Assembly (NCBI GenBank): GCA_902493795.1
Contig: CABUQZ010000009.1
Span: 3,329 to 67,328 of the forward strand
Origin: an uncultured Clostridium sp.
Lineage (GTDB): Bacteria > Bacillota_I > Bacilli_A > RF39 > UBA660
Length of the DNA stretch: 64,000 nt
Direction of reading: 5' to 3'
How positions within the stretch are numbered: position 1 is the first letter of the stretch; each line of letters starts with the position of its first letter. Below, in pieces: positions 1 to 64,000 of this stretch. The translations under genes were made by a program, and so were the position numbers. The notes under the pieces were generated by a model. It saw nothing but the letters and a program-made list of their open reading frames with translations. It was not told where the DNA came from and made no database searches.

Positions 1-2654
1 TAAAAATAGATCATACAAAACCTACTTGTACGCTTAAGAAAACAGGTACAATGGGAAAAAACAATTGGTATGTGAGTGATGTTACAGTCTCATTTGATGT
101 AAATAATGACTTAGTACCATCAAATGGAGACCATAATGCAATAAGTCAGGTAAAAATAAGTAATATAACTAAGATGCCTGGTAACTTGTTAAGAACATCA
201 TCAAATAATAATATAGTTCATAGCGTTGATATAGCTAATGTAGAATACCGTGGATATGTTGAAGATAAAGCAGGAAACTTCTATGTATGTCAAACTAATT
301 TTAAGAAAGATGATACTAATCCAGTATGTCGTATTGATTTATCAGGTACAGTTGGAGAAAATGATTGGTATACATCTAATGTAGGAGTGTCTTTTGGTAG
401 TCATACAGATAATTTGAGTGGAGTAGCAAAATATGGAATAGGAAGCGTTGATGGTAGTAAAACGATAAATCATACAAGAGATACTGCTGGTGTAACATAT
501 ACAGGACATATAATAGATAATGCTGGAAATACTGCAACATGCTCTAATACATTCAAAAAAGATGCTACAAATCCTTCATGTACTATTAGACTTACTGGAA
601 CAATAGGAGATAACGATTGGTACACAACAAATGTAGGGGTATCTTTTGGTAGTCATACAGATAACTTAAGTGGAGTAGCACAATACGGAATAGGAACATT
701 ATCAGGAAATAAATCATTAACTCACACAGCAGACACCACAAGTCAAAGTTATACAGGACACATAAAAGATAATGCTGGAAATACATCATCATGTACTGCA
801 ACATTCAAAAAAGATGCAACTCCTCCAGTTTGTACAGTAACAGGTGCTGCAGATTTAAGATGTACAGATAGTAATGGAGTAGTAAGTTATTATTGGGGAA
901 CAAATGGAAATGCAGCGAGAAGTTCGTTTACTACTATAACAACAACTAAAGATTTTAAAAGGACAGACAAACCTAATGTAGCAGGTACATATTATATAAA
1001 GGCATATGATGTAGCAGGAAACAGGTCAAGTGGAGCAAGTGCAACTTATACAGCTGTCACCCCACCAACAGGAGCAAGCAACTGTAATTCATTAACTTAT
1101 AATGGAAGTAGTCAAACACTTGCTAGACCAGTAACTGGATACTCCTACAGGAACAACTCAGGAACAGATGCAAATATTTATACAGTAACAGCAGTATTAG
1201 ATCCACGATATGTATGGTCAAACAAAACATTAAGCGACAAATCATTTAGTTGTAGCATATCAAAAAAGAATTTAAATGTTAGTGCTGACAATAAATCAAA
1301 GACATACTTGGAAAATAATCCAACTTTAACACATTCATATAGAGATAATGTAAGTGGTGAAACACCAGGATTTACTGGAGCTTTAACAACAACAGCTACA
1401 AAGAATAGTGATGTTGGAAGATATCCAATTAAACAAGGAACTTTAAAAATTGTAGATAATGGAATATTCAAGGTTTCAAATTATAACTATGTGTTTACAG
1501 AAGGAACATTAACAATAAACAAAAGAACTCCTGTTATGGAATGCAATGTGACTCCTGGATTAATATATAATGGAAGTTCTCAAACACTAGGAACTGCAAC
1601 ATCTGATGGTCCTGGAAGAATTACATATTCAAATGAAAAAAGAACAGATGCAGGAAGTCAAACTTATACAGCAACAGTTGCAGAAACAAGTAACTATACA
1701 AGTAATAGTATAGAGTGTACTGGTTCTATTGCGAAAAAAGATGCAACCATAACATGTAGATCAAATTCAGAAACATATACAGGAAGTACAATATCATTAG
1801 GAAATGCAACTGTAGATAGTAATGGAAGTATTTCTTATTCAAGCAATAGACAAACTTATGTAGGAACATATGAATATACAGTAAATGCAGCAGAAACACC
1901 TAACTACAATTCTGCAACAAAGAAATGTAGTGCAACAATTAGTTGTGCATCAGGATACACTGCAGAATCAGGATCAAATAGCAGATGTTATAAAACTTTA
2001 ACAGGAACAATAAATGCAAATGGTGGAAGCTATTCTGGTGCAACACCTACTTGCAATAAGTATTATGAAGATTCATCATGTTCATTAACATTCCCAACTA
2101 CTGAACCAACAAGAACAGGATATACGTTTAAAGGATGGTCAACATCAAGTACTGCTAGTAGTGGAACAGCTGCAGGTGGTTCAGTAAGTATAACAGGAGA
2201 TACAACATTTTATGCTACTTGGAAAGTAAATTGTAAAGATGGATACACATATCAATCTGATGGCACTTGTAAGAAAACTTATACTGCCACTTCAGAAAGC
2301 TATTGTACTGGTGGAAGTTGGTCAAAGAGTGATACATTCAGTTCTAAGAATAGTTGTAGTAGTACTTCAAAACCATCTGATCCAAAAGAAGGAGATAAAT
2401 ATATAGATTGTGCTTATCCAGTTTATAAAGCATATTGTAAAGGAGAGACAAGTAGTGCTGTTAGTGGAAGAACATATTCTTACGACAAAACTAAAATATG
2501 TAATAAATATTGTAGTGGTAAAACTTGTACAACAATACAAGGATATGGGCATAGAGTATATACATATTCATGTTCTAGTTGGGGAACACGTTACAAATGC
2601 CCTGATGGTGGAACATTAGATGGATCAACATGTATATTAATAGAATATCCATAG
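1..2654 (+). CDS. Giant secreted/surface repeat protein, 5'-truncated by the window edge; paralogue of the 3944..7042 product
   Basis: The frame of the 51..2654 ORF stays open back to nt 3. It reads KIDHTKPTCTLKKTGT, which matches residues about 347 onward (RIDNTKPTCTLKKTGT) of the downstream paralogue, so the ATG at 51 is internal. Contents: Cys-bracketed modules of about 84 aa with a DNAGN motif; MBG-like segments (LTYNGSSQTL..., NYNYVFTEGTLTINK); a Listeria-Bacteroides-type repeat (TGYTFKGWSTS...FYATWK); and a Cys-rich C-terminus. Confidence 0.8.
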   Translation, partial: KIDHTKPTCTLKKTGTMGKNNWYVSDVTVSFDVNNDLVPSNGDHNAISQVKISNITKMPGNLLRTSSNNNIVHSVDIANVEYRGYVEDKAGNFYVCQTNFKKDDTNPVCRIDLSGTVGENDWYTSNVGVSFGSHTDNLSGVAKYGIGSVDGSKTINHTRDTAGVTYTGHIIDNAGNTATCSNTFKKDATNPSCTIRLTGTIGDNDWYTTNVGVSFGSHTDNLSGVAQYGIGTLSGNKSLTHTADTTSQSYTGHIKDNAGNTSSCTATFKKDATPPVCTVTGAADLRCTDSNGVVSYYWGTNGNAARSSFTTITTTKDFKRTDKPNVAGTYYIKAYDVAGNRSSGASATYTAVTPPTGASNCNSLTYNGSSQTLARPVTGYSYRNNSGTDANIYTVTAVLDPRYVWSNKTLSDKSFSCSISKKNLNVSADNKSKTYLENNPTLTHSYRDNVSGETPGFTGALTTTATKNSDVGRYPIKQGTLKIVDNGIFKVSNYNYVFTEGTLTINKRTPVMECNVTPGLIYNGSSQTLGTATSDGPGRITYSNEKRTDAGSQTYTATVAETSNYTSNSIECTGSIAKKDATITCRSNSETYTGSTISLGNATVDSNGSISYSSNRQTYVGTYEYTVNAAETPNYNSATKKCSATISCASGYTAESGSNSRCYKTLTGTINANGGSYSGATPTCNKYYEDSSCSLTFPTTEPTRTGYTFKGWSTSSTASSGTAAGGSVSITGDTTFYATWKVNCKDGYTYQSDGTCKKTYTATSESYCTGGSWSKSDTFSSKNSCSSTSKPSDPKEGDKYIDCAYPVYKAYCKGETSSAVSGRTYSYDKTKICNKYCSGKTCTTIQGYGHRVYTYSCSSWGTRYKCPDGGTLDGSTCILIEYP

Positions 2655-2687
2655 AATAGAAAATAAAATAATTGGGGTGAACATTAT

Positions 2688-3770
2688 ATGAAAAAAAATA
2701 AATCACTTTTATTAATTATTACAGGATTAATATTTATAGGTATTGCTACTTTCTTCTTTATAAATGAAGAAAGTAGCGAGAATCCTACTAAAAAGCAAGA
2801 ATCTACAGGAAAAGAAGAAAAAAAAATAGAAGTAGAATTCGGTTCTGCTAATGGTGAAGAAATAGACATATCTTCTTATCCAAAAACAAAACTAAAAGAA
2901 ACAGGACGAGATTATTTAAATGGACGTAACCTTAAAGAAAAAAATAAAATAGAATATCCGTTGTTTATAGATAATAAAGGTTTATTTGATTCTTACTATC
3001 AAAAATTTTATATTTCACAAACTAAAGAAATGACAATATCATCAAATATTTCAAGTTATCCAACCCTTGATACTGCAATTAAATATTTTGAAGAAGAAAA
3101 TTTTGACCAAGAGTTATATACAAAATATAATTATTCAGTATCTAAAAACAAAGAAATTATTGATGAAAAACAATTTGTATACATTTTAAGTAATGCCATT
3201 GAAAAGAATAATGATTTCTATCAATTTTTAGATATAATTATTGAACTAGATGACTCTGATTATTTTCAATTAACATATTCATTAAAGAATAAGGTTTTTG
3301 ATGAAAAAGACATAAAATATATAATTAATAACATAAATATAGTAAAAAATGCCGCAAATTATCTTTTATTTGAAGGAAAAGATTCAAAAGGTTACTTTAC
3401 ATTCTTGAATAATGAAAATGAATTAAATAAACTATATTTAGATATAAATAAAGACAAATATAAAGAAATAGAAGATTCAAAAAATAATTTAGATAAAACT
3501 AACTTTGAATATTTAACAAATAATGAAAAAATATTTGTTAGCATAGAACATGAATATGAAGAAAATATAATAGATAGTTTAGTTATAAAATATAAATTTG
3601 ATAGTTATATAAAAAGTGAAAAAGATTATAATGGTAAAAAAATAATTATTTTAACCAAAAATAAGGAACATATTTATTATACAGAAATTGATAATAAAAT
3701 ATATTATATGGTAAAAACTAATTTATTATTTGAAGATATAAATGATTTATTTGATTACAATATAAAATAA
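2688..3770 (+). CDS. Hypothetical membrane-anchored protein (single N-terminal TM, Lys/Glu/Asn-rich ectodomain)
   Basis: GGGGTGA RBS lies 7 nt upstream. N-terminus KKNKSLLLIITGLIFIGIATFFFI looks like a signal anchor. Sits between the two giant paralogues. No recognisable motifs. Confidence 0.6.
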   Translation: MKKNKSLLLIITGLIFIGIATFFFINEESSENPTKKQESTGKEEKKIEVEFGSANGEEIDISSYPKTKLKETGRDYLNGRNLKEKNKIEYPLFIDNKGLFDSYYQKFYISQTKEMTISSNISSYPTLDTAIKYFEEENFDQELYTKYNYSVSKNKEIIDEKQFVYILSNAIEKNNDFYQFLDIIIELDDSDYFQLTYSLKNKVFDEKDIKYIINNINIVKNAANYLLFEGKDSKGYFTFLNNENELNKLYLDINKDKYKEIEDSKNNLDKTNFEYLTNNEKIFVSIEHEYEENIIDSLVIKYKFDSYIKSEKDYNGKKIIILTKNKEHIYYTEIDNKIYYMVKTNLLFEDINDLFDYNIK

Positions 3771-3862
3771 AGAAAGAAAAATAATTATATACTATTTTAT
3801 CTTTTGCAGCAAAAATTATACTTCTGTGATAAATAATGTAAAATATGTAAAATAATGTAAAA

Positions 3863-3895
3863 AAGAAAGAAATTATGTAAATCTTTCTTTTTTTC
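3863..3895 (+). terminator. Rho-independent terminator
   Basis: Perfect 8-bp stem aagaaaga/tctttctt with an 11-nt loop, followed by a T-run. Confidence 0.6.
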
Positions 3896-3943
3896 AATAC
3901 TTTTCTTTTTTTTTATGATACACTCCAATCAATAGGTGAGAAT

Positions 3944-6900
3944 ATGAAAAATAAAAAAGGTTTTACTTTAATCGAAATGATTGGTGTAGTAATTATTATT
4001 GGTATCATTGCAATAATTGCCTTTAATACTTTTACTGGTAATTTAAAAGAGTTTAGAGATGATTATTATACTGATTTAGAAAGAACTTTGGCTGAATCAG
4101 GAAAAGAATTTTTTAACGACAACAGAAGGTTTAGACCAGATTCAGTCTTTTCTGCACAAAAAGTAACATTAGATGTACTTGTTGCTAAAAATTATATTAG
4201 TGAAGTAGAAGATTACGATGGAAATTCCTGCAGAAATGATAGTTATGTAATAATAATAAAAGAAGGAAAAGATGATTATACATATCATTCTTGTTTAGTG
4301 TGTTCTGAAGATAATTTTGATAACACTGATGATTCGCTATGTGACCCATCGTGGTTTGATCCAAGCACAATTTCTTATGGACTAGGAACACTTCCAACAT
4401 TATATATCTATAAAGGAACATCAAGAGACAAGTTAAGAGAACAACTTACGCTTCCTATTTCAATCATAAAAAAGGATGCAAGTGGCAATATCTTAAAAGA
4501 GATAAGAGGAGATGGCATTGATGACGTTCCAACGATACTTCCAAAAAACATAGATGTTGTGGATCCAAATAAAGTTGGAACATACAAAGTTGAATATGAA
4601 TATATAGATGCAGCAAACGAAAAACAACAAAAAACAACGAATGTTATAGTATATGAAAATGATGCCCCAAGAACAAACATTACATATGAAAATATAGTAG
4701 CTAGAGATTTAGATGGAAATCCATCAATTGAAAGTGGTACATACTTATCAGGAAAATGGGTACAAAAAATAACATTAAACTTAACAGCTAATGCATTAAC
4801 TGATCCAGAATCTAAAGTTGTTAAATATCAATGGAATAAAAATGGTAAATGGCAAGATATATGTACTGAAGTGAGAAGTAATGGTTCATGTACAAGAGAA
4901 ATAACAACTGAGATGAATGAAGAAATAAGTTTTAGAACAATAGATTCTAAAGGAAACATAGGTATTGTAACAAGCCCAATAGTAATAAGAATAGATAATA
5001 CAAAACCTACTTGTACGCTAAAGAAAACAGGTACAATAAAAGATAATGGTTGGTATGTAAGTGATGTTACAGTATCATTTGATATAAAAAATGATTTAGT
5101 TCCATCAAACGGAAATCATAATGCTATAAGTCAAGTAAAAATAAGTAATATCACTAGTATGCCAGGAAATATATCAAGAACATCATCAAATGATAATAAA
5201 GTACATAGCGACGATACAGATAATGTAGAATATCGTGGATATGTTGAAGATAAAGCAGGAAACTTCTATGTTTGTAAAACAACACTAAAGAAGGATGGAA
5301 CAGCGCCATCTTGTAGCATTAATCTTTCGGGTACAAAAGGAGATAATGACTGGTATACAACAAACGTAGATGTGTCATTTAAAACTCATTCAGATAACTT
5401 AAGTGGAGTAGCAAAATATGGAATAGGTAGTTACGACGGAAATAGAAATATTACTCATAAAGCAGATACATCAAGTGTAACATACACTGGATACATAAAA
5501 GATAATGCAGGAAACACAGCAACATGCTCAAATTCATTTAAAAAAGATGGAACAGCGCCATCTTGTAGCATTAGTCTTTCAGGTACAAAAGGGGATAATG
5601 ACTGGTATACAACAAACGTAGATGTATCATTTAGAAGTAATACAGATAACTTAAGTGGAGTAGCAAAATATGGAATAGGTAGTTACGACGGAAACAGAAG
5701 TACTACTCATACAGCAGATACATCAAGTGTAACATACACTGGATATATAAAAGATAATGCAGGAAACACAGCAACATGTTCAAATTCATTTAAAAAAGAT
5801 GGAACAGCGCCATCTTGTAGCATTAATCTTTCAGGTACAAAAGGGGATAATGACTGGTATACAACAAATGTAGATGTGTCATTTAAAACTCATTCAGATA
5901 ACTTAAGTGGAGTAGCAAAATATGGAATAGGTAGCTACGACGGAAACAGAAATACTACTCATACAGCAGATACATCAAGTGTAACATACACCGGATACAT
6001 AAAAGATAAAGCAGGAAACACAGCAACATGCTCAGATTCATTTAAAAAAGATGGAACTAAACCTTCATGTGGAAATTGGAGTGGTGAAAGTACTTCGTGG
6101 ACAAAAGAAAATAGAGAAATAAGTGTAGGATGTAGCGATTCCACAAGCACTTGTGATAAATCTAAATATAGTACTACAATAAGTAGTGGAACAACATCAA
6201 CAAAAAGTATTTCATTTGAAATCAAAGATAAAGCAGGAAACAAAGAAACATGTAGAAAAACAGCAAATGTATACGTAGATAAAGAAGCTCCAACATGTAC
6301 TACTTCAAAATCAAATGAAGGAACAACAAGTGGAGTTAACGTATCAATATCTTGCAATAATGTCGGAAATGGATCAAATGTAACATGCCCATCAAGTGAG
6401 AATGGAGTAAAAAGTAGTAAAACATATACAGTTAGAGATGCAGCAGGAAATACAAGCACTTGTAATGTTTCAGTAACACCACAATCTCAAAAAAGAACAA
6501 ATACTTGTTCAACAGGTAAAAGATGTTCAAGTGCAAGTTGTGAAACATATACTGAATGTAAAACTTCAGCCTGTGGTGTTAATAAATACAAATCATGTAA
6601 AAATTCAGCTTGTGGTACAGAAAAATGTAATTGTTCAAGTTGCTATACTACAAAGAACACTTGTGTGGGAGGATACGTTGATAAAATAATATACGACACA
6701 GGTGATAGTTTCACTAGCCAAGATTGTTATAATAAGCAAGGTGTAGTTGATAGCAGTGGAAGAAGATGTATAAAGAGTGAATGGAATAGCTGTAAAACAG
6801 GATCACCTAATGAATGTGTATATGGATGTGGAACTTGCAATAAAACTTGTAGAACAGAAGCCTGTGGAATAGAATCCTATAATTCTTGTAGAACGTCAGC

Positions 6901-7042
6901 TTGTGGATGTGAAACATATTCTCGAGATATAAATAAATGTGGATGTGAAACATGGAAAGGATGGACAGGATGGAGCAACGCAAATTGTACCCCATCATCA
7001 TCAAATTCATCACAAACTGAATGTAGAACAGTTTACAATTAA
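3944..7042 (+). CDS. Giant modular type IV pilin-like (class III signal peptide) protein with tandem Cys-bracketed Ig/HYR-like modules and a Cys-rich C-terminal region
   Basis: N-terminus MKNKKGFTLIEMIGVVIIIGIIAIIAF has the prepilin motif K-G|F-T-L-I-E followed by a hydrophobic helix. GGTGAG RBS upstream. At least 6 modules end in D(N/K)AGN..(T/S)C...KKDG. The last roughly 190 aa carry many Cys, including repeated (K/R)(T/N)(S/E)ACG motifs. Confidence 0.85.
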   Translation: MKNKKGFTLIEMIGVVIIIGIIAIIAFNTFTGNLKEFRDDYYTDLERTLAESGKEFFNDNRRFRPDSVFSAQKVTLDVLVAKNYISEVEDYDGNSCRNDSYVIIIKEGKDDYTYHSCLVCSEDNFDNTDDSLCDPSWFDPSTISYGLGTLPTLYIYKGTSRDKLREQLTLPISIIKKDASGNILKEIRGDGIDDVPTILPKNIDVVDPNKVGTYKVEYEYIDAANEKQQKTTNVIVYENDAPRTNITYENIVARDLDGNPSIESGTYLSGKWVQKITLNLTANALTDPESKVVKYQWNKNGKWQDICTEVRSNGSCTREITTEMNEEISFRTIDSKGNIGIVTSPIVIRIDNTKPTCTLKKTGTIKDNGWYVSDVTVSFDIKNDLVPSNGNHNAISQVKISNITSMPGNISRTSSNDNKVHSDDTDNVEYRGYVEDKAGNFYVCKTTLKKDGTAPSCSINLSGTKGDNDWYTTNVDVSFKTHSDNLSGVAKYGIGSYDGNRNITHKADTSSVTYTGYIKDNAGNTATCSNSFKKDGTAPSCSISLSGTKGDNDWYTTNVDVSFRSNTDNLSGVAKYGIGSYDGNRSTTHTADTSSVTYTGYIKDNAGNTATCSNSFKKDGTAPSCSINLSGTKGDNDWYTTNVDVSFKTHSDNLSGVAKYGIGSYDGNRNTTHTADTSSVTYTGYIKDKAGNTATCSDSFKKDGTKPSCGNWSGESTSWTKENREISVGCSDSTSTCDKSKYSTTISSGTTSTKSISFEIKDKAGNKETCRKTANVYVDKEAPTCTTSKSNEGTTSGVNVSISCNNVGNGSNVTCPSSENGVKSSKTYTVRDAAGNTSTCNVSVTPQSQKRTNTCSTGKRCSSASCETYTECKTSACGVNKYKSCKNSACGTEKCNCSSCYTTKNTCVGGYVDKIIYDTGDSFTSQDCYNKQGVVDSSGRRCIKSEWNSCKTGSPNECVYGCGTCNKTCRTEACGIESYNSCRTSACGCETYSRDINKCGCETWKGWTGWSNANCTPSSSNSSQTECRTVYN
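5301..6056 (+). repeat. Three near-identical in-frame 252-bp (84-aa) tandem repeats inside the pilin-like gene
   Basis: The string cagcgccatcttgtagcatta recurs at 5301, 5553 and 5805 (period 252). Units encode TAPSCSI(N/S)LSGTKGDNDWYTTNVDVSF...YIKD(N/K)AGNTATCS(N/D)SFKKDG. Confidence 0.95.
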
Positions 7043-7070
7043 AAATTGATAATATATTTTAAAACAGAAA

Positions 7071-7102
7071 GGGTAAACAAAAAAATATGTTTACCTTTTT
7101 TT
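7071..7102 (+). terminator. Rho-independent terminator of the pilin-like gene
   Basis: Stem gggtaaaca ... tgtttacc followed by ttttttt. Confidence 0.75.
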
Positions 7103-7134
7103 GCATTTTAGCTTGTCAACTTTATTTCTACTCA

Positions 7135-7163
7135 TTGCAAATAAAACAAAATTATGCTATAAT
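7135..7163 (+). promoter_or_regulatory. Sigma-A-type promoter (TTGCAA-17-TATAAT with extended -10 TGc)
   Basis: ttgcaa at 7135-7140, 17-nt spacer, tgc-tataat at 7155-7163. Precedes a leader of about 100 nt to the small CDS at 7266. Confidence 0.65.
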
Positions 7164-7265
7164 TCGTTAGTAGTAGTGAATACTGGATTAGTATTTAATT
7201 AATCTCTTCGTCATGAAAAGTTAACTAAAGAAGTCCAAATATTATACTAAGAAGGAGAGATTAAA

Positions 7266-7439
7266 GTGGCAGAAACAGAATACAAAGACAAAACAATAAA
7301 ATGTGTTGATTGTGGAACTGAATTCGTTTTCACAGCTGGTGAACAAGCTTTCTATGCTGAAAAAGGTTTAACAAATGAACCAAAAAGATGTAAACCATGC
7401 CGTGATAAAAGAAAAGAAGAAAAAAACAATAATAAGTAG
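7266..7439 (+). CDS. Small zinc-ribbon protein (57 aa, CxxC...CxxC), GTG start; absent from the ORF track
   Basis: GAAGGAGAGA RBS ends 5 nt before the GTG. Translation: VAETEYKDKTIKCVDCGTEFVFTAGEQAFYAEKGLTNEPKRCKPCRDKRKEEKNNNK. This pattern (CxxCg.eF.f...EQ.FY.ekG...P.rC..Cr) is typical of the widespread 'probable zinc-ribbon domain' small proteins. Confidence 0.75.
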   Translation: MAETEYKDKTIKCVDCGTEFVFTAGEQAFYAEKGLTNEPKRCKPCRDKRKEEKNNNK

Positions 7440-7492
7440 TTTTTTCGACAAAAATTACTCTTCGTGTTTGTTACCATTAATTTGGTGATAAC

Positions 7493-7924
7493 ATGAAGGG
7501 TAATTTTTTTGCTTATGTATTAATTGCAATAATTCTAGGGTTTATCTCTGCAGAAGTTATATATGATGATTATAAAGATGGACTAGATGATAACAAATAT
7601 AACGCTTACTTAGTACAAATAGGAAGTTTTAAAGACGATGATGAAATAGATCCAGGTAACTATTTAGTTTTAGAAGAAGATGGAACATATAATGTCTATG
7701 CAGGAATAACAACAAAACTTTCTAATGCAACAAAAATAAAGAACATGTATGAAAGTGAAAATGTAAACACATATATAAAACCTATTGTTATTGATAACGT
7801 TGAATTTATGAGTAATCTAGAACAATTTGATATTTTACTAGAAGAAGTTGATTCTAAAGATAATTTAATTTCTATAAATGATGTCATAATATCTGAATAT
7901 GAACAAACTGTATTAGGAAAATAA
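7493..7924 (+). CDS. Membrane-anchored protein with a possible SPOR-like domain
   Basis: N-terminal TM FFAYVLIAIILGFISA. YNAYLVQIGSFKDDDE and GTYNVYAGITTKLSNATKIKNMY resemble the SPOR repeat pattern (y.vQvGsF / y.V.aG.f.s...A). Weak call. Confidence 0.45.
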   Translation: MKGNFFAYVLIAIILGFISAEVIYDDYKDGLDDNKYNAYLVQIGSFKDDDEIDPGNYLVLEEDGTYNVYAGITTKLSNATKIKNMYESENVNTYIKPIVIDNVEFMSNLEQFDILLEEVDSKDNLISINDVIISEYEQTVLGK

Positions 7925-7957
7925 AAAATTATAGATAATAATATCATTGGTGATATT

Positions 7958-8641
7958 ATGAAAATAAAAGAACTTCCAAAAGAAGAAAGACCTCGTGAAA
8001 GATTAATAAATTATGGAGTTAAAAATTTATCAAATGAAGAACTGCTATCTATTATTTTAAGATGTGGGACTAAAAAGGAATCAGTAAAAGATCTAGCAAT
8101 TAACATAATAAACGAATTTAAAACTATCTCTAATTTAAAAAATGCAACTATAAACAAACTGCAAGAAATAGATGGTATGGGTTTATCGAAAGCCTCAGTT
8201 ATTTTAGCATCGATAGAGCTAGGAAAAAGAGTATACTTTCAAGAAAATTCTAGTAAACTAGTATTAAATAGTCCAGATAAAATATATGAAAATACTAAAT
8301 ATTTATTTACAAATAAAAAACAAGAATTGTTTTACTGTCTTTATTTCAATAATAAACAACAACTAATTGGAAAAGAATTATTATTTATTGGAACGGTAAA
8401 TAAAAGTATAACTCATCCAAGAGAAATTTTTAAATATGCTTATTTGTATTCTGCTACAAGTATTGTTTGCCTACATAATCATCCATCAGGTGATGTTGCT
8501 CCTTCAAAAGAAGATATGTTTTTTACAGATTCGTTAGTAAATATAGGATTAGTTCAAAAAATACCAATATTAGATCACATTATTGTAAGTGATAATAACT
8601 ATTATAGTTTTCGAGAAAATGGGAAAATTATAAATAGGTGA
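7958..8641 (+). CDS. radC: RadC/JAB-domain protein
   Basis: N-terminal HhH region (ELPKEERPRERL..., LSNEELLSIILR). JAMM motif HNHPSGDVAPSKED. Positioned directly upstream of mreC as in Bacillus. Confidence 0.9.
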   Translation: MKIKELPKEERPRERLINYGVKNLSNEELLSIILRCGTKKESVKDLAINIINEFKTISNLKNATINKLQEIDGMGLSKASVILASIELGKRVYFQENSSKLVLNSPDKIYENTKYLFTNKKQELFYCLYFNNKQQLIGKELLFIGTVNKSITHPREIFKYAYLYSATSIVCLHNHPSGDVAPSKEDMFFTDSLVNIGLVQKIPILDHIIVSDNNYYSFRENGKIINR

Positions 8642-8645
8642 TTTT

Positions 8646-9371
8646 ATGAAGAAGAGGAAAAAAAGTAAAAAGAATAACAAAATAAAAGATAGGTTATTAA
8701 TTTTTATAATGTTTTTTTTATTAGCACTTTCGTATTTTGAATTAAATAGTGATATTCGTCTTGGTAATATCATAAAAGATCTTATTTTCTATCCTTCAAG
8801 TAATGTTAAAACACAGGCTTTTATTAAAACATATGAAACTGAGTTAATTGAAGAAAATAAAGAATTAAAAAAAATAATGAATATTAAATTATCTTTAACG
8901 GATTTTGATATAGAATATGGAACAGTTATAGAAAGGAACAATTCTTACTGGCTAGAAGAACTAACAATAAATAAAGGACTACTAAATGGTATAAAAAAGG
9001 ATTCACCAGTAATTACTGAAGGTGGTCTAATAGGTAAAATATCCTCAGTGTCATTAAGTAATTCAACTATTAAACTAATAACAAATGAAGAATCATCTAT
9101 TCCTATAACAATAAATAAAAAAAATAAACTACTAACAACTAAAAATAATAAAGTTATTATAAGAGGAATAAATGCTAAAGATAAAATAAAAGTAGGAGAT
9201 AGTGTAACAACTAGTGGTCTTTCAAGTAGTTTCCCAAAAGGAATACTAATTGGTACAGTATCAAGTATTACTAAAGAAAAAGATAAAGTTGGATATATAG
9301 CAGAAGTTAAATTAAGTAGTAATATTGATAATTTAAGATTTGTAGCAGTATTAAAAAGGAAAATATCATGA
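8646..9371 (+). CDS. mreC: Rod shape-determining protein MreC
   Basis: N-terminal TM, coiled coil (ELIEENKELKK), and C-terminal beta domains with VITEGGLIGKISSV and TTSGLSSSFPKGILIGTV. Followed by mreD through an ATGA overlap. Confidence 0.85.
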   Translation: MKKRKKSKKNNKIKDRLLIFIMFFLLALSYFELNSDIRLGNIIKDLIFYPSSNVKTQAFIKTYETELIEENKELKKIMNIKLSLTDFDIEYGTVIERNNSYWLEELTINKGLLNGIKKDSPVITEGGLIGKISSVSLSNSTIKLITNEESSIPITINKKNKLLTTKNNKVIIRGINAKDKIKVGDSVTTSGLSSSFPKGILIGTVSSITKEKDKVGYIAEVKLSSNIDNLRFVAVLKRKIS

Positions 9372-9838
9372 TAATAAGTCTAATATCTTTTATTCTTGAC
9401 GTAATAATACTAAATATTACAAAATATAATCATGAAGTTATGCTTATTTTTCCAATGTTTACTATAGTATCTTTATTATCTTCAATTTATTTTAGAAAAG
9501 ATAAACTAATAAACTATTTTACACTTTCTTTATATTTTTCTTTAACAGGACTGTTTGTTTATCCAATTTTTTTCTATTTATTAGAGTTATATATCATTAG
9601 AAAAGATTTAAAAAATTTTAATATTAATAATTATCTTTTTAAAGTTATGTCATCATTAATAGTATTTGATTCTTTATTCTTCTTACTTACTAAAATACCT
9701 AGAATTACTTCTTATAATATTTCTCTTTTATTTAACAAAATAGTGATAACTCTTCCAATAAATTTTTTGTATTCAGTAATATTATTTTACATAAATAAAG
9801 TTCTAAAACAGCATGACAAGAAGTATAAATTAGTATGA
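9368..9838 (+). CDS. mreD: Rod shape-determining protein MreD (polytopic membrane protein)
   Basis: 156-aa polytopic hydrophobic protein, translationally coupled (ATGA) to mreC. Call rests on position and size. Confidence 0.7.
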   Translation: MIISLISFILDVIILNITKYNHEVMLIFPMFTIVSLLSSIYFRKDKLINYFTLSLYFSLTGLFVYPIFFYLLELYIIRKDLKNFNINNYLFKVMSSLIVFDSLFFLLTKIPRITSYNISLLFNKIVITLPINFLYSVILFYINKVLKQHDKKYKLV

Positions 9839-10428
9839 CAGAATTAGAAAAATATAAAAAAAAGAAAAAAAATAATAATCATAATAATATAGAAAAAAGT
9901 AATTATTTAAATATTATTCTAAAAAAATCATTGTTGTCTATTATACTTTTCCTAGTTTTTTTAATCTCTACTAAAAATAACGAAAGTTTTAAAAATATCA
10001 TTTATGAAAATGTATATGGAAATAACATATCTTTTGCTAAATTTAATTCCTGGTATCAAAAAAACTTTGGAGATTTGTTCCCTTTAGGAAAGATTGATGA
10101 TGTTCCAGTTTTTAATGAGAGTATAACTTTTTCTAAAAAAGAAAAGTATTTGGATGGTGTTTTACTAACAGTAGAAGATAATTACATTGTCCCATCATAC
10201 ACAGATGGTATTGTTGTATATATTGGAGAAAAAGAAAACTATGGAAATACCATTATTATAGAGGATGAAAACAATGTAAATTATTGGTATTCAAATGTTA
10301 ATGTTTTAAATATAAATATATATGACTATGTAAAAAAGGGTGAGTATATAGCAGAAGCAAAAGATAATAAACTAATTATGCTATTCCAAAAGAAAGGTAA
10401 AATAGAAGACTATCAAAAATATATTTAA
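9835..10428 (+). CDS. Membrane protein with a degenerate LytM/M23 domain, SpoIVFA-like
   Basis: Basic N-terminus, one TM (LLSIILFLVFLIS), and a C-terminal M23-like fold (DGIVVYIGEKENYGNTIIIED...YWYSNV...VKKGEYIAEA) that lacks the catalytic His residues. Lies immediately upstream of a SpoIVFB-like M50 protease, the same order as B. subtilis mreCD-(minCD)-spoIVFA-spoIVFB. Confidence 0.6.
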   Translation: MTELEKYKKKKKNNNHNNIEKSNYLNIILKKSLLSIILFLVFLISTKNNESFKNIIYENVYGNNISFAKFNSWYQKNFGDLFPLGKIDDVPVFNESITFSKKEKYLDGVLLTVEDNYIVPSYTDGIVVYIGEKENYGNTIIIEDENNVNYWYSNVNVLNINIYDYVKKGEYIAEAKDNKLIMLFQKKGKIEDYQKYI

Positions 10429-10501
10429 AGTATCCTCTCTTACTTATATATTTATATTTGCAAGTCTTCTTACTGGGCATTTTAAAGAAATAATATTATA
10501 T

Positions 10502-11137
10502 ATGTCTTTAATCATTTTTCATGAAATAGGGCATTTAACATCAGCTAAAATATTTAACTGGCAGGTAGATAAAATATATATTTATCCCTTAGGAGGTATC
10601 ACAAGATTTAATGACAAGATAAATAAACCTCTAGTAGAAGATCTAATAGTAACCTTGATGGGACCAATTTTTCAAATTATTTTAGCTTATTTTTTAATAA
10701 AATTAGATAGTAGAGTATATCTATTTAATAAAACATTACTATTATTTAATCTACTTCCAATAGCACCTTTAGATGGTAGTAAATTAGTAGCAGTTTTTCT
10801 ATCTTTAATTATAAGGTATAAAAAGAGTTTATATTTAAATATAGTGATATCTTTTATTACATATTTATTTGTTCTTTCATATTTCATTTTATACAAAAAT
10901 TCGATTATCTTTTTATTTGTAATATTTCTCTTGTTTTTTAAAATAATTGATGAAAAAAATAAAATATCTTTCTATTTTGATAAGTTTTTATTAGAAAGAT
11001 ATTTATATATTTTTAAGTTTAAGAAAACAAAAGTTGTTAAAGATGTAAATAATTTTTATAAATATAAGAATAATATTGTGAAAACAAGTAAACTAAAAAC
11101 AGAAAAAGAGCTTCTTAAAGAGTATTTTGAAAAATAA
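10502..11137 (+). CDS. spoIVFB: Site-2 (M50) intramembrane metalloprotease, SpoIVFB-like; true start probably upstream of the called ATG
   Basis: HEIGH zinc motif at residues 7-11 of the ATG-started ORF; NLLPIAPLDGS motif (M50 NxxPxxxxDG); polytopic. The in-frame upstream sequence (from 10406) encodes ...SSLTYIFIFASLLTGHFKEIILY, resembling the SpoIVFB N-terminus (..LLTGH..). Confidence 0.75.
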   Translation: MSLIIFHEIGHLTSAKIFNWQVDKIYIYPLGGITRFNDKINKPLVEDLIVTLMGPIFQIILAYFLIKLDSRVYLFNKTLLLFNLLPIAPLDGSKLVAVFLSLIIRYKKSLYLNIVISFITYLFVLSYFILYKNSIIFLFVIFLLFFKIIDEKNKISFYFDKFLLERYLYIFKFKKTKVVKDVNNFYKYKNNIVKTSKLKTEKELLKEYFEK

Positions 11138-11140
11138 TAA

Positions 11141-12601
11141 TTATTCTTTTTTAACTTTTATATTTGTTGCACTAGGTCCATGGACTAAATTACCATCAAT
11201 ATCAAACTTTGATGAGTGACAAGGGCAGTCCCATGTTTTATCTGTATAGTTAAATATAAGACTACATTTCATATGTGGGCATTTATTGTAAACAATATGA
11301 GCATCCCCTGAAGAATCAACGTATTTTCCATACCAAATTCCATCTTTTTTAAAGACTGTCACATCATCATTATAAAATGGTTGATTCTTTACTAGTTTAC
11401 TTAATATAAAACTGGTTCCATTTGAAAAACTATTTGCTGTATACTTAAAAAAGTTACTCATTCTAGTAGGATTAAAAGTATCACTATACTCATTTTTTAT
11501 ATTTAAAATAGAATCACTTATAATCTTAGCTGATATAGTACCATTTAAAAATCCCCATGTAGAATATCCTGTTGCAATATATAAGTTATCATCTAGTTTT
11601 CCAGAGAAGGGGATATAGTCAGGACTAATCACATCGATATTGGACCATTTATAAATAGGTTTTTTATGGTATTTTGATTGATATTCCAAAGAAAATTTAT
11701 CTTCTTCACTTTTTGAGTCGATCATCTTACTTATTGATTTAGAATGAGAACAGTATATCTCGTAGTTTCCATCATCTGTGTAGTATCTAACTGAATAATC
11801 ACCAATTTGGGAAATAGCATTAAACATTTTATTTTTATCGACAAGTGAAGCAAGTAAATAGCTTTTTTCTACTGTTGTTTTAAAAGGGATAAGTCCTAAA
11901 GATATTAAAAAAGGATAATGGGTTGCAACAATAACTATTTTTGATTTAATAACATTATTATTTACATTGGTATAGTAATATCCATCTTTAAAATCAATAT
12001 CAGTTGCTAAAGAGTTTTCATAAATTTTTATCTTATTCTTAACTACATCTTTTAGACCAGTTAAATATTTATGTGGATTAAAAACAAAAGTGTCTCTTAC
12101 TTCTATAGAATAAATATTATTAGGAATATCTTTATTTTCTACAACATTATATAAAATATTATTCCTTTTTAATATTTTTTCTATTTTTTTAATGTCTTTA
12201 ATCTCTTTTTCACTAGTAGCAAAAAGAAAAGAGCTATTAGGTTCCAAATTACAATTAATCTTTTCCTTAGTAATTATATCTTTAATAATCTTTAAAGCTT
12301 CTAACTGGCTTTTTAAATAAACGTCTTCTTTTTCAATACTTCCTTTTACTAAAGAATCTTGTAAATATGTAAGTTTTCCAGTTGAATACGCACTAACTCC
12401 AAATCCAATGGTTCCTTTATCGACTAAAATAATATCTTTACCTTGTAGAAAATAACAACAAGAAAGCCCAGTAATACCACCACCAATAACAAGTATCTCA
12501 GAAGTTAAATCTTTATCTATTTCATTAAAAGAGGAAAAATTAGCATCTTTTAACCAAATACTTTCATTCATAAAATCATCACCTATATATGTAATGAACA
12601 T
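11141..12601 (-). CDS. FAD-dependent oxidoreductase fused to a C-terminal Rieske [2Fe-2S] domain (YhfW-like)
   Basis: Dinucleotide-binding motif VIGGGITGLS near the N-terminus. Rieske motifs CPHMKC...CPCHSSKF at the C-terminus. Confidence 0.8.
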   Translation of the reverse strand: MFITYIGDDFMNESIWLKDANFSSFNEIDKDLTSEILVIGGGITGLSCCYFLQGKDIILVDKGTIGFGVSAYSTGKLTYLQDSLVKGSIEKEDVYLKSQLEALKIIKDIITKEKINCNLEPNSSFLFATSEKEIKDIKKIEKILKRNNILYNVVENKDIPNNIYSIEVRDTFVFNPHKYLTGLKDVVKNKIKIYENSLATDIDFKDGYYYTNVNNNVIKSKIVIVATHYPFLISLGLIPFKTTVEKSYLLASLVDKNKMFNAISQIGDYSVRYYTDDGNYEIYCSHSKSISKMIDSKSEEDKFSLEYQSKYHKKPIYKWSNIDVISPDYIPFSGKLDDNLYIATGYSTWGFLNGTISAKIISDSILNIKNEYSDTFNPTRMSNFFKYTANSFSNGTSFILSKLVKNQPFYNDDVTVFKKDGIWYGKYVDSSGDAHIVYNKCPHMKCSLIFNYTDKTWDCPCHSSKFDIDGNLVHGPSATNIKVKKE

Positions 12602-12743
12602 AATTATGATAAATTATTCATAAAGTTTAAAAGATAATTTAAATTATTAGGAAATAAGTTATTAAAAAGAAGTTATTTCTTAATAAAAGTGCTATTGTAA
12701 ATTTAACTTAAAAATGATATAGTACTGATGTAAGGATGATAAG

Positions 12744-12965
12744 ATGAGAAAAAGAAAATGTGAGCTTTGTGGAGCTACAATTAGCAAAAACGATGCTTTT
12801 TGCAAAACTTGTGGAAACTCCATAAAAAAAGATAAAGATATAACTGATGCAGTAATAGAAGATCCAAGTAGTAAAAGTAACACTAAATTCTTAGTTACTA
12901 TAATTTCTATAATTATAATTATTATTTTAGTGCTACTAGTATACTTTCTATTATTTGGAAATTAA
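12744..12965 (+). CDS. Small zinc-ribbon membrane protein
   Basis: CELCGATISKNDAFCKTCG zinc ribbon plus a C-terminal TM (FLVTIISIIIIIILVLLVYFLLF). Preferred over the overlapping antisense ORF 12692..12883. Confidence 0.6.
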   Translation: MRKRKCELCGATISKNDAFCKTCGNSIKKDKDITDAVIEDPSSKSNTKFLVTIISIIIIIILVLLVYFLLFGN

Positions 12966-13002
12966 AAAATAATAAAAACATATAATTCTAATGGAGGATT
13001 AT

Positions 13003-13695
13003 ATGTTTTTTAAATTGTTAAATAAATTAAAAGAATTATTTGTTTTTACAGCAAGTTATTCAAATAATGTCTTCTTAGATCCTTTAAGTGAAGAAGAAGA
13101 AAAAGAAATGCTTCAAAGAATGAAAGAAAATGATAATGAAGCAAGAAATACTCTAATTGAACACAACTTGCGATTAGTTGCTCACATCGTAAAAAAGTTT
13201 GACTATAAAAGTGTTGATCAAGATGATTTAATTAGCATTGGAACAATTGGACTTATTAAGGGTGTTGATACATTTCAAAAAAGTCATGGAACAAAACTTA
13301 CTACTTATTGTGCTAAATGTATAGAAAATGAAATCTTGATGTATTTTAGAAGCAACAATAAAACAAATAAGAATATTTCATTAAATGAATCAATTGGCTT
13401 TGATAAAGAAGGAAATGAAATAACTATTCTAGATATTCTTAAAATGCCTTCTCCTGATTATATAAATGATATATCAGAAAAAGATAACATTAAGCTTTTA
13501 AAACAGTATTTCAACGTTTTAACTGATAGAGAAAAAGAAATCATAATGAAAAGGTATGGATTAGGAAATTACGAAGAAAAAACACAAAAAGATATAGCAA
13601 AAGAATATAAAATATCTAGAAGTTATGTCTCTAGAATTGAAAAAAGAGCTCTTATGAAAATGTTAAGAGAATATCTAAAAAATAACAAAGAGTAA
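13003..13695 (+). CDS. sigK: Sporulation sigma factor, pro-sigma-K type (uninterrupted)
   Basis: IEHNLRLVAHIVKKF, DLISIGTIGLIKG, TYCAKCIENEILMYFR and ISRSYVSRIEKRAL are sigE/sigK-group signatures. The N-terminal prosequence KLKELFVFTASYSNNVFLDPLSEEEE parallels B. subtilis pro-sigK (..KELVFLVSYVKNNAFPQPLSSSEE). GGAGG lies 5 nt before the ATG at 13003, so the ATG at 12991 lies within the RBS. Confidence 0.85.
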   Translation: MFFKLLNKLKELFVFTASYSNNVFLDPLSEEEEKEMLQRMKENDNEARNTLIEHNLRLVAHIVKKFDYKSVDQDDLISIGTIGLIKGVDTFQKSHGTKLTTYCAKCIENEILMYFRSNNKTNKNISLNESIGFDKEGNEITILDILKMPSPDYINDISEKDNIKLLKQYFNVLTDREKEIIMKRYGLGNYEEKTQKDIAKEYKISRSYVSRIEKRALMKMLREYLKNNKE

Positions 13696-13814
13696 GGAAG
13701 AAAAACACACAATTAGTTTATTTCTATAGACTTTTTTTTCTATTACAAGTATAATTAACTTATAATAGACGAATGATATGAGAAGTGTGTATACATCATA
13801 GTTTAGGAGGATAT

Positions 13815-15290
13815 ATGAAATATTTTAAAGTGTTGTTAACTATTATACTAGCCTTTGTTGTTGTTCCAACAATTGTTTTAGCAGCAGAAAATAGCATTAG
13901 TTTGGAATGTAATACAGTTGTAAGTAAAGGTGATGAGTTATCAGTTGATATTGTGCTTACAACTAAAGATACGACAAATGGTTTTGCAGCAAGCTTTACG
14001 TATGAGAAGTCAGCACTAGAACTTTTAAGTATTGAAAATAAAGATAACTGGGAAAGAAATCAAGAAGGGGAAACAGAAAGTGAAAATGGTCCACTTACTT
14101 TGAAATTTACTCATCCTAATGGAATTTCAGGAAAAACTACTGTTGCAACTATCAGGTTTAAAGTAAAAAAAGATGCTACTAAATCAAGTGCTATCTTAAC
14201 AATAGAAGGAACTGTAACTGCCAAAGAAGATGGAACAACTAGTACATTAGAAAAAGTAGAAAAGAAAATAGATATAAAATCAACAGATAATACACTAAAA
14301 GATTTAAAATTTAATGGAGAAACATTTATTAATTTTAAACCAACACAATATAGCTACACAAAAGAAGTAGATTCAAGCGTCATAACAGCTAATATTGAAG
14401 CAGAATTAAATGACCCAACAGCAAAATTTAAAGATAAATATGCACCAAAAACAGGGCAACCACTAGATTATGGTAAAAATGTTTTTGAAATAATAGTAGT
14501 ATCAGCTTCTGGGGAAGAAAAAAAATATGTAATAACAATTGTTAGAGCAGATAATCGTGGAACAAACAATAATTTAAAAAGTTTATTAATAAATTCAAAT
14601 CCAAAGTTATTTACCTTTGATAAAAGTGAACTAGAGTATACAATCACAACTCACAAGTTAAAAACTATCGATGTTACAGCAATACCAGAAGATGAAAAAG
14701 CAAAAGTTGATATTAAAAAACCAGATGAATTAAAAATTGGTCTTAACGAAGTAACAATAACTGTAACAAGTGAGAAAAAAGAATCAAAAGTATATAAAAT
14801 AACAATTAATAATGTAGATACTGATATAGATACAACACTAAGTAACATTGAAATATTTGGGCTAGACGAAGAATTTAATTTCGAAAAAGATAAACTAGAC
14901 TATGAAGTATTATATAAAGAAAAATATAAAGACACAATTGTTATAAAACCAGTATTAAGTAATAAAGATGAAGCAGAATATGATAGAGCAAAACTAGAAA
15001 GTGATATTTCAAACTTAGGACCAGATAAGAAAGTAACAATAACAGTAAAAGCCAAAGATGGAACAAAAGGAGTAGAAAGAGTATATACAATTACCTTTAA
15101 AAAAGACACAAGAATAAACTTTTTCTTGATTTTAGGATTAATTATATTTATAGTATTACTTGTGATTTTCATAAGATTAGTATTAGAGAAAAAAAGAAAT
15201 GACAAACAAAATACTAATAACAATAACAAAAAAGAGAAAGAAGAAGAATTAGTTAAGACTAAAAAATTAGAAAAAGTAAGAGTAGAATAA
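13815..15290 (+). CDS. Surface protein: signal peptide, cohesin-like N-domain, 3-4 cadherin-like beta-sandwich repeats, C-terminal TM anchor
   Basis: AGGAGG RBS before the ATG at 13815 (MKYFKVLLTIILAFVVVPTIVLAAE). Repeats start at NTLKDLKFNG / NNLKSLLINS / TTLSNIEIFG and end like KKYVITIVR / KVYKITINN / RVYTITFKK. C-terminal TM FFLILGLIIFIVLLVIFI followed by a basic tail. Confidence 0.7.
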   Translation: MKYFKVLLTIILAFVVVPTIVLAAENSISLECNTVVSKGDELSVDIVLTTKDTTNGFAASFTYEKSALELLSIENKDNWERNQEGETESENGPLTLKFTHPNGISGKTTVATIRFKVKKDATKSSAILTIEGTVTAKEDGTTSTLEKVEKKIDIKSTDNTLKDLKFNGETFINFKPTQYSYTKEVDSSVITANIEAELNDPTAKFKDKYAPKTGQPLDYGKNVFEIIVVSASGEEKKYVITIVRADNRGTNNNLKSLLINSNPKLFTFDKSELEYTITTHKLKTIDVTAIPEDEKAKVDIKKPDELKIGLNEVTITVTSEKKESKVYKITINNVDTDIDTTLSNIEIFGLDEEFNFEKDKLDYEVLYKEKYKDTIVIKPVLSNKDEAEYDRAKLESDISNLGPDKKVTITVKAKDGTKGVERVYTITFKKDTRINFFLILGLIIFIVLLVIFIRLVLEKKRNDKQNTNNNNKKEKEEELVKTKKLEKVRVE

Positions 15291-15310
15291 CTATTTCTTA
15301 AGAGGATTCT

Positions 15311-15832
15311 ATGAAGAAATATATTCCTAAAATGTATAAAAAAAACATTAAAGAAATTGATTATGATAAGTTAAAAAAAATGAATATCAAGTGCTTGATG
15401 TTTGATTTAGATAATACTTTATTAAAAGTTCATAAAAGTCTTCCTAAAAAAGAAGTATGTGACTTAATAAAAAAATTAAAACCTAATTTCAAAATATTTA
15501 TAGCATCAAATAATAGCAGCAAGAAACGTTTGTCTCTTGCTGCTAAAAGTCTTGGTGTAGATTTTGTAAGATTTGCCATGAAACCTTTTTCAAGAGGGTT
15601 TAAGAAAGTACAGAAAAATTGTGGCGTTGAAAAAAGTGAAATGTGTATTATTGGAGATCAAATAATGACAGATATCCTAGGGGGAAATAAATATGGTATT
15701 TATACTATATTAGTAGATCCTCTTTCAAAAGAAGAATTAAAAGTAACTGGATTTAACAGAATACTAGAAAAAAGAGTATTAAATAAACTTGAAAAGAAGA
15801 ACCTTTTCAAAAAAGGAGAATACTATGAATAA
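15311..15832 (+). CDS. yqeG: YqeG-family HAD phosphatase
   Basis: HAD motifs MFDLDNTL, ASNN and IIGDQIMTDILGGN. Directly upstream of yqeH, as in Bacillus. Confidence 0.8.
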   Translation: MKKYIPKMYKKNIKEIDYDKLKKMNIKCLMFDLDNTLLKVHKSLPKKEVCDLIKKLKPNFKIFIASNNSSKKRLSLAAKSLGVDFVRFAMKPFSRGFKKVQKNCGVEKSEMCIIGDQIMTDILGGNKYGIYTILVDPLSKEELKVTGFNRILEKRVLNKLEKKNLFKKGEYYE

Positions 15833-16835
15833 CGAAAAATTTTGTCTTGGATGTGGAGTAAAGCTACAAGACACTAATATGTTATTTGAAGGATACACTC
15901 CAGACTTAGAGAATAATATCTGTTCAAGATGCTTTAAGTTAAGAAACTATGGAGACTATCAAATTTCAACAAAATCTAATGAAGAATATATTGAAATACT
16001 AAAAAAAGTAAATGATACAAAAGACTTAGTTTTGTATGTAGTGGACTTATTAAATATAGAAAAAGATCTTAATATGATAAGAAACTATATAACAAATAGA
16101 CTTATTCTAGTACTTACTAAAAGAGATATTCTTCCAAGAAGTGTAAATGATGAGAAAATTAAAAACTATTTTGCAAATCTTGGACTAGATTATCAAGATA
16201 TAATAATTACAAGTGCTAATAAAAACTACAATATGGATGAACTTCTTTTAATGATTAAAAAGCACAAATCAAGTAAATATGTTTATGTGGTAGGAAAAAC
16301 AAATGCAGGTAAAAGCACATTAATAAATAAAATGATTCAAAACTATAGTGAAGAAGATAAGTATGAACTAACTATTTCTCCACTTCCATCAACAACACTT
16401 AATAAAATTGATGTTAAACTAACTGATGATTTAACACTTATTGATACACCAGGTCTTATTGATAGAGGAAGTATTGTAAACTATGTTGATTTTGATACGA
16501 TAAAGAAAATAAATGCTAAAAAAGAAATAAATCCTGATACATTTCAATTGAAAAAAGGACATACATTAATAATTCCAGGTATCTTTAGAATTGATTATGT
16601 CGAAGGAGAAAAGAATAGCTTTACATTTTTTGTGTCAAATGACTTAGAATTTATAAAAAAAGATACATCTAAATGTGAAGAAGTAAATGACTTAACAAAA
16701 AGAACTATTGAAGTTGGATATCATCAAGATTTAGTTATAAATGGTTTAGGTTTTATAAAGATTACAGAGAAGGCACTAGTTAATGTGTACCTACAAAGTA
16801 ACGTAGAAGTTTTTGTAAGGGACTCATTGATATAG
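15825..16835 (+). CDS. yqeH: Ribosome biogenesis GTPase YqeH (circularly permuted GTPase with N-terminal zinc ribbon)
   Basis: CLGCGVKLQ...CSRC zinc ribbon; TKRD (G4) precedes the GKTNAGKSTLIN P-loop; DTPG. AGGAG RBS before the ATG at 15825, with an 8-nt overlap onto yqeG. Confidence 0.85.
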   Translation: MNNEKFCLGCGVKLQDTNMLFEGYTPDLENNICSRCFKLRNYGDYQISTKSNEEYIEILKKVNDTKDLVLYVVDLLNIEKDLNMIRNYITNRLILVLTKRDILPRSVNDEKIKNYFANLGLDYQDIIITSANKNYNMDELLLMIKKHKSSKYVYVVGKTNAGKSTLINKMIQNYSEEDKYELTISPLPSTTLNKIDVKLTDDLTLIDTPGLIDRGSIVNYVDFDTIKKINAKKEINPDTFQLKKGHTLIIPGIFRIDYVEGEKNSFTFFVSNDLEFIKKDTSKCEEVNDLTKRTIEVGYHQDLVINGLGFIKITEKALVNVYLQSNVEVFVRDSLI

Positions 16836-16876
16836 TCCTTTTTTTGTAAAAAAATATGTCAATTTGCTCTAAAAAT

Positions 16877-16905
16877 TTGAATATAAGTACAAAAGTTGCT
16901 ATAAT
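16877..16905 (+). promoter_or_regulatory. Sigma-A-type promoter (TTGAAT-17-TATAAT, extended -10)
   Basis: ttgaat at 16877-82, 17-nt spacer ending in tgc, tataat at 16900-05. Upstream of the hydrolase-murF-ddl gene string. Confidence 0.6.
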
Positions 16906-16920
16906 TAACGTAGGTGTTAA

Positions 16921-17655
16921 ATGATGATATTTAAAGTTAAAGATATAGATGTTAATTACATACAATATGGTAAGGGAAACATAGATGTCGTGTTACTACA
17001 TGGTTGGGGACAAAATATAGAAATGATGGACCCAATAGGAAAGAAGCTCGAAAATATAGCAAAAATAACAATAATTGATTTACCAGGACACGGAAAATCT
17101 AGTGAACCCTTAGAAAGTATTACAATTTATGACTATTGCGAAGTAGTAAAAGAACTACTTGATTATTTAAAAATTAAAAAGCCCATTATGATTGGTCATT
17201 CTTTTGGAGGACGAATCTCTATAATATATGCTTCAAAATATGAAACAGAAAAACTTGTTCTTCTTGGAGCACCTTGTATTAGAAAACAACATAAAGAAAG
17301 CCTTAAAGTAAAGACTTTAAAAACATTGAAGAAAGTACCAGGACTAAATAAGTTAGAGGGATTTGCTAAAAAACACATAGGGTCAAGAGATTATCGAAAT
17401 GCATCTCCAATAATGAGAGCGATACTAGTAAACACAGTAAATGAAGACCTAAGTGAATGTGCCAAAAAAATCGAATGCCCAACCATTTTAATTTGGGGAG
17501 ATAATGATACAGAAGCACCACTAGAAGAAGCAGAAGAACTAGAAAAAACAATGAAAGACGCTGGATTAGTTGTTTACGAAGGTGGAACACACTACACTTA
17601 TCTTGAATTTCTAAATCCTGTATGTAATGTTATAAAAACATTTATTAAGGAGTGA
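16921..17655 (+). CDS. Alpha/beta-fold hydrolase
   Basis: LLHGWG, nucleophile elbow GHSFGG, and late WGDND...H pattern. Paralogous to 50895..51638. Confidence 0.8.
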   Translation: MMIFKVKDIDVNYIQYGKGNIDVVLLHGWGQNIEMMDPIGKKLENIAKITIIDLPGHGKSSEPLESITIYDYCEVVKELLDYLKIKKPIMIGHSFGGRISIIYASKYETEKLVLLGAPCIRKQHKESLKVKTLKTLKKVPGLNKLEGFAKKHIGSRDYRNASPIMRAILVNTVNEDLSECAKKIECPTILIWGDNDTEAPLEEAEELEKTMKDAGLVVYEGGTHYTYLEFLNPVCNVIKTFIKE

Positions 17656-17660
17656 TTTAA

Positions 17661-19268
17661 ATGGATTTATTAATATATTTAATATTCTTCTTTCAACTAT
17701 TTTATGCTGCATACACAAGTAAAAAAGCACTTCATATGCTACAACAAAACTTATATAATGAAAACAATAGATATATAAAATGGGTGTTTGAAAACAAAAA
17801 GCAAACATTTACAAATTTAAATTTATATGGAATATTATTTTCTATATTACTTATGTACTCAAGAACAGAAGATATGGACTTATTCTTCCTAGGAGTATTG
17901 ATTTTAGTCTACATAATAAGTTTTCTAGTAGATAAAGATAAAAGAAAACTAGATCAAAATAAAAAACCACTTGTAATAACAGCTCGTGTTAAAAGATTAA
18001 TATTTACATTGTGTATTTTATTTTTAATTCCAATAGTAGTTTATTTTTTCGATAAGTATTCAAGAAATTACGTAATACTTTCTTATGCCATTATGATATC
18101 TTTAGATTACATTATTATTTATATTGCTAATTTAATAAATCATCCACTAGAAAGAATGATTTATCATGGCTTTGAAAAAAAGGCTAAAAATAAACTTAAA
18201 TCTATGAAAAATTTAAAAGTAGTAGGTATTACTGGAAGTTATGGAAAAACTAGTAGTAAAAATATTCTTGATAGTGTCTTAAATGTAAGATTTAATTCAC
18301 TAGCAACACCAAAAAGTTTAAATACTTTTAATGGTTTAATGATAACAGTTAATAATAAATTAACTAAGTTTGATGAAATCTTTATAGCAGAGATGGGAGC
18401 ATATGTTAAAGGAGAGATTAATGGTCTTTGTAAATTAGTTAATCCTAAATATGGAATAATAACATCAATTGGAACTGCTCACTTAAAGACTTTTGGAAGT
18501 GAAAAAAACATTCAAGAAGGTAAAATGGAACTTATTGAGTATCTTCCAAGTGATGGAGTAGGAGTTCTTAATAAAGATGATCCAAAACAAAAAGATTATA
18601 AAATTAAGAAAAAAGATCATGCTAAAATATTGTGGATTGGTATAGATGAAGATGACGTTGATGTAAGAGCAGAAAACATTAAATGTAACAATAAAGGAAC
18701 ATCTTTTAATGTTATATTTAAAGGTGATAAAAAAGCTTACCCATTTGAGACAAAACTTCTTGGAAAACATAATGTTTATAACATCTTGGCAAGTATAGCT
18801 CTAGGAAAAGAATTTGGTCTTTCTATAAAAGAGTTACAACAAGGAGTTAAAAATGTTAATCAAGTAGAACATAGATTGGAACTTAAAAGAATCGGTACCT
18901 TCTATCAAATTGACGATGCCTATAATTCTAATCCAGTTGGAGCAAAAAGCGCATTAGATGTTCTTGATATGATGGATGGAACTAAAGTTGTAGTAACTCC
19001 AGGAATGATAGAACTAGGAAGCAAAGAAAAAGAACTAAATAAAGAGTTTGGAAAACAAATTGCAGATGTTGCAGATGAAGTAATTCTAATTGGAGAAAAA
19101 AGAACAAAACCAATTCATGAAGGTTTACTTGAGAAAAAATACAATGAGAAAAAAATACATGTATTAAATGACGTAAGAGAAGCATATACTCTTATCAATA
19201 AACTAAAAGATAAAGAAGACTTATATGCGTTATTTGAAAATGATTTACCAGATACATATACTGAGTAG
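17661..19268 (+). CDS. murF: UDP-MurNAc-tripeptide--D-Ala-D-Ala ligase MurF with an N-terminal polytopic membrane extension
   Basis: Mur ligase P-loop GITGSYGKTSSK, DAYNSNP, and C-terminal domain. The first ~175 aa are 4-5 hydrophobic helices instead of the usual soluble N-domain. ddl is immediately downstream. Confidence 0.85.
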   Translation: MDLLIYLIFFFQLFYAAYTSKKALHMLQQNLYNENNRYIKWVFENKKQTFTNLNLYGILFSILLMYSRTEDMDLFFLGVLILVYIISFLVDKDKRKLDQNKKPLVITARVKRLIFTLCILFLIPIVVYFFDKYSRNYVILSYAIMISLDYIIIYIANLINHPLERMIYHGFEKKAKNKLKSMKNLKVVGITGSYGKTSSKNILDSVLNVRFNSLATPKSLNTFNGLMITVNNKLTKFDEIFIAEMGAYVKGEINGLCKLVNPKYGIITSIGTAHLKTFGSEKNIQEGKMELIEYLPSDGVGVLNKDDPKQKDYKIKKKDHAKILWIGIDEDDVDVRAENIKCNNKGTSFNVIFKGDKKAYPFETKLLGKHNVYNILASIALGKEFGLSIKELQQGVKNVNQVEHRLELKRIGTFYQIDDAYNSNPVGAKSALDVLDMMDGTKVVVTPGMIELGSKEKELNKEFGKQIADVADEVILIGEKRTKPIHEGLLEKKYNEKKIHVLNDVREAYTLINKLKDKEDLYALFENDLPDTYTE

Positions 19269-19277
19269 GAGGATAAA

Positions 19278-20459
19278 ATGATAAAAGTTGGTGTTATTTT
19301 TGGTGGAGAAACAGTTGAACATGAGGTAAGTATTATTTCAGCTGTTCAAGCAATGAATAAATTAGATAATGAAAAGTATGAAATTATACCTATATATATT
19401 ACAAAAGAAGGTGAATGGTACACAGGTTCTGCCTTAAGAGAAATCGATATATATAAAGATATGGAAGTTTTAAAAAGATATACAAAAAATGTTGTTCTTT
19501 ATAAGAAAGATGATCGCTTTGTACTTCAGAAGAAAGGCTTTTTAAAGTCAATTGTTAATGATATAGATGTAATGCTTCCTGTAGTTCATGGAACTAATGT
19601 TGAAGATGGTGTATTACAAGGATATCTAAAGACAATTGGTATTCCTTTTGCAGGAAGTGGAGTAATGCCTAGTGCTGTTGGGCAAGATAAAGTAATACAA
19701 AAACAAGTATTCGAGTGCACTAATCTTCCAATTACAAAATATCATTGGTTTTATGATTGTGATTACAAACAAGATTCTGATGAAGTAATTAAAGAAATCG
19801 AAAAGAAATTGAATTATCCAATGATAGTAAAACCTGCTACTTTAGGTAGTAGTGTTGGAATATCTTCGGTAGAAGATAAAAAAGATCTAAAAAAAGCAAT
19901 TGAAGATGCTATACAATATGACACTAAGGTTGTTGTAGAAGAAAAAGTAGAAAACCTAGTTGAAGTAAATATAAGTGTTTTAGGAAACTATGAAAACTGT
20001 AATTTAAGTGAAATAGAAGAAGTTATAACAGATAATGCACTTCTTACCTATGAAGATAAATACACAGGTGGTAAAAAAGGAAGTTCAAAAGGAATGGCAA
20101 GTGCTTCTCGTATCATTCCAGCTAAAATTGATAAGAAACTAAAAGAAACAGTTGAAGATGTTGCTACAAAAGCTTATAGAGCTATGGGATTAAGTGGAGT
20201 ATCAAGAATAGACTTCTTAATCGATAAAGAGAAAAAGACAGTTTATATTAACGAGGTTAATACTTGCCCTGGAAGCTTAGCATTTTACTTATGGGATGCC
20301 AAAGGAAAAGACTTTACTCAATTATTAGATGATTTAATTAATTTAGCAATTAAAGATTTTAAGAAAGATAGAAAGAAAGTTAGAAGCTTCAAATCAAATA
20401 TTCTTAGTGGATATAGTGGCCTAAAAGGTGCCAAAGGAAAATTCGGAAAATTAAAATAA
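19278..20459 (+). CDS. ddl: D-alanine--D-alanine ligase
   Basis: VGVIFGGETVEHEVSIISA, ATP-grasp core, and NEVNTCPGSLAF. Confidence 0.9.
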   Translation: MIKVGVIFGGETVEHEVSIISAVQAMNKLDNEKYEIIPIYITKEGEWYTGSALREIDIYKDMEVLKRYTKNVVLYKKDDRFVLQKKGFLKSIVNDIDVMLPVVHGTNVEDGVLQGYLKTIGIPFAGSGVMPSAVGQDKVIQKQVFECTNLPITKYHWFYDCDYKQDSDEVIKEIEKKLNYPMIVKPATLGSSVGISSVEDKKDLKKAIEDAIQYDTKVVVEEKVENLVEVNISVLGNYENCNLSEIEEVITDNALLTYEDKYTGGKKGSSKGMASASRIIPAKIDKKLKETVEDVATKAYRAMGLSGVSRIDFLIDKEKKTVYINEVNTCPGSLAFYLWDAKGKDFTQLLDDLINLAIKDFKKDRKKVRSFKSNILSGYSGLKGAKGKFGKLK

Positions 20460-20479
20460 AACTATAGGGGAGTGGTTGT

Positions 20480-21619
20480 ATGGATTTTTTGGAAGAAAAG
20501 GATGATAATGAATTGTCATTATATTTTGATGTCCAAAATTTATCTATCGACCACTCTTTAAGTTTGGATGAAATAGAAGAATATAAAGACTTAATTTTCT
20601 CCCCTAATAGCATATCTCAAATATATTTTAAAAAAGGAACTGATAAAGAAAGTGTAGAGCTTGTAAAAAATCTATTATCAATCAGTGATTACGTAGTTGA
20701 CGAGAATGTCGAAAAATATGTTTTAGTAGACATGGATAAAAAAGAACTTGAAGACTTTTTAAATTCGAGTTACGAAAACCCATCATCATGGTCACTTCCT
20801 TATGAAAATAATAATTCAAGTTTTTCAATGGTAGATATTCCAATGTTTAGGGTATTAGTAAGTTATATTAAATCTTTAGAGAATGAAAACTTATCTCCAT
20901 TAGAGATGGTTATGAAAGTCTATGATAGAGTTAAAATGTTTGATTACTCTAGCAATTTAGAAGAAAGAAAACTTCCAGATATAATAAGAACTAGAACAGC
21001 AAATCAAAAGGAGTATAATGAACTTTTCTCTTATATCCTTAATTATATGGGATTTAAAACATTTCTTGGAACAGTAAAGAGTAAAGATAAAAGAACATCT
21101 CTTATAACACTTGTCGATATAAAAGATCCAAAACATCAAGTAGATGGAATATATCTTTTTGATCCATCAATGGACTCTCTTTCAAAAGAAGATTATAAAG
21201 ATGAAGAAATAAGAAAAATGAATTATAATTTCTTCGGTTTAAATGTATGCTTAATAAATAAATCAAAATATGAAGATAGTCTTTCTAATGTTTTAGCTTT
21301 AATTGCACTTGATAACTATGATTATAGCTACGATAAGATAAACACAACTGAAAATAAAGAATTATTAAAAGAAATAAAGAATATATTAAAATCTTTTAAT
21401 CTTTCCTACAAAGAACTATATGAAAGAATAAGAAGTAGTATATCAATTGACTGTGATAAGATTGTAGAAGTAAATAACATATTAAAACCAGTTGACCCTG
21501 AAATAGAAAAAAGAAGATCTCATTTTATAAAAGAAAACTACAAATTAAGAAAGAAAGAACTATTTGAAAGTGACTTTGAAGAAGAACTTGCAAATATAAT
21601 GGGAAAATTAAATAATTAA
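20480..21619 (+). CDS. Hypothetical protein (379 aa)
   Basis: Long ORF with coding-like composition and a downstream terminator. No motif recognised. Confidence 0.55.
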   Translation: MDFLEEKDDNELSLYFDVQNLSIDHSLSLDEIEEYKDLIFSPNSISQIYFKKGTDKESVELVKNLLSISDYVVDENVEKYVLVDMDKKELEDFLNSSYENPSSWSLPYENNNSSFSMVDIPMFRVLVSYIKSLENENLSPLEMVMKVYDRVKMFDYSSNLEERKLPDIIRTRTANQKEYNELFSYILNYMGFKTFLGTVKSKDKRTSLITLVDIKDPKHQVDGIYLFDPSMDSLSKEDYKDEEIRKMNYNFFGLNVCLINKSKYEDSLSNVLALIALDNYDYSYDKINTTENKELLKEIKNILKSFNLSYKELYERIRSSISIDCDKIVEVNNILKPVDPEIEKRRSHFIKENYKLRKKELFESDFEEELANIMGKLNN

Positions 21620-21627
21620 AAAAAATT

Positions 21628-21655
21628 AGAAATTCATTGGAATTTCTTTTTATTT
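21628..21655 (+). terminator. Rho-independent terminator
   Basis: Stem agaaattc, loop attg, stem gaatttct, followed by ttttattt. Confidence 0.7.
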
Positions 21656-21673
21656 GAATAATAATATATAGTG

Positions 21674-21702
21674 TTGACAAAATATTTAATAATTAGTATA
21701 AA
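21674..21702 (+). promoter_or_regulatory. Sigma-A-type promoter of topA (TTGACA-17-TATAAA)
   Basis: ttgaca at 21674-79, 17-nt spacer, tataaa at 21697-702. Confidence 0.6.
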
Positions 21703-21726
21703 TAAATAGGAAATGGATGTGGGATA

Positions 21727-23748
21727 GTGGCAAAAAATTTAGTAATAGTGGAGTCACCAAGCAAAAGTAAAACAATTGAAAAATATTTAGGAAATGGATA
21801 TCATGTAGTATCATCTAAGGGACATATAAGAGATCTTGCAACAACAGGAAAATATGGCTTAGGTGTTGATATAGATAACGGGTTTAAACCTTCATACGTA
21901 CCAATAACTGGGAAACAAAAAACAATAAGCGAATTAAAAAAATTCGTTAAAGATAGCGATAAAATCTATCTTGCAACCGACCCAGACCGTGAAGGGGAAG
22001 CAATAAGTTGGCACTTAAAAGAAGCATTAGGAATCAAAGAAAGTGATTATGAAAGAGTCTTATTTCACGAAATAACAAAAGATAAAGTAATTGAAGCTTT
22101 TGAAAGTCCAAGAAAAATAGATTATGATTTAGTAAAAAGCCAAGAAACAAGAAGAATACTTGATAGAATAATTGGTTTTAGACTAAGTAAATTAATGCAA
22201 GCTAAAACAGGTGGAAAAAGTGCAGGTCGTGTTCAAAGTGTAGCATTAAAACTTATCGTTGATAGAGAACGTGAAATACAAGCATTTAAAAGTGAAGAAT
22301 ATTGGACATTAACATCTGTATTTAGTAATTTTGAAGCAACATTATTTAATTATAAAGAAAAAGAAATAAAATTAAAAAATGAAGAAGAAACTGATAATGT
22401 AATCGCATCATTAGGAAAAGACTATAAAGTAATAAAGGTTGAGGAAAAACAAAAGGCTAAAAAAGCAAAACCACCATTTATTACTAGTACAATGCAGCAA
22501 GATGCTTCTAATAAACTTGGGTTTAACGCTAAAAAGACAATGTCACTTGCTCAAAAACTATATGAAGGAATAGATATTGGAACTGAAACAGTAGGTCTTA
22601 TAACATACATGAGAACTGACTCAATAAGATTAAGTGATCAGTTCATTAAAGAGTCATATAAATTTATTAACGATACCTATGGAAAAGAGTATGTAGGATA
22701 CGTAAAAACAACAAAGAAGAAAGATAACGTTCAAGATGCCCATGAAGCTATAAGACCAACAAGTATTTATAGAACACCAGAGAAAATGAAAGAATATTTA
22801 TCAAAAGATGAATATAAGTTGTACGAGTTAGTATATAGAAGAGCACTAGCGTCTATCATGGCTGATGCTAAAGTAAACGCAACAACAGTAGTACTAAGAA
22901 ATAACGATTATGACTTTAAGGCAACTGGTCAAGTATTAATTTATGATGGATACTTAAAAGTGTATAAAGAATTTGAATCAAGTGAAGATAAAGAACTACC
23001 AGTATTAAAAGAAAATGAAGTTCTAAACAGTGAAGACTTAAAGAAAGAGCAACATTTCACTCAGCCACCAGCAAGATTTACAGAAGCTAAATTAATTCAT
23101 GAGATGGAGGAGTTAGGAATAGGAAGACCATCAACGTATGCAACAGTAATCGATACAATTAAGGAAAGAAAATATGTTGATTTAGAGGAAAAGAAATTTA
23201 TTCCAACTGAAATGGGTATTGAAACAACTGATAAACTACAGGAGTTCTTTAGTGGAATAATTAATGTTGAGTACACAGCTAATATGGAAACAGACTTAGA
23301 TAAAATTGCTGAAAACAAAGAAGATAATATCAAAGTATTACAAGAGTTCTATGATTCGTTTGAGCCACTTGTAAAAAAGGCTTTTGGAGAAATGGAAAAG
23401 AAAAAAGCAGAAGAAACAGGAGAAAATTGTCCAAATTGTGGAAGCCCATTAGTAATTAGAAAAGGAAAGTTTGGAGAATTTACTGCTTGTAGTAATTATC
23501 CAAATTGTAAATATATCAAAAAGGAACAAAAAGAGATAAAAGAAATAACAAAATGTCCTAAATGTGGTGGCACAATAGTAGAAAAAACAAGTAAAAGGGG
23601 AAAAGTCTTCTATGGATGTAATAATTACCCAACATGCAAAGTAGCAACATGGGATATTCCAACTGGAGAATTATGCCCTGAATGTAACGAATTACTAGTA
23701 AATAAAAATAACAAGATAGTTTGTTCAAGTTGTAAATATGAAAAATAA
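21727..23748 (+). CDS. topA: DNA topoisomerase I
   Basis: GTG start. Toprim motif LVIVESPSKSKTIEKYLG, DPDREGE, active-site region GLITYMRTDS, and three C-terminal CxxC...CxxC zinc ribbons. Confidence 0.95.
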   Translation: MAKNLVIVESPSKSKTIEKYLGNGYHVVSSKGHIRDLATTGKYGLGVDIDNGFKPSYVPITGKQKTISELKKFVKDSDKIYLATDPDREGEAISWHLKEALGIKESDYERVLFHEITKDKVIEAFESPRKIDYDLVKSQETRRILDRIIGFRLSKLMQAKTGGKSAGRVQSVALKLIVDREREIQAFKSEEYWTLTSVFSNFEATLFNYKEKEIKLKNEEETDNVIASLGKDYKVIKVEEKQKAKKAKPPFITSTMQQDASNKLGFNAKKTMSLAQKLYEGIDIGTETVGLITYMRTDSIRLSDQFIKESYKFINDTYGKEYVGYVKTTKKKDNVQDAHEAIRPTSIYRTPEKMKEYLSKDEYKLYELVYRRALASIMADAKVNATTVVLRNNDYDFKATGQVLIYDGYLKVYKEFESSEDKELPVLKENEVLNSEDLKKEQHFTQPPARFTEAKLIHEMEELGIGRPSTYATVIDTIKERKYVDLEEKKFIPTEMGIETTDKLQEFFSGIINVEYTANMETDLDKIAENKEDNIKVLQEFYDSFEPLVKKAFGEMEKKKAEETGENCPNCGSPLVIRKGKFGEFTACSNYPNCKYIKKEQKEIKEITKCPKCGGTIVEKTSKRGKVFYGCNNYPTCKVATWDIPTGELCPECNELLVNKNNKIVCSSCKYEK

Positions 23749-23775
23749 AAAGTATTAGAGATTTCTAATACTTTT
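23749..23775. terminator. Bidirectional hairpin terminator between convergent topA and the DUF3592 gene
   Basis: Stem agtattaga, loop gatt, stem tctaatact, flanked by A-run and T-run. Confidence 0.65.
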
Positions 23776-24478
23776 ATTGTGGCATATATTTATTTAAGGA
23801 TTCAATATCCATAACGTATTCTTTGTAATTACTAGGATTTACATATACTGGAATTTTTTGAATGTTATTACTTGCAATTACATTAGGTGTATCATCGTAT
23901 ATATTATCGCTTGTAAATTCATAAGTTGTTCCATCTGGTCCAACTGCTGAAGCTTTAATAACAAATGGGCTAACACCATTTACTCTAACACTTGTATTTT
24001 GAATAACACTAACTATATTAGCATCAATAAGACAACCATATCCTATAATTCTTTTACTTTTTTTCTTTTTCTTTAAATTAGCTATAAACCAAATCAAAGG
24101 TATTAATACGAATACACCACCTAAAATAGAAAATATAATTACTATTATTGAACTATCACTAGACATTATTTCACCAGGGTTATCAGGATTATAATAAATA
24201 GTAACAATATTACCCTCTCTCATAGAAGAATTATAAGTATTTAATTCCTCATTATATGTTTTACCATCAACAAAGTATGATACATACACATCGTAATCAG
24301 AGTCACCATCACCATGATACCTTTCATTAATTCTTGTAATAGTAGCCTCGGTCTTTATAGCATTTTTCATGAAATTTTTAGTATCATTCCAAATAAAAAA
24401 TCCTAAAGCAACAAATATAATACCAACAATCAAAAAAATTGACATAACTATTTTTACTGTTTTATTTCCTCGTTTCAT
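23774..24478 (-). CDS. DUF3592-like membrane protein
   Basis: TM, then a beta-rich segment (ATITRINE...DVYVSYFVDGKTY...GNIVTIYYNPDNPGE), a second TM and basic stretch, then a second similar beta domain. This is the pattern typical of DUF3592. Confidence 0.6.
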   Translation of the reverse strand: MKRGNKTVKIVMSIFLIVGIIFVALGFFIWNDTKNFMKNAIKTEATITRINERYHGDGDSDYDVYVSYFVDGKTYNEELNTYNSSMREGNIVTIYYNPDNPGEIMSSDSSIIVIIFSILGGVFVLIPLIWFIANLKKKKKSKRIIGYGCLIDANIVSVIQNTSVRVNGVSPFVIKASAVGPDGTTYEFTSDNIYDDTPNVIASNNIQKIPVYVNPSNYKEYVMDIESLNKYMPQ

Positions 24479-24565
24479 TTAATATCACTCCTTTATTATA
24501 TTTTAGCACAAGAAAGAACTTATAATAAAAACTTATGCTGAATGCTTATAAAAAAAATAATATCT

Positions 24566-26443
24566 TTACACGATATTATTTTTCTTTGCTAAAACTTTTT
24601 GATATTGAATTTGATAATCATCAATACTTCTTCTTTTATTATTAATTATTTCTGCTGTTTCATCAAGCTTATCTTCCATTTTTTTAATGTCATCTTTTGT
24701 ATAAGGATTTAAAAGAAATTTTTTAATGCATTCGTTTACTAAATTATCTGCAAGTCTTCTAAGAGGACTAGTAGAGTGGGAATAATACTTTGTACCCAAA
24801 CCAAAGTGCCCCACATTTTTTCTTGAATAGTATGCAACTGGCATTAATCTTTTAATCATATCGATATTATTAGCTATTTTATTTTCATCATTTTCTTTCA
24901 ATAAACTTTGTAATCTATCGAGTTTAATAATATCTTCTTCTTCAATATGATGACATCTATATAGGAATGGCAAATCAAGCTCTTTAAACTTTTTAGCAAC
25001 ATGATGGTTTGTATAAATCATAGCACTTTCGACAATTGAAGATCCAATTGATTTATCTTGATTACCATGAAACTGCTCATATAATTCATTTTCGTTATAA
25101 ACTCTTTTTAAAATAGGAGAGATATTAGATAAATGATAAACAATTTCAGCTAGTTCATCACTTCCTGTACCATTTTTCAAACATTCATCAAAAGATGAGT
25201 AAGATAGATTACCTGCAATTTCACATATCTCATTTTTAATATCAAAATTAATAAGATTTCCATTTCTTGCATCAATATCAAAATAATATGACATACAGTG
25301 CGTTTTCTTGCCAGTATTTAAACTCATCAAGTCCCCAGATAACTCTAGCAAATATAATGGAATACAATCATCATCCATATATATAGAAGTAGTTCTTCTT
25401 TTAGCTTCATCCATTAATATCGAATTTTCATCAATATAACTTCCAGGATCTGCAATATGTACACCTAAGTGATATATACCATCTTCATAAGTAATAGATA
25501 ACCCATCATCAAGTTCTTTAGCACCTTCACAATCAAATGTATATATCTTTCTATCAGTAGAAATAGGACCAATATCCTTATTCCTTAAAATAATATTTTT
25601 AGCTTCTAATTTATGTGCTTCCTTAAAATTATCATGTATTTCATATTTATAATTTAGATAAGAAATATCTTCTTCATTTTCTATTCCTAAAATAACGTCA
25701 ATAGCATTATTAGTATAAAAAGATAGCTTTTCTTTATGACGAGATGTTAAACATTCTTCTTTACTTGCAAAATCTTTTATTTTTTCAATAAGTAATTTCT
25801 TATTATATTTATTTGTACTTTTAACTAAGAAAGAAAATACTTTATCAAAGTAAATTAAATCATCTAAAGGGCCTAAATTAGGCTTAGATAAATAAGTATG
25901 TAAAGAAGATAAATAACCATCTAAAACTCTTTCAATTAAAGGAATATCATTTTTATCTATTGAATTACTTAAATAAGGAAATCTAGTTAAAGATTTTTCA
26001 ACAAAATTATAATACTTTAACTTAAATATAATATGATCGATAAATTCTTCTTTATTAGGATCATAATCAACTGGATTTTCAATATATATTCTAAGTAGTG
26101 TATTTTCCATTTTATTTAAAACATTGCAAAGTAACTTATATTTACTTCGTTCTTTACTATTTTGTGGCTTATTACTATGAAGAATAGTTCTTATATTATT
26201 ATGAATGAATATAAATCTTTCATATAAATTTTTTCTTATATTTTGATTATCCCCAATTAAATTTGCTAATTCGTCAAACAAAGAAAATAAATACGTTATA
26301 TCACTTTCATTTTCGTAACTAAAATTATTAATTTCATCTTCAAGTATTTCTACTAAAGCGTTACAAGCTTTAAATTTATTACTAGTTTGTAATCTTTCTT
26401 TTTCATTAAGAAGTAAATCTTTAATATGATCTATATAACTCAT
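24566..26443 (-). CDS. RNB-domain 3'-5' exoribonuclease (RNase II/R superfamily), atypical architecture
   Basis: RNB motifs GAKELDDGLSI, GVHIADPGSYI and STSPLRRLADNLV. GGAGGG RBS 8 nt before the ATG at 26443 (MSYIDH...). Confidence 0.8.
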   Translation of the reverse strand: MSYIDHIKDLLLNEKERLQTSNKFKACNALVEILEDEINNFSYENESDITYLFSLFDELANLIGDNQNIRKNLYERFIFIHNNIRTILHSNKPQNSKERSKYKLLCNVLNKMENTLLRIYIENPVDYDPNKEEFIDHIIFKLKYYNFVEKSLTRFPYLSNSIDKNDIPLIERVLDGYLSSLHTYLSKPNLGPLDDLIYFDKVFSFLVKSTNKYNKKLLIEKIKDFASKEECLTSRHKEKLSFYTNNAIDVILGIENEEDISYLNYKYEIHDNFKEAHKLEAKNIILRNKDIGPISTDRKIYTFDCEGAKELDDGLSITYEDGIYHLGVHIADPGSYIDENSILMDEAKRRTTSIYMDDDCIPLYLLELSGDLMSLNTGKKTHCMSYYFDIDARNGNLINFDIKNEICEIAGNLSYSSFDECLKNGTGSDELAEIVYHLSNISPILKRVYNENELYEQFHGNQDKSIGSSIVESAMIYTNHHVAKKFKELDLPFLYRCHHIEEEDIIKLDRLQSLLKENDENKIANNIDMIKRLMPVAYYSRKNVGHFGLGTKYYSHSTSPLRRLADNLVNECIKKFLLNPYTKDDIKKMEDKLDETAEIINNKRRSIDDYQIQYQKVLAKKNNIV

Positions 26444-26622
26444 AACTAAAACCCTCCACAATTATTATAAAATACTTTTCTTGAATTTTGAAGGATTATG
26501 TAGTATAATATAGGCTAATTTTATGCACATGTATATAAAATGGGGTAATTATAAGTGTGATAATAGCGTTTTTTGTTTGCTAAAATTTTATATTTAGCAC
26601 TATAAAGAAAGAGGGTATAAAA

Positions 26623-27531
26623 ATGGAAGTAATAATTAAAGATAAGAAAAGTGATATCATAACTGCTCAAAAAATTGTTAGCCGTGATTTTAAGATGAAT
26701 TCTAATGAAAACTTTTATATAAATTCAGGAATATATAATTTCACTAATGAGGCAGTAGCAGATCCTCTTTATAAAAGCGAGATAACAAATAAAAACAAAA
26801 TATTATCAGTTATTGCTTCAGGTGACCAAATTCTAAATTCGATATTGTTAGGTAGCACAGATATAACAGGTTTTGATATAAGTAGATTTCCTAAGTACTA
26901 CTTATTATTAAAAATTGCTGCTATACATGCTTTAGATAAAGAAGAATTTTTAGACTTTTTCTCATTTCATGGAACGGAAGAAGAAGTTGAAAGAAAATTT
27001 GATAAAATAATAGAACATTTAGACCCTGTAGCACTAGAATTTTGGCAAAGCTTATATGATTATTTTGAACCGTATGAAATATCAAGTTCAATGTTATTTA
27101 CAAGTAGTTATGTAGATAGATTAATGGCAGTAGTTTTTAATCCATATTTACAAGGTGATAAAGCATATGATGAATTAAAAGAAAAGTTACAAGATGTAAA
27201 ACTAAATTTAATTGATGGTAATATTTATTCTTTAGTAAGAGAACATAAATTTAAGGAACCATTTGACCTTGCTAATGTTTCAAATATTTTAGGAGGTAAT
27301 AAACAAAAAGATAATATAGAACTTCTTGAAAAAATACCATTAAATACTAATGCTAGTATACTTGGATATATGTTTTATTATGCGGTAGATGAAGAGAAAG
27401 AAAAAGAAAAAAAAGAAGTAGAAAAAAGTCTTACAAATAATAATATAACTACTAAAGTAAATGATGCTACATTAACAAATGGCGCAGGACTAATTCTAAC
27501 TAAAAGGAAAAGAAAAATATGGAAAATGTAA
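26623..27531 (+). CDS. DUF3419/BtaA-like SAM-fold protein, type A copy 1
   Basis: Motif I-like ILSVIASGDQILNS, acidic residue at ITGFDIS, and FPKYYLLLKIAAIHALDKEEFLDFF. Basic C-terminus LTKRKRK. Confidence 0.55.
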   Translation: MEVIIKDKKSDIITAQKIVSRDFKMNSNENFYINSGIYNFTNEAVADPLYKSEITNKNKILSVIASGDQILNSILLGSTDITGFDISRFPKYYLLLKIAAIHALDKEEFLDFFSFHGTEEEVERKFDKIIEHLDPVALEFWQSLYDYFEPYEISSSMLFTSSYVDRLMAVVFNPYLQGDKAYDELKEKLQDVKLNLIDGNIYSLVREHKFKEPFDLANVSNILGGNKQKDNIELLEKIPLNTNASILGYMFYYAVDEEKEKEKKEVEKSLTNNNITTKVNDATLTNGAGLILTKRKRKIWKM

Positions 27532-28406
27532 AAGAAGATGTTAGAATAGCACAACATGTAATAGAAGGGGATTTATTAATAATATTTGAACCAACATTTC
27601 ACTCACATTCTATTATCTATCCATCTACAAATGAAAAAATAAGCTCTCCTATATATAAAGATAGTTTAAAAAATAAAGAAAAAATACTATCGGTAATTGG
27701 TTCAGGTGATCAAATACTAAATTCAGTATTATTAGGGAGTAAACAAATAACAGGATTTGACATTTCATGTTTTACAGGTTATTATCTAAAACTAAAAATT
27801 GCAGCTTTAAAATCATTAAATTATCACGAATATCTTTCTTTCTTCTCATGTCAAAGTAAAAATAGATTTTCAAAAAAAATATATGAAAAAATAATTCCAT
27901 ATTTAGATAGTGACACAGAATATTTCTGGAGTAGTATTTTTAGTTTGTATGATGCTAAGGTAATAGGTTTTTCCAATTTGTTTGTAATGGTAAATAATAA
28001 TAAATTTAAACAAAATAACCCATATCTAGAATCAAAAGAAGAATATGAACTTCTAAAATCAAAAATAAAAGACATCGATATAAACTTGATATATAAAGAT
28101 ATATTTGAACTTGTAAATGAATTAACTGATAAATATAATTTGATAAATCTTTCGAATATTGTTGATTACAACATTAAAGGAGTAACGGTGGGAAACATTG
28201 TAAAAATTGATTGTCGATCTAGGGAAAAAATTAATAGACTGTTAAGAAACCTACCCATGGAAAATGAAGGAATAACTCTTATGTATTCAATGGATTATAA
28301 TATGGCAAGAATGATAGATGTTATTTTAACATCAAATGAAATGGAACATAATGAATATGAAATCGATTGCTTTCATAAATTAATTTTATCAAGAAAAAGA
28401 AAATAA
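27519..28406 (+). CDS. DUF3419/BtaA-like SAM-fold protein, type B copy 1
   Basis: ILSVIGSGDQILNS, ITGFDIS, and FTGYYLKLKIAALKSLNYHEYLSFF. C-terminus LSRKRK. 13-nt overlap with the preceding gene. Confidence 0.55.
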   Translation: MENVKEDVRIAQHVIEGDLLIIFEPTFHSHSIIYPSTNEKISSPIYKDSLKNKEKILSVIGSGDQILNSVLLGSKQITGFDISCFTGYYLKLKIAALKSLNYHEYLSFFSCQSKNRFSKKIYEKIIPYLDSDTEYFWSSIFSLYDAKVIGFSNLFVMVNNNKFKQNNPYLESKEEYELLKSKIKDIDINLIYKDIFELVNELTDKYNLINLSNIVDYNIKGVTVGNIVKIDCRSREKINRLLRNLPMENEGITLMYSMDYNMARMIDVILTSNEMEHNEYEIDCFHKLILSRKRK

Positions 28407-28420
28407 AAGGGGAAATAAAA

Positions 28421-29296
28421 ATGATAGTAAATAGTTTTGAAGTAGAAAAAGATATAGATAAAGCAGAAAAAGTAATAACTTCATCTTTGGAAAAAAATAA
28501 TAAAAGCTTTGATAGTAATTCAGGAATATATTTATTTAGTAATGAAGATATGTCTGATAATGTTTATAGAAGAAACCTACAAGAAAAAAAGAATTTACTA
28601 TCAGTTATTGGATCAGGTGATCAAGTAATTAACTCTATTTTATTTGGAAGTGAAAATATAAAAGCATTTGATATAAGTAATTTTCCAAAATATTTACTTC
28701 TTCTTAAACTAGGAGCAATAAAAAGTCTTACAAAAGAAGAATTTATGTCTTTCTTTGTAACAGAATCTAATGAAAAAGAATTATTAACTCTATTTAAAAA
28801 AATAGCAAATAATTTAGATGAAGATACACTAAGGTTTTGGTATTATTTAATTTCTAATTTTGGTATAGAACTAATAAGAGATTCCGAGTTGATAAAAAAA
28901 GTAAGAATGGAATATATGAATCCTTTTCAAAATCCTTATTTAATTGATAGGAATTCATTTGAAATAATAAGAGAAAGACTACAAGATGTAAAATTATCTC
29001 TTTTTGATGAGGACATTTATTCTCTTATAAAAAAAGAAAATAAAAAAGAGAAATTTGATCTTGCAAATTTATCCAATATAACAAGTTACAATAGAAGAAA
29101 GGATAATTTAGAGTTACTTGAAAGTATTCCACTAAGTGAAGAAGGCTATATCTTAAATTATTTTTTTTACAATGGATATAGACCAAAAATCATAGGATCA
29201 AAACCATGTCCAAGCCTATCAAATGAAAATATTGAAAGTACTATTTTTGACCTAGAAAATAAAAAAGGTGGATTAATACTTTCAAAAAGAAAATAA
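28421..29296 (+). CDS. DUF3419/BtaA-like SAM-fold protein, type A copy 2
   Basis: LLSVIGSGDQVINS, FPKYLLLLKLGAIKSLTKEEFMSFF, and FDLANLSNI. C-terminus LSKRK. Most similar to 26623..27531. Confidence 0.55.
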   Translation: MIVNSFEVEKDIDKAEKVITSSLEKNNKSFDSNSGIYLFSNEDMSDNVYRRNLQEKKNLLSVIGSGDQVINSILFGSENIKAFDISNFPKYLLLLKLGAIKSLTKEEFMSFFVTESNEKELLTLFKKIANNLDEDTLRFWYYLISNFGIELIRDSELIKKVRMEYMNPFQNPYLIDRNSFEIIRERLQDVKLSLFDEDIYSLIKKENKKEKFDLANLSNITSYNRRKDNLELLESIPLSEEGYILNYFFYNGYRPKIIGSKPCPSLSNENIESTIFDLENKKGGLILSKRK

Positions 29297-29312
29297 GAAA
29301 GAAGATGATAAA

Positions 29313-30176
29313 ATGAAAGATATAAGAAAAGATATAGATGAAGCAGAAAAATTAATAGAAGGAGCTCTATACAATCCATTTAAACCATTTTCTAGTCACT
29401 CATCAATTTATTCTTTTACTAATGAAAAAGCAAACAGCGAAATCTACAAAAAGACACTAGAAAATAAAGAAAAAATATTAACAATAGTAGGTTCAGGAGA
29501 TCAAATCCTTAATTCCATATTACTAGGAAGTAAAGATATAACGGCAACTGATATTTCTAATTTTACAGAGTATTATTTTAATTTAAAGTTAAAAGCAGTA
29601 AAAGCGTTAACATACGAAGAATATTTAGAGTTTTTCGACTTGAAAAGTAGAAAATGTTTTAGAAAAGATTTATACGAAAAAATATTGCCATTTTTAGATA
29701 GAGAAACTGCTTACTTTTGGAGTGTTTTATTTAGTTCTCATAAAACTACAAAGATAAGAAAATCTGATTTTTTTATGCCTGAAAACAATAGCTTTTTTAA
29801 GTCTATAAATATTAAAGATTATATTAAAAACAACCCTTATTTATCATCTCCTGATAATTATAAAAAACTAAAATCAAAAATAAATGATGTAAATATTAAT
29901 ATAATAATTGGAAATATTTTCGCTCTAATTGGTACATTAAGAAATGGTTATGATTTAGTGAATGCTTCCAATATAATGGATTATCATCATGGAAGTGAAT
30001 ATTTGTTCTTTCTAGAGCAATGCGACTTAAAAGAAGATGGAGTAATACTAGGATACTCAATGGCACGTGGAATAAATGCTGATAATTTAGAAAGAGCCTA
30101 TACAAATGGAATAGTGTTATCAGAAGGTCATCAATTAGATAAAAAACATAAGTTACTATTAACAAGAAAAAGATAA
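29313..30176 (+). CDS. DUF3419/BtaA-like SAM-fold protein, type B copy 2
   Basis: ILTIVGSGDQILNS and FTEYYFNLKLKAVKALTYEEYLEFF. C-terminus LTRKR. Most similar to 27519..28406. Confidence 0.55.
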   Translation: MKDIRKDIDEAEKLIEGALYNPFKPFSSHSSIYSFTNEKANSEIYKKTLENKEKILTIVGSGDQILNSILLGSKDITATDISNFTEYYFNLKLKAVKALTYEEYLEFFDLKSRKCFRKDLYEKILPFLDRETAYFWSVLFSSHKTTKIRKSDFFMPENNSFFKSINIKDYIKNNPYLSSPDNYKKLKSKINDVNINIIIGNIFALIGTLRNGYDLVNASNIMDYHHGSEYLFFLEQCDLKEDGVILGYSMARGINADNLERAYTNGIVLSEGHQLDKKHKLLLTRKR

Positions 30177-30187
30177 ATAATTTTAAG

Positions 30188-30210
30188 AGTACACGAAAGT
30201 GTATTTTTTT
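30188..30210 (+). terminator. Rho-independent terminator closing the four-gene block
   Basis: Stem gtacac, loop gaaa, stem gtgtat, followed by ttttttt. Confidence 0.6.
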
Positions 30211-30370
30211 AATAAGGAATTTTCTCGTAAAATTATAAAGCTAATAATACTAACTTTGTATTAAGTTATTTAAAAAAATAATAAGAGAAATATCGTTATA
30301 AATTTTTACTAAAAGTATTTAAAAATAGATATTAATTTGGTAAAATGTTATCTGTATGAGAGGTGTTAAA

Positions 30371-31117
30371 ATGAAAAAATATGTAATGAGTTTTTTTGTG
30401 ATAATTCTAGTATTATTTTTAACTGGATGTGGTTCATCTAATAGTGATTTAGGATTAAAAGACGATAAAGATAAACCAAATCCACCTGTTGCTAATAAAG
30501 AAATAGTTAAAATAGTTAAAGGTTATGAAGAAGGTAATGATGAAGCTATTGTCAAACTAGAAAATGATAATAAGTATTATGTTGTTGATGATAAAATATT
30601 ATATAGCTTTGAAGAAAAAGAAGAAAATGAGAACTTTTTTAAGATTAGAGATAAATATTTAGTAGTTTATAAAATTAGTAAAAAAGAAAGAGTTAATTAT
30701 ATCTTAAATCTTGAAACTGGTAAAAAGATTTATGAAGGAACAGATATCTTAGAGTATATTGATATAACAGAAGATGGTTATGTCTTAGTAAAAGAAATAA
30801 AAGAGGAATTATCAGGAACAACTTATAAATATAAGATAGTTGATAAAAATGGTAAGGAAACTTGGAGAGATGATGATTCTTATTATAATGCAAATATGTT
30901 TAAAGCAATTTATAAGAATGTTGTAGTTTATAGTGATATTAGTTATAACACATTTAAAATAATTGATGCAGTAAGTGGTAAAGAAACAGATTTTGGACTT
31001 ACTGGACATAATTCTTATTTTGAGTATCATGTTTATGGTGATGATATATTGATGGGTATTTCAGCTAATAATGATAAATATCGTATCTATAAAGTTTCTG
31101 AAAAACACAATGATTAA
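30371..31117 (+). CDS. Lipoprotein, unknown function
   Basis: Signal peptide with lipobox (FFVIILVLFLTGCGSS). RBS gagaggtg before the ATG at 30371. Confidence 0.7.
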   Translation: MKKYVMSFFVIILVLFLTGCGSSNSDLGLKDDKDKPNPPVANKEIVKIVKGYEEGNDEAIVKLENDNKYYVVDDKILYSFEEKEENENFFKIRDKYLVVYKISKKERVNYILNLETGKKIYEGTDILEYIDITEDGYVLVKEIKEELSGTTYKYKIVDKNGKETWRDDDSYYNANMFKAIYKNVVVYSDISYNTFKIIDAVSGKETDFGLTGHNSYFEYHVYGDDILMGISANNDKYRIYKVSEKHND

Positions 31118-31604
31118 TACGAAATTGAGTCATGTAAAGAAATTGTTAGATGATAAAAGAGTTTATGCAGAACCTTTATGGGAAACACCTGGTATTTATA
31201 ATTATGAAGATCAAAAATTACTTAAGGGATTTGACGAAGGCGGAATAGTACATTTTGCTGAATATAATGATAAATACTATATTATTAGTCAAACTAATTT
31301 CTATTATGTAATCGATGATAATTATAATTATGTTAAAGAACCAGTTAAGTTACCAGATGATATGACATATAATAGCGTTGAATTTAAAGAATTTGGTATG
31401 GTTATTAAGAAGGGTGCTGCAACTGGTACTATTAATTATGTTACTTACGAAGATATTCTTAAGGAAGATAATTTTTTAGATAAGAAAAAAACAGTTGAAG
31501 GTAAATTGGATGGTACAAATAAAGAATATGGTTTCTTAGGAAAAGATGGTAAATATAAATTAGTTGAAATGAATACTTTAAAAGAAGTTAAATTAAGTAA
31601 ATAA
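31110..31604 (+). CDS. Hypothetical protein, translationally coupled to the lipoprotein gene
   Basis: The ATG at 31110 overlaps the upstream stop (atgattaa). Shares the NDKYY(V/I)..D motif with the upstream product. Confidence 0.5.
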   Translation: MINTKLSHVKKLLDDKRVYAEPLWETPGIYNYEDQKLLKGFDEGGIVHFAEYNDKYYIISQTNFYYVIDDNYNYVKEPVKLPDDMTYNSVEFKEFGMVIKKGAATGTINYVTYEDILKEDNFLDKKKTVEGKLDGTNKEYGFLGKDGKYKLVEMNTLKEVKLSK

Positions 31605-31615
31605 TAGAAAATTGA

Positions 31616-31648
31616 GAATTAAGATAAAAATCTTAGTTCTTTTTTTTA
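31616..31648 (+). terminator. Rho-independent terminator
   Basis: Stem gaattaagat, loop aaaa, stem atcttagttc, followed by tttttttt. Confidence 0.7.
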
Positions 31649-31789
31649 GAAAAAATGAAACACTCAAGGTACATATCAATTAATTAGAAAAAATTAAGAG
31701 ATGACGTTAAAAAAAAATAAAAGTTTTCAATATTTAATCATTTGTTTTAAAAACACTTTGTTATGATATAATAATAACTGGTGATATAA

Positions 31790-34417
31790 ATGGAAAAAGT
31801 TATACTTATTGATGGAAACAATATTTTATTTAGGAGTTATTATGCAACTGCCTATAACGGAAATACTATGAAAAATTCTAAAGGGTTCCCAACTAATGCT
31901 TTGTATGGTCTTGTAAACATGATGAATAAAATTATCGAAGAAGAAAAACCAACTTATATAATGTGCGCTTTTGATAAAGGAAAAACATTTAGACATGAAA
32001 AATATGAAGACTACAAAGGTGGAAGAATAGAAACTCCAGATGAATTAAAATTGCAGTTTCCTGTAGCAAGAGAACTTGTTGAAGCAATGGGAATTAATTA
32101 TTTTGAAATAGATAATTATGAAGCTGATGATATTATTGGAACATTTGCAAAAAAGTGTAATAACAACAAAGATTTTGACGCAGTAATAATTAGTAGTGAT
32201 AAAGACTTACTTCAATTAATAACTGATGAAGTAGAAGTAAAACTATTAAAGCAAGTTGGAAATGTTCGTATGACTCATCAAGAGTTTGTTAACACTTATG
32301 GAATTGAACCACCTAGAATGGTTGATTTAAAAGCTCTTATGGGAGATTCATCAGATAATATTCCAGGAGTAAAAGGAATAGGAGAGAAGACTGCTTTAAA
32401 CTTATTACACGAATATACTACACTTGATAACCTATATGAAAATATAGAGACAGTAAAAGGAAAAGTAAAAGATAAACTAATAGAAGGAAAAGAATCTGCT
32501 TATAAAAGTTATGATCTTGCAACAATTTATACAGAAGTACCAATAGACACTGACTTTGAAAAAATAAGATACAAGGGATATAATACTTTAAAATTCATTG
32601 AAATGTTAGAAAACTTAGAGTTTTACTCTCTTCTTAAAAAGTTAAATATTAAAAAAGATGATACAAAAGAAGAAATAGAGAAAACTAAAACTGAAAATTT
32701 AGAAATAAAAGTAATAGATGATATTGATGATTTCAAGCCAGTTGGAAATTATTCAATTTATTTAGAATTACTTGGATATAACTACCATACTGCTAAACCT
32801 TTAGGAATAGCTATTTACGATGGAAAAACAAATTACTACATACCATTTGAAAAAGTAGTAGAAAATGGTGAGATTCTGTTAGAAAATGATAAAGAAAAAT
32901 ATACATATGACCTAAAGAAACTTTTAGTAGTACTTAAATACAATAATTTAACAATTAATAACTGTAACTATGACGCTATGATAGCAGGATATCTTTTAAA
33001 TTATAACGTTAAAGATGATATATCATATGTAATGAAAAATAACGGCTACGATGTAATGTTTTACGAAGAGGAGTTTGGTTCTCTTGCAAAACTTCATATG
33101 CCACCTGATAATACAGTAATTGAAAATGCCTGTAAAAAAGCAAAATACATATATGAATCAAAAGATGATTATCTAAAAGAAATAGACACAGAAGATGAAA
33201 AATATTTATTTAATGATATAGAAATGCCTCTTGCAACAGTTCTTGCAGATATGGAGTACACTGGAATAAATGTTAGCAAAGACTATCTTTTAGAAATGGG
33301 TAAAGAAATTGATGAAAAACTATCTTTATTAGAAAAAGAAATCTATGACCTTGCTGGAACAGAGTTCAACATAATGTCTCCAAAACAACTAGGAGATGTG
33401 TTGTTTGTCAAAATGGAGCTTCCATATCCTAAGAAAGTAAAAGATAATAGCTATTCAACAAGTAAAGATATTTTAGATAAAGTAGCTCCATACAGCCCAA
33501 TAATCGAGAAAATACTAGATTACAGAATGCTTTCTAAATTAAAAAATAATTATATCGATGGACTGATTGGTGAGATAAGACCTGATGGAAAAATACATAC
33601 GATGTTTAATCAAACCCTAACTAGAACAGGACGCCTTTCATCATCAAACCCTAACTTACAAAATATTCCTGCAAGACTAGAGTATGGTAAGTTAATAAGA
33701 AAAGCTTTTTATCCAGAGAAAAACTCTATAATATTATCAAGCGACTATTCTCAAATCGAATTGAGAATTTTTGCAGCACTTTCAAAAGCAGATAACTTAA
33801 TTGAAGCTTTTAAAGAAGGAAAAGATATCCATGCTAAAACAGCAAGTGATATATTTGGGGTTAGAATAGAAGAAGTAACAAAAGATCAAAGAAGACAAGC
33901 TAAAGCAGTAAACTTTGGAATACTTTATGGAATAAGTAGCTTTGGACTTTCTGAAGACTTAAATATCGATGTTTATAAAGCTAAAAAGTTTATTGATAAT
34001 TACCTAGAAACTTATCCAAGAATTAAAGAGTATATGAAAGAAGTACTAGAAAAAGCTCATAAAGATGGCTTTGTTACAACAATAATGAATAGAAAAAGAG
34101 TAATTGAAGAGCTAAATAACAAAAATTATATGATAAGATCAAGTGGAGAAAGAATGGCTCTTAATACTCCAATTCAAGGAAGTAGTGCAGATATTCTAAA
34201 AAAAGCCATGGTTGAAATTTATGAAGAATTTGAAAAAAGAAATCTAAAAAGTAAAATGCTTATTCAAGTTCACGATGAACTAGTATTTAACGTTTTAGAA
34301 AGTGAAGAAGCTGAAGTAGAAGAAATAGTAAAAGACATCATGGAAAATACGTACAAATTAAGTGTTCCTTTAATTGTAGATATCAATAAAGGAAAAGATT
34401 GGTACGATGCAAAATAA
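31790..34417 (+). CDS. polA: DNA polymerase I
   Basis: 5'-nuclease domain (LIDGNNILFRSYYA), and polymerase motifs DYSQIELR, RRQAKAVNFGILYG and QVHDELVF. Confidence 0.95.
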   Translation: MEKVILIDGNNILFRSYYATAYNGNTMKNSKGFPTNALYGLVNMMNKIIEEEKPTYIMCAFDKGKTFRHEKYEDYKGGRIETPDELKLQFPVARELVEAMGINYFEIDNYEADDIIGTFAKKCNNNKDFDAVIISSDKDLLQLITDEVEVKLLKQVGNVRMTHQEFVNTYGIEPPRMVDLKALMGDSSDNIPGVKGIGEKTALNLLHEYTTLDNLYENIETVKGKVKDKLIEGKESAYKSYDLATIYTEVPIDTDFEKIRYKGYNTLKFIEMLENLEFYSLLKKLNIKKDDTKEEIEKTKTENLEIKVIDDIDDFKPVGNYSIYLELLGYNYHTAKPLGIAIYDGKTNYYIPFEKVVENGEILLENDKEKYTYDLKKLLVVLKYNNLTINNCNYDAMIAGYLLNYNVKDDISYVMKNNGYDVMFYEEEFGSLAKLHMPPDNTVIENACKKAKYIYESKDDYLKEIDTEDEKYLFNDIEMPLATVLADMEYTGINVSKDYLLEMGKEIDEKLSLLEKEIYDLAGTEFNIMSPKQLGDVLFVKMELPYPKKVKDNSYSTSKDILDKVAPYSPIIEKILDYRMLSKLKNNYIDGLIGEIRPDGKIHTMFNQTLTRTGRLSSSNPNLQNIPARLEYGKLIRKAFYPEKNSIILSSDYSQIELRIFAALSKADNLIEAFKEGKDIHAKTASDIFGVRIEEVTKDQRRQAKAVNFGILYGISSFGLSEDLNIDVYKAKKFIDNYLETYPRIKEYMKEVLEKAHKDGFVTTIMNRKRVIEELNNKNYMIRSSGERMALNTPIQGSSADILKKAMVEIYEEFEKRNLKSKMLIQVHDELVFNVLESEEAEVEEIVKDIMENTYKLSVPLIVDINKGKDWYDAK

Positions 34418-34435
34418 TTAAGTAGGTGAAGTAGT

Positions 34436-35257
34436 ATGCCAGAAAAACCAGAAGTAATAACAGTAGCAAAAAAACTAGAAAAGAAATTATTAGAAAGAAA
34501 AATACTAAATGTAGAAGTCTATCACGATAATATGATTGATTATCCAACAGTAGACTTATTTAAGAAAAATATAGAAAATGAAACAATACATGAGATAACA
34601 ACACGTGGGAAATGGATTGTTCTTTCTCTTGATCACTACTATTTGCTTTTTCACCTAAGAATGGAAGGAAAGTTCTTTTTTAGAACTAAAGATGTTCCTA
34701 AAGATAAGCATGAACATGTTATATTTAATATGGATAACGAAGAACAACTTCGTTTTGCAGACGTAAGAAAATTTGGTAAAGTAATGCTTATCGAAAAAGA
34801 TAAAATATATAGTATGAAACCTTATACAGAACTAGGGTTAGAGCCATGGGATGAAAATCTCACTTCTCTTTATTTAAAAGAAAAGTATTCTAAAAAATCT
34901 CTTCCTATTAAAAGTGTTTTACTTGATCAATCAATAATTACAGGTATTGGAAATATATATGCTGACGAGATATTGTTTTTATCTAACATCAATCCATTAA
35001 CTAAAGCTAAAGATTTAACAGACGAAAATAGAAAAAGTATAATAGAAAACACCATTAAAGTGCTTGATGAAGCAATAAAAAAAGGTGGAACAACAATTAG
35101 AAGTTACACATCTGAAGAAGGAGTAACTGGTCTTTTTCAAAATGATTTGTATGTTCATGAAAGAGCCAAAGAGCCTTGTAGAAAATGTAAAACAGAAATA
35201 ATCAAAATAAAAGTAGGGGGAAGAGGTACATATTATTGTCCCAACTGTCAAAAATAA
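34436..35257 (+). CDS. mutM: Formamidopyrimidine-DNA glycosylase
   Basis: N-terminal MPEKPEV (catalytic Pro2/Glu3), H2TH region, and C-terminal zinc finger CRKC...CPNCQ. Follows polA as in Bacillus. Confidence 0.9.
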   Translation: MPEKPEVITVAKKLEKKLLERKILNVEVYHDNMIDYPTVDLFKKNIENETIHEITTRGKWIVLSLDHYYLLFHLRMEGKFFFRTKDVPKDKHEHVIFNMDNEEQLRFADVRKFGKVMLIEKDKIYSMKPYTELGLEPWDENLTSLYLKEKYSKKSLPIKSVLLDQSIITGIGNIYADEILFLSNINPLTKAKDLTDENRKSIIENTIKVLDEAIKKGGTTIRSYTSEEGVTGLFQNDLYVHERAKEPCRKCKTEIIKIKVGGRGTYYCPNCQK

Positions 35258-35270
35258 AGAGCCTGATATT

Positions 35271-36122
35271 TCAAGCTCTTTTTTCTTTTATTACTCTTTC
35301 TAATATATGTTCTGCTATTTCTTTAGTCTTATTATCTTTATCGAGTAATGGATTAAATTCTACTAGATCAAAAGATGTAATTAACTCTTTTCTTTTTAAT
35401 AACTCTTCTAAAATTTCAAATGCTTCTTCTTTGTTTATTCCACAAGATGCCTTAACGCTAACACCAGGTGCTATAACAGGGTCAATAACATCAAGGTCAT
35501 AACTAATGTGCACCCCACGAAGCCCAGAAACAATTTGAAAAGCTTTATCAATTATTTCTTTTACTCCGTATTTTTTAATATCCTCAGTTGTAAAAACAGT
35601 AACCCCAGCTTTTTCTAAATTAATGTATTCAGCATCTTCAATATCTCTTCCACCAATAAGAACAGTCTTCTTAGGATCAAAATAGCTATCATCATAAAAT
35701 GATGTTAAATAATTTCCATTTTGAAAAGATACACTAGCAAATGGCATTCCATGAAGGTTACCAGAAATAGTTGAATCCATATTGTGATAATCAGAGTGGG
35801 CATCAATCCAAAAAAGTCCAATGTTCTTGTATTTCTTTTTAGCACCCAAAGAAGACCCAATTGCTATCGCATGATCTCCTCCAATAGTAACTACAAAGTC
35901 ATTAGTATTAACAATTTTTTCATATAACTCTTTGTTAAACTTATTAACATACTTAATGTTTCTTTTTTTGTTTCCACTTTCAACTTCTTTTTTTACATCA
36001 TCTTTTTTCAAAACGATAACGCTATCAACTTCGTTATCATACTTATTTAATTCTAATGGTCCTAATTCACTTCCAGAGATATGTACCCCTAAATCAGAAC
36101 AAGCTTTTACAAATGTAGTCAT
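35271..36122 (-). CDS. Arginase-family ureohydrolase (arginase/agmatinase/formiminoglutamase type)
   Basis: Mn-binding motifs GGDHAIAIGS, IDAHSDYH and SYDLDVIDP. GGAGG RBS before the ATG at 36122 (MTTFVKA...). Confidence 0.85.
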   Translation of the reverse strand: MTTFVKACSDLGVHISGSELGPLELNKYDNEVDSVIVLKKDDVKKEVESGNKKRNIKYVNKFNKELYEKIVNTNDFVVTIGGDHAIAIGSSLGAKKKYKNIGLFWIDAHSDYHNMDSTISGNLHGMPFASVSFQNGNYLTSFYDDSYFDPKKTVLIGGRDIEDAEYINLEKAGVTVFTTEDIKKYGVKEIIDKAFQIVSGLRGVHISYDLDVIDPVIAPGVSVKASCGINKEEAFEILEELLKRKELITSFDLVEFNPLLDKDNKTKEIAEHILERVIKEKRA

Positions 36123-36227
36123 AAATACCTCCAAAATAACTATAATATAAACAAATAAATAATTCAATGCTTTTAAGTTGTTTAATTTTTTTTGAAAATA
36201 ATGTATACTCTTATTAAGAGGTTAAAT

Positions 36228-37673
36228 ATGAAAAAGCTAAATGAATTATATAAATGTGATTATGATGTAGAAGTAGAAGGTATAAAAATCAATTCGCAAG
36301 AAGTTGTTAAAAATGATTTGTTCATATGCACAAAAGGTGTAACAACAGATAGACACGACTTTGTAGATGACGCTATAAGACATGGTGCAAGTGCTATTGT
36401 AGCAAGTAAAAAAATTGATGTAGATGTACCTGTAATATATGTTGAAGATACAAATCAAGAACTAGCACCATTATGTGCGAGATTTTATGATCATCCTGAA
36501 GAAGAAATTAAAATATATGGAGTAACAGGAACAGATGGTAAAACAAGTACAACGACAATTGTTCAATATCTTTTAGGAAAAGAAAATTGTGGTTATATTG
36601 GAACTAATGGAAGAAGCTGTTCTAAGTTTGATAAAGATACAAATAATACAACACCAGACTCAGATAAACTTTATGAGTATTTTAGAGATTTTTTAGATTC
36701 TGGATGTAAAGAAGTAGCAATGGAAGCATCAAGTGAAGCTTTCTTTAGAAAAAGAATTGAATTATTATCTTTTGATGTTGGAGCAATCACCAATATAACA
36801 AGAGAACACTTAAACATTCATGGCTCTTTTGAAAATTATATAGAATGTAAGTGCCAACTTTTCAAACAAGTAAAAAAAGATGGGTATTCAATTCTAAATA
36901 AAGATGATGAATTTTATGAAACAGTAAGAAAGTCATGCGTATCTAAGCATATTTGGACTTATGGAAAAGAAAAAGATAATGATTTAGTAATTGCAGACTA
37001 CAAAATTAACCCAAATAAAACAGATATTATCTTTAATATTCAAGGAGTAGATTATAATATCGAAAGTCCATTATTAGGAGAATTTAATGTCTATAATTTA
37101 GCCTGTGCTATTTTAGTTTGTTTAGCAAGTGGAAAAACGATGGAAGAGCTTATCCCAAATATTAAAAATATAGCTGTTAAAGGAAGAATAGACGTATTAC
37201 CAAATGTAGGTCAAAACTTTACTGTAATGGTTGATTATGCTCATACTCCAAATGGAATAAAAAATATTTTAAAATTTGTTCATACACTTAATGTCAACAG
37301 AAGTATCGTAGTAATTGGTTCAGCAGGAGAAAGAGACTTCTTAAAAAGACCACTTATGGGAAAAACAGTAGTTGAAAACGCAAGTTATGCAGTGTTTACC
37401 TATGAAGATCCAAGAAGCGAAGACCCAGAAAATATTATTAAAATGATGACTTCTGAAATAGAAGATAAATCAAAATATGAAGTAGTAGTAGATAGAAGTA
37501 AAGCAATAGAAAGAGCTATTAATCTAGCAAGAGAAAACGATATTGTCTTGATTCTTGGAAAAGGAAACGAAACTTACGAAAAACTAAAAAATAAAACAAT
37601 ATATTTTAATGATGAAGAAGAAGCTATGAAAGCTTTAAAGAAAAGATATACAAAAGAAAAAGTGACACAATAA
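36228..37673 (+). CDS. murE: UDP-MurNAc-L-Ala-D-Glu--(meso-DAP or L-Lys) ligase MurE
   Basis: GVTGTDGKTST P-loop and DYAHTPNG. AAGAGG RBS before the ATG at 36228. The amino-acid specificity motif reads YEDPRSEDP, so the substrate is not resolved. Confidence 0.9.
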   Translation: MKKLNELYKCDYDVEVEGIKINSQEVVKNDLFICTKGVTTDRHDFVDDAIRHGASAIVASKKIDVDVPVIYVEDTNQELAPLCARFYDHPEEEIKIYGVTGTDGKTSTTTIVQYLLGKENCGYIGTNGRSCSKFDKDTNNTTPDSDKLYEYFRDFLDSGCKEVAMEASSEAFFRKRIELLSFDVGAITNITREHLNIHGSFENYIECKCQLFKQVKKDGYSILNKDDEFYETVRKSCVSKHIWTYGKEKDNDLVIADYKINPNKTDIIFNIQGVDYNIESPLLGEFNVYNLACAILVCLASGKTMEELIPNIKNIAVKGRIDVLPNVGQNFTVMVDYAHTPNGIKNILKFVHTLNVNRSIVVIGSAGERDFLKRPLMGKTVVENASYAVFTYEDPRSEDPENIIKMMTSEIEDKSKYEVVVDRSKAIERAINLARENDIVLILGKGNETYEKLKNKTIYFNDEEEAMKALKKRYTKEKVTQ

Positions 37674-37690
37674 CATTAGTAGGTGAAAAT

Positions 37691-38557
37691 ATGGATGGTA
37701 TTTTAGTAATAGATAAACAAGAAGGCTATACAAGTAGAGACATAGTAAACATTGTTGGAAGTTTATTAAATACAAAAAAAGTAGGACATGCTGGAACACT
37801 TGACCCAATAGCAACAGGTGTTTTAGTAGTAGCAGTAGGTAGTGCCTTAAAAGTAATAGAATTTATAAATTACAATGATAAAGAGTATATTGCCAAAGTA
37901 AAGTTTGGAATAGAAACAAATACATTAGATATAACAGGTACAATTACTAAAAAACAAGATAACTATTTTGTTGATTCAAATAAATTAAATGATGTAGTTA
38001 ATAGCTTCAAAGGAAAATACCTTCAAGAAGTACCTCTTTATAGCTCTATCAAAGTAGCAGGAAAAAGATTATATAAATATGCAAGGGATAATGAAGAAGT
38101 AGAACTTCCAAAAAGAGAAGTAGAAATATATAGGATAGAAGTATTGGAAATAAATCATGAAGGATTCACATTTAAAGCAGAAGTAAGCAAAGGAACATAT
38201 ATTAGAAGCCTAATTCGTGATATTGGAGAAAAACTAGGTATTCCTTGTACAATGGAAGCTCTAAGAAGAACTAAACAGGGAGTATTCACTTTAGATGATG
38301 CGATTAAATTATCTAGTATAGAAAATAATGACTATAAGTTCCTTCCAATAGAAAAAGTATTAAGTAACTATCCAATTGTTGAAGTAGATGAAGAAAAAGA
38401 AAAAAAGATTATGAATGGAATAGTACTTTCAAATACTTATGAAAAAGATATCGTCGTATTTAAAAGTAAAAAAACAAAAGATATAATTGCAATCTACGAA
38501 AAATATGACAAAGACACATCCAAAATAAAACCTATTAAAGTATTAAAAAACAAATAA
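37691..38557 (+). CDS. truB: tRNA pseudouridine(55) synthase
   Basis: GHAGTLDPIATGVLVVAVG catalytic motif, and YSSIKVAGKRLYKYAR. Confidence 0.9.
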   Translation: MDGILVIDKQEGYTSRDIVNIVGSLLNTKKVGHAGTLDPIATGVLVVAVGSALKVIEFINYNDKEYIAKVKFGIETNTLDITGTITKKQDNYFVDSNKLNDVVNSFKGKYLQEVPLYSSIKVAGKRLYKYARDNEEVELPKREVEIYRIEVLEINHEGFTFKAEVSKGTYIRSLIRDIGEKLGIPCTMEALRRTKQGVFTLDDAIKLSSIENNDYKFLPIEKVLSNYPIVEVDEEKEKKIMNGIVLSNTYEKDIVVFKSKKTKDIIAIYEKYDKDTSKIKPIKVLKNK

Positions 38558-38683
38558 ATTGAATTAAAAGAGAGCTCTTCTCTTTTTTCTTTTTTAGGAA
38601 AATGATGAATATTAGTTTAATTAAAATATAACTTTTATGATGAGTAGTTTTATGATAGAATAATTTACATATGGGGGATTTTT

Positions 38684-39580
38684 ATGACAAATAAGATGAT
38701 TGATAGAATTAAAGATAAACAAGATAGTAACATATCAATACAAGTAGAATTATTTGAACTTTTAAATGAATATAAAGGAATACTTAAAGATTCAATGATA
38801 GATTACCTAAATTCTTTAATTGGACTTGAATTTTCAGTTATAAGGGAATATATCAGTGAATCTGATAGGAAAAGACTTGGAGAATTAGAAGCATATAAAA
38901 TAATTGCAATATTTAATATTTATAATAGAGCATTAAAGTTATTTGAAAAAAGTGGTATAGATTATGATGTCCGAAATTATGACTATACAGGTTTAAAAGT
39001 ATCAACGTCTATAAGTGATAATGATGTAAGTTTATTTGGTTTCAATTACATAGAAAGACAAAATGACAATATACCTAGTGATTATAGAAGTATGAAAATT
39101 GGTGAAATATCTCTATACCAAACTTTAGAAAATGAGCAAGCAAAAAATGTAGAATATCAAAGGATAGAAAACAAAGTAAGAGAGTTAGAGGATGTCCTTA
39201 AAAGGATTAATCCTTATGGCAATCTATCTGTTTATTATAAGGCTAAAGAAGATTTAGAAGATTATAATCAAAAACTTGCTAGATTACTTGCTAAAAAAGA
39301 AGCATCAAATATTTATAAACAAGAAATAGAAACAACTAATTATATTCGAGACTTGTTCTTAGAAGATTATGGTATTGAGAAAGAAGAGCTTGAAGATAAA
39401 ACAGTTTATGACGACTATAAAAAATTTACTGAGCCAAAAGTTGTTGTTCCATCAGCGACAGTTTCTGGAATACATTTACCTCCTGTTCTTAGTTTCCCAA
39501 GAGAAAGAGATTTAACTCAAATAACACTTACCAAAAAAATGCCTAATTTAAGGATTCATAATCATATTACATATAGGTAA
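38684..39580 (+). CDS. Hypothetical protein (298 aa)
   Basis: Long ORF with a GGGGGA RBS. No motif recognised. Confidence 0.5.
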   Translation: MTNKMIDRIKDKQDSNISIQVELFELLNEYKGILKDSMIDYLNSLIGLEFSVIREYISESDRKRLGELEAYKIIAIFNIYNRALKLFEKSGIDYDVRNYDYTGLKVSTSISDNDVSLFGFNYIERQNDNIPSDYRSMKIGEISLYQTLENEQAKNVEYQRIENKVRELEDVLKRINPYGNLSVYYKAKEDLEDYNQKLARLLAKKEASNIYKQEIETTNYIRDLFLEDYGIEKEELEDKTVYDDYKKFTEPKVVVPSATVSGIHLPPVLSFPRERDLTQITLTKKMPNLRIHNHITYR

Positions 39581-39635
39581 TTTATTAAATAAGCAAAAGG
39601 AGCATAATATATGCTACTTTTTTCTTATAAAAAAA

Positions 39636-40241
39636 TTAATATTTATCTTCACAAATTGCAATAATATATCCCTCTAAATCATCAATTAATTTTAAAGAAA
39701 CACTATTATCACTACAGGAAATATCATTATAAGTTTTAATTTCAAATTGAACTTCTTTTATGTGATTTAAATTTGTTCCTTTCATTTTAAAATATGCTTC
39801 TTTTAAAGTATAAATTTCAAATAATCTCTTATATATATCATCGTTTCCTGACAAAATATATTCTTTTTCCTTGTCTGTTGCAAATTGATTTATAGAGTCT
39901 ATTGAAGTTGTTCTTATTTTTTCAATATCTACACCAACTTCATAATCTGATACTATAGCTATTACATATTGGTAAGAGTGACTAATATTATAAAATATTG
40001 GTTTGTTATTAATATATGGTTTTCCATTTTCATTTACTAAAAATTCTAGTTCTTCATAATTTGTCTTATAATTTTCCTTTAATAGCTCATCAAGTATAAT
40101 CTCTCCAGTAATAGAAGAGAGTTTTTTATCATCTTTTACATATTTTGCTATTCTATCTTTTTTTAAAGGGTAAAGTATATTATAAAACATATTTAAATAA
40201 TCTTTACTATAATAATCAAACCTTCTTATTTTATATTTCAT
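39636..40241 (-). CDS. Sfp-type 4'-phosphopantetheinyl transferase
   Basis: Motifs NGKPYI, YNISHS, VGVDIEKI and TLKEAYFK. Confidence 0.8.
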   Translation of the reverse strand: MKYKIRRFDYYSKDYLNMFYNILYPLKKDRIAKYVKDDKKLSSITGEIILDELLKENYKTNYEELEFLVNENGKPYINNKPIFYNISHSYQYVIAIVSDYEVGVDIEKIRTTSIDSINQFATDKEKEYILSGNDDIYKRLFEIYTLKEAYFKMKGTNLNHIKEVQFEIKTYNDISCSDNSVSLKLIDDLEGYIIAICEDKY

Positions 40242-40352
40242 AATAATATCTCCATATAGATATATAATACAATATTTTCTAAAACATAAGATACCATATT
40301 TGTTTTTGTGATATAATTCTTTTATAAGATTTAAGTGGGAGAAGTAAATATT

Positions 40353-41228
40353 ATGGGAAGAAAACTGTTTTGTGATATAAGTCCAACTTGTTATAAAATA
40401 TCTTCTGAAAAACAGATATTATTAAGAAAAGGTAAAGATTTATTAAAAAGAGCAAAAATTGCAAAAACTAAAAGTAAAGAAGAATTACCAAACATTGTAA
40501 AAAGTCATAGTTCTATTTTAGTAAGAAAACTTAATGGAGTTGATTTAAGACTTCAAGAAAATAAAGTAACTAATATAATGCTAGCTTGTAACAAAATTAA
40601 TGGAATAATAATTCATCCTGGAGAAACTTTTTCTTTTTGGAGAACTGTTGGAAAAGCTACAGAGAAAAAAGGTTATAAAAGGGGTCTAGTTATAAGTAGA
40701 AAGGGTATGACTTCTGGTTTTGGTGGAGGCCTTTGCCAAATGGCAAATATGATACACTGGCTAGTTTTAAATAGTCCTTTAGAAGTTACTGAACTACATC
40801 ATCATTCAGATGCTTTATTTCCAGATGAAAGAAGAAGAGTACCATTTGGAACAGGAACTTCAATTTGTTATAATTACGTAGACTATAGATTTAAAAATAA
40901 TACTGATCAAGATGTTCAAATATTGGTTTGGGTCGAAAATGGTGAACTATGTGGTGAACTACGAAGTGAAAGAGAATTTCCTTGTAGATATAAATTAATA
41001 GAAGAAAATCACCATTTCCAAAAAGAAGGCGAAGAATATTTTAGAATATCTCAAGTATACAGAATTGTAATAGATAGAAAAACAAACGAGGAATTATATA
41101 AAGAATTAATTCTAGATAATCATTCACGTGTTATGTATGATTATAACTTAATTCCCAAAGAGCAAATAAGGAATAATGAAGATGATAATAGAAAAAATTC
41201 AAAAAATAGTAGAAAAAAATCCAAATAA
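40353..41228 (+). CDS. VanW-family protein (short, VanB-cluster-like form)
   Basis: Core GFGGGLCQMANMIHWLVLNSPLEVTELHHHS is typical of VanW. The ATG at 40353 is preferred over the GTG at 40335. Confidence 0.75.
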   Translation: MGRKLFCDISPTCYKISSEKQILLRKGKDLLKRAKIAKTKSKEELPNIVKSHSSILVRKLNGVDLRLQENKVTNIMLACNKINGIIIHPGETFSFWRTVGKATEKKGYKRGLVISRKGMTSGFGGGLCQMANMIHWLVLNSPLEVTELHHHSDALFPDERRRVPFGTGTSICYNYVDYRFKNNTDQDVQILVWVENGELCGELRSEREFPCRYKLIEENHHFQKEGEEYFRISQVYRIVIDRKTNEELYKELILDNHSRVMYDYNLIPKEQIRNNEDDNRKNSKNSRKKSK

Positions 41229-42585
41229 AATCGCCTATAAAGTTAATAATGAAATAGTAACATATCAAGAATTATGGAGTTCTATCGAAAAGTATTCACA
41301 TCTTTTAAAATGTCAAGGAACATCTCCAGTTATAATTTATGGACATAAAGAAATAAATGTTATTAAATCAATATTATCTTGTCTTTTAGCTAACAGGACT
41401 TATGTTCCAATTGGATCTTGTACACCAATTTCTAGATTAGAGAAAATAGTTGAAATTACTAAATCAACATTAATATTAACAGATGAAGATATAAGTATTG
41501 ATAATATTTGTTCAACAAGTATTGAATTCTTAGATAAATTTGCTAGTTTTAAAGAAAATGAAATAGACAATAATATTGTTTATATGATTTTTACATCTGG
41601 AAGTACTGGAGAACCTAAAGGTGTTCCAATAAGTAAAGATAACTTAAATAATTTTGTAAACTGGATAAGTAACTTGAAACCTTTGTGCAATTACAAAGAT
41701 ATATGTGTTTTGAATCAAGCTAGTTTTAGTTTTGACTTAAGTGTTGCAGACTTTTATTATTCGATGTGTAATGGGCACACTTTAATCGCGTTAAATGGTG
41801 ATGTTCAAAATGATTTTGATGAAATATTTTCTATTATGCACGAAGTTACAGTAGCAGTTATGACTCCAACGCTTATGAAAATATGTTTGCTAAACAAAGA
41901 TTTTAATGAATTTAATTTTCCAAATTTTAAATGTGTATATTTTTGTGGAGAAACGCTAGAAAATAAAACAGTAAAGAAACTATTTGAATCTTTTCCAAAT
42001 TTAGAAGTAATAAATGCATATGGACCAACTGAGGCAACATCAGCAGTATCTGCAATAAATATTACGAAAGATATAGTAAATAACGAAGAATTACTTCCAG
42101 TAGGTTCTATTAATAATTTAGCAACTGATGTAGAAATAATCGATGATGAAATAGTTTTAAAAGGTCCAAGTGTTTTTAGTGGATACCTAGGAAATATGAA
42201 AGGTGGTTATTACAAAGAAGATAACCTTAATTGTTATAAAACTGGTGATATTGGTTTTATCAAAGATAATAAATTATATTGCAAAGGAAGAAAAGATAGT
42301 CAAATAAAATACAAGGGATATCGTATTGAATTAAATGATATTGAACAGAATATTTCAAAAATTAAAGGTGTTTTAGAGTGTGCAGTTGTTGCTAAATATA
42401 ACGAAGATAATGTTGTAAAAACAATAAAAGCTTTTGTAGTAGGAAACGTTGATGCAAGTTATATAAAAGAAGAATTGCAAAAAATAATTCCAGGCTATAT
42501 GATGCCTAGAACAATAAAAATATTAGATAAATTACCAATTAATCAAAATGGTAAAATAGATAGAAAGGCTTTAAGAGATTTATGA
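41176..42585 (+). CDS. DltA-like adenylation enzyme (D-alanine--carrier protein ligase family)
   Basis: Motifs MIFTSGSTGEPKGV, YGPTEAT, YKTGDIG, GRKDSQIKYKGYRIEL and GKIDRKAL. About 470 aa, as for DltA. Confidence 0.8.
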   Translation: MKMIIEKIQKIVEKNPNKIAYKVNNEIVTYQELWSSIEKYSHLLKCQGTSPVIIYGHKEINVIKSILSCLLANRTYVPIGSCTPISRLEKIVEITKSTLILTDEDISIDNICSTSIEFLDKFASFKENEIDNNIVYMIFTSGSTGEPKGVPISKDNLNNFVNWISNLKPLCNYKDICVLNQASFSFDLSVADFYYSMCNGHTLIALNGDVQNDFDEIFSIMHEVTVAVMTPTLMKICLLNKDFNEFNFPNFKCVYFCGETLENKTVKKLFESFPNLEVINAYGPTEATSAVSAINITKDIVNNEELLPVGSINNLATDVEIIDDEIVLKGPSVFSGYLGNMKGGYYKEDNLNCYKTGDIGFIKDNKLYCKGRKDSQIKYKGYRIELNDIEQNISKIKGVLECAVVAKYNEDNVVKTIKAFVVGNVDASYIKEELQKIIPGYMMPRTIKILDKLPINQNGKIDRKALRDL

Positions 42586-42824
42586 TAGGTAGTAAGATTA
42601 ATGTTAAAGATTTATTATATGATATATGTGAAGATGAATTAGTTTACAAAGATGACATTGATTTAGTAAGTAGTGGTTTATTAGATTCTTATGCCTTTAT
42701 CGAACTGTTTTCAAGACTAGAAGACTATGGAATAAATATTCAGCCAACAAGAATTGATCGTTCAAAGTTAAAAACAGTTAAAGGTATTGAAGCTTTGATT
42801 GAGGAATATTTAGATAAGAAATAG
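42582..42824 (+). CDS. DltC-like carrier protein (80 aa)
   Basis: ATGA overlap with the adenylation gene. Phosphopantetheine attachment motif GLLDSYAFIELF. Confidence 0.75.
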   Translation: MIGSKINVKDLLYDICEDELVYKDDIDLVSSGLLDSYAFIELFSRLEDYGINIQPTRIDRSKLKTVKGIEALIEEYLDKK

Positions 42825-42828
42825 AAAT

Positions 42829-42858
42829 AATATATCATATATTTGATATATTTTTTTT
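42829..42858 (+). terminator. Rho-independent terminator
   Basis: Perfect 9-bp stem aatatatca/tgatatatt with a 6-nt loop, then a T-run. Confidence 0.7.
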
Positions 42859-42942
42859 ACATGTTATTTTTAAGAACAAAATAAATAATATAAAAAAATA
42901 TAATTCTATGTTATAACTTATAATAGAGATGAGTGTGGTAAA

Positions 42943-44478
42943 ATGAATGAATTATTAGAAAAAGAAAAAACTATTTTGGAAGTTATTTCTGATATTTTTA
43001 TTTTTATCATTATCATTATCTTTCCACTTATGGTAGATTCAACAGGATTTTTTCACATACTAGAATGTAAATGGTATTCATTTATTTTAATTGCTGGAGC
43101 ATATATTGGAATTACAATGGTTGTATTTTTATATTTTCTGATAATCAAAAAAATAAATTATTTTAAAAATACCAAACTATCGATTATTCAGTGGCTTGCT
43201 ATCTTATTTTTGATAGTTAATCTCATTTCTTGTTTTGCTTCTCCCTTTTTTAAGTCTTATGATTTATTTATAGGTGTTGGAAGAGGAGAAGGTCTTATTG
43301 TTAGTTCACTTTATATTCTCATTTTTTTATTTGTATCCTTATTTGCTAAATTTAAAATAAAGTACTTAGCGTACTTTTCAATTGCATCGATATTGATAAA
43401 TTTTATTGCTATTTTACAATATATTGGATTTAATCCTTTTAATATGTATCAAAAAGGAATAGGAACACACAATGTAAGTTTTATGGCAACAATAGGTAAT
43501 GTTGATTTTATTTCTGCAATGTATTGTATTCTTTTATCAGTTTCTTTTTCATCATTTGTATTTCTTGAAAACGACAAAAAACATATGAAGATAATTCATC
43601 TTTTATCAGTATTGATGGGATTCTTTATATTGGGAATAATCGATGTTCAAAGTGGAAAAGTAGCATTTTTGTTAACTTTAGTTATAATATCACCATTTAT
43701 AATATCAAATAATAAACGATTAAGTAGAGCAGTTATAATGCTTGCAACAATACTAATGTCATATTGTATTAACATAATTATTAATCCAGAATATCACTAT
43801 GATTTACAAAAGCTAAGTTTGTATTTTCAATTTAATTATATAGTTGTTTTATTTATAGCTATTTGTGCATTATTAATTTATTTAGCATATATACTTTATA
43901 AAACAAATTATGATATTTCAAAAAATAAAAAAATAATAAAATTTTTCTATTTTGGTTTAATTGTGTGTGGCATTTTGGGGTTGATAGTCTTATATTTTGG
44001 AAATTTTAAAAGTGGAATGCTATATGAGATTCATGAATTATTGCATGGAAATTTTGATGACAATTTTGGTACATATAGAGTATTTTTATGGAAAAGAACA
44101 ATAACACTAATTAAAGAGTTTCCAATTTTAGGATCTGGCCCTGATACGTTTGCGATAAGATTTATGGCAAAATATACATCTGATATTGCTGCTATTGGAC
44201 CTTTGACACTTAATGATACTGCTGCAAACATTTATTTAACAATGATAATTAATTTAGGAATTGTAGGTTTACTTAATTATCTGGTTTTTCTTTTCTTTCA
44301 AATAAAAAAAGGCATAAAAAATATAAATTGTTATTCTTCTATTTTGCTTATTGCATTTATATGTTACTTAATTCAATCATTCTTTAACTTATCAGTTGTT
44401 ATTGTTAGTCCTATGTTCTGGATTTTGATGGCTTTACATTATAATAGTTTAGAAACTAATGCTATTGACAAAAAATGA
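42943..44478 (+). CDS. Polytopic Wzy_C / O-antigen-ligase-family membrane protein
   Basis: More than 10 predicted TM helices. A large loop contains the family-typical GTYRVFLWKRTITLIKEFPILGSGPDTF. Confidence 0.7.
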   Translation: MNELLEKEKTILEVISDIFIFIIIIIFPLMVDSTGFFHILECKWYSFILIAGAYIGITMVVFLYFLIIKKINYFKNTKLSIIQWLAILFLIVNLISCFASPFFKSYDLFIGVGRGEGLIVSSLYILIFLFVSLFAKFKIKYLAYFSIASILINFIAILQYIGFNPFNMYQKGIGTHNVSFMATIGNVDFISAMYCILLSVSFSSFVFLENDKKHMKIIHLLSVLMGFFILGIIDVQSGKVAFLLTLVIISPFIISNNKRLSRAVIMLATILMSYCINIIINPEYHYDLQKLSLYFQFNYIVVLFIAICALLIYLAYILYKTNYDISKNKKIIKFFYFGLIVCGILGLIVLYFGNFKSGMLYEIHELLHGNFDDNFGTYRVFLWKRTITLIKEFPILGSGPDTFAIRFMAKYTSDIAAIGPLTLNDTAANIYLTMIINLGIVGLLNYLVFLFFQIKKGIKNINCYSSILLIAFICYLIQSFFNLSVVIVSPMFWILMALHYNSLETNAIDKK

Positions 44479-44521
44479 CAAATTATACTATCATTTATCT
44501 TAGAGAATAGGGTGTGATTAT

Positions 44522-46186
44522 ATGTTAGAAAAATTTAAAGGGAATGTTATGAAACTTACATTGGGTGGAATAGCATTATTTATTTTCGGAATTTTTATAG
44601 GAATTCAATTAAACTCAGGAGCAATTGATTCGATTCAAGGATTTTTGTTTAATGTAACAAGAAACTCTAGCGCAACAAACTCAAACGCCACAAACTCAAA
44701 TGCCACAAACTCAAATGCCACAAACTCAAACGCAACGAATTCAAATGCAACGAATTCAAATGCCACAAACTCAAATGCAACGAATTCAAATGCCACAAAC
44801 TCAAATGCCACAAACTCAAACGCAGAAGATCCTAGTGCAACAGATAATATAATATATCTTGAAAGCTTTCATTTGATAACTAAAGAAGCAAATGCTGGAG
44901 ATACTGTTTACGTAAGTTTCGAAACAAGTGGTGCATGTCTTAATGGTATAACTGTCACATTAAAAAATCAAAAAAATAATACAACCTTTACTGCATTAGT
45001 AAAATCAATAGATGATGACCCATATATTATTTTACCAAGCAATTTATCTACATCTTCATACATTGTTACAGATGTATTACTAATTGGTTTGAACAGCGAT
45101 AAAACAACATTTAGTAAACATTACAACAATAATAGTATAGAATTAAAAGATACTGTCTCTGTTAAAGAAAAAGTTGTTGTTACCCCTGTAAAACTTAATA
45201 GTATTTCTATTGATCCAACTGATGTATCAGTGGGTAGTAAGATTAATGTCACATTTGATGTTAATAAATCTTTACAAAGCTTAAAACTAGAATTTAAATC
45301 TACAGATAATAAAACAATGGTTGTGTATGTTAAATCATTAACAAATAAACCATATTTTGAAATACCTACAACAACAGTTGGTGGAACATATTCATTATAT
45401 AGTGCTACATTAACTTCTTCTGATAGTACAAAAGTCTATACAACGAATGGATCTAATGGATCTTTAAAATTTAATTTTAATTCAAAACTTGTAATTAGTG
45501 ATGGAACAGAAACTTCATTTATATATAATAACGAAGATATTAATTCACAAATAATTACTAAGCTATATAATTCTAAAGAAAAAACAGAAATTACAATTAA
45601 TGCTGATTCAAACACAATAATTGATAAAGAATTATTTAATACAATTAAAGGAAAAGATAAAACTTTAATAATTAATCATAGTGATAATCAACTTGTATTT
45701 AATGGAAATGATATTAAGAATTCTAAAACTATAGATGTTAATATGTTAATCGAAGAAACTACAGCAAATGAAAATATTAGAAAATTAGTTTCAAAAGGTA
45801 TTATTGTTAACTTCCCAGATAATGGTAATCTTCCTGGAAATGCTTTAGTAAGAGTTAAAGCAACAGAAGATATTAATAAACTACTTGGTGATAAGATTTA
45901 TGTATATTTTTACAATGAATCTTCTAATAATTTCTCTGTTATAGCAGAAGATGTTAAGAAAAAAGATGACGGATATTATGAATTTACAATATCACATAAT
46001 TCTGATTATCTATTGGTAAATAAAAAAATAGATAGCAAATTAGTTGTATCTCAAAATATTGATAACGTAGTTTCATTCCAAAAAAGTAACGGTACATACT
46101 TGTTATTAATTGGAGTAGGAGTAGTTGTAGCTATATCATTAGCTATAGTTATCATAGTAGTTAGGAAAAAGAAAGAGATTAAATAA
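44522..46186 (+). CDS. Surface protein with N-terminal TM/signal anchor, (ATNSN)x10 low-complexity linker, beta-rich domains and C-terminal TM anchor
   Basis: N-terminal segment LTLGGIALFIFGIFIGIQL, then the repeat, then a C-terminal TM LLLIGVGVVVAISLAIVIIVV followed by RKKKEIK. Confidence 0.7.
   Translation: MLEKFKGNVMKLTLGGIALFIFGIFIGIQLNSGAIDSIQGFLFNVTRNSSATNSNATNSNATNSNATNSNATNSNATNSNATNSNATNSNATNSNATNSNAEDPSATDNIIYLESFHLITKEANAGDTVYVSFETSGACLNGITVTLKNQKNNTTFTALVKSIDDDPYIILPSNLSTSSYIVTDVLLIGLNSDKTTFSKHYNNNSIELKDTVSVKEKVVVTPVKLNSISIDPTDVSVGSKINVTFDVNKSLQSLKLEFKSTDNKTMVVYVKSLTNKPYFEIPTTTVGGTYSLYSATLTSSDSTKVYTTNGSNGSLKFNFNSKLVISDGTETSFIYNNEDINSQIITKLYNSKEKTEITINADSNTIIDKELFNTIKGKDKTLIINHSDNQLVFNGNDIKNSKTIDVNMLIEETTANENIRKLVSKGIIVNFPDNGNLPGNALVRVKATEDINKLLGDKIYVYFYNESSNNFSVIAEDVKKKDDGYYEFTISHNSDYLLVNKKIDSKLVVSQNIDNVVSFQKSNGTYLLLIGVGVVVAISLAIVIIVVRKKKEIK
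44672..44821 (+). repeat. Ten in-frame 15-bp tandem repeats encoding ATNSN
   Basis: Two synonymous unit types are interleaved: gccacaaactcaaa(t/c) and gcaacgaattcaaat, plus one gcaacaaactcaaac. Confidence 0.95.
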
Positions 46187-46194
46187 AAACAAAA

Positions 46195-46227
46195 AATATG
46201 TTTCTTAAATTGAAACATATTTTTTTA
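46195..46227. terminator. Bidirectional terminator between convergent genes
   Basis: Stem aatatgtttc, loop ttaaatt, stem gaaacatatt, followed by tttttt and preceded by an A-run. Confidence 0.7.
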
Positions 46228-47385
46228 TATTGTATTTTTCCAATTATTGTAAGGTTTGTCTTTAAATGTCTTGATTAATCTTTTTACTTTTTCTCTTGAA
46301 ACAGAACCTTTAAAAAATTTGTTTATTTCTTTATCAAGTAAAATGGTATTTTCTTCAAGAATTTCATTATATTTTTTTGCTTGAGAAATTTCTTCTTGAT
46401 ATTCATCTTCAAAGAATTTATCAACGAACTCTTTTTGTTTATCTTCATTTAGAATAGAAAAAGAAGATAGCAAATCTTTATTATTTCTAAACCTATTTAT
46501 TCTTGCAAGACTTCTAATATTTCTTTTTTTAGCTTCGTTACAAGAAGAAACAATATAATCCCAGGCAAGACTTTTATAAATACCATTGTTTAAGGCAGCA
46601 AAAACGGTTTCTTTTATTTCAAAAGGAGTATCACATTCCATAACAGCATTTAAAGCACGTTTTCTATTAACTATTTTTTTCCAACATTCTTCATCAATTG
46701 AAGTTGCACTAAGTCTTTCAATTTGTTCTCTTTTAGAAAATTGATTAGAAGAATCATTTACATTGATATATGAATGAATATCCTTAAGTAAAGTTCTAAC
46801 ATATTTTCTAGCAAGATCAATATTAACTTTATAAAGACGATTAAATGACATCACAATTAAATTAAGTTCTTCTTCACTAAATTGATCATTTAAAATTTTG
46901 TCTATTTCTTCATCAGTATATAACATTGGAAGAGCTAAAATTTGTGCTTTAACATAATTTTTGTCGTTAGCTTTATATAACTTATCAAGTAAAATATTTA
47001 CTTCTTGAGGAAAATAACTGATTTCTTTTTTAAAATCTCTATTTTTAAATAATCCACGAGCTACATAATAATATCTAGCTTTTTTTAAATCAATTTTTGA
47101 ATCCCAAAGCATACTTATATTAGTATTTCTAATTGAATTACGATCTTGTGAAGATAAAGAAGAAATTTCAAACTTAGTAAGATTCTTCAAAGAACATAAT
47201 ACTTTTGTAGCAATTTCATCCTGAAAGAAAGAAGAAAAGATAAAATTACGAGCTTCTTCTAATGAAATATCGCTAGGCAAGTTTTTAATTAATCGTAATT
47301 GTTCTTTTGTTAAATTAACAATATCTTCATCACTAAAATATTTATCTAGTTCTACTAGTAACTGTTCTAAAACATCATATTTCAT
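46225..47385 (-). CDS. Hypothetical protein (386 aa)
   Basis: Long ORF with no recognised motif. Confidence 0.5.
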   Translation of the reverse strand: MKYDVLEQLLVELDKYFSDEDIVNLTKEQLRLIKNLPSDISLEEARNFIFSSFFQDEIATKVLCSLKNLTKFEISSLSSQDRNSIRNTNISMLWDSKIDLKKARYYYVARGLFKNRDFKKEISYFPQEVNILLDKLYKANDKNYVKAQILALPMLYTDEEIDKILNDQFSEEELNLIVMSFNRLYKVNIDLARKYVRTLLKDIHSYINVNDSSNQFSKREQIERLSATSIDEECWKKIVNRKRALNAVMECDTPFEIKETVFAALNNGIYKSLAWDYIVSSCNEAKKRNIRSLARINRFRNNKDLLSSFSILNEDKQKEFVDKFFEDEYQEEISQAKKYNEILEENTILLDKEINKFFKGSVSREKVKRLIKTFKDKPYNNWKNTI

Positions 47386-47448
47386 TATATCACCTTCTAT
47401 TGAGAAAGTATTTTATCAAAAAAAAACACAAAATTCAAGAAAAATTAC

Positions 47449-47477
47449 TTGAAATTAAATGCGTGTTATTGTAATAT
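47449..47477 (+). promoter_or_regulatory. Sigma-A-type promoter of the hisS-aspS leader (TTGAAA-17-TAATAT)
   Basis: ttgaaa at 47449-54, 17-nt spacer, taatat at 47472-77. Confidence 0.55.
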
Positions 47478-47483
47478 AAAGTT

Positions 47484-47690
47484 AACTTCTGGCAAAAAGA
47501 GTAGTGAATATATTTTTTTTAGAGAAAGTATGTATGGTGAAAATACTTATTAATAATTCATGAATGACAGTTGCTTTATATGAAGAGTCGTGTATTCGCG
47601 TTAAGAATCAAAGCATAATTAATTATGGAATTAAGGTGGCACCACGAGGAAATCGTCCTTATATAGTGTCATCTTTTTATATTTTTTAGG
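47484..47690 (+). promoter_or_regulatory. T-box leader (tRNA-sensing riboswitch) of hisS-aspS
   Basis: Conserved T-box sequence ggaattaaGGTGGCACCACGag at 47628-47649. Stem I elements AGAGA (47521-25) and GGTGAAA (47536-42). Imperfect terminator helix ggcac..gagga/tcctt..gtgtc overlaps the T-box 3' half, followed by a T-rich tract. Same position as the B. subtilis hisS-aspS T-box. Confidence 0.8.
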
Positions 47691-47700
47691 AGGAAAAGTT

Positions 47701-49155
47701 ATGATTAATAAACAAAAAGGATGTCTTGACCTATATGGAATGAATGCTAAGAAATGGCAATATGTAAACAAAGTAATCGATAGTTTAATGGAAAAGTACA
47801 ATTATAATTATATTCGTACACCTATTTTTGAATCATCTGAACTATTTCATAGAGGAATAGGAGATTCAACTGATGTTGTAACAAAAGAAACCTATGACTT
47901 TAAAGATAGAGGAGATAGAAACATTACATTACGTCCTGAAGGAACAGCAGGAATAGTAAGAAGCTACATTGAAAACAAAATGTATGGAGATCCTAATCAA
48001 CCAGTAAAACTTTACTATAATGGAACAATGTATCGTTATGAAAGACCTCAAAGTGGAAGAGATAGAGAATTCACTCAATTTGGAGTAGAAGTATTAGGAA
48101 GCGATGATCCACTTGTAGATGCAGAAGTAATATCAATTCCAGTAATGCTTTTAAAAATGTTAGGTCTAAAAGGAGTTAAAGTAAAAATTAATTCATTAGG
48201 AGATAAAGAATCACGTGAAAGATATCGCGAAGCTTTAATTGATTACTTTAAACCACATATCAACGAACTTTGTGAAGATTGTAATGAACGTCTTCTAAAA
48301 AATCCATTGAGAATTTTAGATTGTAAAGTTGATAAAGATAATGTTTTATTAAAGAATGCCCCAAAAACAGTAGATTATTTAAATGAAGAAAGTACAAAAA
48401 GATTTGTAGCAGTTCAGGAATATTTAAATGAACTTGAAATAGATTATGAAATTGATTATAGACTAGTAAGAGGATTAGACTACTATAATCACATTGTCTT
48501 TGAAATAGAAGCTTCAGTTGAAGGATTTGGGTCAAATAACGTTTTAGCAGGTGGTGGAAGATATAATGGTCTTGTTGATACACTTGATGGACCAGCTACT
48601 TCTTGTGTAGGATTTGCTTGTGGCCTTGGAAGAATTATTCAAGCGCTAGATCTTGAAGAAGTAGAACTTCCAATTGATGATAAACTTGAAGTATTTGTAA
48701 TGTATGTGTCAGAAACAGAAAAGAAATACGCTGCAAGTTTAGTTAACTACCTAAGATCAAATGGGTTTAAAACTGATACAGAGTATACTGGAAGAGGATT
48801 AAAAGCTCAGTTTAAACAAGCAGATAGATTAAAAGCTAAATTCTTAATTATCTTAAATGATGAAGACTTAAAAAATGACGAAGTAAGAATAAAAGATAAT
48901 AAAACTAAAAAAGAAGAACTAGTAGGAATTGATTACTTATTATATTTCCTAGATGAACATTTAAGTGATGAAGATTTAGGTGACTTAGAAGATTATCAAC
49001 AACACCCATATTGTGAAGATGACTGTGATTGTGACCACGATTGCGATTGTGACTGTGATGATGACTGTGACTGTGACGAAGAAGACGAGTGCAAGTGTCA
49101 TCATGAAAATCACGAATGTTGCCATGGAAACTGTCATTGTAAGGAGGAAGATTAA
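47701..49155 (+). CDS. hisS: Histidine--tRNA ligase with a 63-aa Cys/Asp/His-rich C-terminal extension
   Basis: Class II motifs LRPEGTAGIVR, YRYERPQSGRDREFTQFGVE and GGGRYNGL. Anticodon-binding domain, then the tail SDEDLGDLEDYQQHPYCEDDCDCDHDCDCDCDDDCDCDEEDECKCHHENHECCHGNCHCKEED. Confidence 0.95.
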   Translation: MINKQKGCLDLYGMNAKKWQYVNKVIDSLMEKYNYNYIRTPIFESSELFHRGIGDSTDVVTKETYDFKDRGDRNITLRPEGTAGIVRSYIENKMYGDPNQPVKLYYNGTMYRYERPQSGRDREFTQFGVEVLGSDDPLVDAEVISIPVMLLKMLGLKGVKVKINSLGDKESRERYREALIDYFKPHINELCEDCNERLLKNPLRILDCKVDKDNVLLKNAPKTVDYLNEESTKRFVAVQEYLNELEIDYEIDYRLVRGLDYYNHIVFEIEASVEGFGSNNVLAGGGRYNGLVDTLDGPATSCVGFACGLGRIIQALDLEEVELPIDDKLEVFVMYVSETEKKYAASLVNYLRSNGFKTDTEYTGRGLKAQFKQADRLKAKFLIILNDEDLKNDEVRIKDNKTKKEELVGIDYLLYFLDEHLSDEDLGDLEDYQQHPYCEDDCDCDHDCDCDCDDDCDCDEEDECKCHHENHECCHGNCHCKEED

Positions 49156-50898
49156 ATGAAAAAATATAATAATGCAGAATTTAATATAAATAATGTTGGA
49201 CAAAAAGTAGAATTATATGGATGGGTACAAAAGAAAAGAGACCTAGGTGGTCTTGTATTCATCGATTTACGTGATAGATCTGGAATAATACAGTTAATAG
49301 TAAGACCAGAAAATGAGTTTTACAGTTTAGCATCATCATTAAAAACAGAATCAGTAATCAAAGCGGTTGGAGAAATTTCTGAAAGAGAAAATAAAAACTT
49401 TAAAATTCCAACTGGAGAAATAGAAGTAATAATAGAGTCACTAGAACTTATTAACTCATCTATTGATATTCCATTTGAATTAACAGATAACACAACAGCA
49501 CTTGAAGAAACAAGATTAAAATATCGTTACCTAGATTTAAGAAGAGAAAACTTAAAAAACAATTTAATTCTTAGACATAAAGTAACAATGATTGCAAGAA
49601 ATTACTTATCAAGTAAAGGATTTATTGAAGTAGAAACTCCAATTCTTTGCGTACCAACTCCAGAAGGAGCAAGAGACTATCTAGTACCATCAAGAATAAA
49701 TCATGGACATTTCTATGCACTTCCTCAATCACCTCAAATATTTAAACAATTATTGATGATTGGAGGAATGGAAAAGTATTTCCAAATAGCAAGATGCTTT
49801 AGAGATGAAGACTTAAGAGCAGATAGACAACCAGAATTTACACAAATAGATATCGAACAAAGCTTCTCAAGTGAAGAAGAAATCTGGGATACAGTTGAAG
49901 GATTAATGAAAAAGATTTTTTCTGAATTAAAAAACGTTCATTTAGAAAAATTCCCAAGATTAACTTATAACGAATGTATCGACCGTTTCGGAAGTGATAA
50001 ACCAGATACTAGATTTGCTATGGAAATACAAGATATCACTCCAATATTTAGTAAAACATTCTTTGAAGTATTTAGTAAAATCATCGCTGATGGTGGAATA
50101 ATTAATGCAATCGTATTAAAAGGATATGCATCAACAATTTCAAGAAAAGAAATAGATAAATTAACTGAATTTGTAAAAATATATAAAGCTAAAGCCTTAT
50201 CATACTTAAAATACAACAACAATGAATTAACAGGATCAATTGCTAAAGTTTTAGATGACGAAGAGAAAAAAGCTCTAATTAACCAATTAGACCTTCAAGA
50301 AAATGATATGGTATTTGTAATAGCAGATCAAAAAAGTATTACTAAAACTGCACTAGGAGCTTTAAGAGTTAAACTAGCTCGTGAAAAGAATTTAATTGCT
50401 GAAGATAAGTATAACTTCTTATGGGTTACTGAATTTCCAATGTATGAGTACTCTGAAGAAGAACAACGCTATGTTGCAGCCCATCATCCATTTACTGCTC
50501 CAAGAGAAGAAGATATCGATAAATTATTAACTGATAAAGAAAACTGCTACTCAAGAGCATATGACCTAGTGCTTAATGGATATGAATTATTAAGCGGATC
50601 AGTTAGAATTCATGATAGTGAAACGCAATCTAAAGTATTTGAAGCAATAGGATTAAGCCCAGAAGAAGCAAAAGAAAGATTTGGTTTCTTCCTAGAAGCA
50701 TTTAAATATGGTGCACCACCTCATTGTGGAGTAGGAATAGGACTTGAAAGACTTGTAATGATTCTATGTGGAACAGATAACATAAGAGATGTAGTAGCAT
50801 TCCCTAAAACAGCTAGTGCTCAAGACTTAATGAATGAAGCTCCAGGAACTGTTACAGAAAAACAACTTAAAGAACTAGGAATAAAACTAGATAACTAA
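49156..50898 (+). CDS. aspS: Aspartate--tRNA ligase
   Basis: Motifs FRDEDLRADRQPEFTQIDIE and GIGLERLVM, with the GAD insertion domain. The start abuts the hisS stop (taaatg), and its RBS AAGGAGGA lies inside the hisS tail codons. Confidence 0.95.
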   Translation: MKKYNNAEFNINNVGQKVELYGWVQKKRDLGGLVFIDLRDRSGIIQLIVRPENEFYSLASSLKTESVIKAVGEISERENKNFKIPTGEIEVIIESLELINSSIDIPFELTDNTTALEETRLKYRYLDLRRENLKNNLILRHKVTMIARNYLSSKGFIEVETPILCVPTPEGARDYLVPSRINHGHFYALPQSPQIFKQLLMIGGMEKYFQIARCFRDEDLRADRQPEFTQIDIEQSFSSEEEIWDTVEGLMKKIFSELKNVHLEKFPRLTYNECIDRFGSDKPDTRFAMEIQDITPIFSKTFFEVFSKIIADGGIINAIVLKGYASTISRKEIDKLTEFVKIYKAKALSYLKYNNNELTGSIAKVLDDEEKKALINQLDLQENDMVFVIADQKSITKTALGALRVKLAREKNLIAEDKYNFLWVTEFPMYEYSEEEQRYVAAHHPFTAPREEDIDKLLTDKENCYSRAYDLVLNGYELLSGSVRIHDSETQSKVFEAIGLSPEEAKERFGFFLEAFKYGAPPHCGVGIGLERLVMILCGTDNIRDVVAFPKTASAQDLMNEAPGTVTEKQLKELGIKLDN

Positions 50899-51638
50899 TT
50901 AAAAAATTCTAATATAATTTTTAAAACATAAAAGGGATACTCTAAATATACAAAGTGTGTTCCTTTTTTTATTGTAATTAATCCAGAATTATGAATTTTT
51001 TTGTTCATAAGAATTCCATCTTTCAAAGGAGTAGAAGTATCAAGCTCTCCCCATATTAATAAAGTAGGACAATAAATGTATTTTAAAAAACATCTTAAAT
51101 CAGTATTAACGATATTAGAAAAAGTAAGCTTCATATCAGAACTTAAATTCTTGTAGTCACTAGAACTATATTTAGAAATCAGCTTATTTAAATATTTGTC
51201 TCTTTTCTTCTTAGGTAAAAGATAACAACACTTCTTAAAGAATTTATATCTTAAAGTTCTTAACTTCCTTTTTAAACTTTTTCTTCTAATACCAGCGCCA
51301 CCAATAATAATTAATTTATCAACAACAACTCTATAGTTACCAATTAATAAAATAGCTAATCTACATCCAAATGAATGACAAAGAATATATGGTTTTACAA
51401 TATTATGCTTTTTAATAAACTTTTTTAAATACTTTGCATAATCATAGATTGTTAAATCAGTATTAGGAAACTTACTTTTCCCAAATCCAGGATAATCAAA
51501 TATATAAATCGTAAATTTATCTTTTAAATTATCTATATAATAATCAAATGTACTTCTTGTATCTCCCCAACCTGGAAGAATTAATAATACTTTTTTGCTA
51601 TTTCCATATTTTTCATAATAAAAATTATCTTTATTCAT
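50895..51638 (-). CDS. Alpha/beta-fold hydrolase (paralogue of 16921..17655)
   Basis: Motifs LPGWG, CHSFGC and WGELDTSTP...GTHF. Aligns with the other hydrolase along its whole length. Confidence 0.75.
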   Translation of the reverse strand: MNKDNFYYEKYGNSKKVLLILPGWGDTRSTFDYYIDNLKDKFTIYIFDYPGFGKSKFPNTDLTIYDYAKYLKKFIKKHNIVKPYILCHSFGCRLAILLIGNYRVVVDKLIIIGGAGIRRKSLKRKLRTLRYKFFKKCCYLLPKKKRDKYLNKLISKYSSSDYKNLSSDMKLTFSNIVNTDLRCFLKYIYCPTLLIWGELDTSTPLKDGILMNKKIHNSGLITIKKGTHFVYLEYPFYVLKIILEFFN

Positions 51639-51743
51639 AATTCACCTATTGTAGTCTATGAAAAAGTGTCAATAATGTCATAATTAGTGTATGTTTAATT
51701 GTAAAAAAAATGGCGATATACTATAATAAAATAGGTGATAGTA

Positions 51744-53162
51744 ATGAAGAAAACAAAAATAATTTGTAGTATAGGACCAGCTAGTCAAAATGTCGATATC
51801 ATGAGCGAAATGGTTAAAAATGGAATGAATGTAGCAAGAATTAATTTCTCTCATGGAAATTATAATGAATATAATGAAATTTTAGAAGTAGTTAAAAATA
51901 CTAGGATAAAAACAGGTGATAATAATATTGCAATTTTATATGATACTAAAGGACCAGATTTTAGATGTGGTGAAATAGTAAGCGAAGGAATTGATTTAAT
52001 TCCAGGAAATGTCGTAAGAATTGTTAAAGAAAATATTGTTGGAAGTAATAATACATTTACAGTTAATCATCCTGAAGTTTTAGATAAAATTAATATTGGA
52101 AATGAGATTTTACTTGAAGATGCTTTAATGAAAATAGTAGTTATCTCAAAAGAGTTTGATGGTTTAACTTGTAGAGTATTAGAAGGTGGAAACTTAAAGT
52201 CTAAAAAAGGAATTGCAGTTCCTGGCGTTAGACTTGATCTTCCTTTTATGAGTGAAGTTGATAAAGAAGATATAAAATATGCTTGTACCCATGAAGGAGA
52301 CTTTTTAGCACTTTCTTTTGTTGAATCAAGAGAAAATATCCTTGAGGCTAAAAAGATTTTGGAAGAAAATGGAAGAAGTGATATGAAAATCATTTCTAAA
52401 GTTGAAAGTAAAGCAGGGGTAGATAATCTTGATGAGATAATTGATGAAAGTGATGGAATAATGGTAGCTCGTGGAGATTTAGGAGTTGAAATTCCTGTTG
52501 AATACTTACCAGTTATCCAAAAAGATATGATAAGAAAGTGTCGTGAAAAAGAAAAATTCGTAATAGTTGCAACAGAAATGTTAGCATCTATGTACACATC
52601 TCCTCGTCCAACAAGAGCAGAAGTTACCGATATTTCAAATGCAGTATTTGATGGGGCAGATGCAGTTATGTTAAGTGGTGAGTCAACTGTAGGTGCTCAT
52701 CCAATCGATGCTGTAAGATATATGGCAAAAATTTGTGAGCAAGCTGAAAAAAATAGTTTATATTGCACAAAGTTTGAAAGACCAAGAACCTGTGATATCA
52801 CAGAAGCAATAGCAGCAAACGTATTAATAGCATCAAAAGAGTTAGATATTAAAGCAATAGTAGTGCCTACAACTGGAGGACATAGCCCTACAGTAATTAG
52901 TAACTTAAGACCAACTACCACAATACTTGCACTATGCCCAAACGAGAAAGTTGCAAGAGGCTTATCTCTTAACTATGGAGTCTATTGCAAAGTAGTAGCA
53001 TCTGTAAAAGAAGATGATATGGATGACGCAGTAAATAGCGCAAGAAATGAAGCCATAAAAACATTTAACCTTCAAGAAAAAGACGTAATTATCATAACTG
53101 GAGGAATCCATTTTAATAAATCAATTAAACAGACAAACTTCTTAAAAATCGAGGAAATTTAA
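51744..53162 (+). CDS. pyk: Pyruvate kinase
   Basis: Motifs KIICSIGPAS, ARINFSHG, MVARGDLGVEIP and MLSGES. AGGTGA RBS before the ATG at 51744. Confidence 0.95.
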   Translation: MKKTKIICSIGPASQNVDIMSEMVKNGMNVARINFSHGNYNEYNEILEVVKNTRIKTGDNNIAILYDTKGPDFRCGEIVSEGIDLIPGNVVRIVKENIVGSNNTFTVNHPEVLDKINIGNEILLEDALMKIVVISKEFDGLTCRVLEGGNLKSKKGIAVPGVRLDLPFMSEVDKEDIKYACTHEGDFLALSFVESRENILEAKKILEENGRSDMKIISKVESKAGVDNLDEIIDESDGIMVARGDLGVEIPVEYLPVIQKDMIRKCREKEKFVIVATEMLASMYTSPRPTRAEVTDISNAVFDGADAVMLSGESTVGAHPIDAVRYMAKICEQAEKNSLYCTKFERPRTCDITEAIAANVLIASKELDIKAIVVPTTGGHSPTVISNLRPTTTILALCPNEKVARGLSLNYGVYCKVVASVKEDDMDDAVNSARNEAIKTFNLQEKDVIIITGGIHFNKSIKQTNFLKIEEI

Positions 53163-53202
53163 TAAATCCTTATAAAATAAAGGTATTAAAAAATAACTAA
53201 AA

Positions 53203-53231
53203 AATGGCACTGTAAAATAGTGTCATTTTTG
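53203..53231 (+). terminator. Rho-independent terminator of pyk
   Basis: Stem aatggcact, loop gtaaaat, stem agtgtcatt (one G-U pair), followed by ttt. Confidence 0.6.
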
Positions 53232-53260
53232 TTGCTTTTTTACTTTCGTATGTTTATAAT
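53232..53260 (+). promoter_or_regulatory. Sigma-A-type promoter of lon (TTGCTT-17-TATAAT)
   Basis: ttgctt at 53232-37, 17-nt spacer, tataat at 53255-60. Confidence 0.55.
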
Positions 53261-53294
53261 AAAAAGCATATTTTCAAGGAGGTGAGCCACAAAG

Positions 53295-55694
53295 ATGAAA
53301 AGTAATCTTCCAGTTCTTTTACTAAAAAATATGGTTTTATTTCCTTTTAACGAGATTAGAATTGAGTTCGATACGACTTTAGATAAAAAAATAATATCAT
53401 TAGCAGAATCTTGTTATGATAACAAGATATTAATAGTAAATCCCAAAGATACTTTAGAAATTAGTCCCGAAATGGATGAACTTCCAAATTTCGGAATAGT
53501 GGGTAAAATAAAAATGAAACTTGAAATGCCTAATGGTAAGACAAGGGTAATAATTTTAGGAGAACAACGTGTTAAAATATATGCATATTCAAAAGATGAG
53601 GATATGTATGAGGCTCTATTTAGCTATCTTCCAAAAGAAGAGTTATCTCCAAAAGAAGAGATGGCTTACATAAGAGCACTTAATAAACATATCGATGTTT
53701 ATGTAAAAGAAGTACCTTACATGTCTAACACGATATTATCACAAACTTCTGGAATTAATGATATCGATAAATTAACTGATATTGTGGTCCTTTATCTTCC
53801 AATTAACTATGAAAGAAAGCAAGATTATTTAAAAGAAAGCTCTTCTACAATGAGAGTTAAAATGATTCTAGATGACATTAATAGTGATATGGAGATATTA
53901 CGCCTTGAACAAAGCATCGAAGAAAGCGTAGCAGATAGTTTGGAACAATCTCAAAAAGAATTCGTTTTAAGAGAGAAAATAAAAGTAATAAAAAAAGAGC
54001 TTGGCGATGAAAATCAAAGTGAATCAGATGTCATAAGAGAAAAAATAGATTCCTTAGATTGCCCTAAAAAAGTAAAAGAAAAACTATATATTGAATTAAA
54101 CAAATATGAGTCATCTAATTCAATATCACCAGAATCTGGAATGATTAGAAATTACATTGAATGGCTACTTTCACTTCCTTGGAGTAAAACAACTGAAGAT
54201 AGAAAAGATTTAAAAAAAGTAAGAGAAATACTTGATAGCAGTCATTATGGCTTTGAAAGTGTTAAAGATAGAGTAATAGAGTATCTTGCTGTAAAACAAA
54301 ATACTAATAACTCAAGAAGTCCAATAATATGTTTTGTAGGACCACCAGGAGTAGGAAAAACAACTTTTGCTAAAAATGTAGCTAAAAGTTTAAACCGTAA
54401 AGTTGCCAAAATCTCTTTAGGTGGAGTAAACGATGAAGCTGAAATAATCGGTCATAGAAGAACATATATAGGAGCAGCTCCAGGACTTATCATTCAGGGA
54501 ATGAAAAAAGCAGGAGTAAAAAACCCAGTTTTCATAATTGATGAAATAGATAAGATGACTAAAGATATAAAAGGAGATCCTGCATCTGCTTTATTAGAAG
54601 TCCTTGATAAAGAACAAAACAAGTATTTTGTAGATCACTACATTGAAGAAGAATTTGATTTATCTAGTGTCTTGTTTATTGCAACAGCAAATTATTTAGG
54701 TCAAATACCAGAAGAGTTAAAAGATAGACTAGAAATAATCGAACTATCTTCATACACAGAATTTGAAAAACTAGATATAGCTAAAAATCATTTGATTAAA
54801 AATCAAATAGAAGAACATGGACTAAAAGAAAATGAAGTAGAGTTTTCAGATGAGACAATACTAACTCTAATTAGAAACTATACTAAAGAATCAGGAGTAA
54901 GAGAACTAGATAGATTAATAGCAACAATACTAAGAAAAATAGTTAAGAAAATAGTAGTAGATAAAGAAAAGAAAAATTATAAGATAACTTCTGAAGATTT
55001 AGAAGAATACTTAGGAATAAAAAAATATTTATATAATGAAAATCAAGAAGAAGATAGAATAGGAATAGTAAATGGTCTTGCTTACACAATTTATGGAGGA
55101 GACATTTTGCCTATTGAAACAACATTATTTAAAGGAAAAGAAGAACTTGTTTTAACTGGATCTTTAGGTGAAGTTATGCAAGAATCAGCAAAAATCGCTC
55201 TTGACTACATTAAATCAAATAATGAAATATTTGGAATTAATTTAAATAATCTAGAAGGTAAAACAATTCACATACACGTTCCTGAAGGTGCAATTCAAAA
55301 AGAAGGACCATCAGCAGGAGTAGCCCTAACAACTGCTTTAATAAGTCTATTAACAAATATGAAAGTATCTTCAAAAATTAGTATGACTGGAGAAATTACC
55401 TTAACAGGTAGAGTACTTCCAATAGGAGGTTTAAAAGAAAAAGTAATTGGAGCCTATCGTGCTATGATAAATAAGATCTTTATCCCAAGAGAAAATGAAA
55501 AAGATTTAAAAGAGATACCTGATTATATTAAAGATAAAATTGAATTTGTCCTAATAGATAATTATTTAGATATTTTTAATAATATAGGTGGAAAGAAAAA
55601 TAATACGATAAATAAAAAAGAGAGTAAAAAAAGAAAAGAAAATAAAGAAGTTAATGAGATTAAAGAAAATAAATTAAATTTAGAAATTGAATAA
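53295..55694 (+). CDS. lon: ATP-dependent Lon protease (LonA)
   Basis: LON N-domain, Walker A GPPGVGKT, and protease motifs EGPSAGVALTTALIS and GGLKEK. Confidence 0.95.
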   Translation: MKSNLPVLLLKNMVLFPFNEIRIEFDTTLDKKIISLAESCYDNKILIVNPKDTLEISPEMDELPNFGIVGKIKMKLEMPNGKTRVIILGEQRVKIYAYSKDEDMYEALFSYLPKEELSPKEEMAYIRALNKHIDVYVKEVPYMSNTILSQTSGINDIDKLTDIVVLYLPINYERKQDYLKESSSTMRVKMILDDINSDMEILRLEQSIEESVADSLEQSQKEFVLREKIKVIKKELGDENQSESDVIREKIDSLDCPKKVKEKLYIELNKYESSNSISPESGMIRNYIEWLLSLPWSKTTEDRKDLKKVREILDSSHYGFESVKDRVIEYLAVKQNTNNSRSPIICFVGPPGVGKTTFAKNVAKSLNRKVAKISLGGVNDEAEIIGHRRTYIGAAPGLIIQGMKKAGVKNPVFIIDEIDKMTKDIKGDPASALLEVLDKEQNKYFVDHYIEEEFDLSSVLFIATANYLGQIPEELKDRLEIIELSSYTEFEKLDIAKNHLIKNQIEEHGLKENEVEFSDETILTLIRNYTKESGVRELDRLIATILRKIVKKIVVDKEKKNYKITSEDLEEYLGIKKYLYNENQEEDRIGIVNGLAYTIYGGDILPIETTLFKGKEELVLTGSLGEVMQESAKIALDYIKSNNEIFGINLNNLEGKTIHIHVPEGAIQKEGPSAGVALTTALISLLTNMKVSSKISMTGEITLTGRVLPIGGLKEKVIGAYRAMINKIFIPRENEKDLKEIPDYIKDKIEFVLIDNYLDIFNNIGGKKNNTINKKESKKRKENKEVNEIKENKLNLEIE

Positions 55695-55851
55695 AAGAAT
55701 TAAAAAATATACTTTAACTAATTAAACTTAATATGGTATTTATAATTAAAACTTATAAATATCTTTTTCTTTACGTTTATTGTTCTAAAATATATTTGCT
55801 ACTTATGTAATAAATGTTATAATTAAAATATATATAATATAGAGGTGTTTT

Positions 55852-56658
55852 ATGATACAAGTTATTATTTTAGCTATTATCCAAGGAATAGCAGAATTTT
55901 TACCAATATCTTCCTCAGCACATTTAATAATCTTTAGAGATTTATTTATGCTAGGAAAAGATGTAATAACAGAAGATATGAGTTTGGCTTTTGATTTATC
56001 TCTTCACTTAGGAACAGCGCTTGCAATACTTTTATTTTTCTTTAAAGACTTTTGGAATATGTTTAAAAAAGGAATGACTAAAGGTATTAAAGATAAAGAA
56101 GGAAAACTTATGTGGTATATAATTGCTGCCACAATACCAGCTGCAATTGCAGGAGTATTATTTGAGGATGTAATCGATAAAGTAATAAGAGAACAATACT
56201 GGCTTATTGCTTTAGCCTTAATCGTAATGGGAGTAATTATCTACTTTGCTGATAAGATTATGAGTCAAACCAAATCACTTAACAGTATGAAACTAAAAGA
56301 TGCAATAGTTATTGGATTTAGCCAGTTGTTTGCTCTTATCCCAGGTTTTTCAAGAAGTGGAACAACAATTGCAGCAGCAAGAGCTTTGAAAATGAATAGA
56401 GAAGATGCAGCTAAGTTTTCATTTTACTTAGCAGAACCAGTAGTTCTAGGAGCAGTAGTACTTCAATTTATAAAAACTGATTTATCAATTATCACAGCAA
56501 ATATAGCAGTATTCGCAGTTGGGATTTTAACATCCTTTGTAATTGGATTATTATGTATTAAATTATTATTGAAATATTTAAAAAATAATGATTTCAAAAT
56601 ATTCATGTGGTATCGTTTAGTATTTGGTATAATTGTATTAATACGTATAATGCTTTAG
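55852..56658 (+). CDS. uppP: Undecaprenyl-diphosphate phosphatase
   Basis: BacA motifs GIAEFLPISSSAHL and PGFSRSGTTI. 8 TM helices. Confidence 0.9.
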   Translation: MIQVIILAIIQGIAEFLPISSSAHLIIFRDLFMLGKDVITEDMSLAFDLSLHLGTALAILLFFFKDFWNMFKKGMTKGIKDKEGKLMWYIIAATIPAAIAGVLFEDVIDKVIREQYWLIALALIVMGVIIYFADKIMSQTKSLNSMKLKDAIVIGFSQLFALIPGFSRSGTTIAAARALKMNREDAAKFSFYLAEPVVLGAVVLQFIKTDLSIITANIAVFAVGILTSFVIGLLCIKLLLKYLKNNDFKIFMWYRLVFGIIVLIRIML

Positions 56659-56681
56659 CTAATCGTTTGATTAGCTTTTTC
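56657..56681 (+). terminator. Rho-independent terminator of uppP
   Basis: Stem agctaatc, loop gttt, stem gattagct, followed by ttttt. Confidence 0.75.
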
Positions 56682-56792
56682 TATGAAAAAAAACTGATTT
56701 ATTAATCTATATCACCATAAAATACATTTTTTTTGATTTTTTTATTTGCATTTTACAAAAATAGTGCTATAATTTAAGAGCAATGTTGTTAT

Positions 56793-56868
56793 GGGGCGTT
56801 AGCTCAGTTGGTAGAGCAACTGACTCTTAATCAGTGGGTCTAGGGTTCGAATCCCTAACGCCCCACCA
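56793..56868 (+). tRNA. tRNA-Lys (anticodon CUU), CCA encoded
   Basis: Manual cloverleaf: acceptor GGGGCGT/ACGCCCC, D-arm GCTC..GAGC, anticodon arm ACTGA-CTCTTAA-TCAGT, T-arm TAGGG-TTCGAAT-CCCTA. Own promoter (ttgcat...tgctataat) upstream. Confidence 0.9.
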
Positions 56869-57008
56869 AATTGATAGTAAACTTGAGTTATTCGAGTAAT
56901 AATAAAAAAACTACTCTCAAAATTAAATTGAAAGTAGTTTTATTTTTTTTAGAAAACATACTTGTATACTTACTATGTCATTAAACAATATCTAATGGTC
57001 AATTTTTA

Positions 57009-57536
57009 TTATTTTTTTAATGTTAATTTTTTAATAGCTTCAATGACATGGTGTTCACATAAACCAGTGCAATCATCCATATTTTTAATCATTTCATCAT
57101 CTGCCGTAAAACTAGTTTTAATCAATTCTTTATTTAAAAAAATTTGCAAATCAAAAGATTCATCATCTATTACTATAAAATTCTCTATATTCTTATTTTT
57201 TAACCAGGCCTTTATTTCATTTTGTCTAATCCCATTTGCATCTTTTGGTGTCACGTCGTAAATTATAAGTCCATACTCATTGAATAATTTAATCAAAGAT
57301 GCCATTTTTTCATTAAGAGGAATGTATTTTCCACATTCCATTTTTCCAAAATATCTCCAAGAGGAACTAAGTACAATAACAGCTCCTGTTTGATCAACAA
57401 TTTTTTTTAAAAGATTTAATCTTTCTAAGTCAATTTCAATTCTTCTAACACCAGTTTCAATATATTCATTATGAATATCAATAAAAGTTTGAGATGTATT
57501 TAAAACCCCATCTATATCCAAAAATATCACTTTCAT
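57009..57536 (-). CDS. HAD-like phosphatase (polynucleotide-phosphatase-like 'HAD_SAK' type)
   Basis: N-terminal MKVIFLDIDGVLN (DxDGV motif) and VLSSSWR. Small size of about 175 aa. Confidence 0.65.
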   Translation of the reverse strand: MKVIFLDIDGVLNTSQTFIDIHNEYIETGVRRIEIDLERLNLLKKIVDQTGAVIVLSSSWRYFGKMECGKYIPLNEKMASLIKLFNEYGLIIYDVTPKDANGIRQNEIKAWLKNKNIENFIVIDDESFDLQIFLNKELIKTSFTADDEMIKNMDDCTGLCEHHVIEAIKKLTLKK

Positions 57537-57758
57537 ATTTCCACCTCATTAATAAATAGAAATTTCTATGTATATTGTATCATAACTTTTTAAATAGATT
57601 ATCTAAGAAAGTTGTTGTAGGTATTCTTTTATGAGACCATATTGATAAATAACTTGGAGATAGATGAGTCCGAGTTTTTTATATTTGAAAATGTAATAAA
57701 TGTTGATAATTTTTATAATATTTGTGCTATAATAATGTTCATTTAGGAGTGATATCAT

Positions 57759-58391
57759 ATGAAATATGGATATAAAGGAGTAGAATTAAAAGATTTAATT
57801 GAAAAGTATGAACATAATGTTTCAAATAATACAATAAAAATTACATTCTTAGATGATTCTAGTTATGAAGTACCTTTTACAGAAGAAAATGAACAATTAA
57901 TATTAGATAAGATGCTTGAGCAAGCAAAAGCAAGAAGTGAAAGCGAAGCTCTACAAAATGCTATACAAAAAAGAAGAATAGATTTTCCTTTGATGATGCT
58001 AAAGGTTTCAGCTCTTATGATAAATAGTGCTAATAATAGTGGAGCAAATTCAAAAGAGTCAAAAATAATTTATAGCGTATTGGAAGGTCTTATTGCTGTA
58101 ACAATTGTATTAGATGGTGTAGAACTTAAATTTATAAGTGATGAAATAAAAGAATTGAAAAAATACGATATATATTTAGCAATTAAAGACAAATTAGAAA
58201 GCAAAATAAATTGTGATACATGTAATATGACTGATAGTAACTTAAGTACTTTAAATATCAACACATTAGATAATTATTCTCTAGGAGAAATTAAAAGAAT
58301 AAGAGATAATTTAGATAAAGATGAAAAATGGGGACAATACTTTAACAAACCTAATCAAGACAAAGTATTAGCTAAAAGACGTGGTAGATAA
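57759..58391 (+). CDS. Hypothetical 210-aa protein, tandem paralogue 1 (central hydrophobic segments)
   Basis: GGAGTGATAT RBS. Alignable over its full length with 58556..59188: shared M(K/N)YGYKG, ENEQ..LDKMLEQAKARSES, KELKKYD.YL.IK, LNINTLDNYSL.EI.RI and KWG.YF....KVLAKR.GR. Confidence 0.65.
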   Translation: MKYGYKGVELKDLIEKYEHNVSNNTIKITFLDDSSYEVPFTEENEQLILDKMLEQAKARSESEALQNAIQKRRIDFPLMMLKVSALMINSANNSGANSKESKIIYSVLEGLIAVTIVLDGVELKFISDEIKELKKYDIYLAIKDKLESKINCDTCNMTDSNLSTLNINTLDNYSLGEIKRIRDNLDKDEKWGQYFNKPNQDKVLAKRRGR

Positions 58392-58406
58392 TTTTACCAC
58401 TTTTTT
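58381..58406 (+). terminator. Rho-independent terminator (stem includes the last codons)
   Basis: Stem gtggta ... taccac followed by tttttt. Confidence 0.6.
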
Positions 58407-58555
58407 ATTGGAAGGTCTTCTTATTTTAGCATTTAAGAAATATTTTTAGACTTAAACTACATAAGATTTTTTAAGAAACATCAATATAAAGATAATTGAA
58501 TAATTTAACAAAATATGGTATAATATCATCGCTTTTTTATGAGGAGTGATATTAA

Positions 58556-59188
58556 ATGAACTATGGATATAAAGGAGCTAAAGATGAAGATTTAATAAAA
58601 AATTATACTCGTGTACTACGAGATAATAAAATAGAAATCACATTTTTAGATGGTTCCACACATGAGATACCTTTATCAGCTGAAAATGAACAGGCATTGT
58701 TAGATAAAATGTTAGAACAGGCAAAAGCAAGAAGTGAAAGTAGCGCATTAAAAAATGCAGAACAAAACAGAAAGAATGCAATGAGTTCGGCTTTTTTAAA
58801 GGCGATAACTCTTATGATAACAGGTGCATTTTATAATGGAGTTGATTCAAATGCTATGAAAGAATTTTATGGTATTTTTGGAGGTGTTACAGCACTAGCA
58901 ATGACAATTCAAGGTGTTAGAGTTGCTTTAACAAGTAAAGAAATAAAAGAATTGAAAAAATATGATCTTTATTTATCTATTAAAGGAAGATTAGAAGAAA
59001 AAAATGAAAATAATCTATTTAATGGAATCGAAGGACATTTTGAAAGCCTAAATATTAATACTTTAGATAATTATTCTTTAAAAGAAATTGAAAGAATAAA
59101 AGCTTATTTAGATAAAGATAAAAAATGGGGAGATTACTTTAAAGAAAGAAATAAAACAAAAGTATTAGCAAAAAGAAGTGGTAGATAA
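58556..59188 (+). CDS. Hypothetical 210-aa protein, tandem paralogue 2
   Basis: See 57759..58391. Has its own extended -10 (tggtataat) and the same RBS context, ggagtgatat. Confidence 0.65.
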   Translation: MNYGYKGAKDEDLIKNYTRVLRDNKIEITFLDGSTHEIPLSAENEQALLDKMLEQAKARSESSALKNAEQNRKNAMSSAFLKAITLMITGAFYNGVDSNAMKEFYGIFGGVTALAMTIQGVRVALTSKEIKELKKYDLYLSIKGRLEEKNENNLFNGIEGHFESLNINTLDNYSLKEIERIKAYLDKDKKWGDYFKERNKTKVLAKRSGR

Positions 59189-59203
59189 TTCTATCATTTT
59201 TTT
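59179..59203 (+). terminator. Rho-independent terminator (homologous to that at 58381)
   Basis: Stem tggtag ... ctatca (one G-U pair) followed by ttttttt. Confidence 0.55.
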
Positions 59204-59246
59204 ATATCTATTATATGGTATAATAGAAAACTAAAAGGAGGCTAAT

Positions 59247-59726
59247 ATGTCTAAAGTGAGTAATATTTTAATAATGCTAGAATATTTAAGTACAGGAAAA
59301 AAATATAGTATTGCTGAATTAGGAGAAAAGTTAGAAGTATCTCCTAGAATGGTTAGAGTTTACAAAGATGAGTTAGAAAAAGCAGGAATTTATATTGAAA
59401 CAATTAAAGGTCCATATGGAGGATATGTATTAAATCAAAATATAAATGTTCCAAAAAGATTTATAACACCAAATGACATCAATATTGAAAATAAAGAACT
59501 ATATAACTTAATTAATAAAGCTATTAAAGAAAAAAGAAAGTGTTGTATAGAATATTACTCAAAAGAAAAAAAGGAAATATCCTCTAGGGTAATTCATCCT
59601 TACGATTTGATTCTACTAGGAAAAGAATGGGGAGTTGCAGCATATTGTGAGAAAAAACAAGAAATAAGACACTTTTATCTTAATCGAATTAGTAAAATTA
59701 ATTTATTAGAAAAATATTATAACTGA
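59247..59726 (+). CDS. Short HTH-WYL transcriptional regulator (159 aa)
   Basis: N-terminal wHTH (YSIAELGEKLEVSPRMVRVYKDELEKAGIYIE). C-terminal WYL-like pattern IEYYSKEKKEISSRVIHPYDLILLGKEWGVAAYCEKKQEIRHFYLNRI. Confidence 0.65.
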   Translation: MSKVSNILIMLEYLSTGKKYSIAELGEKLEVSPRMVRVYKDELEKAGIYIETIKGPYGGYVLNQNINVPKRFITPNDINIENKELYNLINKAIKEKRKCCIEYYSKEKKEISSRVIHPYDLILLGKEWGVAAYCEKKQEIRHFYLNRISKINLLEKYYN

Positions 59727-59791
59727 CATATATATTTCCTCTTAGTTTGTTAAAATAATTTCAAAAGTTCATATAAAAGGAGATATGTAGA

Positions 59792-60397
59792 ATGAAAAAA
59801 TTAACTTATGTAACAGGGAATTATGGAAAATATATTTCTGTAAAAGAAACATTCGAAAAAGAAGGAATAATAATCGATTATTATACTTGTGATTTAGATG
59901 AACCAGATGTTAATGACATCTCCATTATTTCTAGAGAAAAAGCAAAAGAATCATACGAAAAGTTAGAAAGTCCAGTATTTGTAGCTGATTCAGGATTTTA
60001 TATTGAAGACTATCCAAATAATCCTGGGTATCCTGGCGCATTTGTTAAAAGAAGTGGTGTTAGCACTAATATTGATAATCTTCTAGAAATAATGAAAGAT
60101 GTAAGTAATAGAAACTGCTATTTTCTTGATTGCCTTACTTTTTATGATGGAGATAATTATTATCAATTTTATGGAACGAGCAAAGGAACTTTGTCATACG
60201 AAAAGAAAGGACATAGTAATAAAAGAGCAAAGTCGAATTTATGGTATGTTTTTATTCCAGAAAACTATGAAAAAACACTAGCAGAGATGACAGACGAAGA
60301 AAGAAAAGAAAGAAGTCTTAATCATATATCTGCAACAAAAAAATTTGTAGATTGGTATAAAAATGAATATTTAAGCATAAAAAGACTAACAAAATAA
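59792..60397 (+). CDS. Divergent Ham1/ITPase-family (non-canonical NTP pyrophosphatase-like) protein
   Basis: Motifs YVTGNYGKYISVKE (TGN.GK..E), EKAKESY, VADSGFYIED..NNPGYPGAFVKR and LAEMTDEERKE. The canonical GFGYDP and SHR motifs are replaced. Confidence 0.6.
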   Translation: MKKLTYVTGNYGKYISVKETFEKEGIIIDYYTCDLDEPDVNDISIISREKAKESYEKLESPVFVADSGFYIEDYPNNPGYPGAFVKRSGVSTNIDNLLEIMKDVSNRNCYFLDCLTFYDGDNYYQFYGTSKGTLSYEKKGHSNKRAKSNLWYVFIPENYEKTLAEMTDEERKERSLNHISATKKFVDWYKNEYLSIKRLTK

Positions 60398-60467
60398 TCA
60401 ATTTTATATTATTATGTTATTAGAGGTTCTAATTATTGAAGAATCATATCAAAAGAAGGAGGATTAT

Positions 60468-61598
60468 ATGTCAATTATTGAATGGCTAAAAAATGAAGTA
60501 AAAAAAGAAGAGGAAAAAGAAGTACCTATTTTTTTAGAAGATAAGATTAATGAGTATCTTAGTTGGTACTATAAAAATATGGTAAAGGGAAAAACTAGTA
60601 AAGAAGAAGCGTACAGCACACTATCAACACTTCAAAATTTTATCGACAAAATGGCTATATGGTATGAATTAAGATATCCAGATTATGAAGTTAATAAAAT
60701 AATTCCATATAAAGAGCAAGAAGAAAAAAATGTCGATGAAGAAATGTTTGAAAATAACCCATATATTAACGAAGAATTAGAAGAGAATTCTCTAGCTAGA
60801 GCTATGAATTGGGATGAGTTTTACAATACAAGCGTTTTTGTAAGAGCACTTCCAGAAGAAGAAAAGAAGTTTTTAAAAAGACCACAATATCCAAAAAACA
60901 TATCTATAGAAATAAATGGAAAAAAATATTACATTTCTGCAAGTGGAATAGTACTTGATGAGAGATTATCAAATAAAATTACTTTATGTGATTGTGATGG
61001 AAGAACATTTGAGTTTGAAAATTTAAAAATCAAAGAATTACTTGAATTATTTAAAGTAGAACTTTTTGATGTATCAAAAAAATCAATTAAAGAAATAGAA
61101 AAAGCGGTAGAAGGATATAGAAAAGAAGAAAAAAGTAAAGAAGAGCTTTTAAATGCAGTTATGTATAGAATAATAGAACGTGGAGGACCTAAATTAGGTG
61201 CAAGAAGAGCATTTTTGTTTGCTAAAGAATTTGGAAGAGATATAGATGTTCCAATGATGTATGGTGTAGATAGTACTGATGCTTATCAAAGAACATTTAT
61301 AAATGAATATATAAAATCTGGTGGAAGCAAGAATTTAGATTGCTATGTTAACTATGGAAGAGATGGAAAAAGAAGAAAACTAGAAATAAAAACTATCGAA
61401 GAACTATTAAAAAGTAGAGAACTAAATACTAAAGAAAGCTATACAGAAGAAGAAAATGCTATACATCAAAGAATAGTAGATATCTTATCAAAGGGAATTG
61501 ATAAAGATAAATTAGAACAAGAAAAATTAGCAAAACAAAAAAGTGAAGCTAAGAGTCTAAGACTTGAAAGAAATTTAAATAAAAGTAGAAACAGATAA
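60468..61598 (+). CDS. Hypothetical protein (376 aa, Glu/Lys-rich)
   Basis: GGAGG RBS 5 nt before the ATG at 60468. No motif recognised. Confidence 0.55.
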   Translation: MSIIEWLKNEVKKEEEKEVPIFLEDKINEYLSWYYKNMVKGKTSKEEAYSTLSTLQNFIDKMAIWYELRYPDYEVNKIIPYKEQEEKNVDEEMFENNPYINEELEENSLARAMNWDEFYNTSVFVRALPEEEKKFLKRPQYPKNISIEINGKKYYISASGIVLDERLSNKITLCDCDGRTFEFENLKIKELLELFKVELFDVSKKSIKEIEKAVEGYRKEEKSKEELLNAVMYRIIERGGPKLGARRAFLFAKEFGRDIDVPMMYGVDSTDAYQRTFINEYIKSGGSKNLDCYVNYGRDGKRRKLEIKTIEELLKSRELNTKESYTEEENAIHQRIVDILSKGIDKDKLEQEKLAKQKSEAKSLRLERNLNKSRNR

Positions 61599-61604
61599 AA
61601 AAGT

Positions 61605-61638
61605 AAGGGAAAAAGCCTGTAAAAATGCTTTTTCCCTT
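61605..61638 (+). terminator. Hairpin terminator
   Basis: 12-bp stem aagggaaaaagc/gctttttccctt with a 10-nt loop. Overlaps the -35 of the tRNA-Ser promoter. Confidence 0.6.
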
Positions 61639-61665
61639 GACTTAAAATTTAATAATATGTATAAT
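61637..61665 (+). promoter_or_regulatory. Sigma-A-type promoter of tRNA-Ser (TTGACT-17-TATAAT)
   Basis: ttgact at 61637-42, 17-nt spacer, tataat at 61660-65. Confidence 0.7.
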
Positions 61666-61679
61666 GAATAAGTAGGCAT

Positions 61680-61770
61680 GGAGATATACTCAAGAGGCTG
61701 AAGAGGCGCCCCTGCTAAGGGTGTAGACCGGGCAACTGGTGCGAGGGTTCAAATCCCTCTGTCTCCGCCA
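61680..61770 (+). tRNA. tRNA-Ser (anticodon GCU), long variable arm, CCA encoded
   Basis: Acceptor GGAGATA/TGTCTCC, anticodon arm CGCCC-CTGCTAA-GGGTG, long variable arm TAGACCGGGCAACTGGTGC, T-arm GAGGG-TTCAAAT-CCCTC. Confidence 0.9.
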
Positions 61771-61780
61771 TATATGAATT

Positions 61781-61811
61781 AACCTTGAATTTTCAAGGTT
61801 TTTTATTTTTT
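61781..61811 (+). terminator. Rho-independent terminator after tRNA-Ser
   Basis: Stem aaccttg, loop aatttt, stem caaggtt, followed by ttttatttttt. Confidence 0.75.
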
Positions 61812-61838
61812 CAGGCGTTGTACGTTGGAGGTTTTGAA

Positions 61839-62918
61839 ATGACAATAGACCAAGCAAAACAAGAGTTAGTAAGAAGATATAGATTTTTATATGAAAATGC
61901 TTATTTTATATTAGCACCATATATGTATGAACAAAGTAAAGAAAAATTTGAAAATATGGTAAAAAAAGATACTAAAAAATATGGTAAAATTTCTTTTACT
62001 GAGCCACTAATTTATTTAAATATTGGCACTTTAGATGATATCAATTCTTTATTTGAGGAATTTTTATTATCAGATAAACCTATGGAAGAAAGCAAACTTT
62101 ATAAACTTGTTAATAGTAAAAGAAATGATAAGGAATATCTAGAACAAGTAAAAAAAGGTTTAGAGTTATTAGAAAAATTAAATACTAAAGAAGCTTGTAA
62201 TAAAGAAAATTTGTCTATATGGAAGATATTAAATGTAACAAGTGATTATATCATTGAACAATCAGGAGATTTAAAAAATAAGAAAAGAAAATTAAGTATT
62301 ATTGATGAGTACTATAGAATTGCTAGATATCAAAATGATGGAAAAATATATACAAGTGGAAGAGAGTTAACTTTACATGATGTTAGTTCTATTACAGTTG
62401 TGCCACTCCATCAAAGAGAACCTTTAAAAGATAAAAAAGACGTAGGAATAACAAATAATTCTTTCATAACGGCAATATCAAATGCTCCATTTTACAAAGA
62501 TAATAGGTCACTTTTTAGTGAAAGAGAAAAGCAACAAATTTATCTATATTATCACGATGAATTACCTTGTGATCTAGAAATTACTTGTACTATTGAAGAA
62601 CCATATAATAAAACAATGAAAGAAACAAGATTACATAGACCAGAAAATACTGAACCTTGTGAAAAAAAATTTATTATAAGAGAAGAAGAAATATTTGTTA
62701 ACCCAAGTGATAGATCATATAGATATTATCAGTTATGCCCACATTGTGGATTTATAGTAAATATTCCTAAAGAAATTTTGTCAGAAGGTATAAAACAAAG
62801 AATAGAAGATAGATGTATCAAAGATGATAAATTGTTTAGAAAAATGCTCCTTTATTCAGAGTTATTTAGTTTGGATAAAAACTCAAGCCAAGAACAAAAA
62901 AAATTACTAAAAAAATAG
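61839..62918 (+). CDS. Hypothetical protein (359 aa) with a C-terminal Cys pair (CPHCG)
   Basis: GGAGG RBS before the ATG at 61839. The track start at 61785 lies inside the tRNA terminator. YYQLCPHCGFIV near the C-terminus. Confidence 0.55.
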   Translation: MTIDQAKQELVRRYRFLYENAYFILAPYMYEQSKEKFENMVKKDTKKYGKISFTEPLIYLNIGTLDDINSLFEEFLLSDKPMEESKLYKLVNSKRNDKEYLEQVKKGLELLEKLNTKEACNKENLSIWKILNVTSDYIIEQSGDLKNKKRKLSIIDEYYRIARYQNDGKIYTSGRELTLHDVSSITVVPLHQREPLKDKKDVGITNNSFITAISNAPFYKDNRSLFSEREKQQIYLYYHDELPCDLEITCTIEEPYNKTMKETRLHRPENTEPCEKKFIIREEEIFVNPSDRSYRYYQLCPHCGFIVNIPKEILSEGIKQRIEDRCIKDDKLFRKMLLYSELFSLDKNSSQEQKKLLKK

Positions 62919-62943
62919 TTAATACTTACAAAGGAGAATTATA

Positions 62944-63438
62944 ATGTTTGGAAATAAAAAAGTATTAAAAGAAATAGAAGAAGCAAAACAACAATTAGAG
63001 GCGCAAAAACAGGAACTCTTATTTATTAAAGAACAACTAGAAGATTCAACACCAAAAGTTGATATTTCAAATATATATGTGTGGAAAGATAATGATTTAT
63101 ATAGTATTGTTAGGTTAGATGTTCAAAAGATTCATGGTAGAAATTGGAGCGGCGCAGGTGTAGAAACAGATGGATATTTATCTACTTTGATTGATATATT
63201 TACCAATAATATAGTGTATCAAAATAGATCTACTGAAAAAATAAGTAGAAAGCAATACATTTTAGGGAAAACCTTAGATGAAGGACGTTATGGTTACTTT
63301 ATTCCTTTACATGATGTTGATAGAAACTTACTAGCTTACATTAATAAAAAGGTACCTTTATATGTTTTACAACAACTTTATTATAGATTAAATAATGTTG
63401 ATGTAAATGCTTATGTATTAAAAAAGGAAAAATCCTAG
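62944..63438 (+). CDS. Hypothetical protein (164 aa, N-terminal coiled coil)
   Basis: AAGGAG RBS. No motif recognised. Confidence 0.5.
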   Translation: MFGNKKVLKEIEEAKQQLEAQKQELLFIKEQLEDSTPKVDISNIYVWKDNDLYSIVRLDVQKIHGRNWSGAGVETDGYLSTLIDIFTNNIVYQNRSTEKISRKQYILGKTLDEGRYGYFIPLHDVDRNLLAYINKKVPLYVLQQLYYRLNNVDVNAYVLKKEKS

Positions 63439-63599
63439 AACCGATTAAAAATTTTAAATTTTTAAATATTCTTTTTATAATCAAACGCATCCTATTTTAT
63501 TTGTTATAGGCAAAAAAATAATATTATTTATTAATCATCAATATCTTGAAAAAAGTAAACTTCTTATATATAATTATACTAGAATAAGGAGTGTATCTT

Positions 63600-64000
63600 A
63601 TGGATAAAAAGAATAACGAGAAAATCGAAAAAGAGGTTAATAAAGAACTTTATGAATTAAAAGGAAGAAAAAAGAAAAAAAGAAGAAAAGAAAAACCAGT
63701 TCAAGCATTTAAAGAAAAAGAAAAACTTTTTAAATCACAAAAAGTTAAATATATTGTTGAACTATCTGTTGTATTAATCTTTTCAATTATTATGCTTGTA
63801 TTATTATGTAATAGAACTTTCTTTAGAGAGGATTATAAAACAAGTAAGATATCATTAAATATCCCCTTATTAATGTTTTTTGAAAAAGATGACGGAAAAG
63901 AAATTGTTCTAAAGACACTAAGAAAATCAGACTATGTAAAAGATTTCTTTGATGGTGAATTAGAAAAAATGACAAGATATAAATGTGCAAACACAGTTTT
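63600..64000 (+). CDS. Hypothetical membrane protein, 3'-truncated by the window edge
   Basis: AAGGAG RBS before the ATG at 63600. Open frame to the window end: MDKKNNEK...KKKKRRKEK..., then TM IVELSVVLIFSIIMLVLL. Not in the ORF track because no stop falls within the window. Confidence 0.55.
   Translation, partial: MDKKNNEKIEKEVNKELYELKGRKKKKRRKEKPVQAFKEKEKLFKSQKVKYIVELSVVLIFSIIMLVLLCNRTFFREDYKTSKISLNIPLLMFFEKDDGKEIVLKTLRKSDYVKDFFDGELEKMTRYKCANTV

Follow-up and report, generated by a model that had tools for sequence, protein, structure and literature searches.

A 1032-residue protein with a type IV prepilin signal and a multi-module stalk from uncultured gut Bacilli, a candidate giant modular pilin

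How would a protein that begins like a type IV prepilin and continues for about a thousand residues be displayed at the cell surface? The question is raised by an open reading frame at 3944..7042 of a 64,000-nucleotide stretch of DNA from an uncultured Clostridium sp. (contig CABUQZ010000009.1), which was analysed at its full length and is called the window here. The frame lies on the forward (+) strand, as do its parts and the neighbouring features up to 7101 given below, starts with ATG, encodes 1032 amino acids and runs uninterrupted for 3.1 kb although the genome is AT-rich (27% GC). A preliminary description had read its product as starting like a type IV prepilin, and both that reading (MKNKKG|FTLIEM, with the bar at the predicted cleavage site) and the length of the frame were borne out. 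A Shine-Dalgarno-like GGTGAG (3935..3940) is located 3 nt before the ATG in a context, TAGG(T/A)GA(G/T)AATATG, that also stands ahead of both paralogous genes of the locus, and a hairpin resembling an intrinsic terminator (7066..7101; 14-bp stem, then a T run) ends the transcription unit. The mass of the mature protein is 111.6 kDa.

The N-terminal sequence, MKNKKGFTLIEMIGVVIIIGIIAIIAF, is identical to that first read, and every element of the class III signal claimed for it is present, namely a basic leader, Gly at -1, Phe at +1, Glu at +5 and about 20 hydrophobic residues. The leader peptide MKNKKG (3944..3961) is basic, has six residues, which is the median leader length among the homologues, and ends in the Gly at -1, with prepilin-peptidase cleavage predicted directly after it. 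The α1N segment that follows, FTLIEMIGVVIIIGIIAIIAF (3962..4024), contains mature Phe1, Glu5 and Gly14 and the hydrophobic stretch by which pilins are anchored in the membrane and within the core of the filament. The proposed check against N_methyl and prepilin models was passed, with Pfam N_methyl (PF07963) scoring 28.5 bits against a cut-off of 21.2 and TIGR02532 scoring 21.9 bits against 16.3. Scanning the first 70 residues of the 120 best homologues revealed G[F/Y][T/S]xxE in 105 and exact GFTLIE in 69, and in a 22-sequence alignment G6, F7, T8, L9 and E11, which make up the G-1, F+1, E+5 motif, are invariant and G20 (mature Gly14) is shared by at least 90% of sequences. Retention in 105 of 120 homologues argues that the motif in this protein is not due to chance. 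Three homologues (P0044, P0048 and P0061) carry a degenerate GITLVQ, in which Phe1 and Glu5 are lost and the rest of the protein is kept, and this suggests that the motif decays when it is not needed. Judged by this pattern of conservation, the class III signal is genuine and under selection. Glu5 is required for assembly of type IV pili and not for cleavage of the leader, and Gly14 lets α1N melt in assembled pilins. A Glu5 salt bridge has been described in type IV filaments (PMC10191384, PMC10628169), and Pro22, which is present in some family members, lets α1N melt in the assembled state (PMC10628169). It is unlikely that a buried charge such as Glu5 would be retained in a plain membrane anchor.

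Does a pilin follow the signal? Residues 1-145 (3944..4378) are predicted to form an α1 helix (9-59) and strands at 71-75, 101-106 and 112-117, and include four invariant cysteines (C96, C117, C120 and C133). Two independent AlphaFold2 models (pLDDT 85-86) predict the helix, 51 residues long, together with a small β-sheet, and the predicted order of helix and then short strands is that expected for a pilin. The structure prediction proposed in the preliminary description thus shows an α1 helix of about 50 residues followed by strands, an order compatible with the pilin fold; a Foldseek search of the head model against the PDB returned no significant match to solved pilins (best E 0.87), so the assignment of a pilin head fold derives from the order of secondary structure elements and from sequence only. 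The PDB matches of the head profile are exclusively type IV pilins (geopilin at 2.8e-8, MshA, PilA and Streptococcus sanguinis PilE1) and cover α1 only. Residues 28-145 are the most conserved region of the protein, with a median identity of 54% compared to 30-45% for the other parts. The head is also 43% identical (E 8e-26) over the whole length, with all four cysteines, to a stand-alone 138-residue pilin in locus L015. Conservation and modeling together support the view that residues 1-145 behave as a pilin module.

Behind the head lies a modular stalk. Two predicted β-sandwich domains come first, residues 146-239 (4379..4660), with a weak match to Bact_surface_Ig-like, and residues 240-354 (4661..5005), which contain C307 and C316 and end in DSKGN...NTKPTC. 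These are followed by a 107-residue module (residues 355-461; 5006..5326) with the pattern GWYVSDVTVSF...DKAGN...KKDGTAPSC, by three near-identical 84-residue modules (residues 462-713; 5327..6082) that form a 252-bp tandem repeat, and by two shorter degenerate modules (residues 714-789 and 790-844; 6083..6475) with DKAGN or DAAGN and extra cysteines. Tandem Repeats Finder (TRF) reports the 252-bp (84-residue) unit at 3.1 copies and 94% identity over 5286-6057. With D[KN]AGN occurring five times and DAAGN and DSKGN once each, and with P[ST]C boundaries at residues 355, 455, 539, 623, 707 and 783, we count seven D-x-x-G-N modules, so the earlier figure of at least six Cys-bracketed modules was correct. 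The proposed resemblance to HYR or Ig-like repeats stood only below threshold and consists in the D-x-AGN...C end motif. Membership in the HYR family (PF02494) was rejected, since the best match, confined to the last 20 profile positions and located in the 6083..6475 modules, reached 20.3 bits against a gathering threshold of 21.7, and an isolated pair of modules scored 11.6 bits; Bact_surface_Ig-like reached 19.2 bits against a cut-off of 27. None of the extra modules of the protein exceeds a Pfam cut-off. The best Foldseek matches of a model of residues 1-330 are Gram-positive fibrillar adhesins and S-layer proteins, and these matches are non-significant.

The protein ends in a Cys-rich tail (residues 845-1032 plus stop codon; 6476..7042) of 188 residues and 26 cysteines, in agreement with the tail of about 190 residues reported before. 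It holds two copies of C-x-T-x-A-C-G-x3-Y-x-S-C-x2-S-A-C-G, and when searched in isolation it has no match in Pfam or the PDB. The tail is present in 47 of the 120 homologues and ends at most about 20 residues from the C-terminus in the 25 matches inspected. The C-terminus itself (...SSQTECRTVYN) is devoid of LPXTG and of any other wall anchor, and it shows neither a hydrophobic stretch nor a basic tail. A sortase-anchored fibrillar adhesin was rejected on the grounds that the N-terminus is a class III signal and the C-terminus lacks LPXTG. A polymorphic-toxin-like protein with PT-HINT was likewise rejected, as no Hint domain matched the protein or its isolated tail. Attachment through the N-terminus fits both the lack of a C-terminal wall anchor and the C-terminal position of the variable “effector” modules.

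The gene is not a one-off. There are 434 homologues with conserved cysteines and motifs, and the best 120 range from 569 to 1799 residues. With a profile of residues 1-148, 102 clusters (50% identity) are matched at E<=1e-30; the match is N-terminal in every case, and most of the proteins have 600-1600 residues. Of the representatives of the 150 best 50%-identity clusters, 34 have at least 1000 residues (the longest 1614), and 21 of the 150 best profile matches have 120-249 residues. On this sequence evidence the protein is a member of a large, so far undescribed family from uncultured gut Bacilli, with at least 100 clusters and many longer members. In paralogues and homologues the same head is joined to MBG_2, Flg_new, Ephrin_rec_like, PT-HINT, TSP1 or ALK_LTK_GRD. 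PT-HINT occupies the last ~140 residues of P0078 and P0099 and ends 7-11 residues before the C-terminus; since these two proteins end in an autoprocessing domain, processing after export may occur in at least part of the family.

Three such giant pilin-like genes occur in tandem in this species. A paralogous giant prepilin runs off the start of the window, which contains its C-terminal 884 codons (1..2654); the full-length protein (P0006, 1231 residues) has N_methyl, the same modules, MBG_2 and Flg_new. A 360-residue single-pass membrane protein (2688..3770) lies between the two giant genes and is paralogous (28% identity, E 2e-9) to a 378-residue protein encoded after the first giant gene of this locus; a 146-residue protein takes its place in another strain. 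Two other predicted surface proteins of the window (13785-15290 and 44522-46186) have a plain C-terminal transmembrane helix and not LPXTG. Seven strain loci (L001-L007) were fetched, and the frame is intact in five; L003 and L005 carry a nonsense codon at position 318, which indicates that the gene is dispensable. Repeat number also varies among strains, with exactly one 252-bp unit missing from L006 and with variants of 948 and 864 residues.

How does this architecture compare with known systems? Modular pilins, defined as a pilin module joined to modules not specific to type IV pili, number more than 1200 in 264 architectures, some with many extra domains, and the largest cited has 860 residues (Raynaud et al. 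2021, PMC8179133). The preliminary description, which credited known modular pilins with one grafted domain only, was therefore inaccurate on this point. The present protein combines a pilin head with β-sandwich domains, repeats and a Cys-rich tail, and it extends the concept of the modular pilin rather than breaking it. The most extreme published case, from Candidatus Falkowbacteria, has 860 residues with 12 IPR013211 repeats (PMC8179133); it shares with our protein an N_methyl head followed by many tandem repeats, whereas the family described here belongs to a different phylum, uses another repeat type, is longer and has diverse distal modules. PilB (vWA module) and PilC (lectin module) of S. 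sanguinis share with the present protein a monoderm host, a canonical class III signal with a short leader and Glu5, a small pilin module at the N-terminus with non-pilin modules behind it, the lack of any other anchor and a predicted role as tip adhesin. Both proteins retain Glu5 and are located at the tip, beneath an apex pilin without this residue (PMC8179133, PMC10628169). They are described as unusually large, carry one grafted module of known fold each, are encoded inside the pil operon and have been shown in pili (Anger et al. 2023, PMC10628169; PMC8179133). In contrast, the present protein has 1032 residues (in a family reaching ~1800), about ten extra modules and a Cys-rich distal end, is encoded in tandem paralogous arrays far from assembly genes, and is known from sequence alone.

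CofB/TcpB (T4b), ComZ (Thermus) and GspK (T2SS) also join a pilin module to extra structural domains, and they are located at the tip and initiate assembly; these proteins have a mass of ~35-60 kDa, one or two additional domains and genes within the operon of their own system, and GspK lacks the Glu5 that our protein keeps. Tandem β-sandwich repeats with copy-number variation are shared with SraP, Rib/alpha-like and other Ig-repeat stalk adhesins. SraP and Rib/alpha-like adhesins, however, use a Sec signal, a C-terminal LPXTG or wall anchor and an N-terminal adhesive domain, a polarity that is reversed here, with the pilin module as the N-terminal anchor, a distal C-terminus and no LPXTG. The PilY1/PilC tip adhesins of diderm T4aP resemble the protein in being larger than 100 kDa, modular and equipped with interchangeable effector modules at the pilus tip, but PilY1 does not belong to the pilins; it carries a Sec signal and attaches to the minor-pilin complex by a C-terminal β-propeller.

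If the protein is mounted on a filament, where is the machinery? The window was scanned by six-frame motif searches, Pfam on 20 ORFs, precomputed Pfam at both ends and reading of the remaining translations by eye. The six-frame scan returned one prepilin motif, no T2SSE Walker-A and no A24 motif, and together with Pfam it bore out the reported absence of pilus machinery from the window. The window and the flanking 10 kb on its left (L002) and on its right (L110) yielded no prepilin peptidase, assembly ATPase or platform protein, and no A24 peptidase was found in any fetched gut Bacilli locus; both results count against display on a pilus. A platform protein was not found in any locus examined, and a search through shared samples did not find the ATPase of the window's own species. 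It also counts against pilus display that the giant genes inspected never adjoin machinery, with the exception of one contig (L019) on which a 433-residue GspE/PilB-type ATPase lies 7 kb from a 631-residue family-type prepilin whose head is 30% identical to ours (E 6e-19). This ATPase matches TIGR02533 (GspE, E 6e-139) slightly better than TIGR02538 (PilB, E 3e-131) and is at least 79% identical to all 120 homologues listed, one of which comes from Candidatus Onthousia faecipullorum, a species with a MAG that also contains a head-type pilin (L017). Two small prepilin-like genes, divergently oriented, flank the ATPase gene, and this synteny is conserved. In related gut Bacilli the ATPase is encoded monocistronically, and the prepilin genes lie dispersed among housekeeping genes; the window does lack assembly genes, as first described, but being uncoupled from an assembly operon is not special to this gene. 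Under the pilus reading the genome of this organism would carry the machinery as well.

The protein is probably a pilus-tip or membrane-anchored adhesin, and we lean towards a giant multi-module type IV (minor) pilin presented on a pilus, the genes of which would be scattered. We hypothesize that the class III signal would insert the protein into the membrane, that prepilin peptidase would cut off MKNKKG and leave Phe1 as the N-terminus, and that a type IV filament machine would take up the 145-residue head at or just below the tip, a placement suggested because the shaft cannot accommodate ~880 additional residues. The rest would project outward as two β-sandwich domains, seven D-x-x-G-N modules and a distal Cys-rich knob, forming an extended, putatively adhesive structure with the C-terminus as its working end. 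Strain-level surface variation may result from three tandem paralogues with different distal modules, from changes in repeat number and from occasional knock-outs. To our knowledge no characterised pilin exceeds ~60 kDa, and passage of a 111.6-kDa subunit through the machine and the wall would be without precedent, which counts against this model. An alternative hypothesis, possible but in our judgment unlikely, is a membrane-anchored fibrillar adhesin in which the prepilin-type N-terminus, cleaved or not, is a signal-anchor only and a stalk of ~10 domains crosses the wall and exposes the Cys-rich end with no filament. It agrees with the position of the giant genes among housekeeping genes and never in an operon with assembly genes, with the absence of machinery from the window and its 10-kb flanks, and with the plain transmembrane helices of the two other surface proteins of the window; about ten β-sandwich modules could by themselves span a Gram-positive wall, and the three GITLVQ homologues indicate that the body can work without a canonical pilin signal. 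However, a simple anchor would not be expected to show near-invariance of Gly-1, Phe1 and especially Glu5 (105/120), no other part of the protein is as conserved as the head, which also exists as a pilin by itself, and the clade has a conserved assembly ATPase and small pilin genes.

Two further explanations fare worse. The head might dock transiently on a type II-secretion-like or Com-like pseudopilus, with the passenger then released to the medium or transferred to the wall, possibly after cleavage between head and stalk. The slightly better GspE score of the clade ATPase, the presence of only small pilin genes beside it with no obvious major-pilin gene, and the terminal Hint domains of P0078 and P0099 would suit such a route; yet our protein has no Hint domain or recognisable cleavage site and no sign of release, and known T2SS substrates carry Sec or Tat signals rather than class III signals, which makes this route improbable. 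That the gene is a decaying, unexpressed, repeat-rich relic is suggested by the codon 318 nonsense mutation in two of seven strain loci and by the variable repeat number, but it is very hard to reconcile with a frame intact over 3.1 kb at 27% GC and in five of the seven loci, with 434 homologues that conserve cysteines and motifs, and with the gene's own Shine-Dalgarno-like sequence and terminator-like hairpin.

Extending the giant-pilin reading to the whole group, we tentatively propose, as a possibility short of a probable one, a clade of uncultured AT-rich gut Bacilli with dispersed type IV filament genes, comprising a monocistronic, highly conserved ATPase gene and scattered prepilins. One head would have expanded into at least 100 giant-pilin lineages of 0.6-1.8 thousand residues, with tandem arrays and interchangeable distal modules (Cys-rich knobs, Flg_new/MBG, and Ephrin-like repeats with a terminal Hint), such that the pilus tip would be the main variable platform for adhesin display and polymerised subunits would exceed any characterised pilin two- to threefold in size. 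The dispersed organisation of the genes is a warning against reading “no pilus” from a missing operon. If the proteins are only membrane-anchored, the family would be a case of bacteria employing the class III signal for general surface anchoring, a use so far best known from archaea. If they are mounted on filaments, the size range of pilin subunits would grow from ~60 kDa to 110-190 kDa, and a mechanistic question would follow, namely how the machine and the Gram-positive wall pass a subunit with at least ten folded domains. The main surface-display strategy of widespread uncultured human and animal gut Bacilli would then be identified, and with it a source of candidate host- or glycan-binding modules.

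The gene at 3944-7042 on the forward strand encodes a giant prepilin-like protein of 1032 residues that begins MKNKKGFTLIEMIGVVIIIGIIAIIAF, with a GGTGAG 3 nt 5' of the ATG and, 3' of the gene, a terminator-like hairpin (7066-7101) in which a 14-bp stem is followed by a T run. A prepilin N-terminus had been proposed for this protein in the preliminary description, and both prepilin models recognize it above their curated thresholds, at 28.5 bits for PF07963 N_methyl (threshold 21.2) and 21.9 bits for TIGR02532 (threshold 16.3). The calculated mature form has 1026 residues and a mass of 111.6 kDa. The Cys-bracketed modules and Cys-rich tail of that description were also found: the motif D[KN]AGN occurs five times and DAAGN and DSKGN once each, six module boundaries read P-[ST]-C, and the tail (residues 845-1032) carries 26 Cys in 188 residues. 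A 252-bp tandem repeat (3.1 copies, 94% identity) corresponds to three modules. The suggested likeness of the modules to HYR or Ig-like repeats holds as some resemblance but is sub-threshold by HMM, and searches of Pfam, NCBIfam and PDB sequences with the modules, the tail and a 360-aa neighbour protein gave no above-threshold match. Upstream of the gene lies a 10-bp tandem repeat, AAATAATGTA (3.3 copies, 3831-3862), and after it a hairpin with a T run (3866-3895). A comparable arrangement, together with a 5' leader (ACACTCCA...CAATAGG) that is nearly identical, precedes the first giant gene of the locus; ATGTAAAATA occurs a single time in the whole window.

The best-conserved part of the protein is its head (residues 1-145), with a median identity of 54% versus 30-45% elsewhere. 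In the locus L015 the module stands alone, as a 138-aa prepilin that is 43% identical to the whole head (E 8e-26), shares all four Cys and has its C-terminus exactly at the module boundary. AlphaFold2 models of residues 1-330 and 1-148 reached pLDDT values of 85-86 and place an unbroken helix at 9-59 ahead of short strands at 71-75, 101-106 and 112-117, with two beta-sandwich domains (146-239 and 240-354) behind the head. A sequence-profile search of the PDB with the head returned type IV pilins only, the matched part being alpha1 only. Foldseek found no significant match for the 1-148 model in the PDB or in the viral library BFVD, and for the 1-330 model the matches were mainly Ig-like, every one with E >1e-3. 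Structure prediction therefore yields the order of helix and then strands but not a significant structural match to pilins, and the modelled fold is best described as compatible with a pilin and as yet undemonstrated. Mature Gly14 is conserved in the family and Pro22 is present in some members; residues at these positions let alpha1N, the hydrophobic start of helix alpha1, melt during assembly. For Pro22 this role is supported by PMC10628169.

The protein is not the oddity that it had seemed, since a search of 5.8 billion proteins recovered 434 homologues and thus a family. The best 120 of these span 569-1799 aa (median 1010), and 105 of the 120 carry G[F/Y][T/S]xxE inside their first 70 residues, 69 of them as exact GFTLIE. 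The exceptions are of two kinds, namely GC-rich "large repetitive proteins" with ordinary Sec signals, which have only the repeat modules in common with the target, and three members in which the motif has decayed to GITLVQ. Across the first 330 residues of a 22-member alignment, G6, F7, T8, L9, E11, the stretch F-R-D-D-Y-Y, C96, C117, C120 and C133 are invariant. A search of 1.84 billion representatives, clustered at 50% identity, with a profile built on residues 1-148 matched 102 clusters with E<=1e-30 and, at the looser limit of E<=1e-10, 2001. The match is N-terminal in every one of the best 150 clusters. Sorted by length, 34 of these have >=1000 aa and 70 have 600-999 aa, while the ranges 250-599 aa and 120-249 aa hold 21 each. 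The C-terminal ends of family members include TSP1 and ALK/LTK glycine-rich domains. Two homologues (P0078 and P0099) have 5-6 Ephrin_rec_like Cys-rich repeats and then a PT-HINT or intein-like domain that fills the final ~140 residues and stops 7-11 residues short of the C-terminus, with no toxin domain behind it; judged by domain content, such a protein would be a pilin-headed protein with an autoprocessing Hint end.

Gene order at the locus was read from same-species contigs (L001-L007). It runs from a 90-aa thioredoxin through a 399-aa membrane protein with a CPHC thioredoxin-like motif, giant pilin 1 (1159 aa), a 378-aa membrane protein, giant pilin 2 (1231 aa) and a 360-aa membrane protein to giant pilin 3, which is the target, and continues with a small zinc-finger ORF, a SPOR-like protein and then radC, mreC and mreD. 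The paralogue cut by the window start (P0006, 1231 aa) combines a target-type head and modules with MBG_2 and Flg_new domains. The 378-aa and 360-aa neighbours are paralogues, so duplication involved a whole unit of one giant gene and its neighbour. Strain variation at this locus takes several forms: a 948-aa variant of the target lacks exactly one 252-bp repeat (5701-5952), another cluster has 864 aa, codon 318 (4895) is changed from AGA to the nonsense codon TGA in two metagenome strains, and one strain has the 360-aa neighbour swapped for a 146-aa protein. Each giant pilin of the three-gene array contains 36-48 Cys. The thioredoxin and the 399-aa protein, with its CPHC motif N-terminal, lie at L002:3733-5191, ~10 kb upstream of the window start; by analogy with BdbDC acting on ComGC, and from weak family matches, the pair could form a dedicated extracytoplasmic thiol-disulfide system.

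In other species giant prepilin genes form arrays with as many as five members (L008) or stand singly amid cell-division, tRNA-synthetase or sporulation genes. Within the five-gene array, L008:9416-9979 encodes a putatively SipW-like protein of 187 aa, in which a signal peptidase I-type motif, S-M-S-P-T, was recognized by eye. A mouse-gut Bacilli MAG has three ~200-aa N_methyl proteins around a Mur-ligase gene, beside ABC transporter genes (L076:7666-11349), and is a further case in this clade of prepilin genes scattered amid housekeeping genes. Sporulation genes recur within 10 kb of giant prepilin genes, in the window (9835-13695) and in three other loci (L009, L010 and L116). Those of the window are spoIVFA/FB-like M23/M50 peptidases and a sigma factor, and those elsewhere are spoIIGA-sigE, SpoIVA/SpoVIF and Cse60-sigma-SpoVA. 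Over a 20-kb span such proximity was judged compatible with chance, being expected in small spore-former genomes, and for this reason it was dropped as evidence of a sporulation link.

The window has a GC content of 26.9% and carries Firmicute cell-wall and sporulation-type genes (mreCD, M23/M50 peptidases, a sigma factor, murE/F and ddl). Relatives of the target occur in MAGs labelled uncultured Bacilli, recovered from the gut of humans, rabbits, goats, reindeer and chickens, and their labels include Candidatus Onthousia, Candidatus Scybalousia, "Tenericutes" and Acholeplasmataceae. The source organism is accordingly placed among the uncultured Bacilli of the gut. Same-species contigs come from metagenome assemblies in ENA, among them the sets ZEEV15 and SAYO22, whose names we read as those of human-gut studies. 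In the assembly ERZ28657878, scaffold_97 (129 kb) contains the target gene with 0 mismatches along all 3099 bp (L004), and the last ORF of the window too (L110). Elsewhere in the window, the histidyl-tRNA synthetase (47701-49155) has a Cys/Asp/His-rich C-terminal extension of ~55 residues, ...CEDDCDCDHDCDCDCDDDCDCDEEDECKCHHENHECCHGNCHCKEED, that looks like a metal-binding tail and would be unusual for HisRS. Four tandem paralogues of 287-302 aa occupy 26623-30176, the first matching DUF3419 (E 1e-13). Two predicted surface proteins (13785-15290 and 44522-46186) have a C-terminal transmembrane helix anchor and no LPXTG; one contains Cohesin and Cadherin-like domains and the other 12 tandem ATNSN repeats close to its N-terminus.

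What machinery might assemble such proteins? As the preliminary description had noted, nothing similar to PilB, PilC, PilD or PilM-O is present in the window, and no pilus genes were found in the 10 kb to its left or the 10 kb to its right. Matches of ~600-750 aa to a Walker-A regular expression, beside prepilins in six gut Bacilli loci, were rejected as pilus ATPases because Pfam assigns them to ABC transporters, FtsK or HerA. A stricter motif identified a true T2SSE ATPase of GspE/PilB type in an uncultured gut Bacilli MAG (L019; 433 aa, E 6e-139 to TIGR02533), and 7 kb from it lies a 631-aa prepilin with the same kind of modules and a head 30% identical to that of the target (E 6e-19). All 120 of the best homologue clusters listed for this ATPase have at least 79% identity to it; one is labelled Candidatus Onthousia faecipullorum, and a head-type pilin occurs in a MAG of the same species (L017). 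The ATPase gene is monocistronic in two distinct lineages (L093:8858-11329 and L102:2827-5344), where it is adjoined by two small prepilin-like genes (NKNG|FILVE and NKG|ITSVE) that form a conserved divergent pair, with a PDZ and Lon_C protease gene beside the cluster; no platform protein or peptidase was found near the ATPase gene in either. The ATPase and small prepilin genes therefore indicate that related gut Bacilli have a type IV filament system whose genes are scattered, and the gene set of these two loci is unusually dispersed.

The best-supported reading, to which we give somewhat better than even odds, is that the target is a predicted giant modular minor pilin. Its leader would be removed by prepilin peptidase, its head would be taken into a type IV filament at the tip or just below it, and its stalk would present the C-terminal Cys-rich domain. 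The main alternative, which we regard as unlikely, makes the class III signal a mere anchor for a wall-spanning adhesin; giant genes without any linkage to machinery and the loss of the motif in a few family members both speak for it. Glu5 is dispensable for prepilin cleavage. It is needed for pilin assembly (PMC10191384; PMC10628169), and the cleavage and assembly motif of the target is wholly kept, Glu5 included, which argues for a pilin since Glu5 would be an odd residue to preserve in a plain anchor. Assembly as a minor pilin is also favoured by the conservation of the head and the existence of stand-alone pilin versions of it, and by a polarity that fits, with the constant module N-terminal and the variable modules C-terminal. 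A precedent is set by S. sanguinis PilB and PilC, which keep Glu5 and are located under an apex pilin without Glu5 (PMC8179133; PMC10628169).

The concept of modular pilins is already established: >1200 of them, in 264 architectures, are listed by Raynaud et al., the largest cited having 860 aa (PMC8179133). It was therefore too strong to say, as the earlier statement did, that those known have one grafted domain each. A literature text search for 'giant' or 'multimodular' pilins returned no description of the target's family. What appears to be new is the size (1032 aa for the target, >=1000 aa in 34 of the 150 best clusters, and up to ~1800 aa in the family), the single common head joined to many different distal modules, the tandem arrays of giant pilin genes, the Cys-rich terminal domain, and a presumed machinery whose genes lie dispersed, in a clade of uncultured gut bacteria.

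Follow-up and report, generated by a model that had tools for sequence, protein, structure and literature searches.

The locus examined here raises the question of why an uncultured gut bacterium would carry four related genes side by side, and whether their products act in pairs or individually. The genes lie within a 64,000-nucleotide stretch of DNA (the window) from an uncultured Clostridium sp. of the RF39 lineage. The original prediction, made from the sequence alone, viewed them as an A-B-A-B array of DUF3419-like SAM enzymes in which types A and B work together. Our analysis agrees with much of this description, but favors individually active paralogs over paired subunits.

Organization of the gene array

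The open reading frames at positions 26623-30176 bear out the prediction of four co-oriented neighboring genes for proteins of 287 to 302 aa, hereafter called G1 to G4 (Table 1). Their coordinates also show the 13-nt overlap expected between G1 and G2, and the remaining intergenic gaps are 14 nt (G2/G3) and 16 nt (G3/G4). The block probably constitutes one operon. As anticipated, it ends in a terminator-like element, in which a hairpin (ΔG of -10.7 kcal/mol, z of -5.64, with 0 of 200 shuffled sequences equally stable) is followed by a U tract. With too few G-C pairs to register, this hairpin escaped a simple terminator scan. Promoter-type matches were not enriched over shuffled sequence (32 found versus 31.4 expected), and therefore the candidate promoter is regarded only as a plausible site. 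A riboswitch or other leader RNA upstream of G1 was rejected, since the leader has no Rfam match at E ≤ 1. Across the whole window, Rfam reported two tRNAs only at gathering score.

Table 1. Features of the four-gene array, in positions of the window
Feature	Position	Strand	Remarks
G1 (type A, copy 1), short-form DUF3419 SAM-fold protein	26623..27531	+	302 aa ORF
G2 (type B, copy 1)	27519..28406	+	295 aa ORF, 13-nt overlap with G1
G3 (type A, copy 2)	28421..29296	+	291 aa ORF
G4 (type B, copy 2)	29313..30176	+	287 aa ORF; copy used for structure model
Candidate sigma-70-type promoter, TTGAAT-17-TATAAT, within 161-nt leader 5' of G1	26481..26509	+	10/12 matches
Intrinsic-terminator-like hairpin and U tract closing the four-gene block	30185..30210	+	RNA fold

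A compact branch of the DUF3419 family

Membership in DUF3419 was supported by an HMM search, in which all four proteins scored beyond the curated gathering cutoff of PF11899 (28.2 bits, whole-protein score): G1 at 51.7, G2 at 60.4, G3 at 53.9, and G4 at 67.3 bits. However, the alignments are limited to positions 3-126 of the 385-position model (protein residues ~27-153), and thus a full-length match was not obtained. The C-terminal half of each protein is not recognized by the model, and the proteins are ~100 aa shorter than it. Precomputed Pfam annotation likewise assigns PF11899 to most of the relatives listed. The sequence features noted earlier were also recovered in every copy. These include motif I, (I/V)(G/A)SGDQ(I/V)(L/I)NS, the acidic residue that follows it (D80 in G4 numbering, 17 aa past D63), and the LK..A...FF helix. 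Residues S61-G62-D63 and D80 are invariant across 44 family members, and the full set of family invariants (E38, S61-G62-D63, D80, K92, N174, and S219) is kept in G1 to G4 and in all 16 array orthologs, with no copy having lost one. The basic C-terminal tag is indeed present in all four proteins, but it is not particular to the array. It is instead a trait of the whole family, in which K286 is kept in at least 90% of members.

Searches for other affiliations of G1 to G4 gave little. None of the canonical methyltransferase families in Pfam (Methyltransf_11/12/23/25/31 and similar) was matched at E ≤ 1, and an NCBIfam search produced nothing beyond noise. Neither a signal peptide nor a hydrophobic segment is present in the sequences, and their pI values range from 5.3 to 8.7 (family median 5.5). 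Profiles built from 4 or from 44 sequences retrieved no solved homolog. A tblastn search of plasmids for plasmid-borne or annotated relatives returned one chance-level match (E of 0.8). A role in defense was considered and set aside, as PADLOC gave a sub-threshold partial match for G1 only (E of 1.2e-3, 16 bits) and no match for G2 to G4 or the four flanking genes tested.

The short DUF3419 family comprises ~900 clusters at 50% identity, and its hosts are mostly uncultured low-GC gut Bacilli. No functional name beyond “hypothetical protein” appears in the sources checked and no published function was found for such stand-alone proteins, as the original prediction had claimed. In our judgment, G1 to G4 probably belong to a compact (~290 aa), so far uncharacterized branch of DUF3419.

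Predicted structure

The expectation of a SAM-binding, Rossmann-type fold was confirmed at the level of an AF2 model of G4 (pLDDT 92.2, pTM 0.92) and its Foldseek matches. The model displays a class I SAM-transferase fold with alternating helices and a seven-stranded sheet (strands 54-58, 75-80, 194-199, 213-217, 239-249, 268-274, and 280-286), the last two strands of which form a hairpin. Motif I, as (I/V)G-S-G-D-Q, directly follows β1 and Asp80 ends β2, which are the expected places. A helical lid of ~110 aa (residues 84-192) is inserted between β2 and β3 and carries the DUF3419 signature (LK..A, FF, and FW). On the basis of this modeling, each of the four proteins is predicted to have the class I SAM-binding fold with all seven strands.

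Foldseek returned 169 PDB matches to the G4 model at E ≤ 1e-3. The 50 that were listed comprise class I methyl- and aminopropyl-transferases along with the uncharacterized protein 6ULO. They include AviRa, NNMT, Dot1L, and spermidine synthases (E of 5e-8 to 1e-4), as well as RlmKL. These matches are generic, with TM-scores of ~0.45.

The basic C-terminal residues close the last β-strand. In the class I fold, a C-terminus that follows this last antiparallel strand would be expected to point away from the active site. The conserved polybasic tail therefore more likely serves as a tether than in catalysis, and it may hold the enzyme, which is acidic elsewhere, to an anionic surface such as a membrane or nucleic acid.

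Duplication history and the question of A-B pairing

Alternating similarity among the four copies is evident from BLASTP scores, which are higher within types (206 bits and 45% identity for G1-G3; 209 bits and 44% identity for G2-G4) than between types A and B (127-154 bits). Neighbor-joining analysis supports the ((A1,A2),(B1,B2)) topology, with bootstrap values of 100% for G1+G3, 99-100% for G2+G4, and 0% for alternative pairings. Since the A and B pairs are about equally diverged, a single duplication of the whole A-B unit is indicated, as originally proposed. Recent gene conversion was rejected, given that the copies share only short 14-mers and have 66-76% nucleotide identity over partial stretches. 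Outgroup copies have neither A nor B affinity, and monophyly of all 16 array sequences has a bootstrap value of 30%. These comparisons show that a single gene in the slot between topA and polA expanded within a genus-level clade and that duplication of an A-B unit then gave rise to the A-B-A-B arrangement.

This slot holds one, two, three, or four copies depending on the lineage, and among relatives 31 of 33 species-representative loci have a single copy. The two- and three-copy arrays in loci L043-L045 fall in different paralog classes and are thus independent expansions. The ~290-aa genes ahead of these arrays were considered as hidden paralogs, but proved to encode unrelated membrane-anchored proteins. 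Furthermore, no conserved operon partner emerged from neighbor clustering across the 33 loci and three Pfam scans, which yielded heterogeneous housekeeping genes only. A gene-neighborhood survey therefore does not support a conserved A-B paired system. The opposite scenario, wherein homologs are always single genes of known function, is nearly right as to single genes and wrong as to known function.

These data bear on the proposal that A and B subunits form an obligate heterodimeric SAM enzyme, the duplicated pair thereby supplying two complexes. Duplication of the A-B unit as a whole would suit such an arrangement, as would the junctions between genes: A1/B1 overlaps in all four lineages that carry the array (-1 to -20 nt) and A2/B2 in two of the four, whereas B1/A2 is always spaced by +14 to +23 nt. 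The support from these junctions is modest, as is that from a distant relative, P0091, which is a two-copy fusion. However, its halves are 50% identical to each other, which points to an independent duplication and fits a homodimeric origin equally well. An AF2 model of this fusion (pLDDT 61.5 overall and under 50 for the second half) was built from alignment rows that spanned one half only and gave no usable interface.

The prevalence of single-copy loci and the odd number of copies in L045 are difficult to reconcile with obligate pairing. Moreover, the A/B distinction is restricted to the array's own clade and involves just six strictly discriminating positions, mostly with conservative substitutions. 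In many heteromeric methyltransferases, such as METTL3-METTL14 and TRMT61-TRMT6, one subunit is active and the other degenerate, whereas both types of array protein retain all catalytic and SAM motifs. The heteromer claim thus was not upheld: arrays of two, three, and four copies fall in different paralog classes, and the subunit types do not co-occur across the family. We consider this arrangement unlikely, and the paralogs probably do not depend on one another as parts of a single complex.

Selection on the four copies

The same four-gene array occurs in three sister lineages, where each of G1 to G4 has a one-to-one ortholog. Among the four lineages, dN/dS values computed at dS of 0.4-1.0 are 0.22-0.24 for G1, 0.29-0.32 for G2 (the fastest-evolving copy), 0.21-0.27 for G3, and 0.11-0.19 for G4, compared to 0.04-0.10 for the flanking genes polA, fpg, RNB, and topA. 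The array genes therefore evolve 2-6 times faster than these housekeeping genes, and amino acid identity across lineages is 61-87% for the array proteins versus 90-96% for their neighbors.

This relaxed constraint relative to flanking genes is what might be expected of duplicates that are redundant or in decay and lack a function of their own. However, four intact ORFs, the retention of every invariant residue, one-to-one orthology in four lineages, and dN/dS values of only 0.11-0.32 leave that reading largely refuted and, in our estimation, highly improbable. The data show instead that every copy has remained intact under purifying selection in the four lineages.

Proposed function

The most likely explanation, which we hold to be probable, is that a stand-alone SAM-dependent alkyl transferase underwent a clade-specific expansion in tandem and that its copies differ in acceptor specificity. 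G1 to G4 are predicted to be individually active, cytoplasmic, paralogous transferases. Each copy would bind SAM beneath its lid, and the lid would also hold a nucleophile that accepts an alkyl group from the SAM sulfonium. That the copies have diverged and yet been retained suggests that they differ mainly in acceptor specificity, as in subfunctionalization.

The transferred group may well be methyl, could almost as well be 3-amino-3-carboxypropyl (ACP) as with BtaA, and is rather unlikely to be another group such as aminopropyl. BtaA is the only characterized DUF3419 enzyme, but functional inference from it is weak because the PF11899 match covers so little of the model. SAM-dependent ACP transferases are rare, and their activity is not predictable from sequence (PMC11869996). 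Among possible acceptors, we rank a membrane lipid or glycolipid head group first, followed by a soluble metabolite, RNA, and protein.

RNA deserves separate consideration because the genes flanking the family in many lineages (topA, polA, fpg, UDG, UvrD, MnmA, cysteine desulfurase, YlmH, and TruB) are housekeeping and nucleic-acid genes. The ancestral copy might thus be a housekeeping tRNA or rRNA methyl or ACP transferase, with paralogs targeting different sites. The rRNA methyltransferases AviRa and RlmKL among the fold neighbors and the basic C-terminus fit this idea, although the varying neighbors provide a weak context signal. Yet the proteins are acidic overall, diverge much faster than their neighbors, and have repeatedly expanded to two to four copies in particular lineages, which we judge unusual for RNA-modification enzymes. 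Likewise, no THUMP, PUA, or S4 RNA-binding domain was detected by Pfam in G1 to G4. An RNA-modifying role therefore seems improbable.

A broader possibility is that the short clade comprises SAM aminocarboxypropyl (or aminopropyl) transferases of a new class, whose acceptor would be something other than DAG, for example RNA, a cell wall precursor, or a glycolipid or lipoteichoic-acid anchor. The tandem paralogs would then serve different acceptors, possibly as A-B dimers. We view this as doubtful, but ACP transfer to a new acceptor, if true, would constitute a new modification in the biology of RNA or of the Gram-positive envelope. Should the expanded copies be ordinary methyltransferases, the array would represent a routine paralog expansion. 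In either case, the short branch is now defined as compact, confidently modeled, and widespread in uncultured gut Bacilli, with no paper found that describes it, and the four-copy operon offers four natural variants for probing chemistry and specificity.

Comparison with known enzymes

Among the matches listed, the best structural counterpart of the G4 model is PDB 6ULO (E of 5.5e-8, TM-score of 0.44), an uncharacterized Leptospira interrogans protein for which no publication was found and whose sequence similarity to G1 to G4 is undetectable. The class I methyltransferases NNMT, AviRa, Dot1L, and RlmKL share the seven-stranded sheet with a terminal β-hairpin, the glycine-containing loop after β1, and the acidic residue ending β2. 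They differ in that their TM-scores to the model are only ~0.35-0.47 and that G1 to G4 match no Methyltransf_* Pfam family. Furthermore, motif I of the array proteins is S-G-D-Q rather than GxGxG, and a large helical subdomain separates β2 from β3.

Aminopropyltransferases (SpeE) provide the lowest-rmsd PDB matches (5.8-6.8 Å) among those listed. An hhalign comparison with Escherichia coli SpeE aligned 14 motif I columns, placing the invariant G-S-G-D of the family on the G-G-G-D of SpeE's GGGDG motif with the Asp in register, but was not significant (probability 0.2%, E of 0.3). Unlike SpeE, G1 to G4 have no match to the spermidine-synthase Pfam family, and the one neighbor that could suggest a polyamine context is an arginase-family gene 5 kb from the array. 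This gene sits amid genes for Mur ligases, TruB, PPTase, and VanW, and a polyamine gene cluster around the array was rejected on that basis.

BtaA transfers the ACP group of SAM, and an equivalent role for G1 to G4 would entail its transfer to diacylglycerol or another membrane lipid to form homoserine-type head groups, the precursors of betaine lipids. Bacterial BtaA proteins are ~400 aa long, and BtaA acts with the N-methyltransferase BtaB, which is encoded in a btaAB operon in bacteria and fused in BTA1. No publication on a BtaA structure was found. A BtaA-type role would accord with Pfam membership in a family whose sole characterized member is BtaA, and the conserved polybasic C-terminus could dock on anionic Gram-positive membranes. 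However, the array proteins are acidic and lack any hydrophobic segment, the known role of betaine lipids is in sparing phosphate whereas these hosts live as anaerobes in the gut, and the presence of four paralogs would be left unexplained. We therefore rate this role as quite improbable.

Like BtaA, G1 to G4 are predicted to be Rossmann-type SAM enzymes. Their PF11899 match covers the N-terminal part that binds SAM together with the lid's first helices, and the LK..A and FF motifs lie inside it. They depart from BtaA in occurring as one to four tandem paralogs in metagenome-assembled gut Bacilli, whereas BtaA has been studied in proteobacteria, algae, and fungi. In addition, their match is confined to the first third of the DUF3419 model, the ~290-aa proteins fall ~100 aa short of its 385 positions, and no methyltransferase-family, BtaB-like partner occurs near the array among annotated genes at 17.6-42.6 kb of the window or in related loci. 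Therefore, G1 to G4 are not BtaA orthologs, but are set apart from that enzyme by Pfam model coverage, length, and gene context.

Domain membership and predicted fold

Sequence comparisons point to a compact branch of DUF3419 SAM transferases that is real, well defined and uncharacterised, and that is tandemly expanded in the window to four active-looking copies. The proteins encoded by these genes, designated G1 to G4, all exceed the Pfam cutoff for DUF3419 (51.7-67.3 bits versus 28.2), with a match that covers only positions 3-126 of the 385-position model. No generic methyltransferase family in Pfam matched them even at E<=1, searches of NCBIfam and PADLOC returned no meaningful match, and a search of the PDB by sequence found no relative of G1-G4 or of their family.

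A 44-sequence family alignment was built and then used as the input for an AF2 model of G4 (pLDDT 92.2, pTM 0.92), which shows every element of a class I SAM-dependent transferase fold, its strands spanning residues 54-58, 75-80, 194-199, 213-217, 239-249, 268-274 and 280-286 (G4 numbering). Motif I (S61-G62-D63-Q64) follows beta1, D80 lies at the end of beta2, and an inserted helical subdomain of ~110 residues (84-192) separates beta2 from beta3. Residues E38, S61, G62, D63, D80, K92, N174 and S219 are invariant in the alignment. A Foldseek search of the PDB with this model recovered only generic class I enzymes (TM about 0.35-0.47), among them the uncharacterised Leptospira protein 6ULO, AviRa, NNMT, Dot1L, RlmKL and spermidine synthases. 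Given the above-cutoff Pfam scores and the class I fold, the original prediction, which had given a DUF3419 and SAM-fold assignment, was therefore correct at the level of domain family and fold.

Organization of the four-gene block

The window is low in GC (about 24-33%). The four genes had been described as co-oriented, and their ORF coordinates, junctions and closing hairpin agree with that description. G1 runs 13 nt into G2, and gaps of 14 and 16 nt separate G2 from G3 and G3 from G4. The 161-nt leader 5' of G1, for which an Rfam search gave no match, carries a candidate promoter-like element (TTGAAT-17-TATAAT), although such matches are no more frequent in the window than in shuffled sequence. 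Because of the tight junctions, the promoter-like leader and the downstream hairpin with its U tract, the block looks like one operon.

Features of the four-gene block and its flanks (window coordinates)
Feature	Position	Strand	Remarks
DUF3592 membrane protein	23774-24478	-	between topA and RNB gene
RNB-domain (RNase II/R-type) protein	24566-26461	-	631 aa; Pfam match residues 302-582 only
G1 (type A, A1)	26623-27531	+	ORF, 302 aa
G2 (type B, B1)	27519-28406	+	ORF, 295 aa
G3 (type A, A2)	28421-29296	+	ORF, 291 aa
G4 (type B, B2)	29313-30176	+	ORF, 287 aa
Hairpin and U tract	30185-30210		3' of G4; fold -10.7 kcal/mol, z = -5.6
First ORF between G4 and polA	30356-31117	+	no Pfam match; 47-nt overlap with second ORF
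Second ORF between G4 and polA	31071-31604	+	no Pfam match
Arginase/agmatinase-family gene	35271-36167	-	about 5 kb downstream of array

One flank holds topA, the DUF3592 gene and the divergently transcribed RNB-domain gene; the other holds two small unknown ORFs, polA, fpg and the arginase-family gene, followed by a Mur ligase gene, TruB and other housekeeping genes. In each of the four lineages with the array, the RNB-domain gene is the array's divergent neighbor, and the first 300 aa of its product have no Pfam match. The DUF3592 gene, present in the window and in one related locus (L040) and absent from another (L034), encodes a fast-evolving protein (74% identity, dN/dS 0.34). The first of the two small ORFs has a lipoprotein-type signal (…FLTGCGSS). 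In the related locus L039, only 84 nt separate polA from G4 and the ORF pair is missing, and thus the pair is a lineage-specific insertion.

History of the A and B copies

BLASTP scores the G1-G3 pair at 206 bits and the G2-G4 pair at 209 bits, and the cross pairs at 127-154 bits. The same four-gene array occupies the same position in three sister lineages (L034-L038, L039/L040 and L041). In a bootstrapped neighbor-joining (NJ) tree of the 16 array sequences from the four lineages plus outgroups, each orthologue group was recovered at 100%, type A (G1+G3) at 100% and type B (G2+G4) at 99%, and each alternative A/B pairing at 0%; monophyly of all 16 sequences, with A and B as closest relatives of each other, received only 30%. 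The duplication history is the one proposed at the outset, (G1,G3),(G2,G4). Divergence between A1 and A2 nearly equals that between B1 and B2, which is consistent with one duplication event of an A-B unit, and the copies show no trace of recent gene conversion.

Copy number in the topA-polA slot varies among related loci: L014 has a single copy, L012 and L044 have two each, and L045 has three; the count for L043 is limited by the extent of its contig. Copies from L043-L045 fall into classes X, Y and Z (bootstraps 100%, 89% and 93%), distinct from the A and B of the window, and these expansions are therefore independent. Furthermore, outgroup copies match A and B with nearly the same scores. 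The slot copy numbers, the independent classes and this lack of outgroup affinity argue that the A/B pairing is a clade-specific outcome of recurrent tandem amplification and not a conserved two-component design.

Directly 5' of the two- and three-copy arrays of L043-L045 lies a gene for a membrane-anchored protein of ~290-310 aa with no Pfam match (L043 1047-1910, L044 1643-2578, L045 5241-6116). HMM comparison ruled it out as a family member.

Distribution of the family and the heteromer question

A pattern scan over one genome per GTDB species yielded 33 loci, nearly all from MAGs of uncultured low-GC gut Bacilli with titles such as Coprobacillus sp. CAG:605, Candidatus Coprovivens, Candidatus Scybalousia and "uncultured Tenericutes." Neighbor clustering and three Pfam scans found no conserved partner gene across these loci, and the varied neighbors include topA, polA, cysteine desulfurase, signal peptidase, LysM, UvrD, MnmA, PBP, phosphoglucomutase, UDG and YlmH. 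An exhaustive profile search retrieved 3990 clusters at E<=1e-3, of which 935 reached E<=1e-30. The top 150 matches are mostly 256-340 aa and matched over most of their length; the exceptions are some shorter sequences (151-249 aa) and a 611-aa fusion of two copies (P0091, from an ENA metagenome contig). In the sources checked, "hypothetical protein" was the only name given to family members.

Two local arrangements were also seen. In five loci (L007, L013, L015, L019 and L027), a string of three genes recurs 5' of the short DUF3419 gene, encoding a cysteine-desulfurase-type class V aminotransferase, a thioredoxin-like protein and a protein of ~405 aa without a Pfam match. The spacing ahead of the DUF3419 gene is 6-91 nt, and the arrangement may be mere synteny within one clade. 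At L032 (6931-7971 and 7950-8939), the family's most divergent sequence, from a MAG with the label Methanosarcinales, shares 22 nt with a radical-SAM gene upstream of it; no other possibly coupled enzymatic neighbor was seen.

The original prediction had proposed A and B as a candidate paired modification system. Two observations favor an obligate pair or heteromer duplicated as a unit: A1 and B1 overlap in every array-bearing lineage (-13, -20, -1 and -13 nt) and A2 and B2 do so in two, with +14 to +23 nt between B1 and A2 in each case, and P0091 provides a natural two-copy fusion. The comparative data nevertheless speak against such a system, and we consider it unlikely: there is no conserved partner, 31 of the 33 loci are single-copy within +/-8 kb, arrays arose independently in other lineages, the three-copy array of L045 is at odds with a fixed 1:1 requirement, and the catalytic residues are all kept in both types. 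The two halves of P0091 share 50% identity, each retains the SGDQ and LSNI motifs, and they stem from an independent duplication. The fusion may point to a dimeric working unit; its AF2 model, used as a complex proxy, is too poor to judge an interface (pLDDT 61.5, second half disordered).

Constraint on the copies and the basic C-terminus

The family-invariant residues are all kept in 16/16 array orthologues. For G1, G2, G3 and G4, dN/dS is 0.24, 0.29, 0.27 and 0.11 against the closer lineage and 0.22, 0.32, 0.21 and 0.19 against the more distant one; values of 0.11-0.32 place all four under constraint. Even so, they evolve 2-6 times faster than their neighbors (amino-acid identity 61-87% versus 90-96%), with dN/dS at 0.04-0.10 for polA, fpg, RNB, topA and the arginase-family gene. 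Only six positions strictly discriminate A from B, mostly conservatively (P/T, K/Y, F/Y, Y/F, F/M, K/R), and nothing marks either type as a degenerate, non-catalytic partner.

A basic C-terminus occurs family-wide: K286 is conserved in 90% or more of the members, and the sequences end, for example, in ...VYKKVK or ...LILSRKRK. Apart from this tail, the four proteins range from acidic to neutral (pI 5.3, 6.6, 5.5 and 8.7; family median 5.5), and their sequences show neither a signal peptide nor a hydrophobic segment. In the G4 model, the tail comes immediately after the last beta-strand, a part predicted with confidence. The last strand of class I folds is antiparallel, and its C-terminus should face away from the SAM site. 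From this textbook topology, we infer that the tail may serve in tethering to an anionic surface and not in catalysis.

Chemistry and comparison with known enzymes

Model and alignment agree on an intact SAM-binding Rossmann core, with motif I and the beta2 acidic residue, under a conserved helical lid. An alkyl group would move from SAM to an acceptor bound under this lid. Enzymes with diversifying acceptor specificity are the best fit, because the copies evolve faster, amplification is recurrent and lineage specific, partners are lacking and the proteins have an acidic, cytosolic character; a fixed complex and a core RNA-modification enzyme are less likely readings. Interest lies in the chemistry of the family, which may include rare 3-amino-3-carboxypropyl (ACP) transfer, rather than in the array itself.

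BtaA, the sole characterised DUF3419 enzyme, moves the ACP group to diacylglycerol. G1-G4 are not BtaA orthologues, since they match only one third of the DUF3419 model, are about 100 aa shorter than it, have no gene resembling BtaB (the N-methyltransferase partner of BtaA) among their annotated flanking genes and reside in gut anaerobes. According to reviews, ACP-transferase activity is not predictable from sequence (PMC11869996). For G1-G4, we give methyl and ACP transfer roughly equal odds.

A tentative lead concerns aminopropyltransferases such as the spermidine synthase SpeE. The block has no polyamine gene context; the arginase/agmatinase-family gene, conserved in a syntenic group (the window, L007, L014 and L039), stands alone among peptidoglycan and tRNA genes and thus marks no polyamine operon. 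The Asp of the family's invariant G-S-G-D is in register with that of the aminopropyltransferase GGGDG, and an hhalign comparison with E. coli SpeE, although not significant (probability 0.2%), aligns exactly this motif stretch. Spermidine synthases are the lowest-rmsd PDB matches to the G4 model.

Follow-up and report, generated by a model that had tools for sequence, protein, structure and literature searches.

A conserved cassette of VanW, adenylase and carrier protein genes as a candidate cytoplasmic aminoacyl-transfer system in gut Firmicutes

The DltA-like adenylase and the small carrier protein encoded in the stretch of DNA analyzed here (64,000 nt, hereafter the window) belong to a three-gene cassette of which the gene of a short VanW-domain protein is an integral part. 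The cassette is widespread and apparently undescribed. We propose, with a rough probability of 0.45, that the VanW protein takes over the aminoacyl thioester of the carrier protein and transfers the aminoacyl group to an amine of an envelope precursor bound to the membrane. Directly observed are the gene set and its conservation, the gene fusions and the distribution of the phosphopantetheinyl transferase over genomes. New in this work are the docking model, the cassette-linked sole phosphopantetheinyl transferase of small genomes and a fusion of VanW to a flippase. The locus is organized as follows (position 1 is the first nucleotide of the window).

39636–40241, minus strand: Sfp-type 4'-phosphopantetheinyl transferase (PPTase), divergent from the cassette; Pfam ACPS and AASDHPPT_N
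40242–40352, no strand: divergent intergenic region between PPTase and VanW, presumed promoters from reading the sequence
40353–41228, plus strand: predicted cytoplasmic short-form VanW-domain protein, 291 aa; Pfam VanW, 144 bits
41176–42585, plus strand: DltA-like stand-alone amino-acid adenylase, 469 aa; NCBIfam DltA models, PDB match and clade
42582–42824, plus strand: phosphopantetheine carrier protein, 80 aa, attachment Ser36 in GLLDS; DltC models and PDB match
42829–42858, plus strand: AT-rich hairpin with T8 run, terminator-like; folding energy
42943–44478, plus strand: Wzy_C/O-antigen-ligase-like polytopic membrane protein; Pfam Wzy_C, 53 bits
44522–46186, plus strand: doubly anchored surface protein, 554 aa, with an (ATNSN)x10 repeat; translation, two hydrophobic ends

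The PPTase, VanW, adenylase and carrier genes were all found where the first-pass annotation had placed them, and the ATGA overlap coupling adenylase and carrier (42582–42585) as well as the 80-aa carrier with its GLLDS sequence are seen in the sequence. The VanW reading frame opens with GTG at 40335, the likelier start being ATG 40353 after a GGGAGAAG-type RBS. The 53-nt overlap between the VanW and adenylase genes claimed earlier holds for an adenylase start at 41176; with the better spaced alternative start ATG 41182 it shrinks to 47 nt. Of the strong terminator that had been called at 42829, the hairpin (42829–42852) and the T8 run are present, and an 86-nt stretch folds with a minimum free energy of −13.7 kcal/mol (z = −3.0), but the word strong does not apply, as the 9-bp stem has a single G–C pair. 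A GC-based terminator scan left this AT-rich hairpin 3' of the carrier gene undetected. Given the 26% GC genome a function as terminator is plausible. The promoter scan gave no more sites than shuffled controls, and we therefore assign no promoter in the region 40242–40352.

In all 12 non-streptococcal related loci, which are found in unrelated neighbourhoods, the gene immediately 5' of the adenylase encodes VanW; a contig scan, in which the matches listed were mostly streptococcal DltA and NRPS loci, is not a census. The 13 VanW-linked adenylases, the adenylase of this locus included, form one clade with a support of 96/99. Moreover, VanW and the adenylase are fused in frame in two separate clusters (744 and 748 aa) on contigs from NCBI, ENA and JGI. 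The conserved module which the first-pass annotation had considered conditionally is thus real. VanW is the best conserved of the three cassette proteins, its homologues being 80–85% identical where the adenylases of the same lineages are 65–70% identical.

In gut and rumen metagenomes the cassette is found frequently; at 90% identity it makes up more than 120 clusters. Over genomes it is distributed patchily, as if by horizontal transfer: it occurs in 2 of 200 genomes sampled from the class of the host and in about 6 of 151 genomes of a clostridial order. Such a pattern would suit envelope modification and secondary metabolism equally. At the Clostridia loci we found no conserved neighbour beyond the three cassette genes, and within the 20 kb compared with the cassette-less congener G154 only murE is common to both genomes. 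In the literature searched there was no paper describing the cassette.

The PPTase contains an ACPS match (PF01648, 45.6 bits) and an AASDHPPT_N match (PF22624, 39.8 bits) within 201 aa and so has the two lobes of an Sfp-type enzyme, the N-terminal lobe being of the AASDHPPT type. Its best NCBIfam matches are AusB, HetI and AcpT, all under the equivalog cut-offs. It is the sole PF01648 match in the genome, and the genome search found no acyl carrier protein of family PF00550. Three other genomes (G132, G201 and G205) have exactly one PPTase each, adjoining the cassette, and the cassette-less congener G154 has none. The description of the PPTase as dedicated is therefore apt in that no other PPTase was found in the genome; adjacency to the cassette is not a general property of the module and is seen only in a lineage of small-genome Bacilli.

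The cassette VanW matches the Pfam VanW family (PF04294) with 144.3 bits at a cut-off of 27 and carries two motifs of its own, an N-terminal RKLFCEISP and a loop with the sequence RRRVPFGTGTS. Whether of the cassette type, the van type or another short form, the VanW proteins compared all have C128, H149, H151 and D177, and from this pattern we propose a catalytic Cys/His/Asp triad with H149 or H151 as the histidine. The first-pass annotation gave no established function for VanW, a view overtaken in 2024, when VanW domains proved to be Cys-His-Asp L,D-transpeptidases (LDTs) which form a thioacyl intermediate resolved by an amine (Bollinger et al., PNAS 2024, PMC11348318). This result offers a concrete mechanistic reading for the VanW-adenylase-carrier module. 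According to a 2025 review free D-amino acids are among the amines accepted by VanW/LDT enzymes, LDTs have L,D-carboxypeptidase activity as well, and the role of the "non-LDT homologs" of VanW is still unknown (PMC12729407). An AF2 model of the cassette VanW reached a pLDDT of 77, with a low-confidence loop (150–176) beside the catalytic His. A Foldseek search of the PDB with this model gave no match at E <= 0.001; the C-terminal beta part produced only weak hits of G5-like type.

Neither a transmembrane segment nor a signal peptide was detected in the cassette VanW (maximum KD19 0.92 in 19-residue hydropathy windows), and Pfam gave no PG_binding_4 (PG4) or G5 match. Judged by these properties the protein is predicted to be cytoplasmic, and as the adenylase needs ATP, the reaction would have to take place in the cytoplasm. 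Ldt4 and Ldt5 of Clostridioides difficile (PMC11348318) share with the cassette protein the VanW domain, the conserved Cys/His/Asp and a fold without relative in the PDB. They are, however, membrane-anchored extracellular enzymes with PG_binding_4 and G5 domains and a tetrapeptide as acyl donor, whereas the cassette VanW has no anchor and no PG4 domain. Being fused to or adjoining an ATP-dependent adenylase it must work in the cytoplasm, with the carrier thioester as the likely donor. It thus lacks the extracytoplasmic location of the VanW-type L,D-transpeptidases, and a position of VanW inside the cell likewise follows from its fusions, with the adenylase and with the C-terminal end of a MOP flippase (see below).

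The VanW accessory proteins of vanB/vanG glycopeptide-resistance operons have the same short signal-less architecture, and the cassette VanW covers positions 30–263 of the 271-position vanW-gen model. They are, however, only 27% identical to it and have neither the cassette motifs nor an adenylase or carrier partner. On the vanW model NF033128 the cassette protein scores 193.4 bits at a cut-off of 365, and no van genes adjoin it; the genuine vanW of this genome (374 bits) lies on contig C25 in a vanR-S-W-G-XY-T operon. The cytoplasmic VanW branch is large (395 cluster representatives at E <= 1e-30). Other short VanW proteins, in G188 and G040, are 45–48% identical to the cassette VanW and have no adjoining adenylase; they belong to a sister group outside the cassette.

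The adenylase has full-length AMP-binding and AMP-binding_C matches in Pfam and stays under the cut-offs of both NCBIfam DltA models (NF003417, 424.7 bits, cut-off 476; TIGR01734, 417.8 bits, cut-off 559.85) and of the AA-adenyl-dom model (229 bits, cut-off 317). In the whole-genome search there was no DltA match above the curated cut-off. Among PDB sequences the adenylase matches DltA best (3e7w, 1e-79). For the substrate pocket we used the residues named in the DltA structure paper, where an Asp binds the amino group of D-Ala, Leu, Met and Cys form the methyl cavity and Val301 completes the set (PMC8972799). This comparison, which the first-pass annotation had suggested, revealed a pocket different from that of DltA: Asp, Leu and Cys are kept, the Met is replaced by Ala and the Val by Ser. 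Among the 13 loci the Cys is kept throughout, Met is changed to Ala in 12, and at the Val301 position 8 have Ser and 5 have Cys; Ser is invariant at this position among 26 close relatives of the adenylase. The alpha-amino-binding Asp and the A10 Lys are invariant in the family, and an 11-residue hairpin of DltA is deleted. As streptococcal DltA has an Asp at the "D-selecting" Cys position, the kept Cys is no proof of D specificity. From these residues the substrate would probably be a small alpha-amino acid of D configuration, a bit larger or more polar than D-alanine.

The carrier protein agrees with what is expected of phosphopantetheine carriers in general, namely about 80 aa of the four-helix type, a conserved Ser in a (G)xxDS sequence where helix II begins, and a PPTase at hand. 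Pfam PP-binding gives no match whatever. The DltC models NF003464 (32.7 bits, cut-off 68) and TIGR01688 (30.3 bits, cut-off 52.35) match below their cut-offs, and the best PDB match is DltC (4bpg, 3.5e-6), in an alignment which spans the Ser36 site. D35 and S36 of GLLDS are invariant across 12 carriers, and a cassette-specific PTRIDR motif is conserved.

A model of the VanW–carrier complex obtained a score of 0.76, compared with 0.01 for the best of three controls. Of 80 solved complexes 58 attain this score, as do 2 of 110 mismatched pairs; these counts are only a rough guide here because our own alignments were used. Since the PDB contains no VanW structure, it is unlikely that the docking score stems from a memorized structure. 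Three runs share at least 65% of the contacts, and the carrier is modelled as a helical fold with a pLDDT of at least 86 for the partner. The modelled interface comprises residues 35–40 with the Ser36 site and 54–57 with the conserved PTRI on the carrier side, and W136 of the C128-bearing helix and the cassette-specific RRRVPF loop (160–165) on the VanW side. The model supports the view that the phosphopantetheine serine face of the carrier would bind VanW.

Wzy_C-type membrane proteins adjoin the cassette in three genomes and in two gene orders, with homologues of the one encoded here in L006 and G132/L097, and homologues of the 554-aa surface protein follow the Wzy_C gene in L006 and L097. 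This linkage is lineage-specific: one genome (G233) has a Wzy_C homologue without the cassette and another (G253) the cassette without a Wzy_C homologue. We rejected Wzy_C as a generally obligatory partner, because the genomes with the Wzy_C homologue and those with the adenylase were different ones when 60 genera were sampled. A further connection to the membrane is provided by a SpoVB/MurJ-like MOP flippase which carries a cassette-type VanW at its C-terminus. This VanW is 62% identical and has every cassette motif, and the fusion occurs in at least six independent samples. The flippase part of the fusion is orthologous (53% identical) to a flippase of this genome, the gene of which adjoins a FemAB-family gene; the SpoVB model gives a higher score for a second SpoVB-like flippase of this genome. 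Within 10 kb of the fusion neither an adenylase nor a carrier gene was found, and MBOAT and DUF1574-like genes lie downstream of it. The MOP fusion and the repeated Wzy_C linkage point to an action of the cassette at the membrane face.

Taken together, our proposal describes a self-contained, cytoplasmic, carrier-protein-dependent aminoacyl-transfer system. The neighbouring Sfp-type PPTase would turn the 80-aa carrier into its holo form, and the DltA-like adenylase would activate an amino acid with ATP and load it as a thioester onto the phosphopantetheine arm. The signal-less VanW would then dock to the serine face of the carrier, accept the aminoacyl group on Cys128 by thioacyl chemistry like that of the VanW LDTs and give it to an acceptor amine. 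The likeliest acceptor would be lipid II or a different undecaprenyl-linked glycan, an envelope precursor bound to the membrane on its inner side, which a MOP flippase would then export. We infer the acyl transfer to Cys128 as well as the identities of the amino acid and of the acceptor.

Carrier-protein-dependent acyl or aminoacyl transferases are known from other pathways, namely the transglutaminase-like amide synthase AdmF (andrimid), the aminoacyl shuttles SyrC and CmaE, and BtrH (butirosin); AdmF, SyrC and CmaE transfer via an active-site Cys. These enzymes follow the same logic as proposed here, from a phosphopantetheine thioester to an acceptor, but their fold is unrelated to VanW, and for no VanW domain was a carrier-dependent transfer role reported in the literature searched. 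Peptidoglycan precursors are branched by FemXAB/MurM, which use aminoacyl-tRNA, and by the ATP-grasp D-Asp ligase. Like these, the cassette is hypothesized to give a precursor amine one more amino acid while the precursor still faces the cytoplasm, prior to flipping; the donor is an aminoacyl-tRNA or an acyl phosphate in the known systems and would be a carrier-protein thioester in the cassette. Tentatively, and with a good deal of doubt, we extend the proposal to a new class of carrier-protein-dependent, amide-bond-forming enzymes among the cytoplasmic VanW-fold proteins, which would provide a third route for placing a (D-)amino acid onto lipid II or a different undecaprenyl-linked envelope precursor ahead of flipping, one that needs neither tRNA nor an ATP-grasp enzyme.

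It is unlikely, though still the strongest competitor of our proposal, that the cassette is a minimal non-ribosomal pathway making a diffusible small molecule. VanW would then be an unconventional condensation or release catalyst joining the carrier-bound amino acid with a free amine or a second aminoacyl thioester to a dipeptide, diketopiperazine or aminoacyl-amine. The stand-alone A domain and the carrier are served by a PPTase of the Sfp type, which is usual in secondary metabolism, and the patchy, transfer-like distribution, the lack of a conserved membrane partner at most loci and the free D-amino acids among the amine acceptors (PMC12729407) would fit as well. However, no C, TE or R domain of an NRPS was found in the cassette genes or their neighbours, and exporter, tailoring or resistance genes do not travel with the trio. 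The flippase fusion and the Wzy_C linkage point to the membrane face, and in a pathway with variable products one would not usually see VanW better conserved than the adenylase. Quite improbable, in our opinion, is that VanW is a proofreading or releasing thioesterase (type II-like) for the carrier, or a cytoplasmic L,D-carboxypeptidase or transpeptidase which acts on UDP-MurNAc-tetrapeptide and would do no more than cooperate with adenylase and carrier. Cys-His-Asp acyl-enzymes can be resolved by water (PMC12729407), the predicted docking fits hydrolysis as well as transfer, and the other short VanW of this genome is encoded in the vanG operon beside VanXY, a tetrapeptide producer. Yet a futile cycle of loading and hydrolysis would not account for the strict co-inheritance, the adenylase fusion and the conservation of VanW, and an LDT-type reaction on a tetrapeptide requires no ATP-activated amino acid.

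The Dlt pathway (DltA-DltC-DltB-DltD with DltX), which D-alanylates teichoic acids, resembles the cassette in its DltA-sized stand-alone adenylase, its DltC-like carrier with the GLLDS serine, and the pocket Asp and enantiomer-selecting Cys. The cassette differs in having no DltB, DltD or DltX partner, in being served by an Sfp-type PPTase instead of AcpS and in being always coupled to VanW. The absence of DltB and DltD from the neighbourhood, as claimed earlier, holds for the entire window, which contains no MBOAT or DltD; in the whole genome no DltD was found, and the single MBOAT, on contig C16, scores 167 bits at a DltB cut-off of 375 and belongs to a DUF4358-MBOAT-DHHW operon. Two cassette genomes, G132 (96% complete) and G201, a close relative among them, have no MBOAT at all. 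We therefore rejected a split dlt operon, in line with the non-DltA pocket and the conserved VanW adjacency, and the first-pass view that this is not a canonical dlt system stands. A looser version, in which the carrier feeds an MBOAT and a DltD-like (DHHW/DUF1574) protein encoded elsewhere for modification of an extracellular polymer, with VanW as an accessory, seems to us the least probable reading. The C16 operon, the MBOATs in 9 of 11 cassette genomes and the MBOAT and DUF1574-like genes after the flippase–VanW fusion speak for it. MBOATs are, however, common in Clostridia anyway, the carrier scores far too low for a DltC and shows a conserved surface motif of its own, and the obligatory VanW and the VanW-adenylase fusions would be left unexplained.

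VanW domains have had a biochemical function only since 2024, and the cassette offers a testable handle on their cytoplasmic branch, for which it predicts a donor (an aminoacyl-carrier thioester), a nucleophile (Cys128) and a small number of acceptors. If the proposed aminoacyl transfer is true, gut Firmicutes would have a new way to decorate wall precursors and a new type of condensation catalyst would be paired with carrier proteins. It might also explain what the VanW genes of the vanB/vanG resistance operons do inside the cell.

The cassette lies in a window of about 26% GC, and the host genome comprises 1.64 Mb in 48 contigs. Its genes, assigned from gene calls and domain matches, and the elements next to them are the following.

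39636-40241, minus strand: Sfp-type PPTase
40353-41228, plus strand: VanW-domain protein; the open reading frame opens with a GTG at 40335
41176-42585, plus strand: adenylase of 469 aa
42582-42824, plus strand: carrier of 80 aa
42829-42858: terminator-like hairpin, stem of 9 bp containing a single G-C pair, then a T8 run
42943-44478: Wzy_C membrane protein, the next gene after the hairpin
after the Wzy_C gene: doubly anchored repeat protein of 554 aa, the pair spanning 42943-46186

The VanW gene and the adenylase gene share 53 nt; with the better-spaced ATG at 41182 as the adenylase start the overlap shrinks to 47 nt. The ATGA overlap of adenylase and carrier described in the first-pass annotation is present in the sequence. 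A strong terminator had also been proposed behind the carrier gene; a terminator-like hairpin is indeed located there, but with its single G-C pair it does not deserve to be called strong, and it was absent from a GC-based terminator scan.

The top matches of the adenylase are DltA models and DltA structures. Its scores are, however, under both curated DltA cut-offs (424.7 versus 476 and 417.8 versus 559.85), and the carrier reaches 32.7 bits with the DltC model, whose cut-off is 68. In the DltA of S. aureus the D-alanyl amino group is bound by Thr297, Asp197 and Val301, the methyl cavity consists of a Leu, Met200 and Cys268, and the enantiomer is selected by the Cys (PMC8972799). In 26 close relatives of the cassette adenylase Asp, Leu and Cys are invariant, Met is changed to Ala and Val to Ser. 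A comparison of 13 VanW-linked adenylases showed that the Cys is kept in all of them, Met is replaced by Ala in 12, Val is replaced by Ser in eight and by Cys in five, and an 11-residue hairpin is deleted. Judged from the sequence, the substrate is probably an alpha-amino acid, probably of the D form, whose side chain exceeds a methyl group in size or polarity.

A search of the whole host genome yielded no DltD, and its sole MBOAT protein (167 bits, DltB cut-off 375) belongs to a DUF4358-MBOAT-DHHW operon of contig C16. Two further cassette genomes, G132 (96% complete) and G201, gave no MBOAT at all. The scores below the cut-offs, the altered pocket, the missing DltD, the poorly scoring MBOAT and the MBOAT-free cassette genomes together rule out a Dlt identity, and the suspicion that this is more than a split dlt operon is borne out by the pocket and by the genome-wide search for DltD and DltB. 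The gene order differs as well: in the streptococcal Dlt system the DltB MBOAT comes after DltA, whereas the cassette adenylase is preceded by VanW.

VanW had been described as a protein without established function, which is outdated. Bollinger et al. (PNAS 2024) reported that VanW domains act as L,D-transpeptidases and have a Cys-His-Asp triad whose Cys is essential, with a thioacyl intermediate being presumed, that the fold has no known relatives and that, of seven foreign VanW proteins assayed, four were inactive (PMC11348318). According to a 2025 review the role of the non-LDT VanW homologues is still open (PMC12729407). In the cassette VanW C128, H149, H151 and D177 are kept. An AF2 model of the protein (pLDDT 77, pTM 0.76) found no structural match in the PDB. 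Since the protein has no hydrophobic segment, shows no PG4 or G5 domain in the domain search and is elsewhere fused to an ATP-dependent enzyme, it is predicted to be cytoplasmic. The cassette-type VanW proteins have in common the N-terminal motif RKLFCEISP..YKIS and the loop HHHSDALFPDERRRVPFGTGTS, which is poorly modelled by AF2; van-type VanW, in contrast, lacks both motifs.

The host genome also carries a complete vanG-type glycopeptide-resistance operon on contig C25 (L094:1321-7920) with vanR, vanS, vanW (374 bits, cut-off 365), vanG encoding the D-Ala--D-Ser ligase (525 bits, cut-off 495), vanXY and vanT, whose membrane and catalytic parts are separate genes. The host therefore probably makes D-Ser and D-Ala-D-Ser. 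The housekeeping Ddl is encoded in the window at 19278-20459.

The adjacency of VanW and adenylase, which the first-pass annotation had left to be checked, proved to be conserved. VanW is located directly upstream of the adenylase in all 12 related loci read, including those with distant adenylases (33-39% identical), and the carrier follows downstream in 11 of the 12; the genes surrounding these loci are unrelated. Homologues of the adenylase form more than 120 clusters with 57-95% identity, and the VanW-linked adenylases are monophyletic (support 96/99). Two clusters contain in-frame VanW-adenylase fusions of 744 and 748 aa, which occur on several NCBI, ENA and JGI contigs. VanW is the best conserved of the three proteins, with 80-85% identity where the adenylase has 65-70%. 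A cassette-type VanW was detected in 2 of 200 sampled genomes of the host's class and could not be detected in G154, a genome from the same genus; among 60 further genera of the family one has the cassette. Of 151 genomes of one clostridial order 6 have a VanW with at least 54% identity and 22 any short VanW (E <= 1e-60), and the genomes of five clostridial cassette carriers contain no other VanW domain than that of the cassette. Such a patchy distribution suggests that the function is accessory and moves horizontally. In the family member G253 the VanW frame of the cassette is broken up into two ORFs that overlap (L100:9602-10451, G253:C3), through either a frameshift or an error in sequencing; adenylase and carrier genes are intact there and the PPTase gene is on another contig.

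The PPTase is dedicated to the cassette. It is the only PF01648 match in the host genome, in which (93.8% complete) no PF00550 carrier was found. The single PPTase of G132, of G201 and of G205 adjoins the cassette, and that of G253 is on a separate contig; no PPTase was found in the congener G154, which has no cassette. In the clostridial loci read the PPTase is not adjacent to the cassette. An AcpS-type PPTase was not found in the host genome either; the small-genome Bacilli of this lineage may lack phosphopantetheine-dependent fatty-acid synthesis.

A complex model of VanW and carrier scored 0.76, the best of three controls 0.01. Of 80 solved complexes 58 attained this mark, as did 2 of 110 mismatched pairs; with our own alignments as input these counts are only a rough guide here. 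In three model runs at least 65% of the contacts agree, with a partner pLDDT of at least 86. The predicted interface comprises on the carrier residues 35-40 with the attachment site Ser36, 44, 47-48 and 54-57 (the conserved PTRI), and on VanW residues 48, 51-55, W136 on the helix bearing C128, the RRRVPF loop 160-165, 196, 198, 200-202, 212, 214-215 and 245. Both contact surfaces are conserved within the cassette. The model supports, and does not show, that VanW binds the carrier.

A link to the membrane is given by an 806-aa protein in which a cassette-type VanW is joined to the C-terminal end of a SpoVB/MurJ-like MOP flippase. This VanW part is 62% identical over 274 residues without gaps and has all cassette motifs, and the fusion occurs in at least six samples. 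Both termini of MurJ-type flippases are cytoplasmic. Along its entire length the flippase part shares 53% identity with the flippase on C16, its clear best match in the host genome, which has a second SpoVB-like flippase. The C16 flippase gene is immediately upstream of a FemAB-family gene, and the DUF4358-MBOAT-DHHW operon is divergent from these two (L002:4505-11012); this is a second envelope-modification locus of the genome. At the fusion locus (L107:10001-12421, also L102, L108, L109 and L117-L119) genes for an extracellular Transglut_core/Ig-like protein, an MBOAT and a DUF1574-like protein follow downstream, a context repeated in six or more metagenome samples, and an adenylase was not found within 10 kb. 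Wzy_C and surface-protein genes adjoin the cassette in two gene orders, one in the window and the other in locus L006 and in G132 (L097), and this link is confined to the lineage and not general. At each end the 554-aa protein has a hydrophobic segment, and its ten ATNSN repeats are rich in N-x-S/T. It and the Wzy_C protein, whose genes are conserved beside the cassette in both L006 and G132, may be a glycosylation pair, and the glycan of this pair could be the target of the cassette in this lineage.

The mechanism which we consider best supported is a cytoplasmic relay. The PPTase would prime the carrier, the adenylase would load it with an amino acid, Cys128 of VanW would take over the thioester-bound aminoacyl group, and the acyl-enzyme would then be resolved by an acceptor amine. 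Given the fusion to a flippase and the neighbouring Wzy_C genes, the acceptor would most likely be a membrane-bound envelope precursor. For this whole statement, envelope acceptor included, we estimate a probability of about 0.45. That VanW acts on the loaded carrier is by itself probable, while naming lipid II or another undecaprenyl-linked glycan as acceptor is tentative.

Rather unlikely, next to the envelope precursor suggested by these membrane links, is a small molecule as the product of the cassette. With its catalytic residues kept and its predicted contact around Ser36, VanW could be an editing or hydrolytic enzyme instead, which we regard as improbable. Slightly less probable still is that the loaded carrier feeds MBOAT/DHHW proteins; the host has an operon for these on C16, while no MBOAT was found in the cassette genomes G132 and G201. 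Full-text literature searches on VanW in connection with DltA, adenylation or a carrier protein yielded resistome and genome-survey papers only.

Beyond the cassette, a profile search gave 13,724 VanW-domain cluster representatives, 395 of them matching the short form (E <= 1e-30). Other short forms stand alone or are fused to YqeG-like HAD phosphatases or to VanR-like or VanY-like parts: in P0261 and P0264 (462 and 448 aa) a short VanW is located behind a YqeG/PGP-phosphatase-like HAD domain, and other representatives are joined to response-regulator or D,D-carboxypeptidase parts. These fusions represent further cytoplasmic partnerships of the VanW family.
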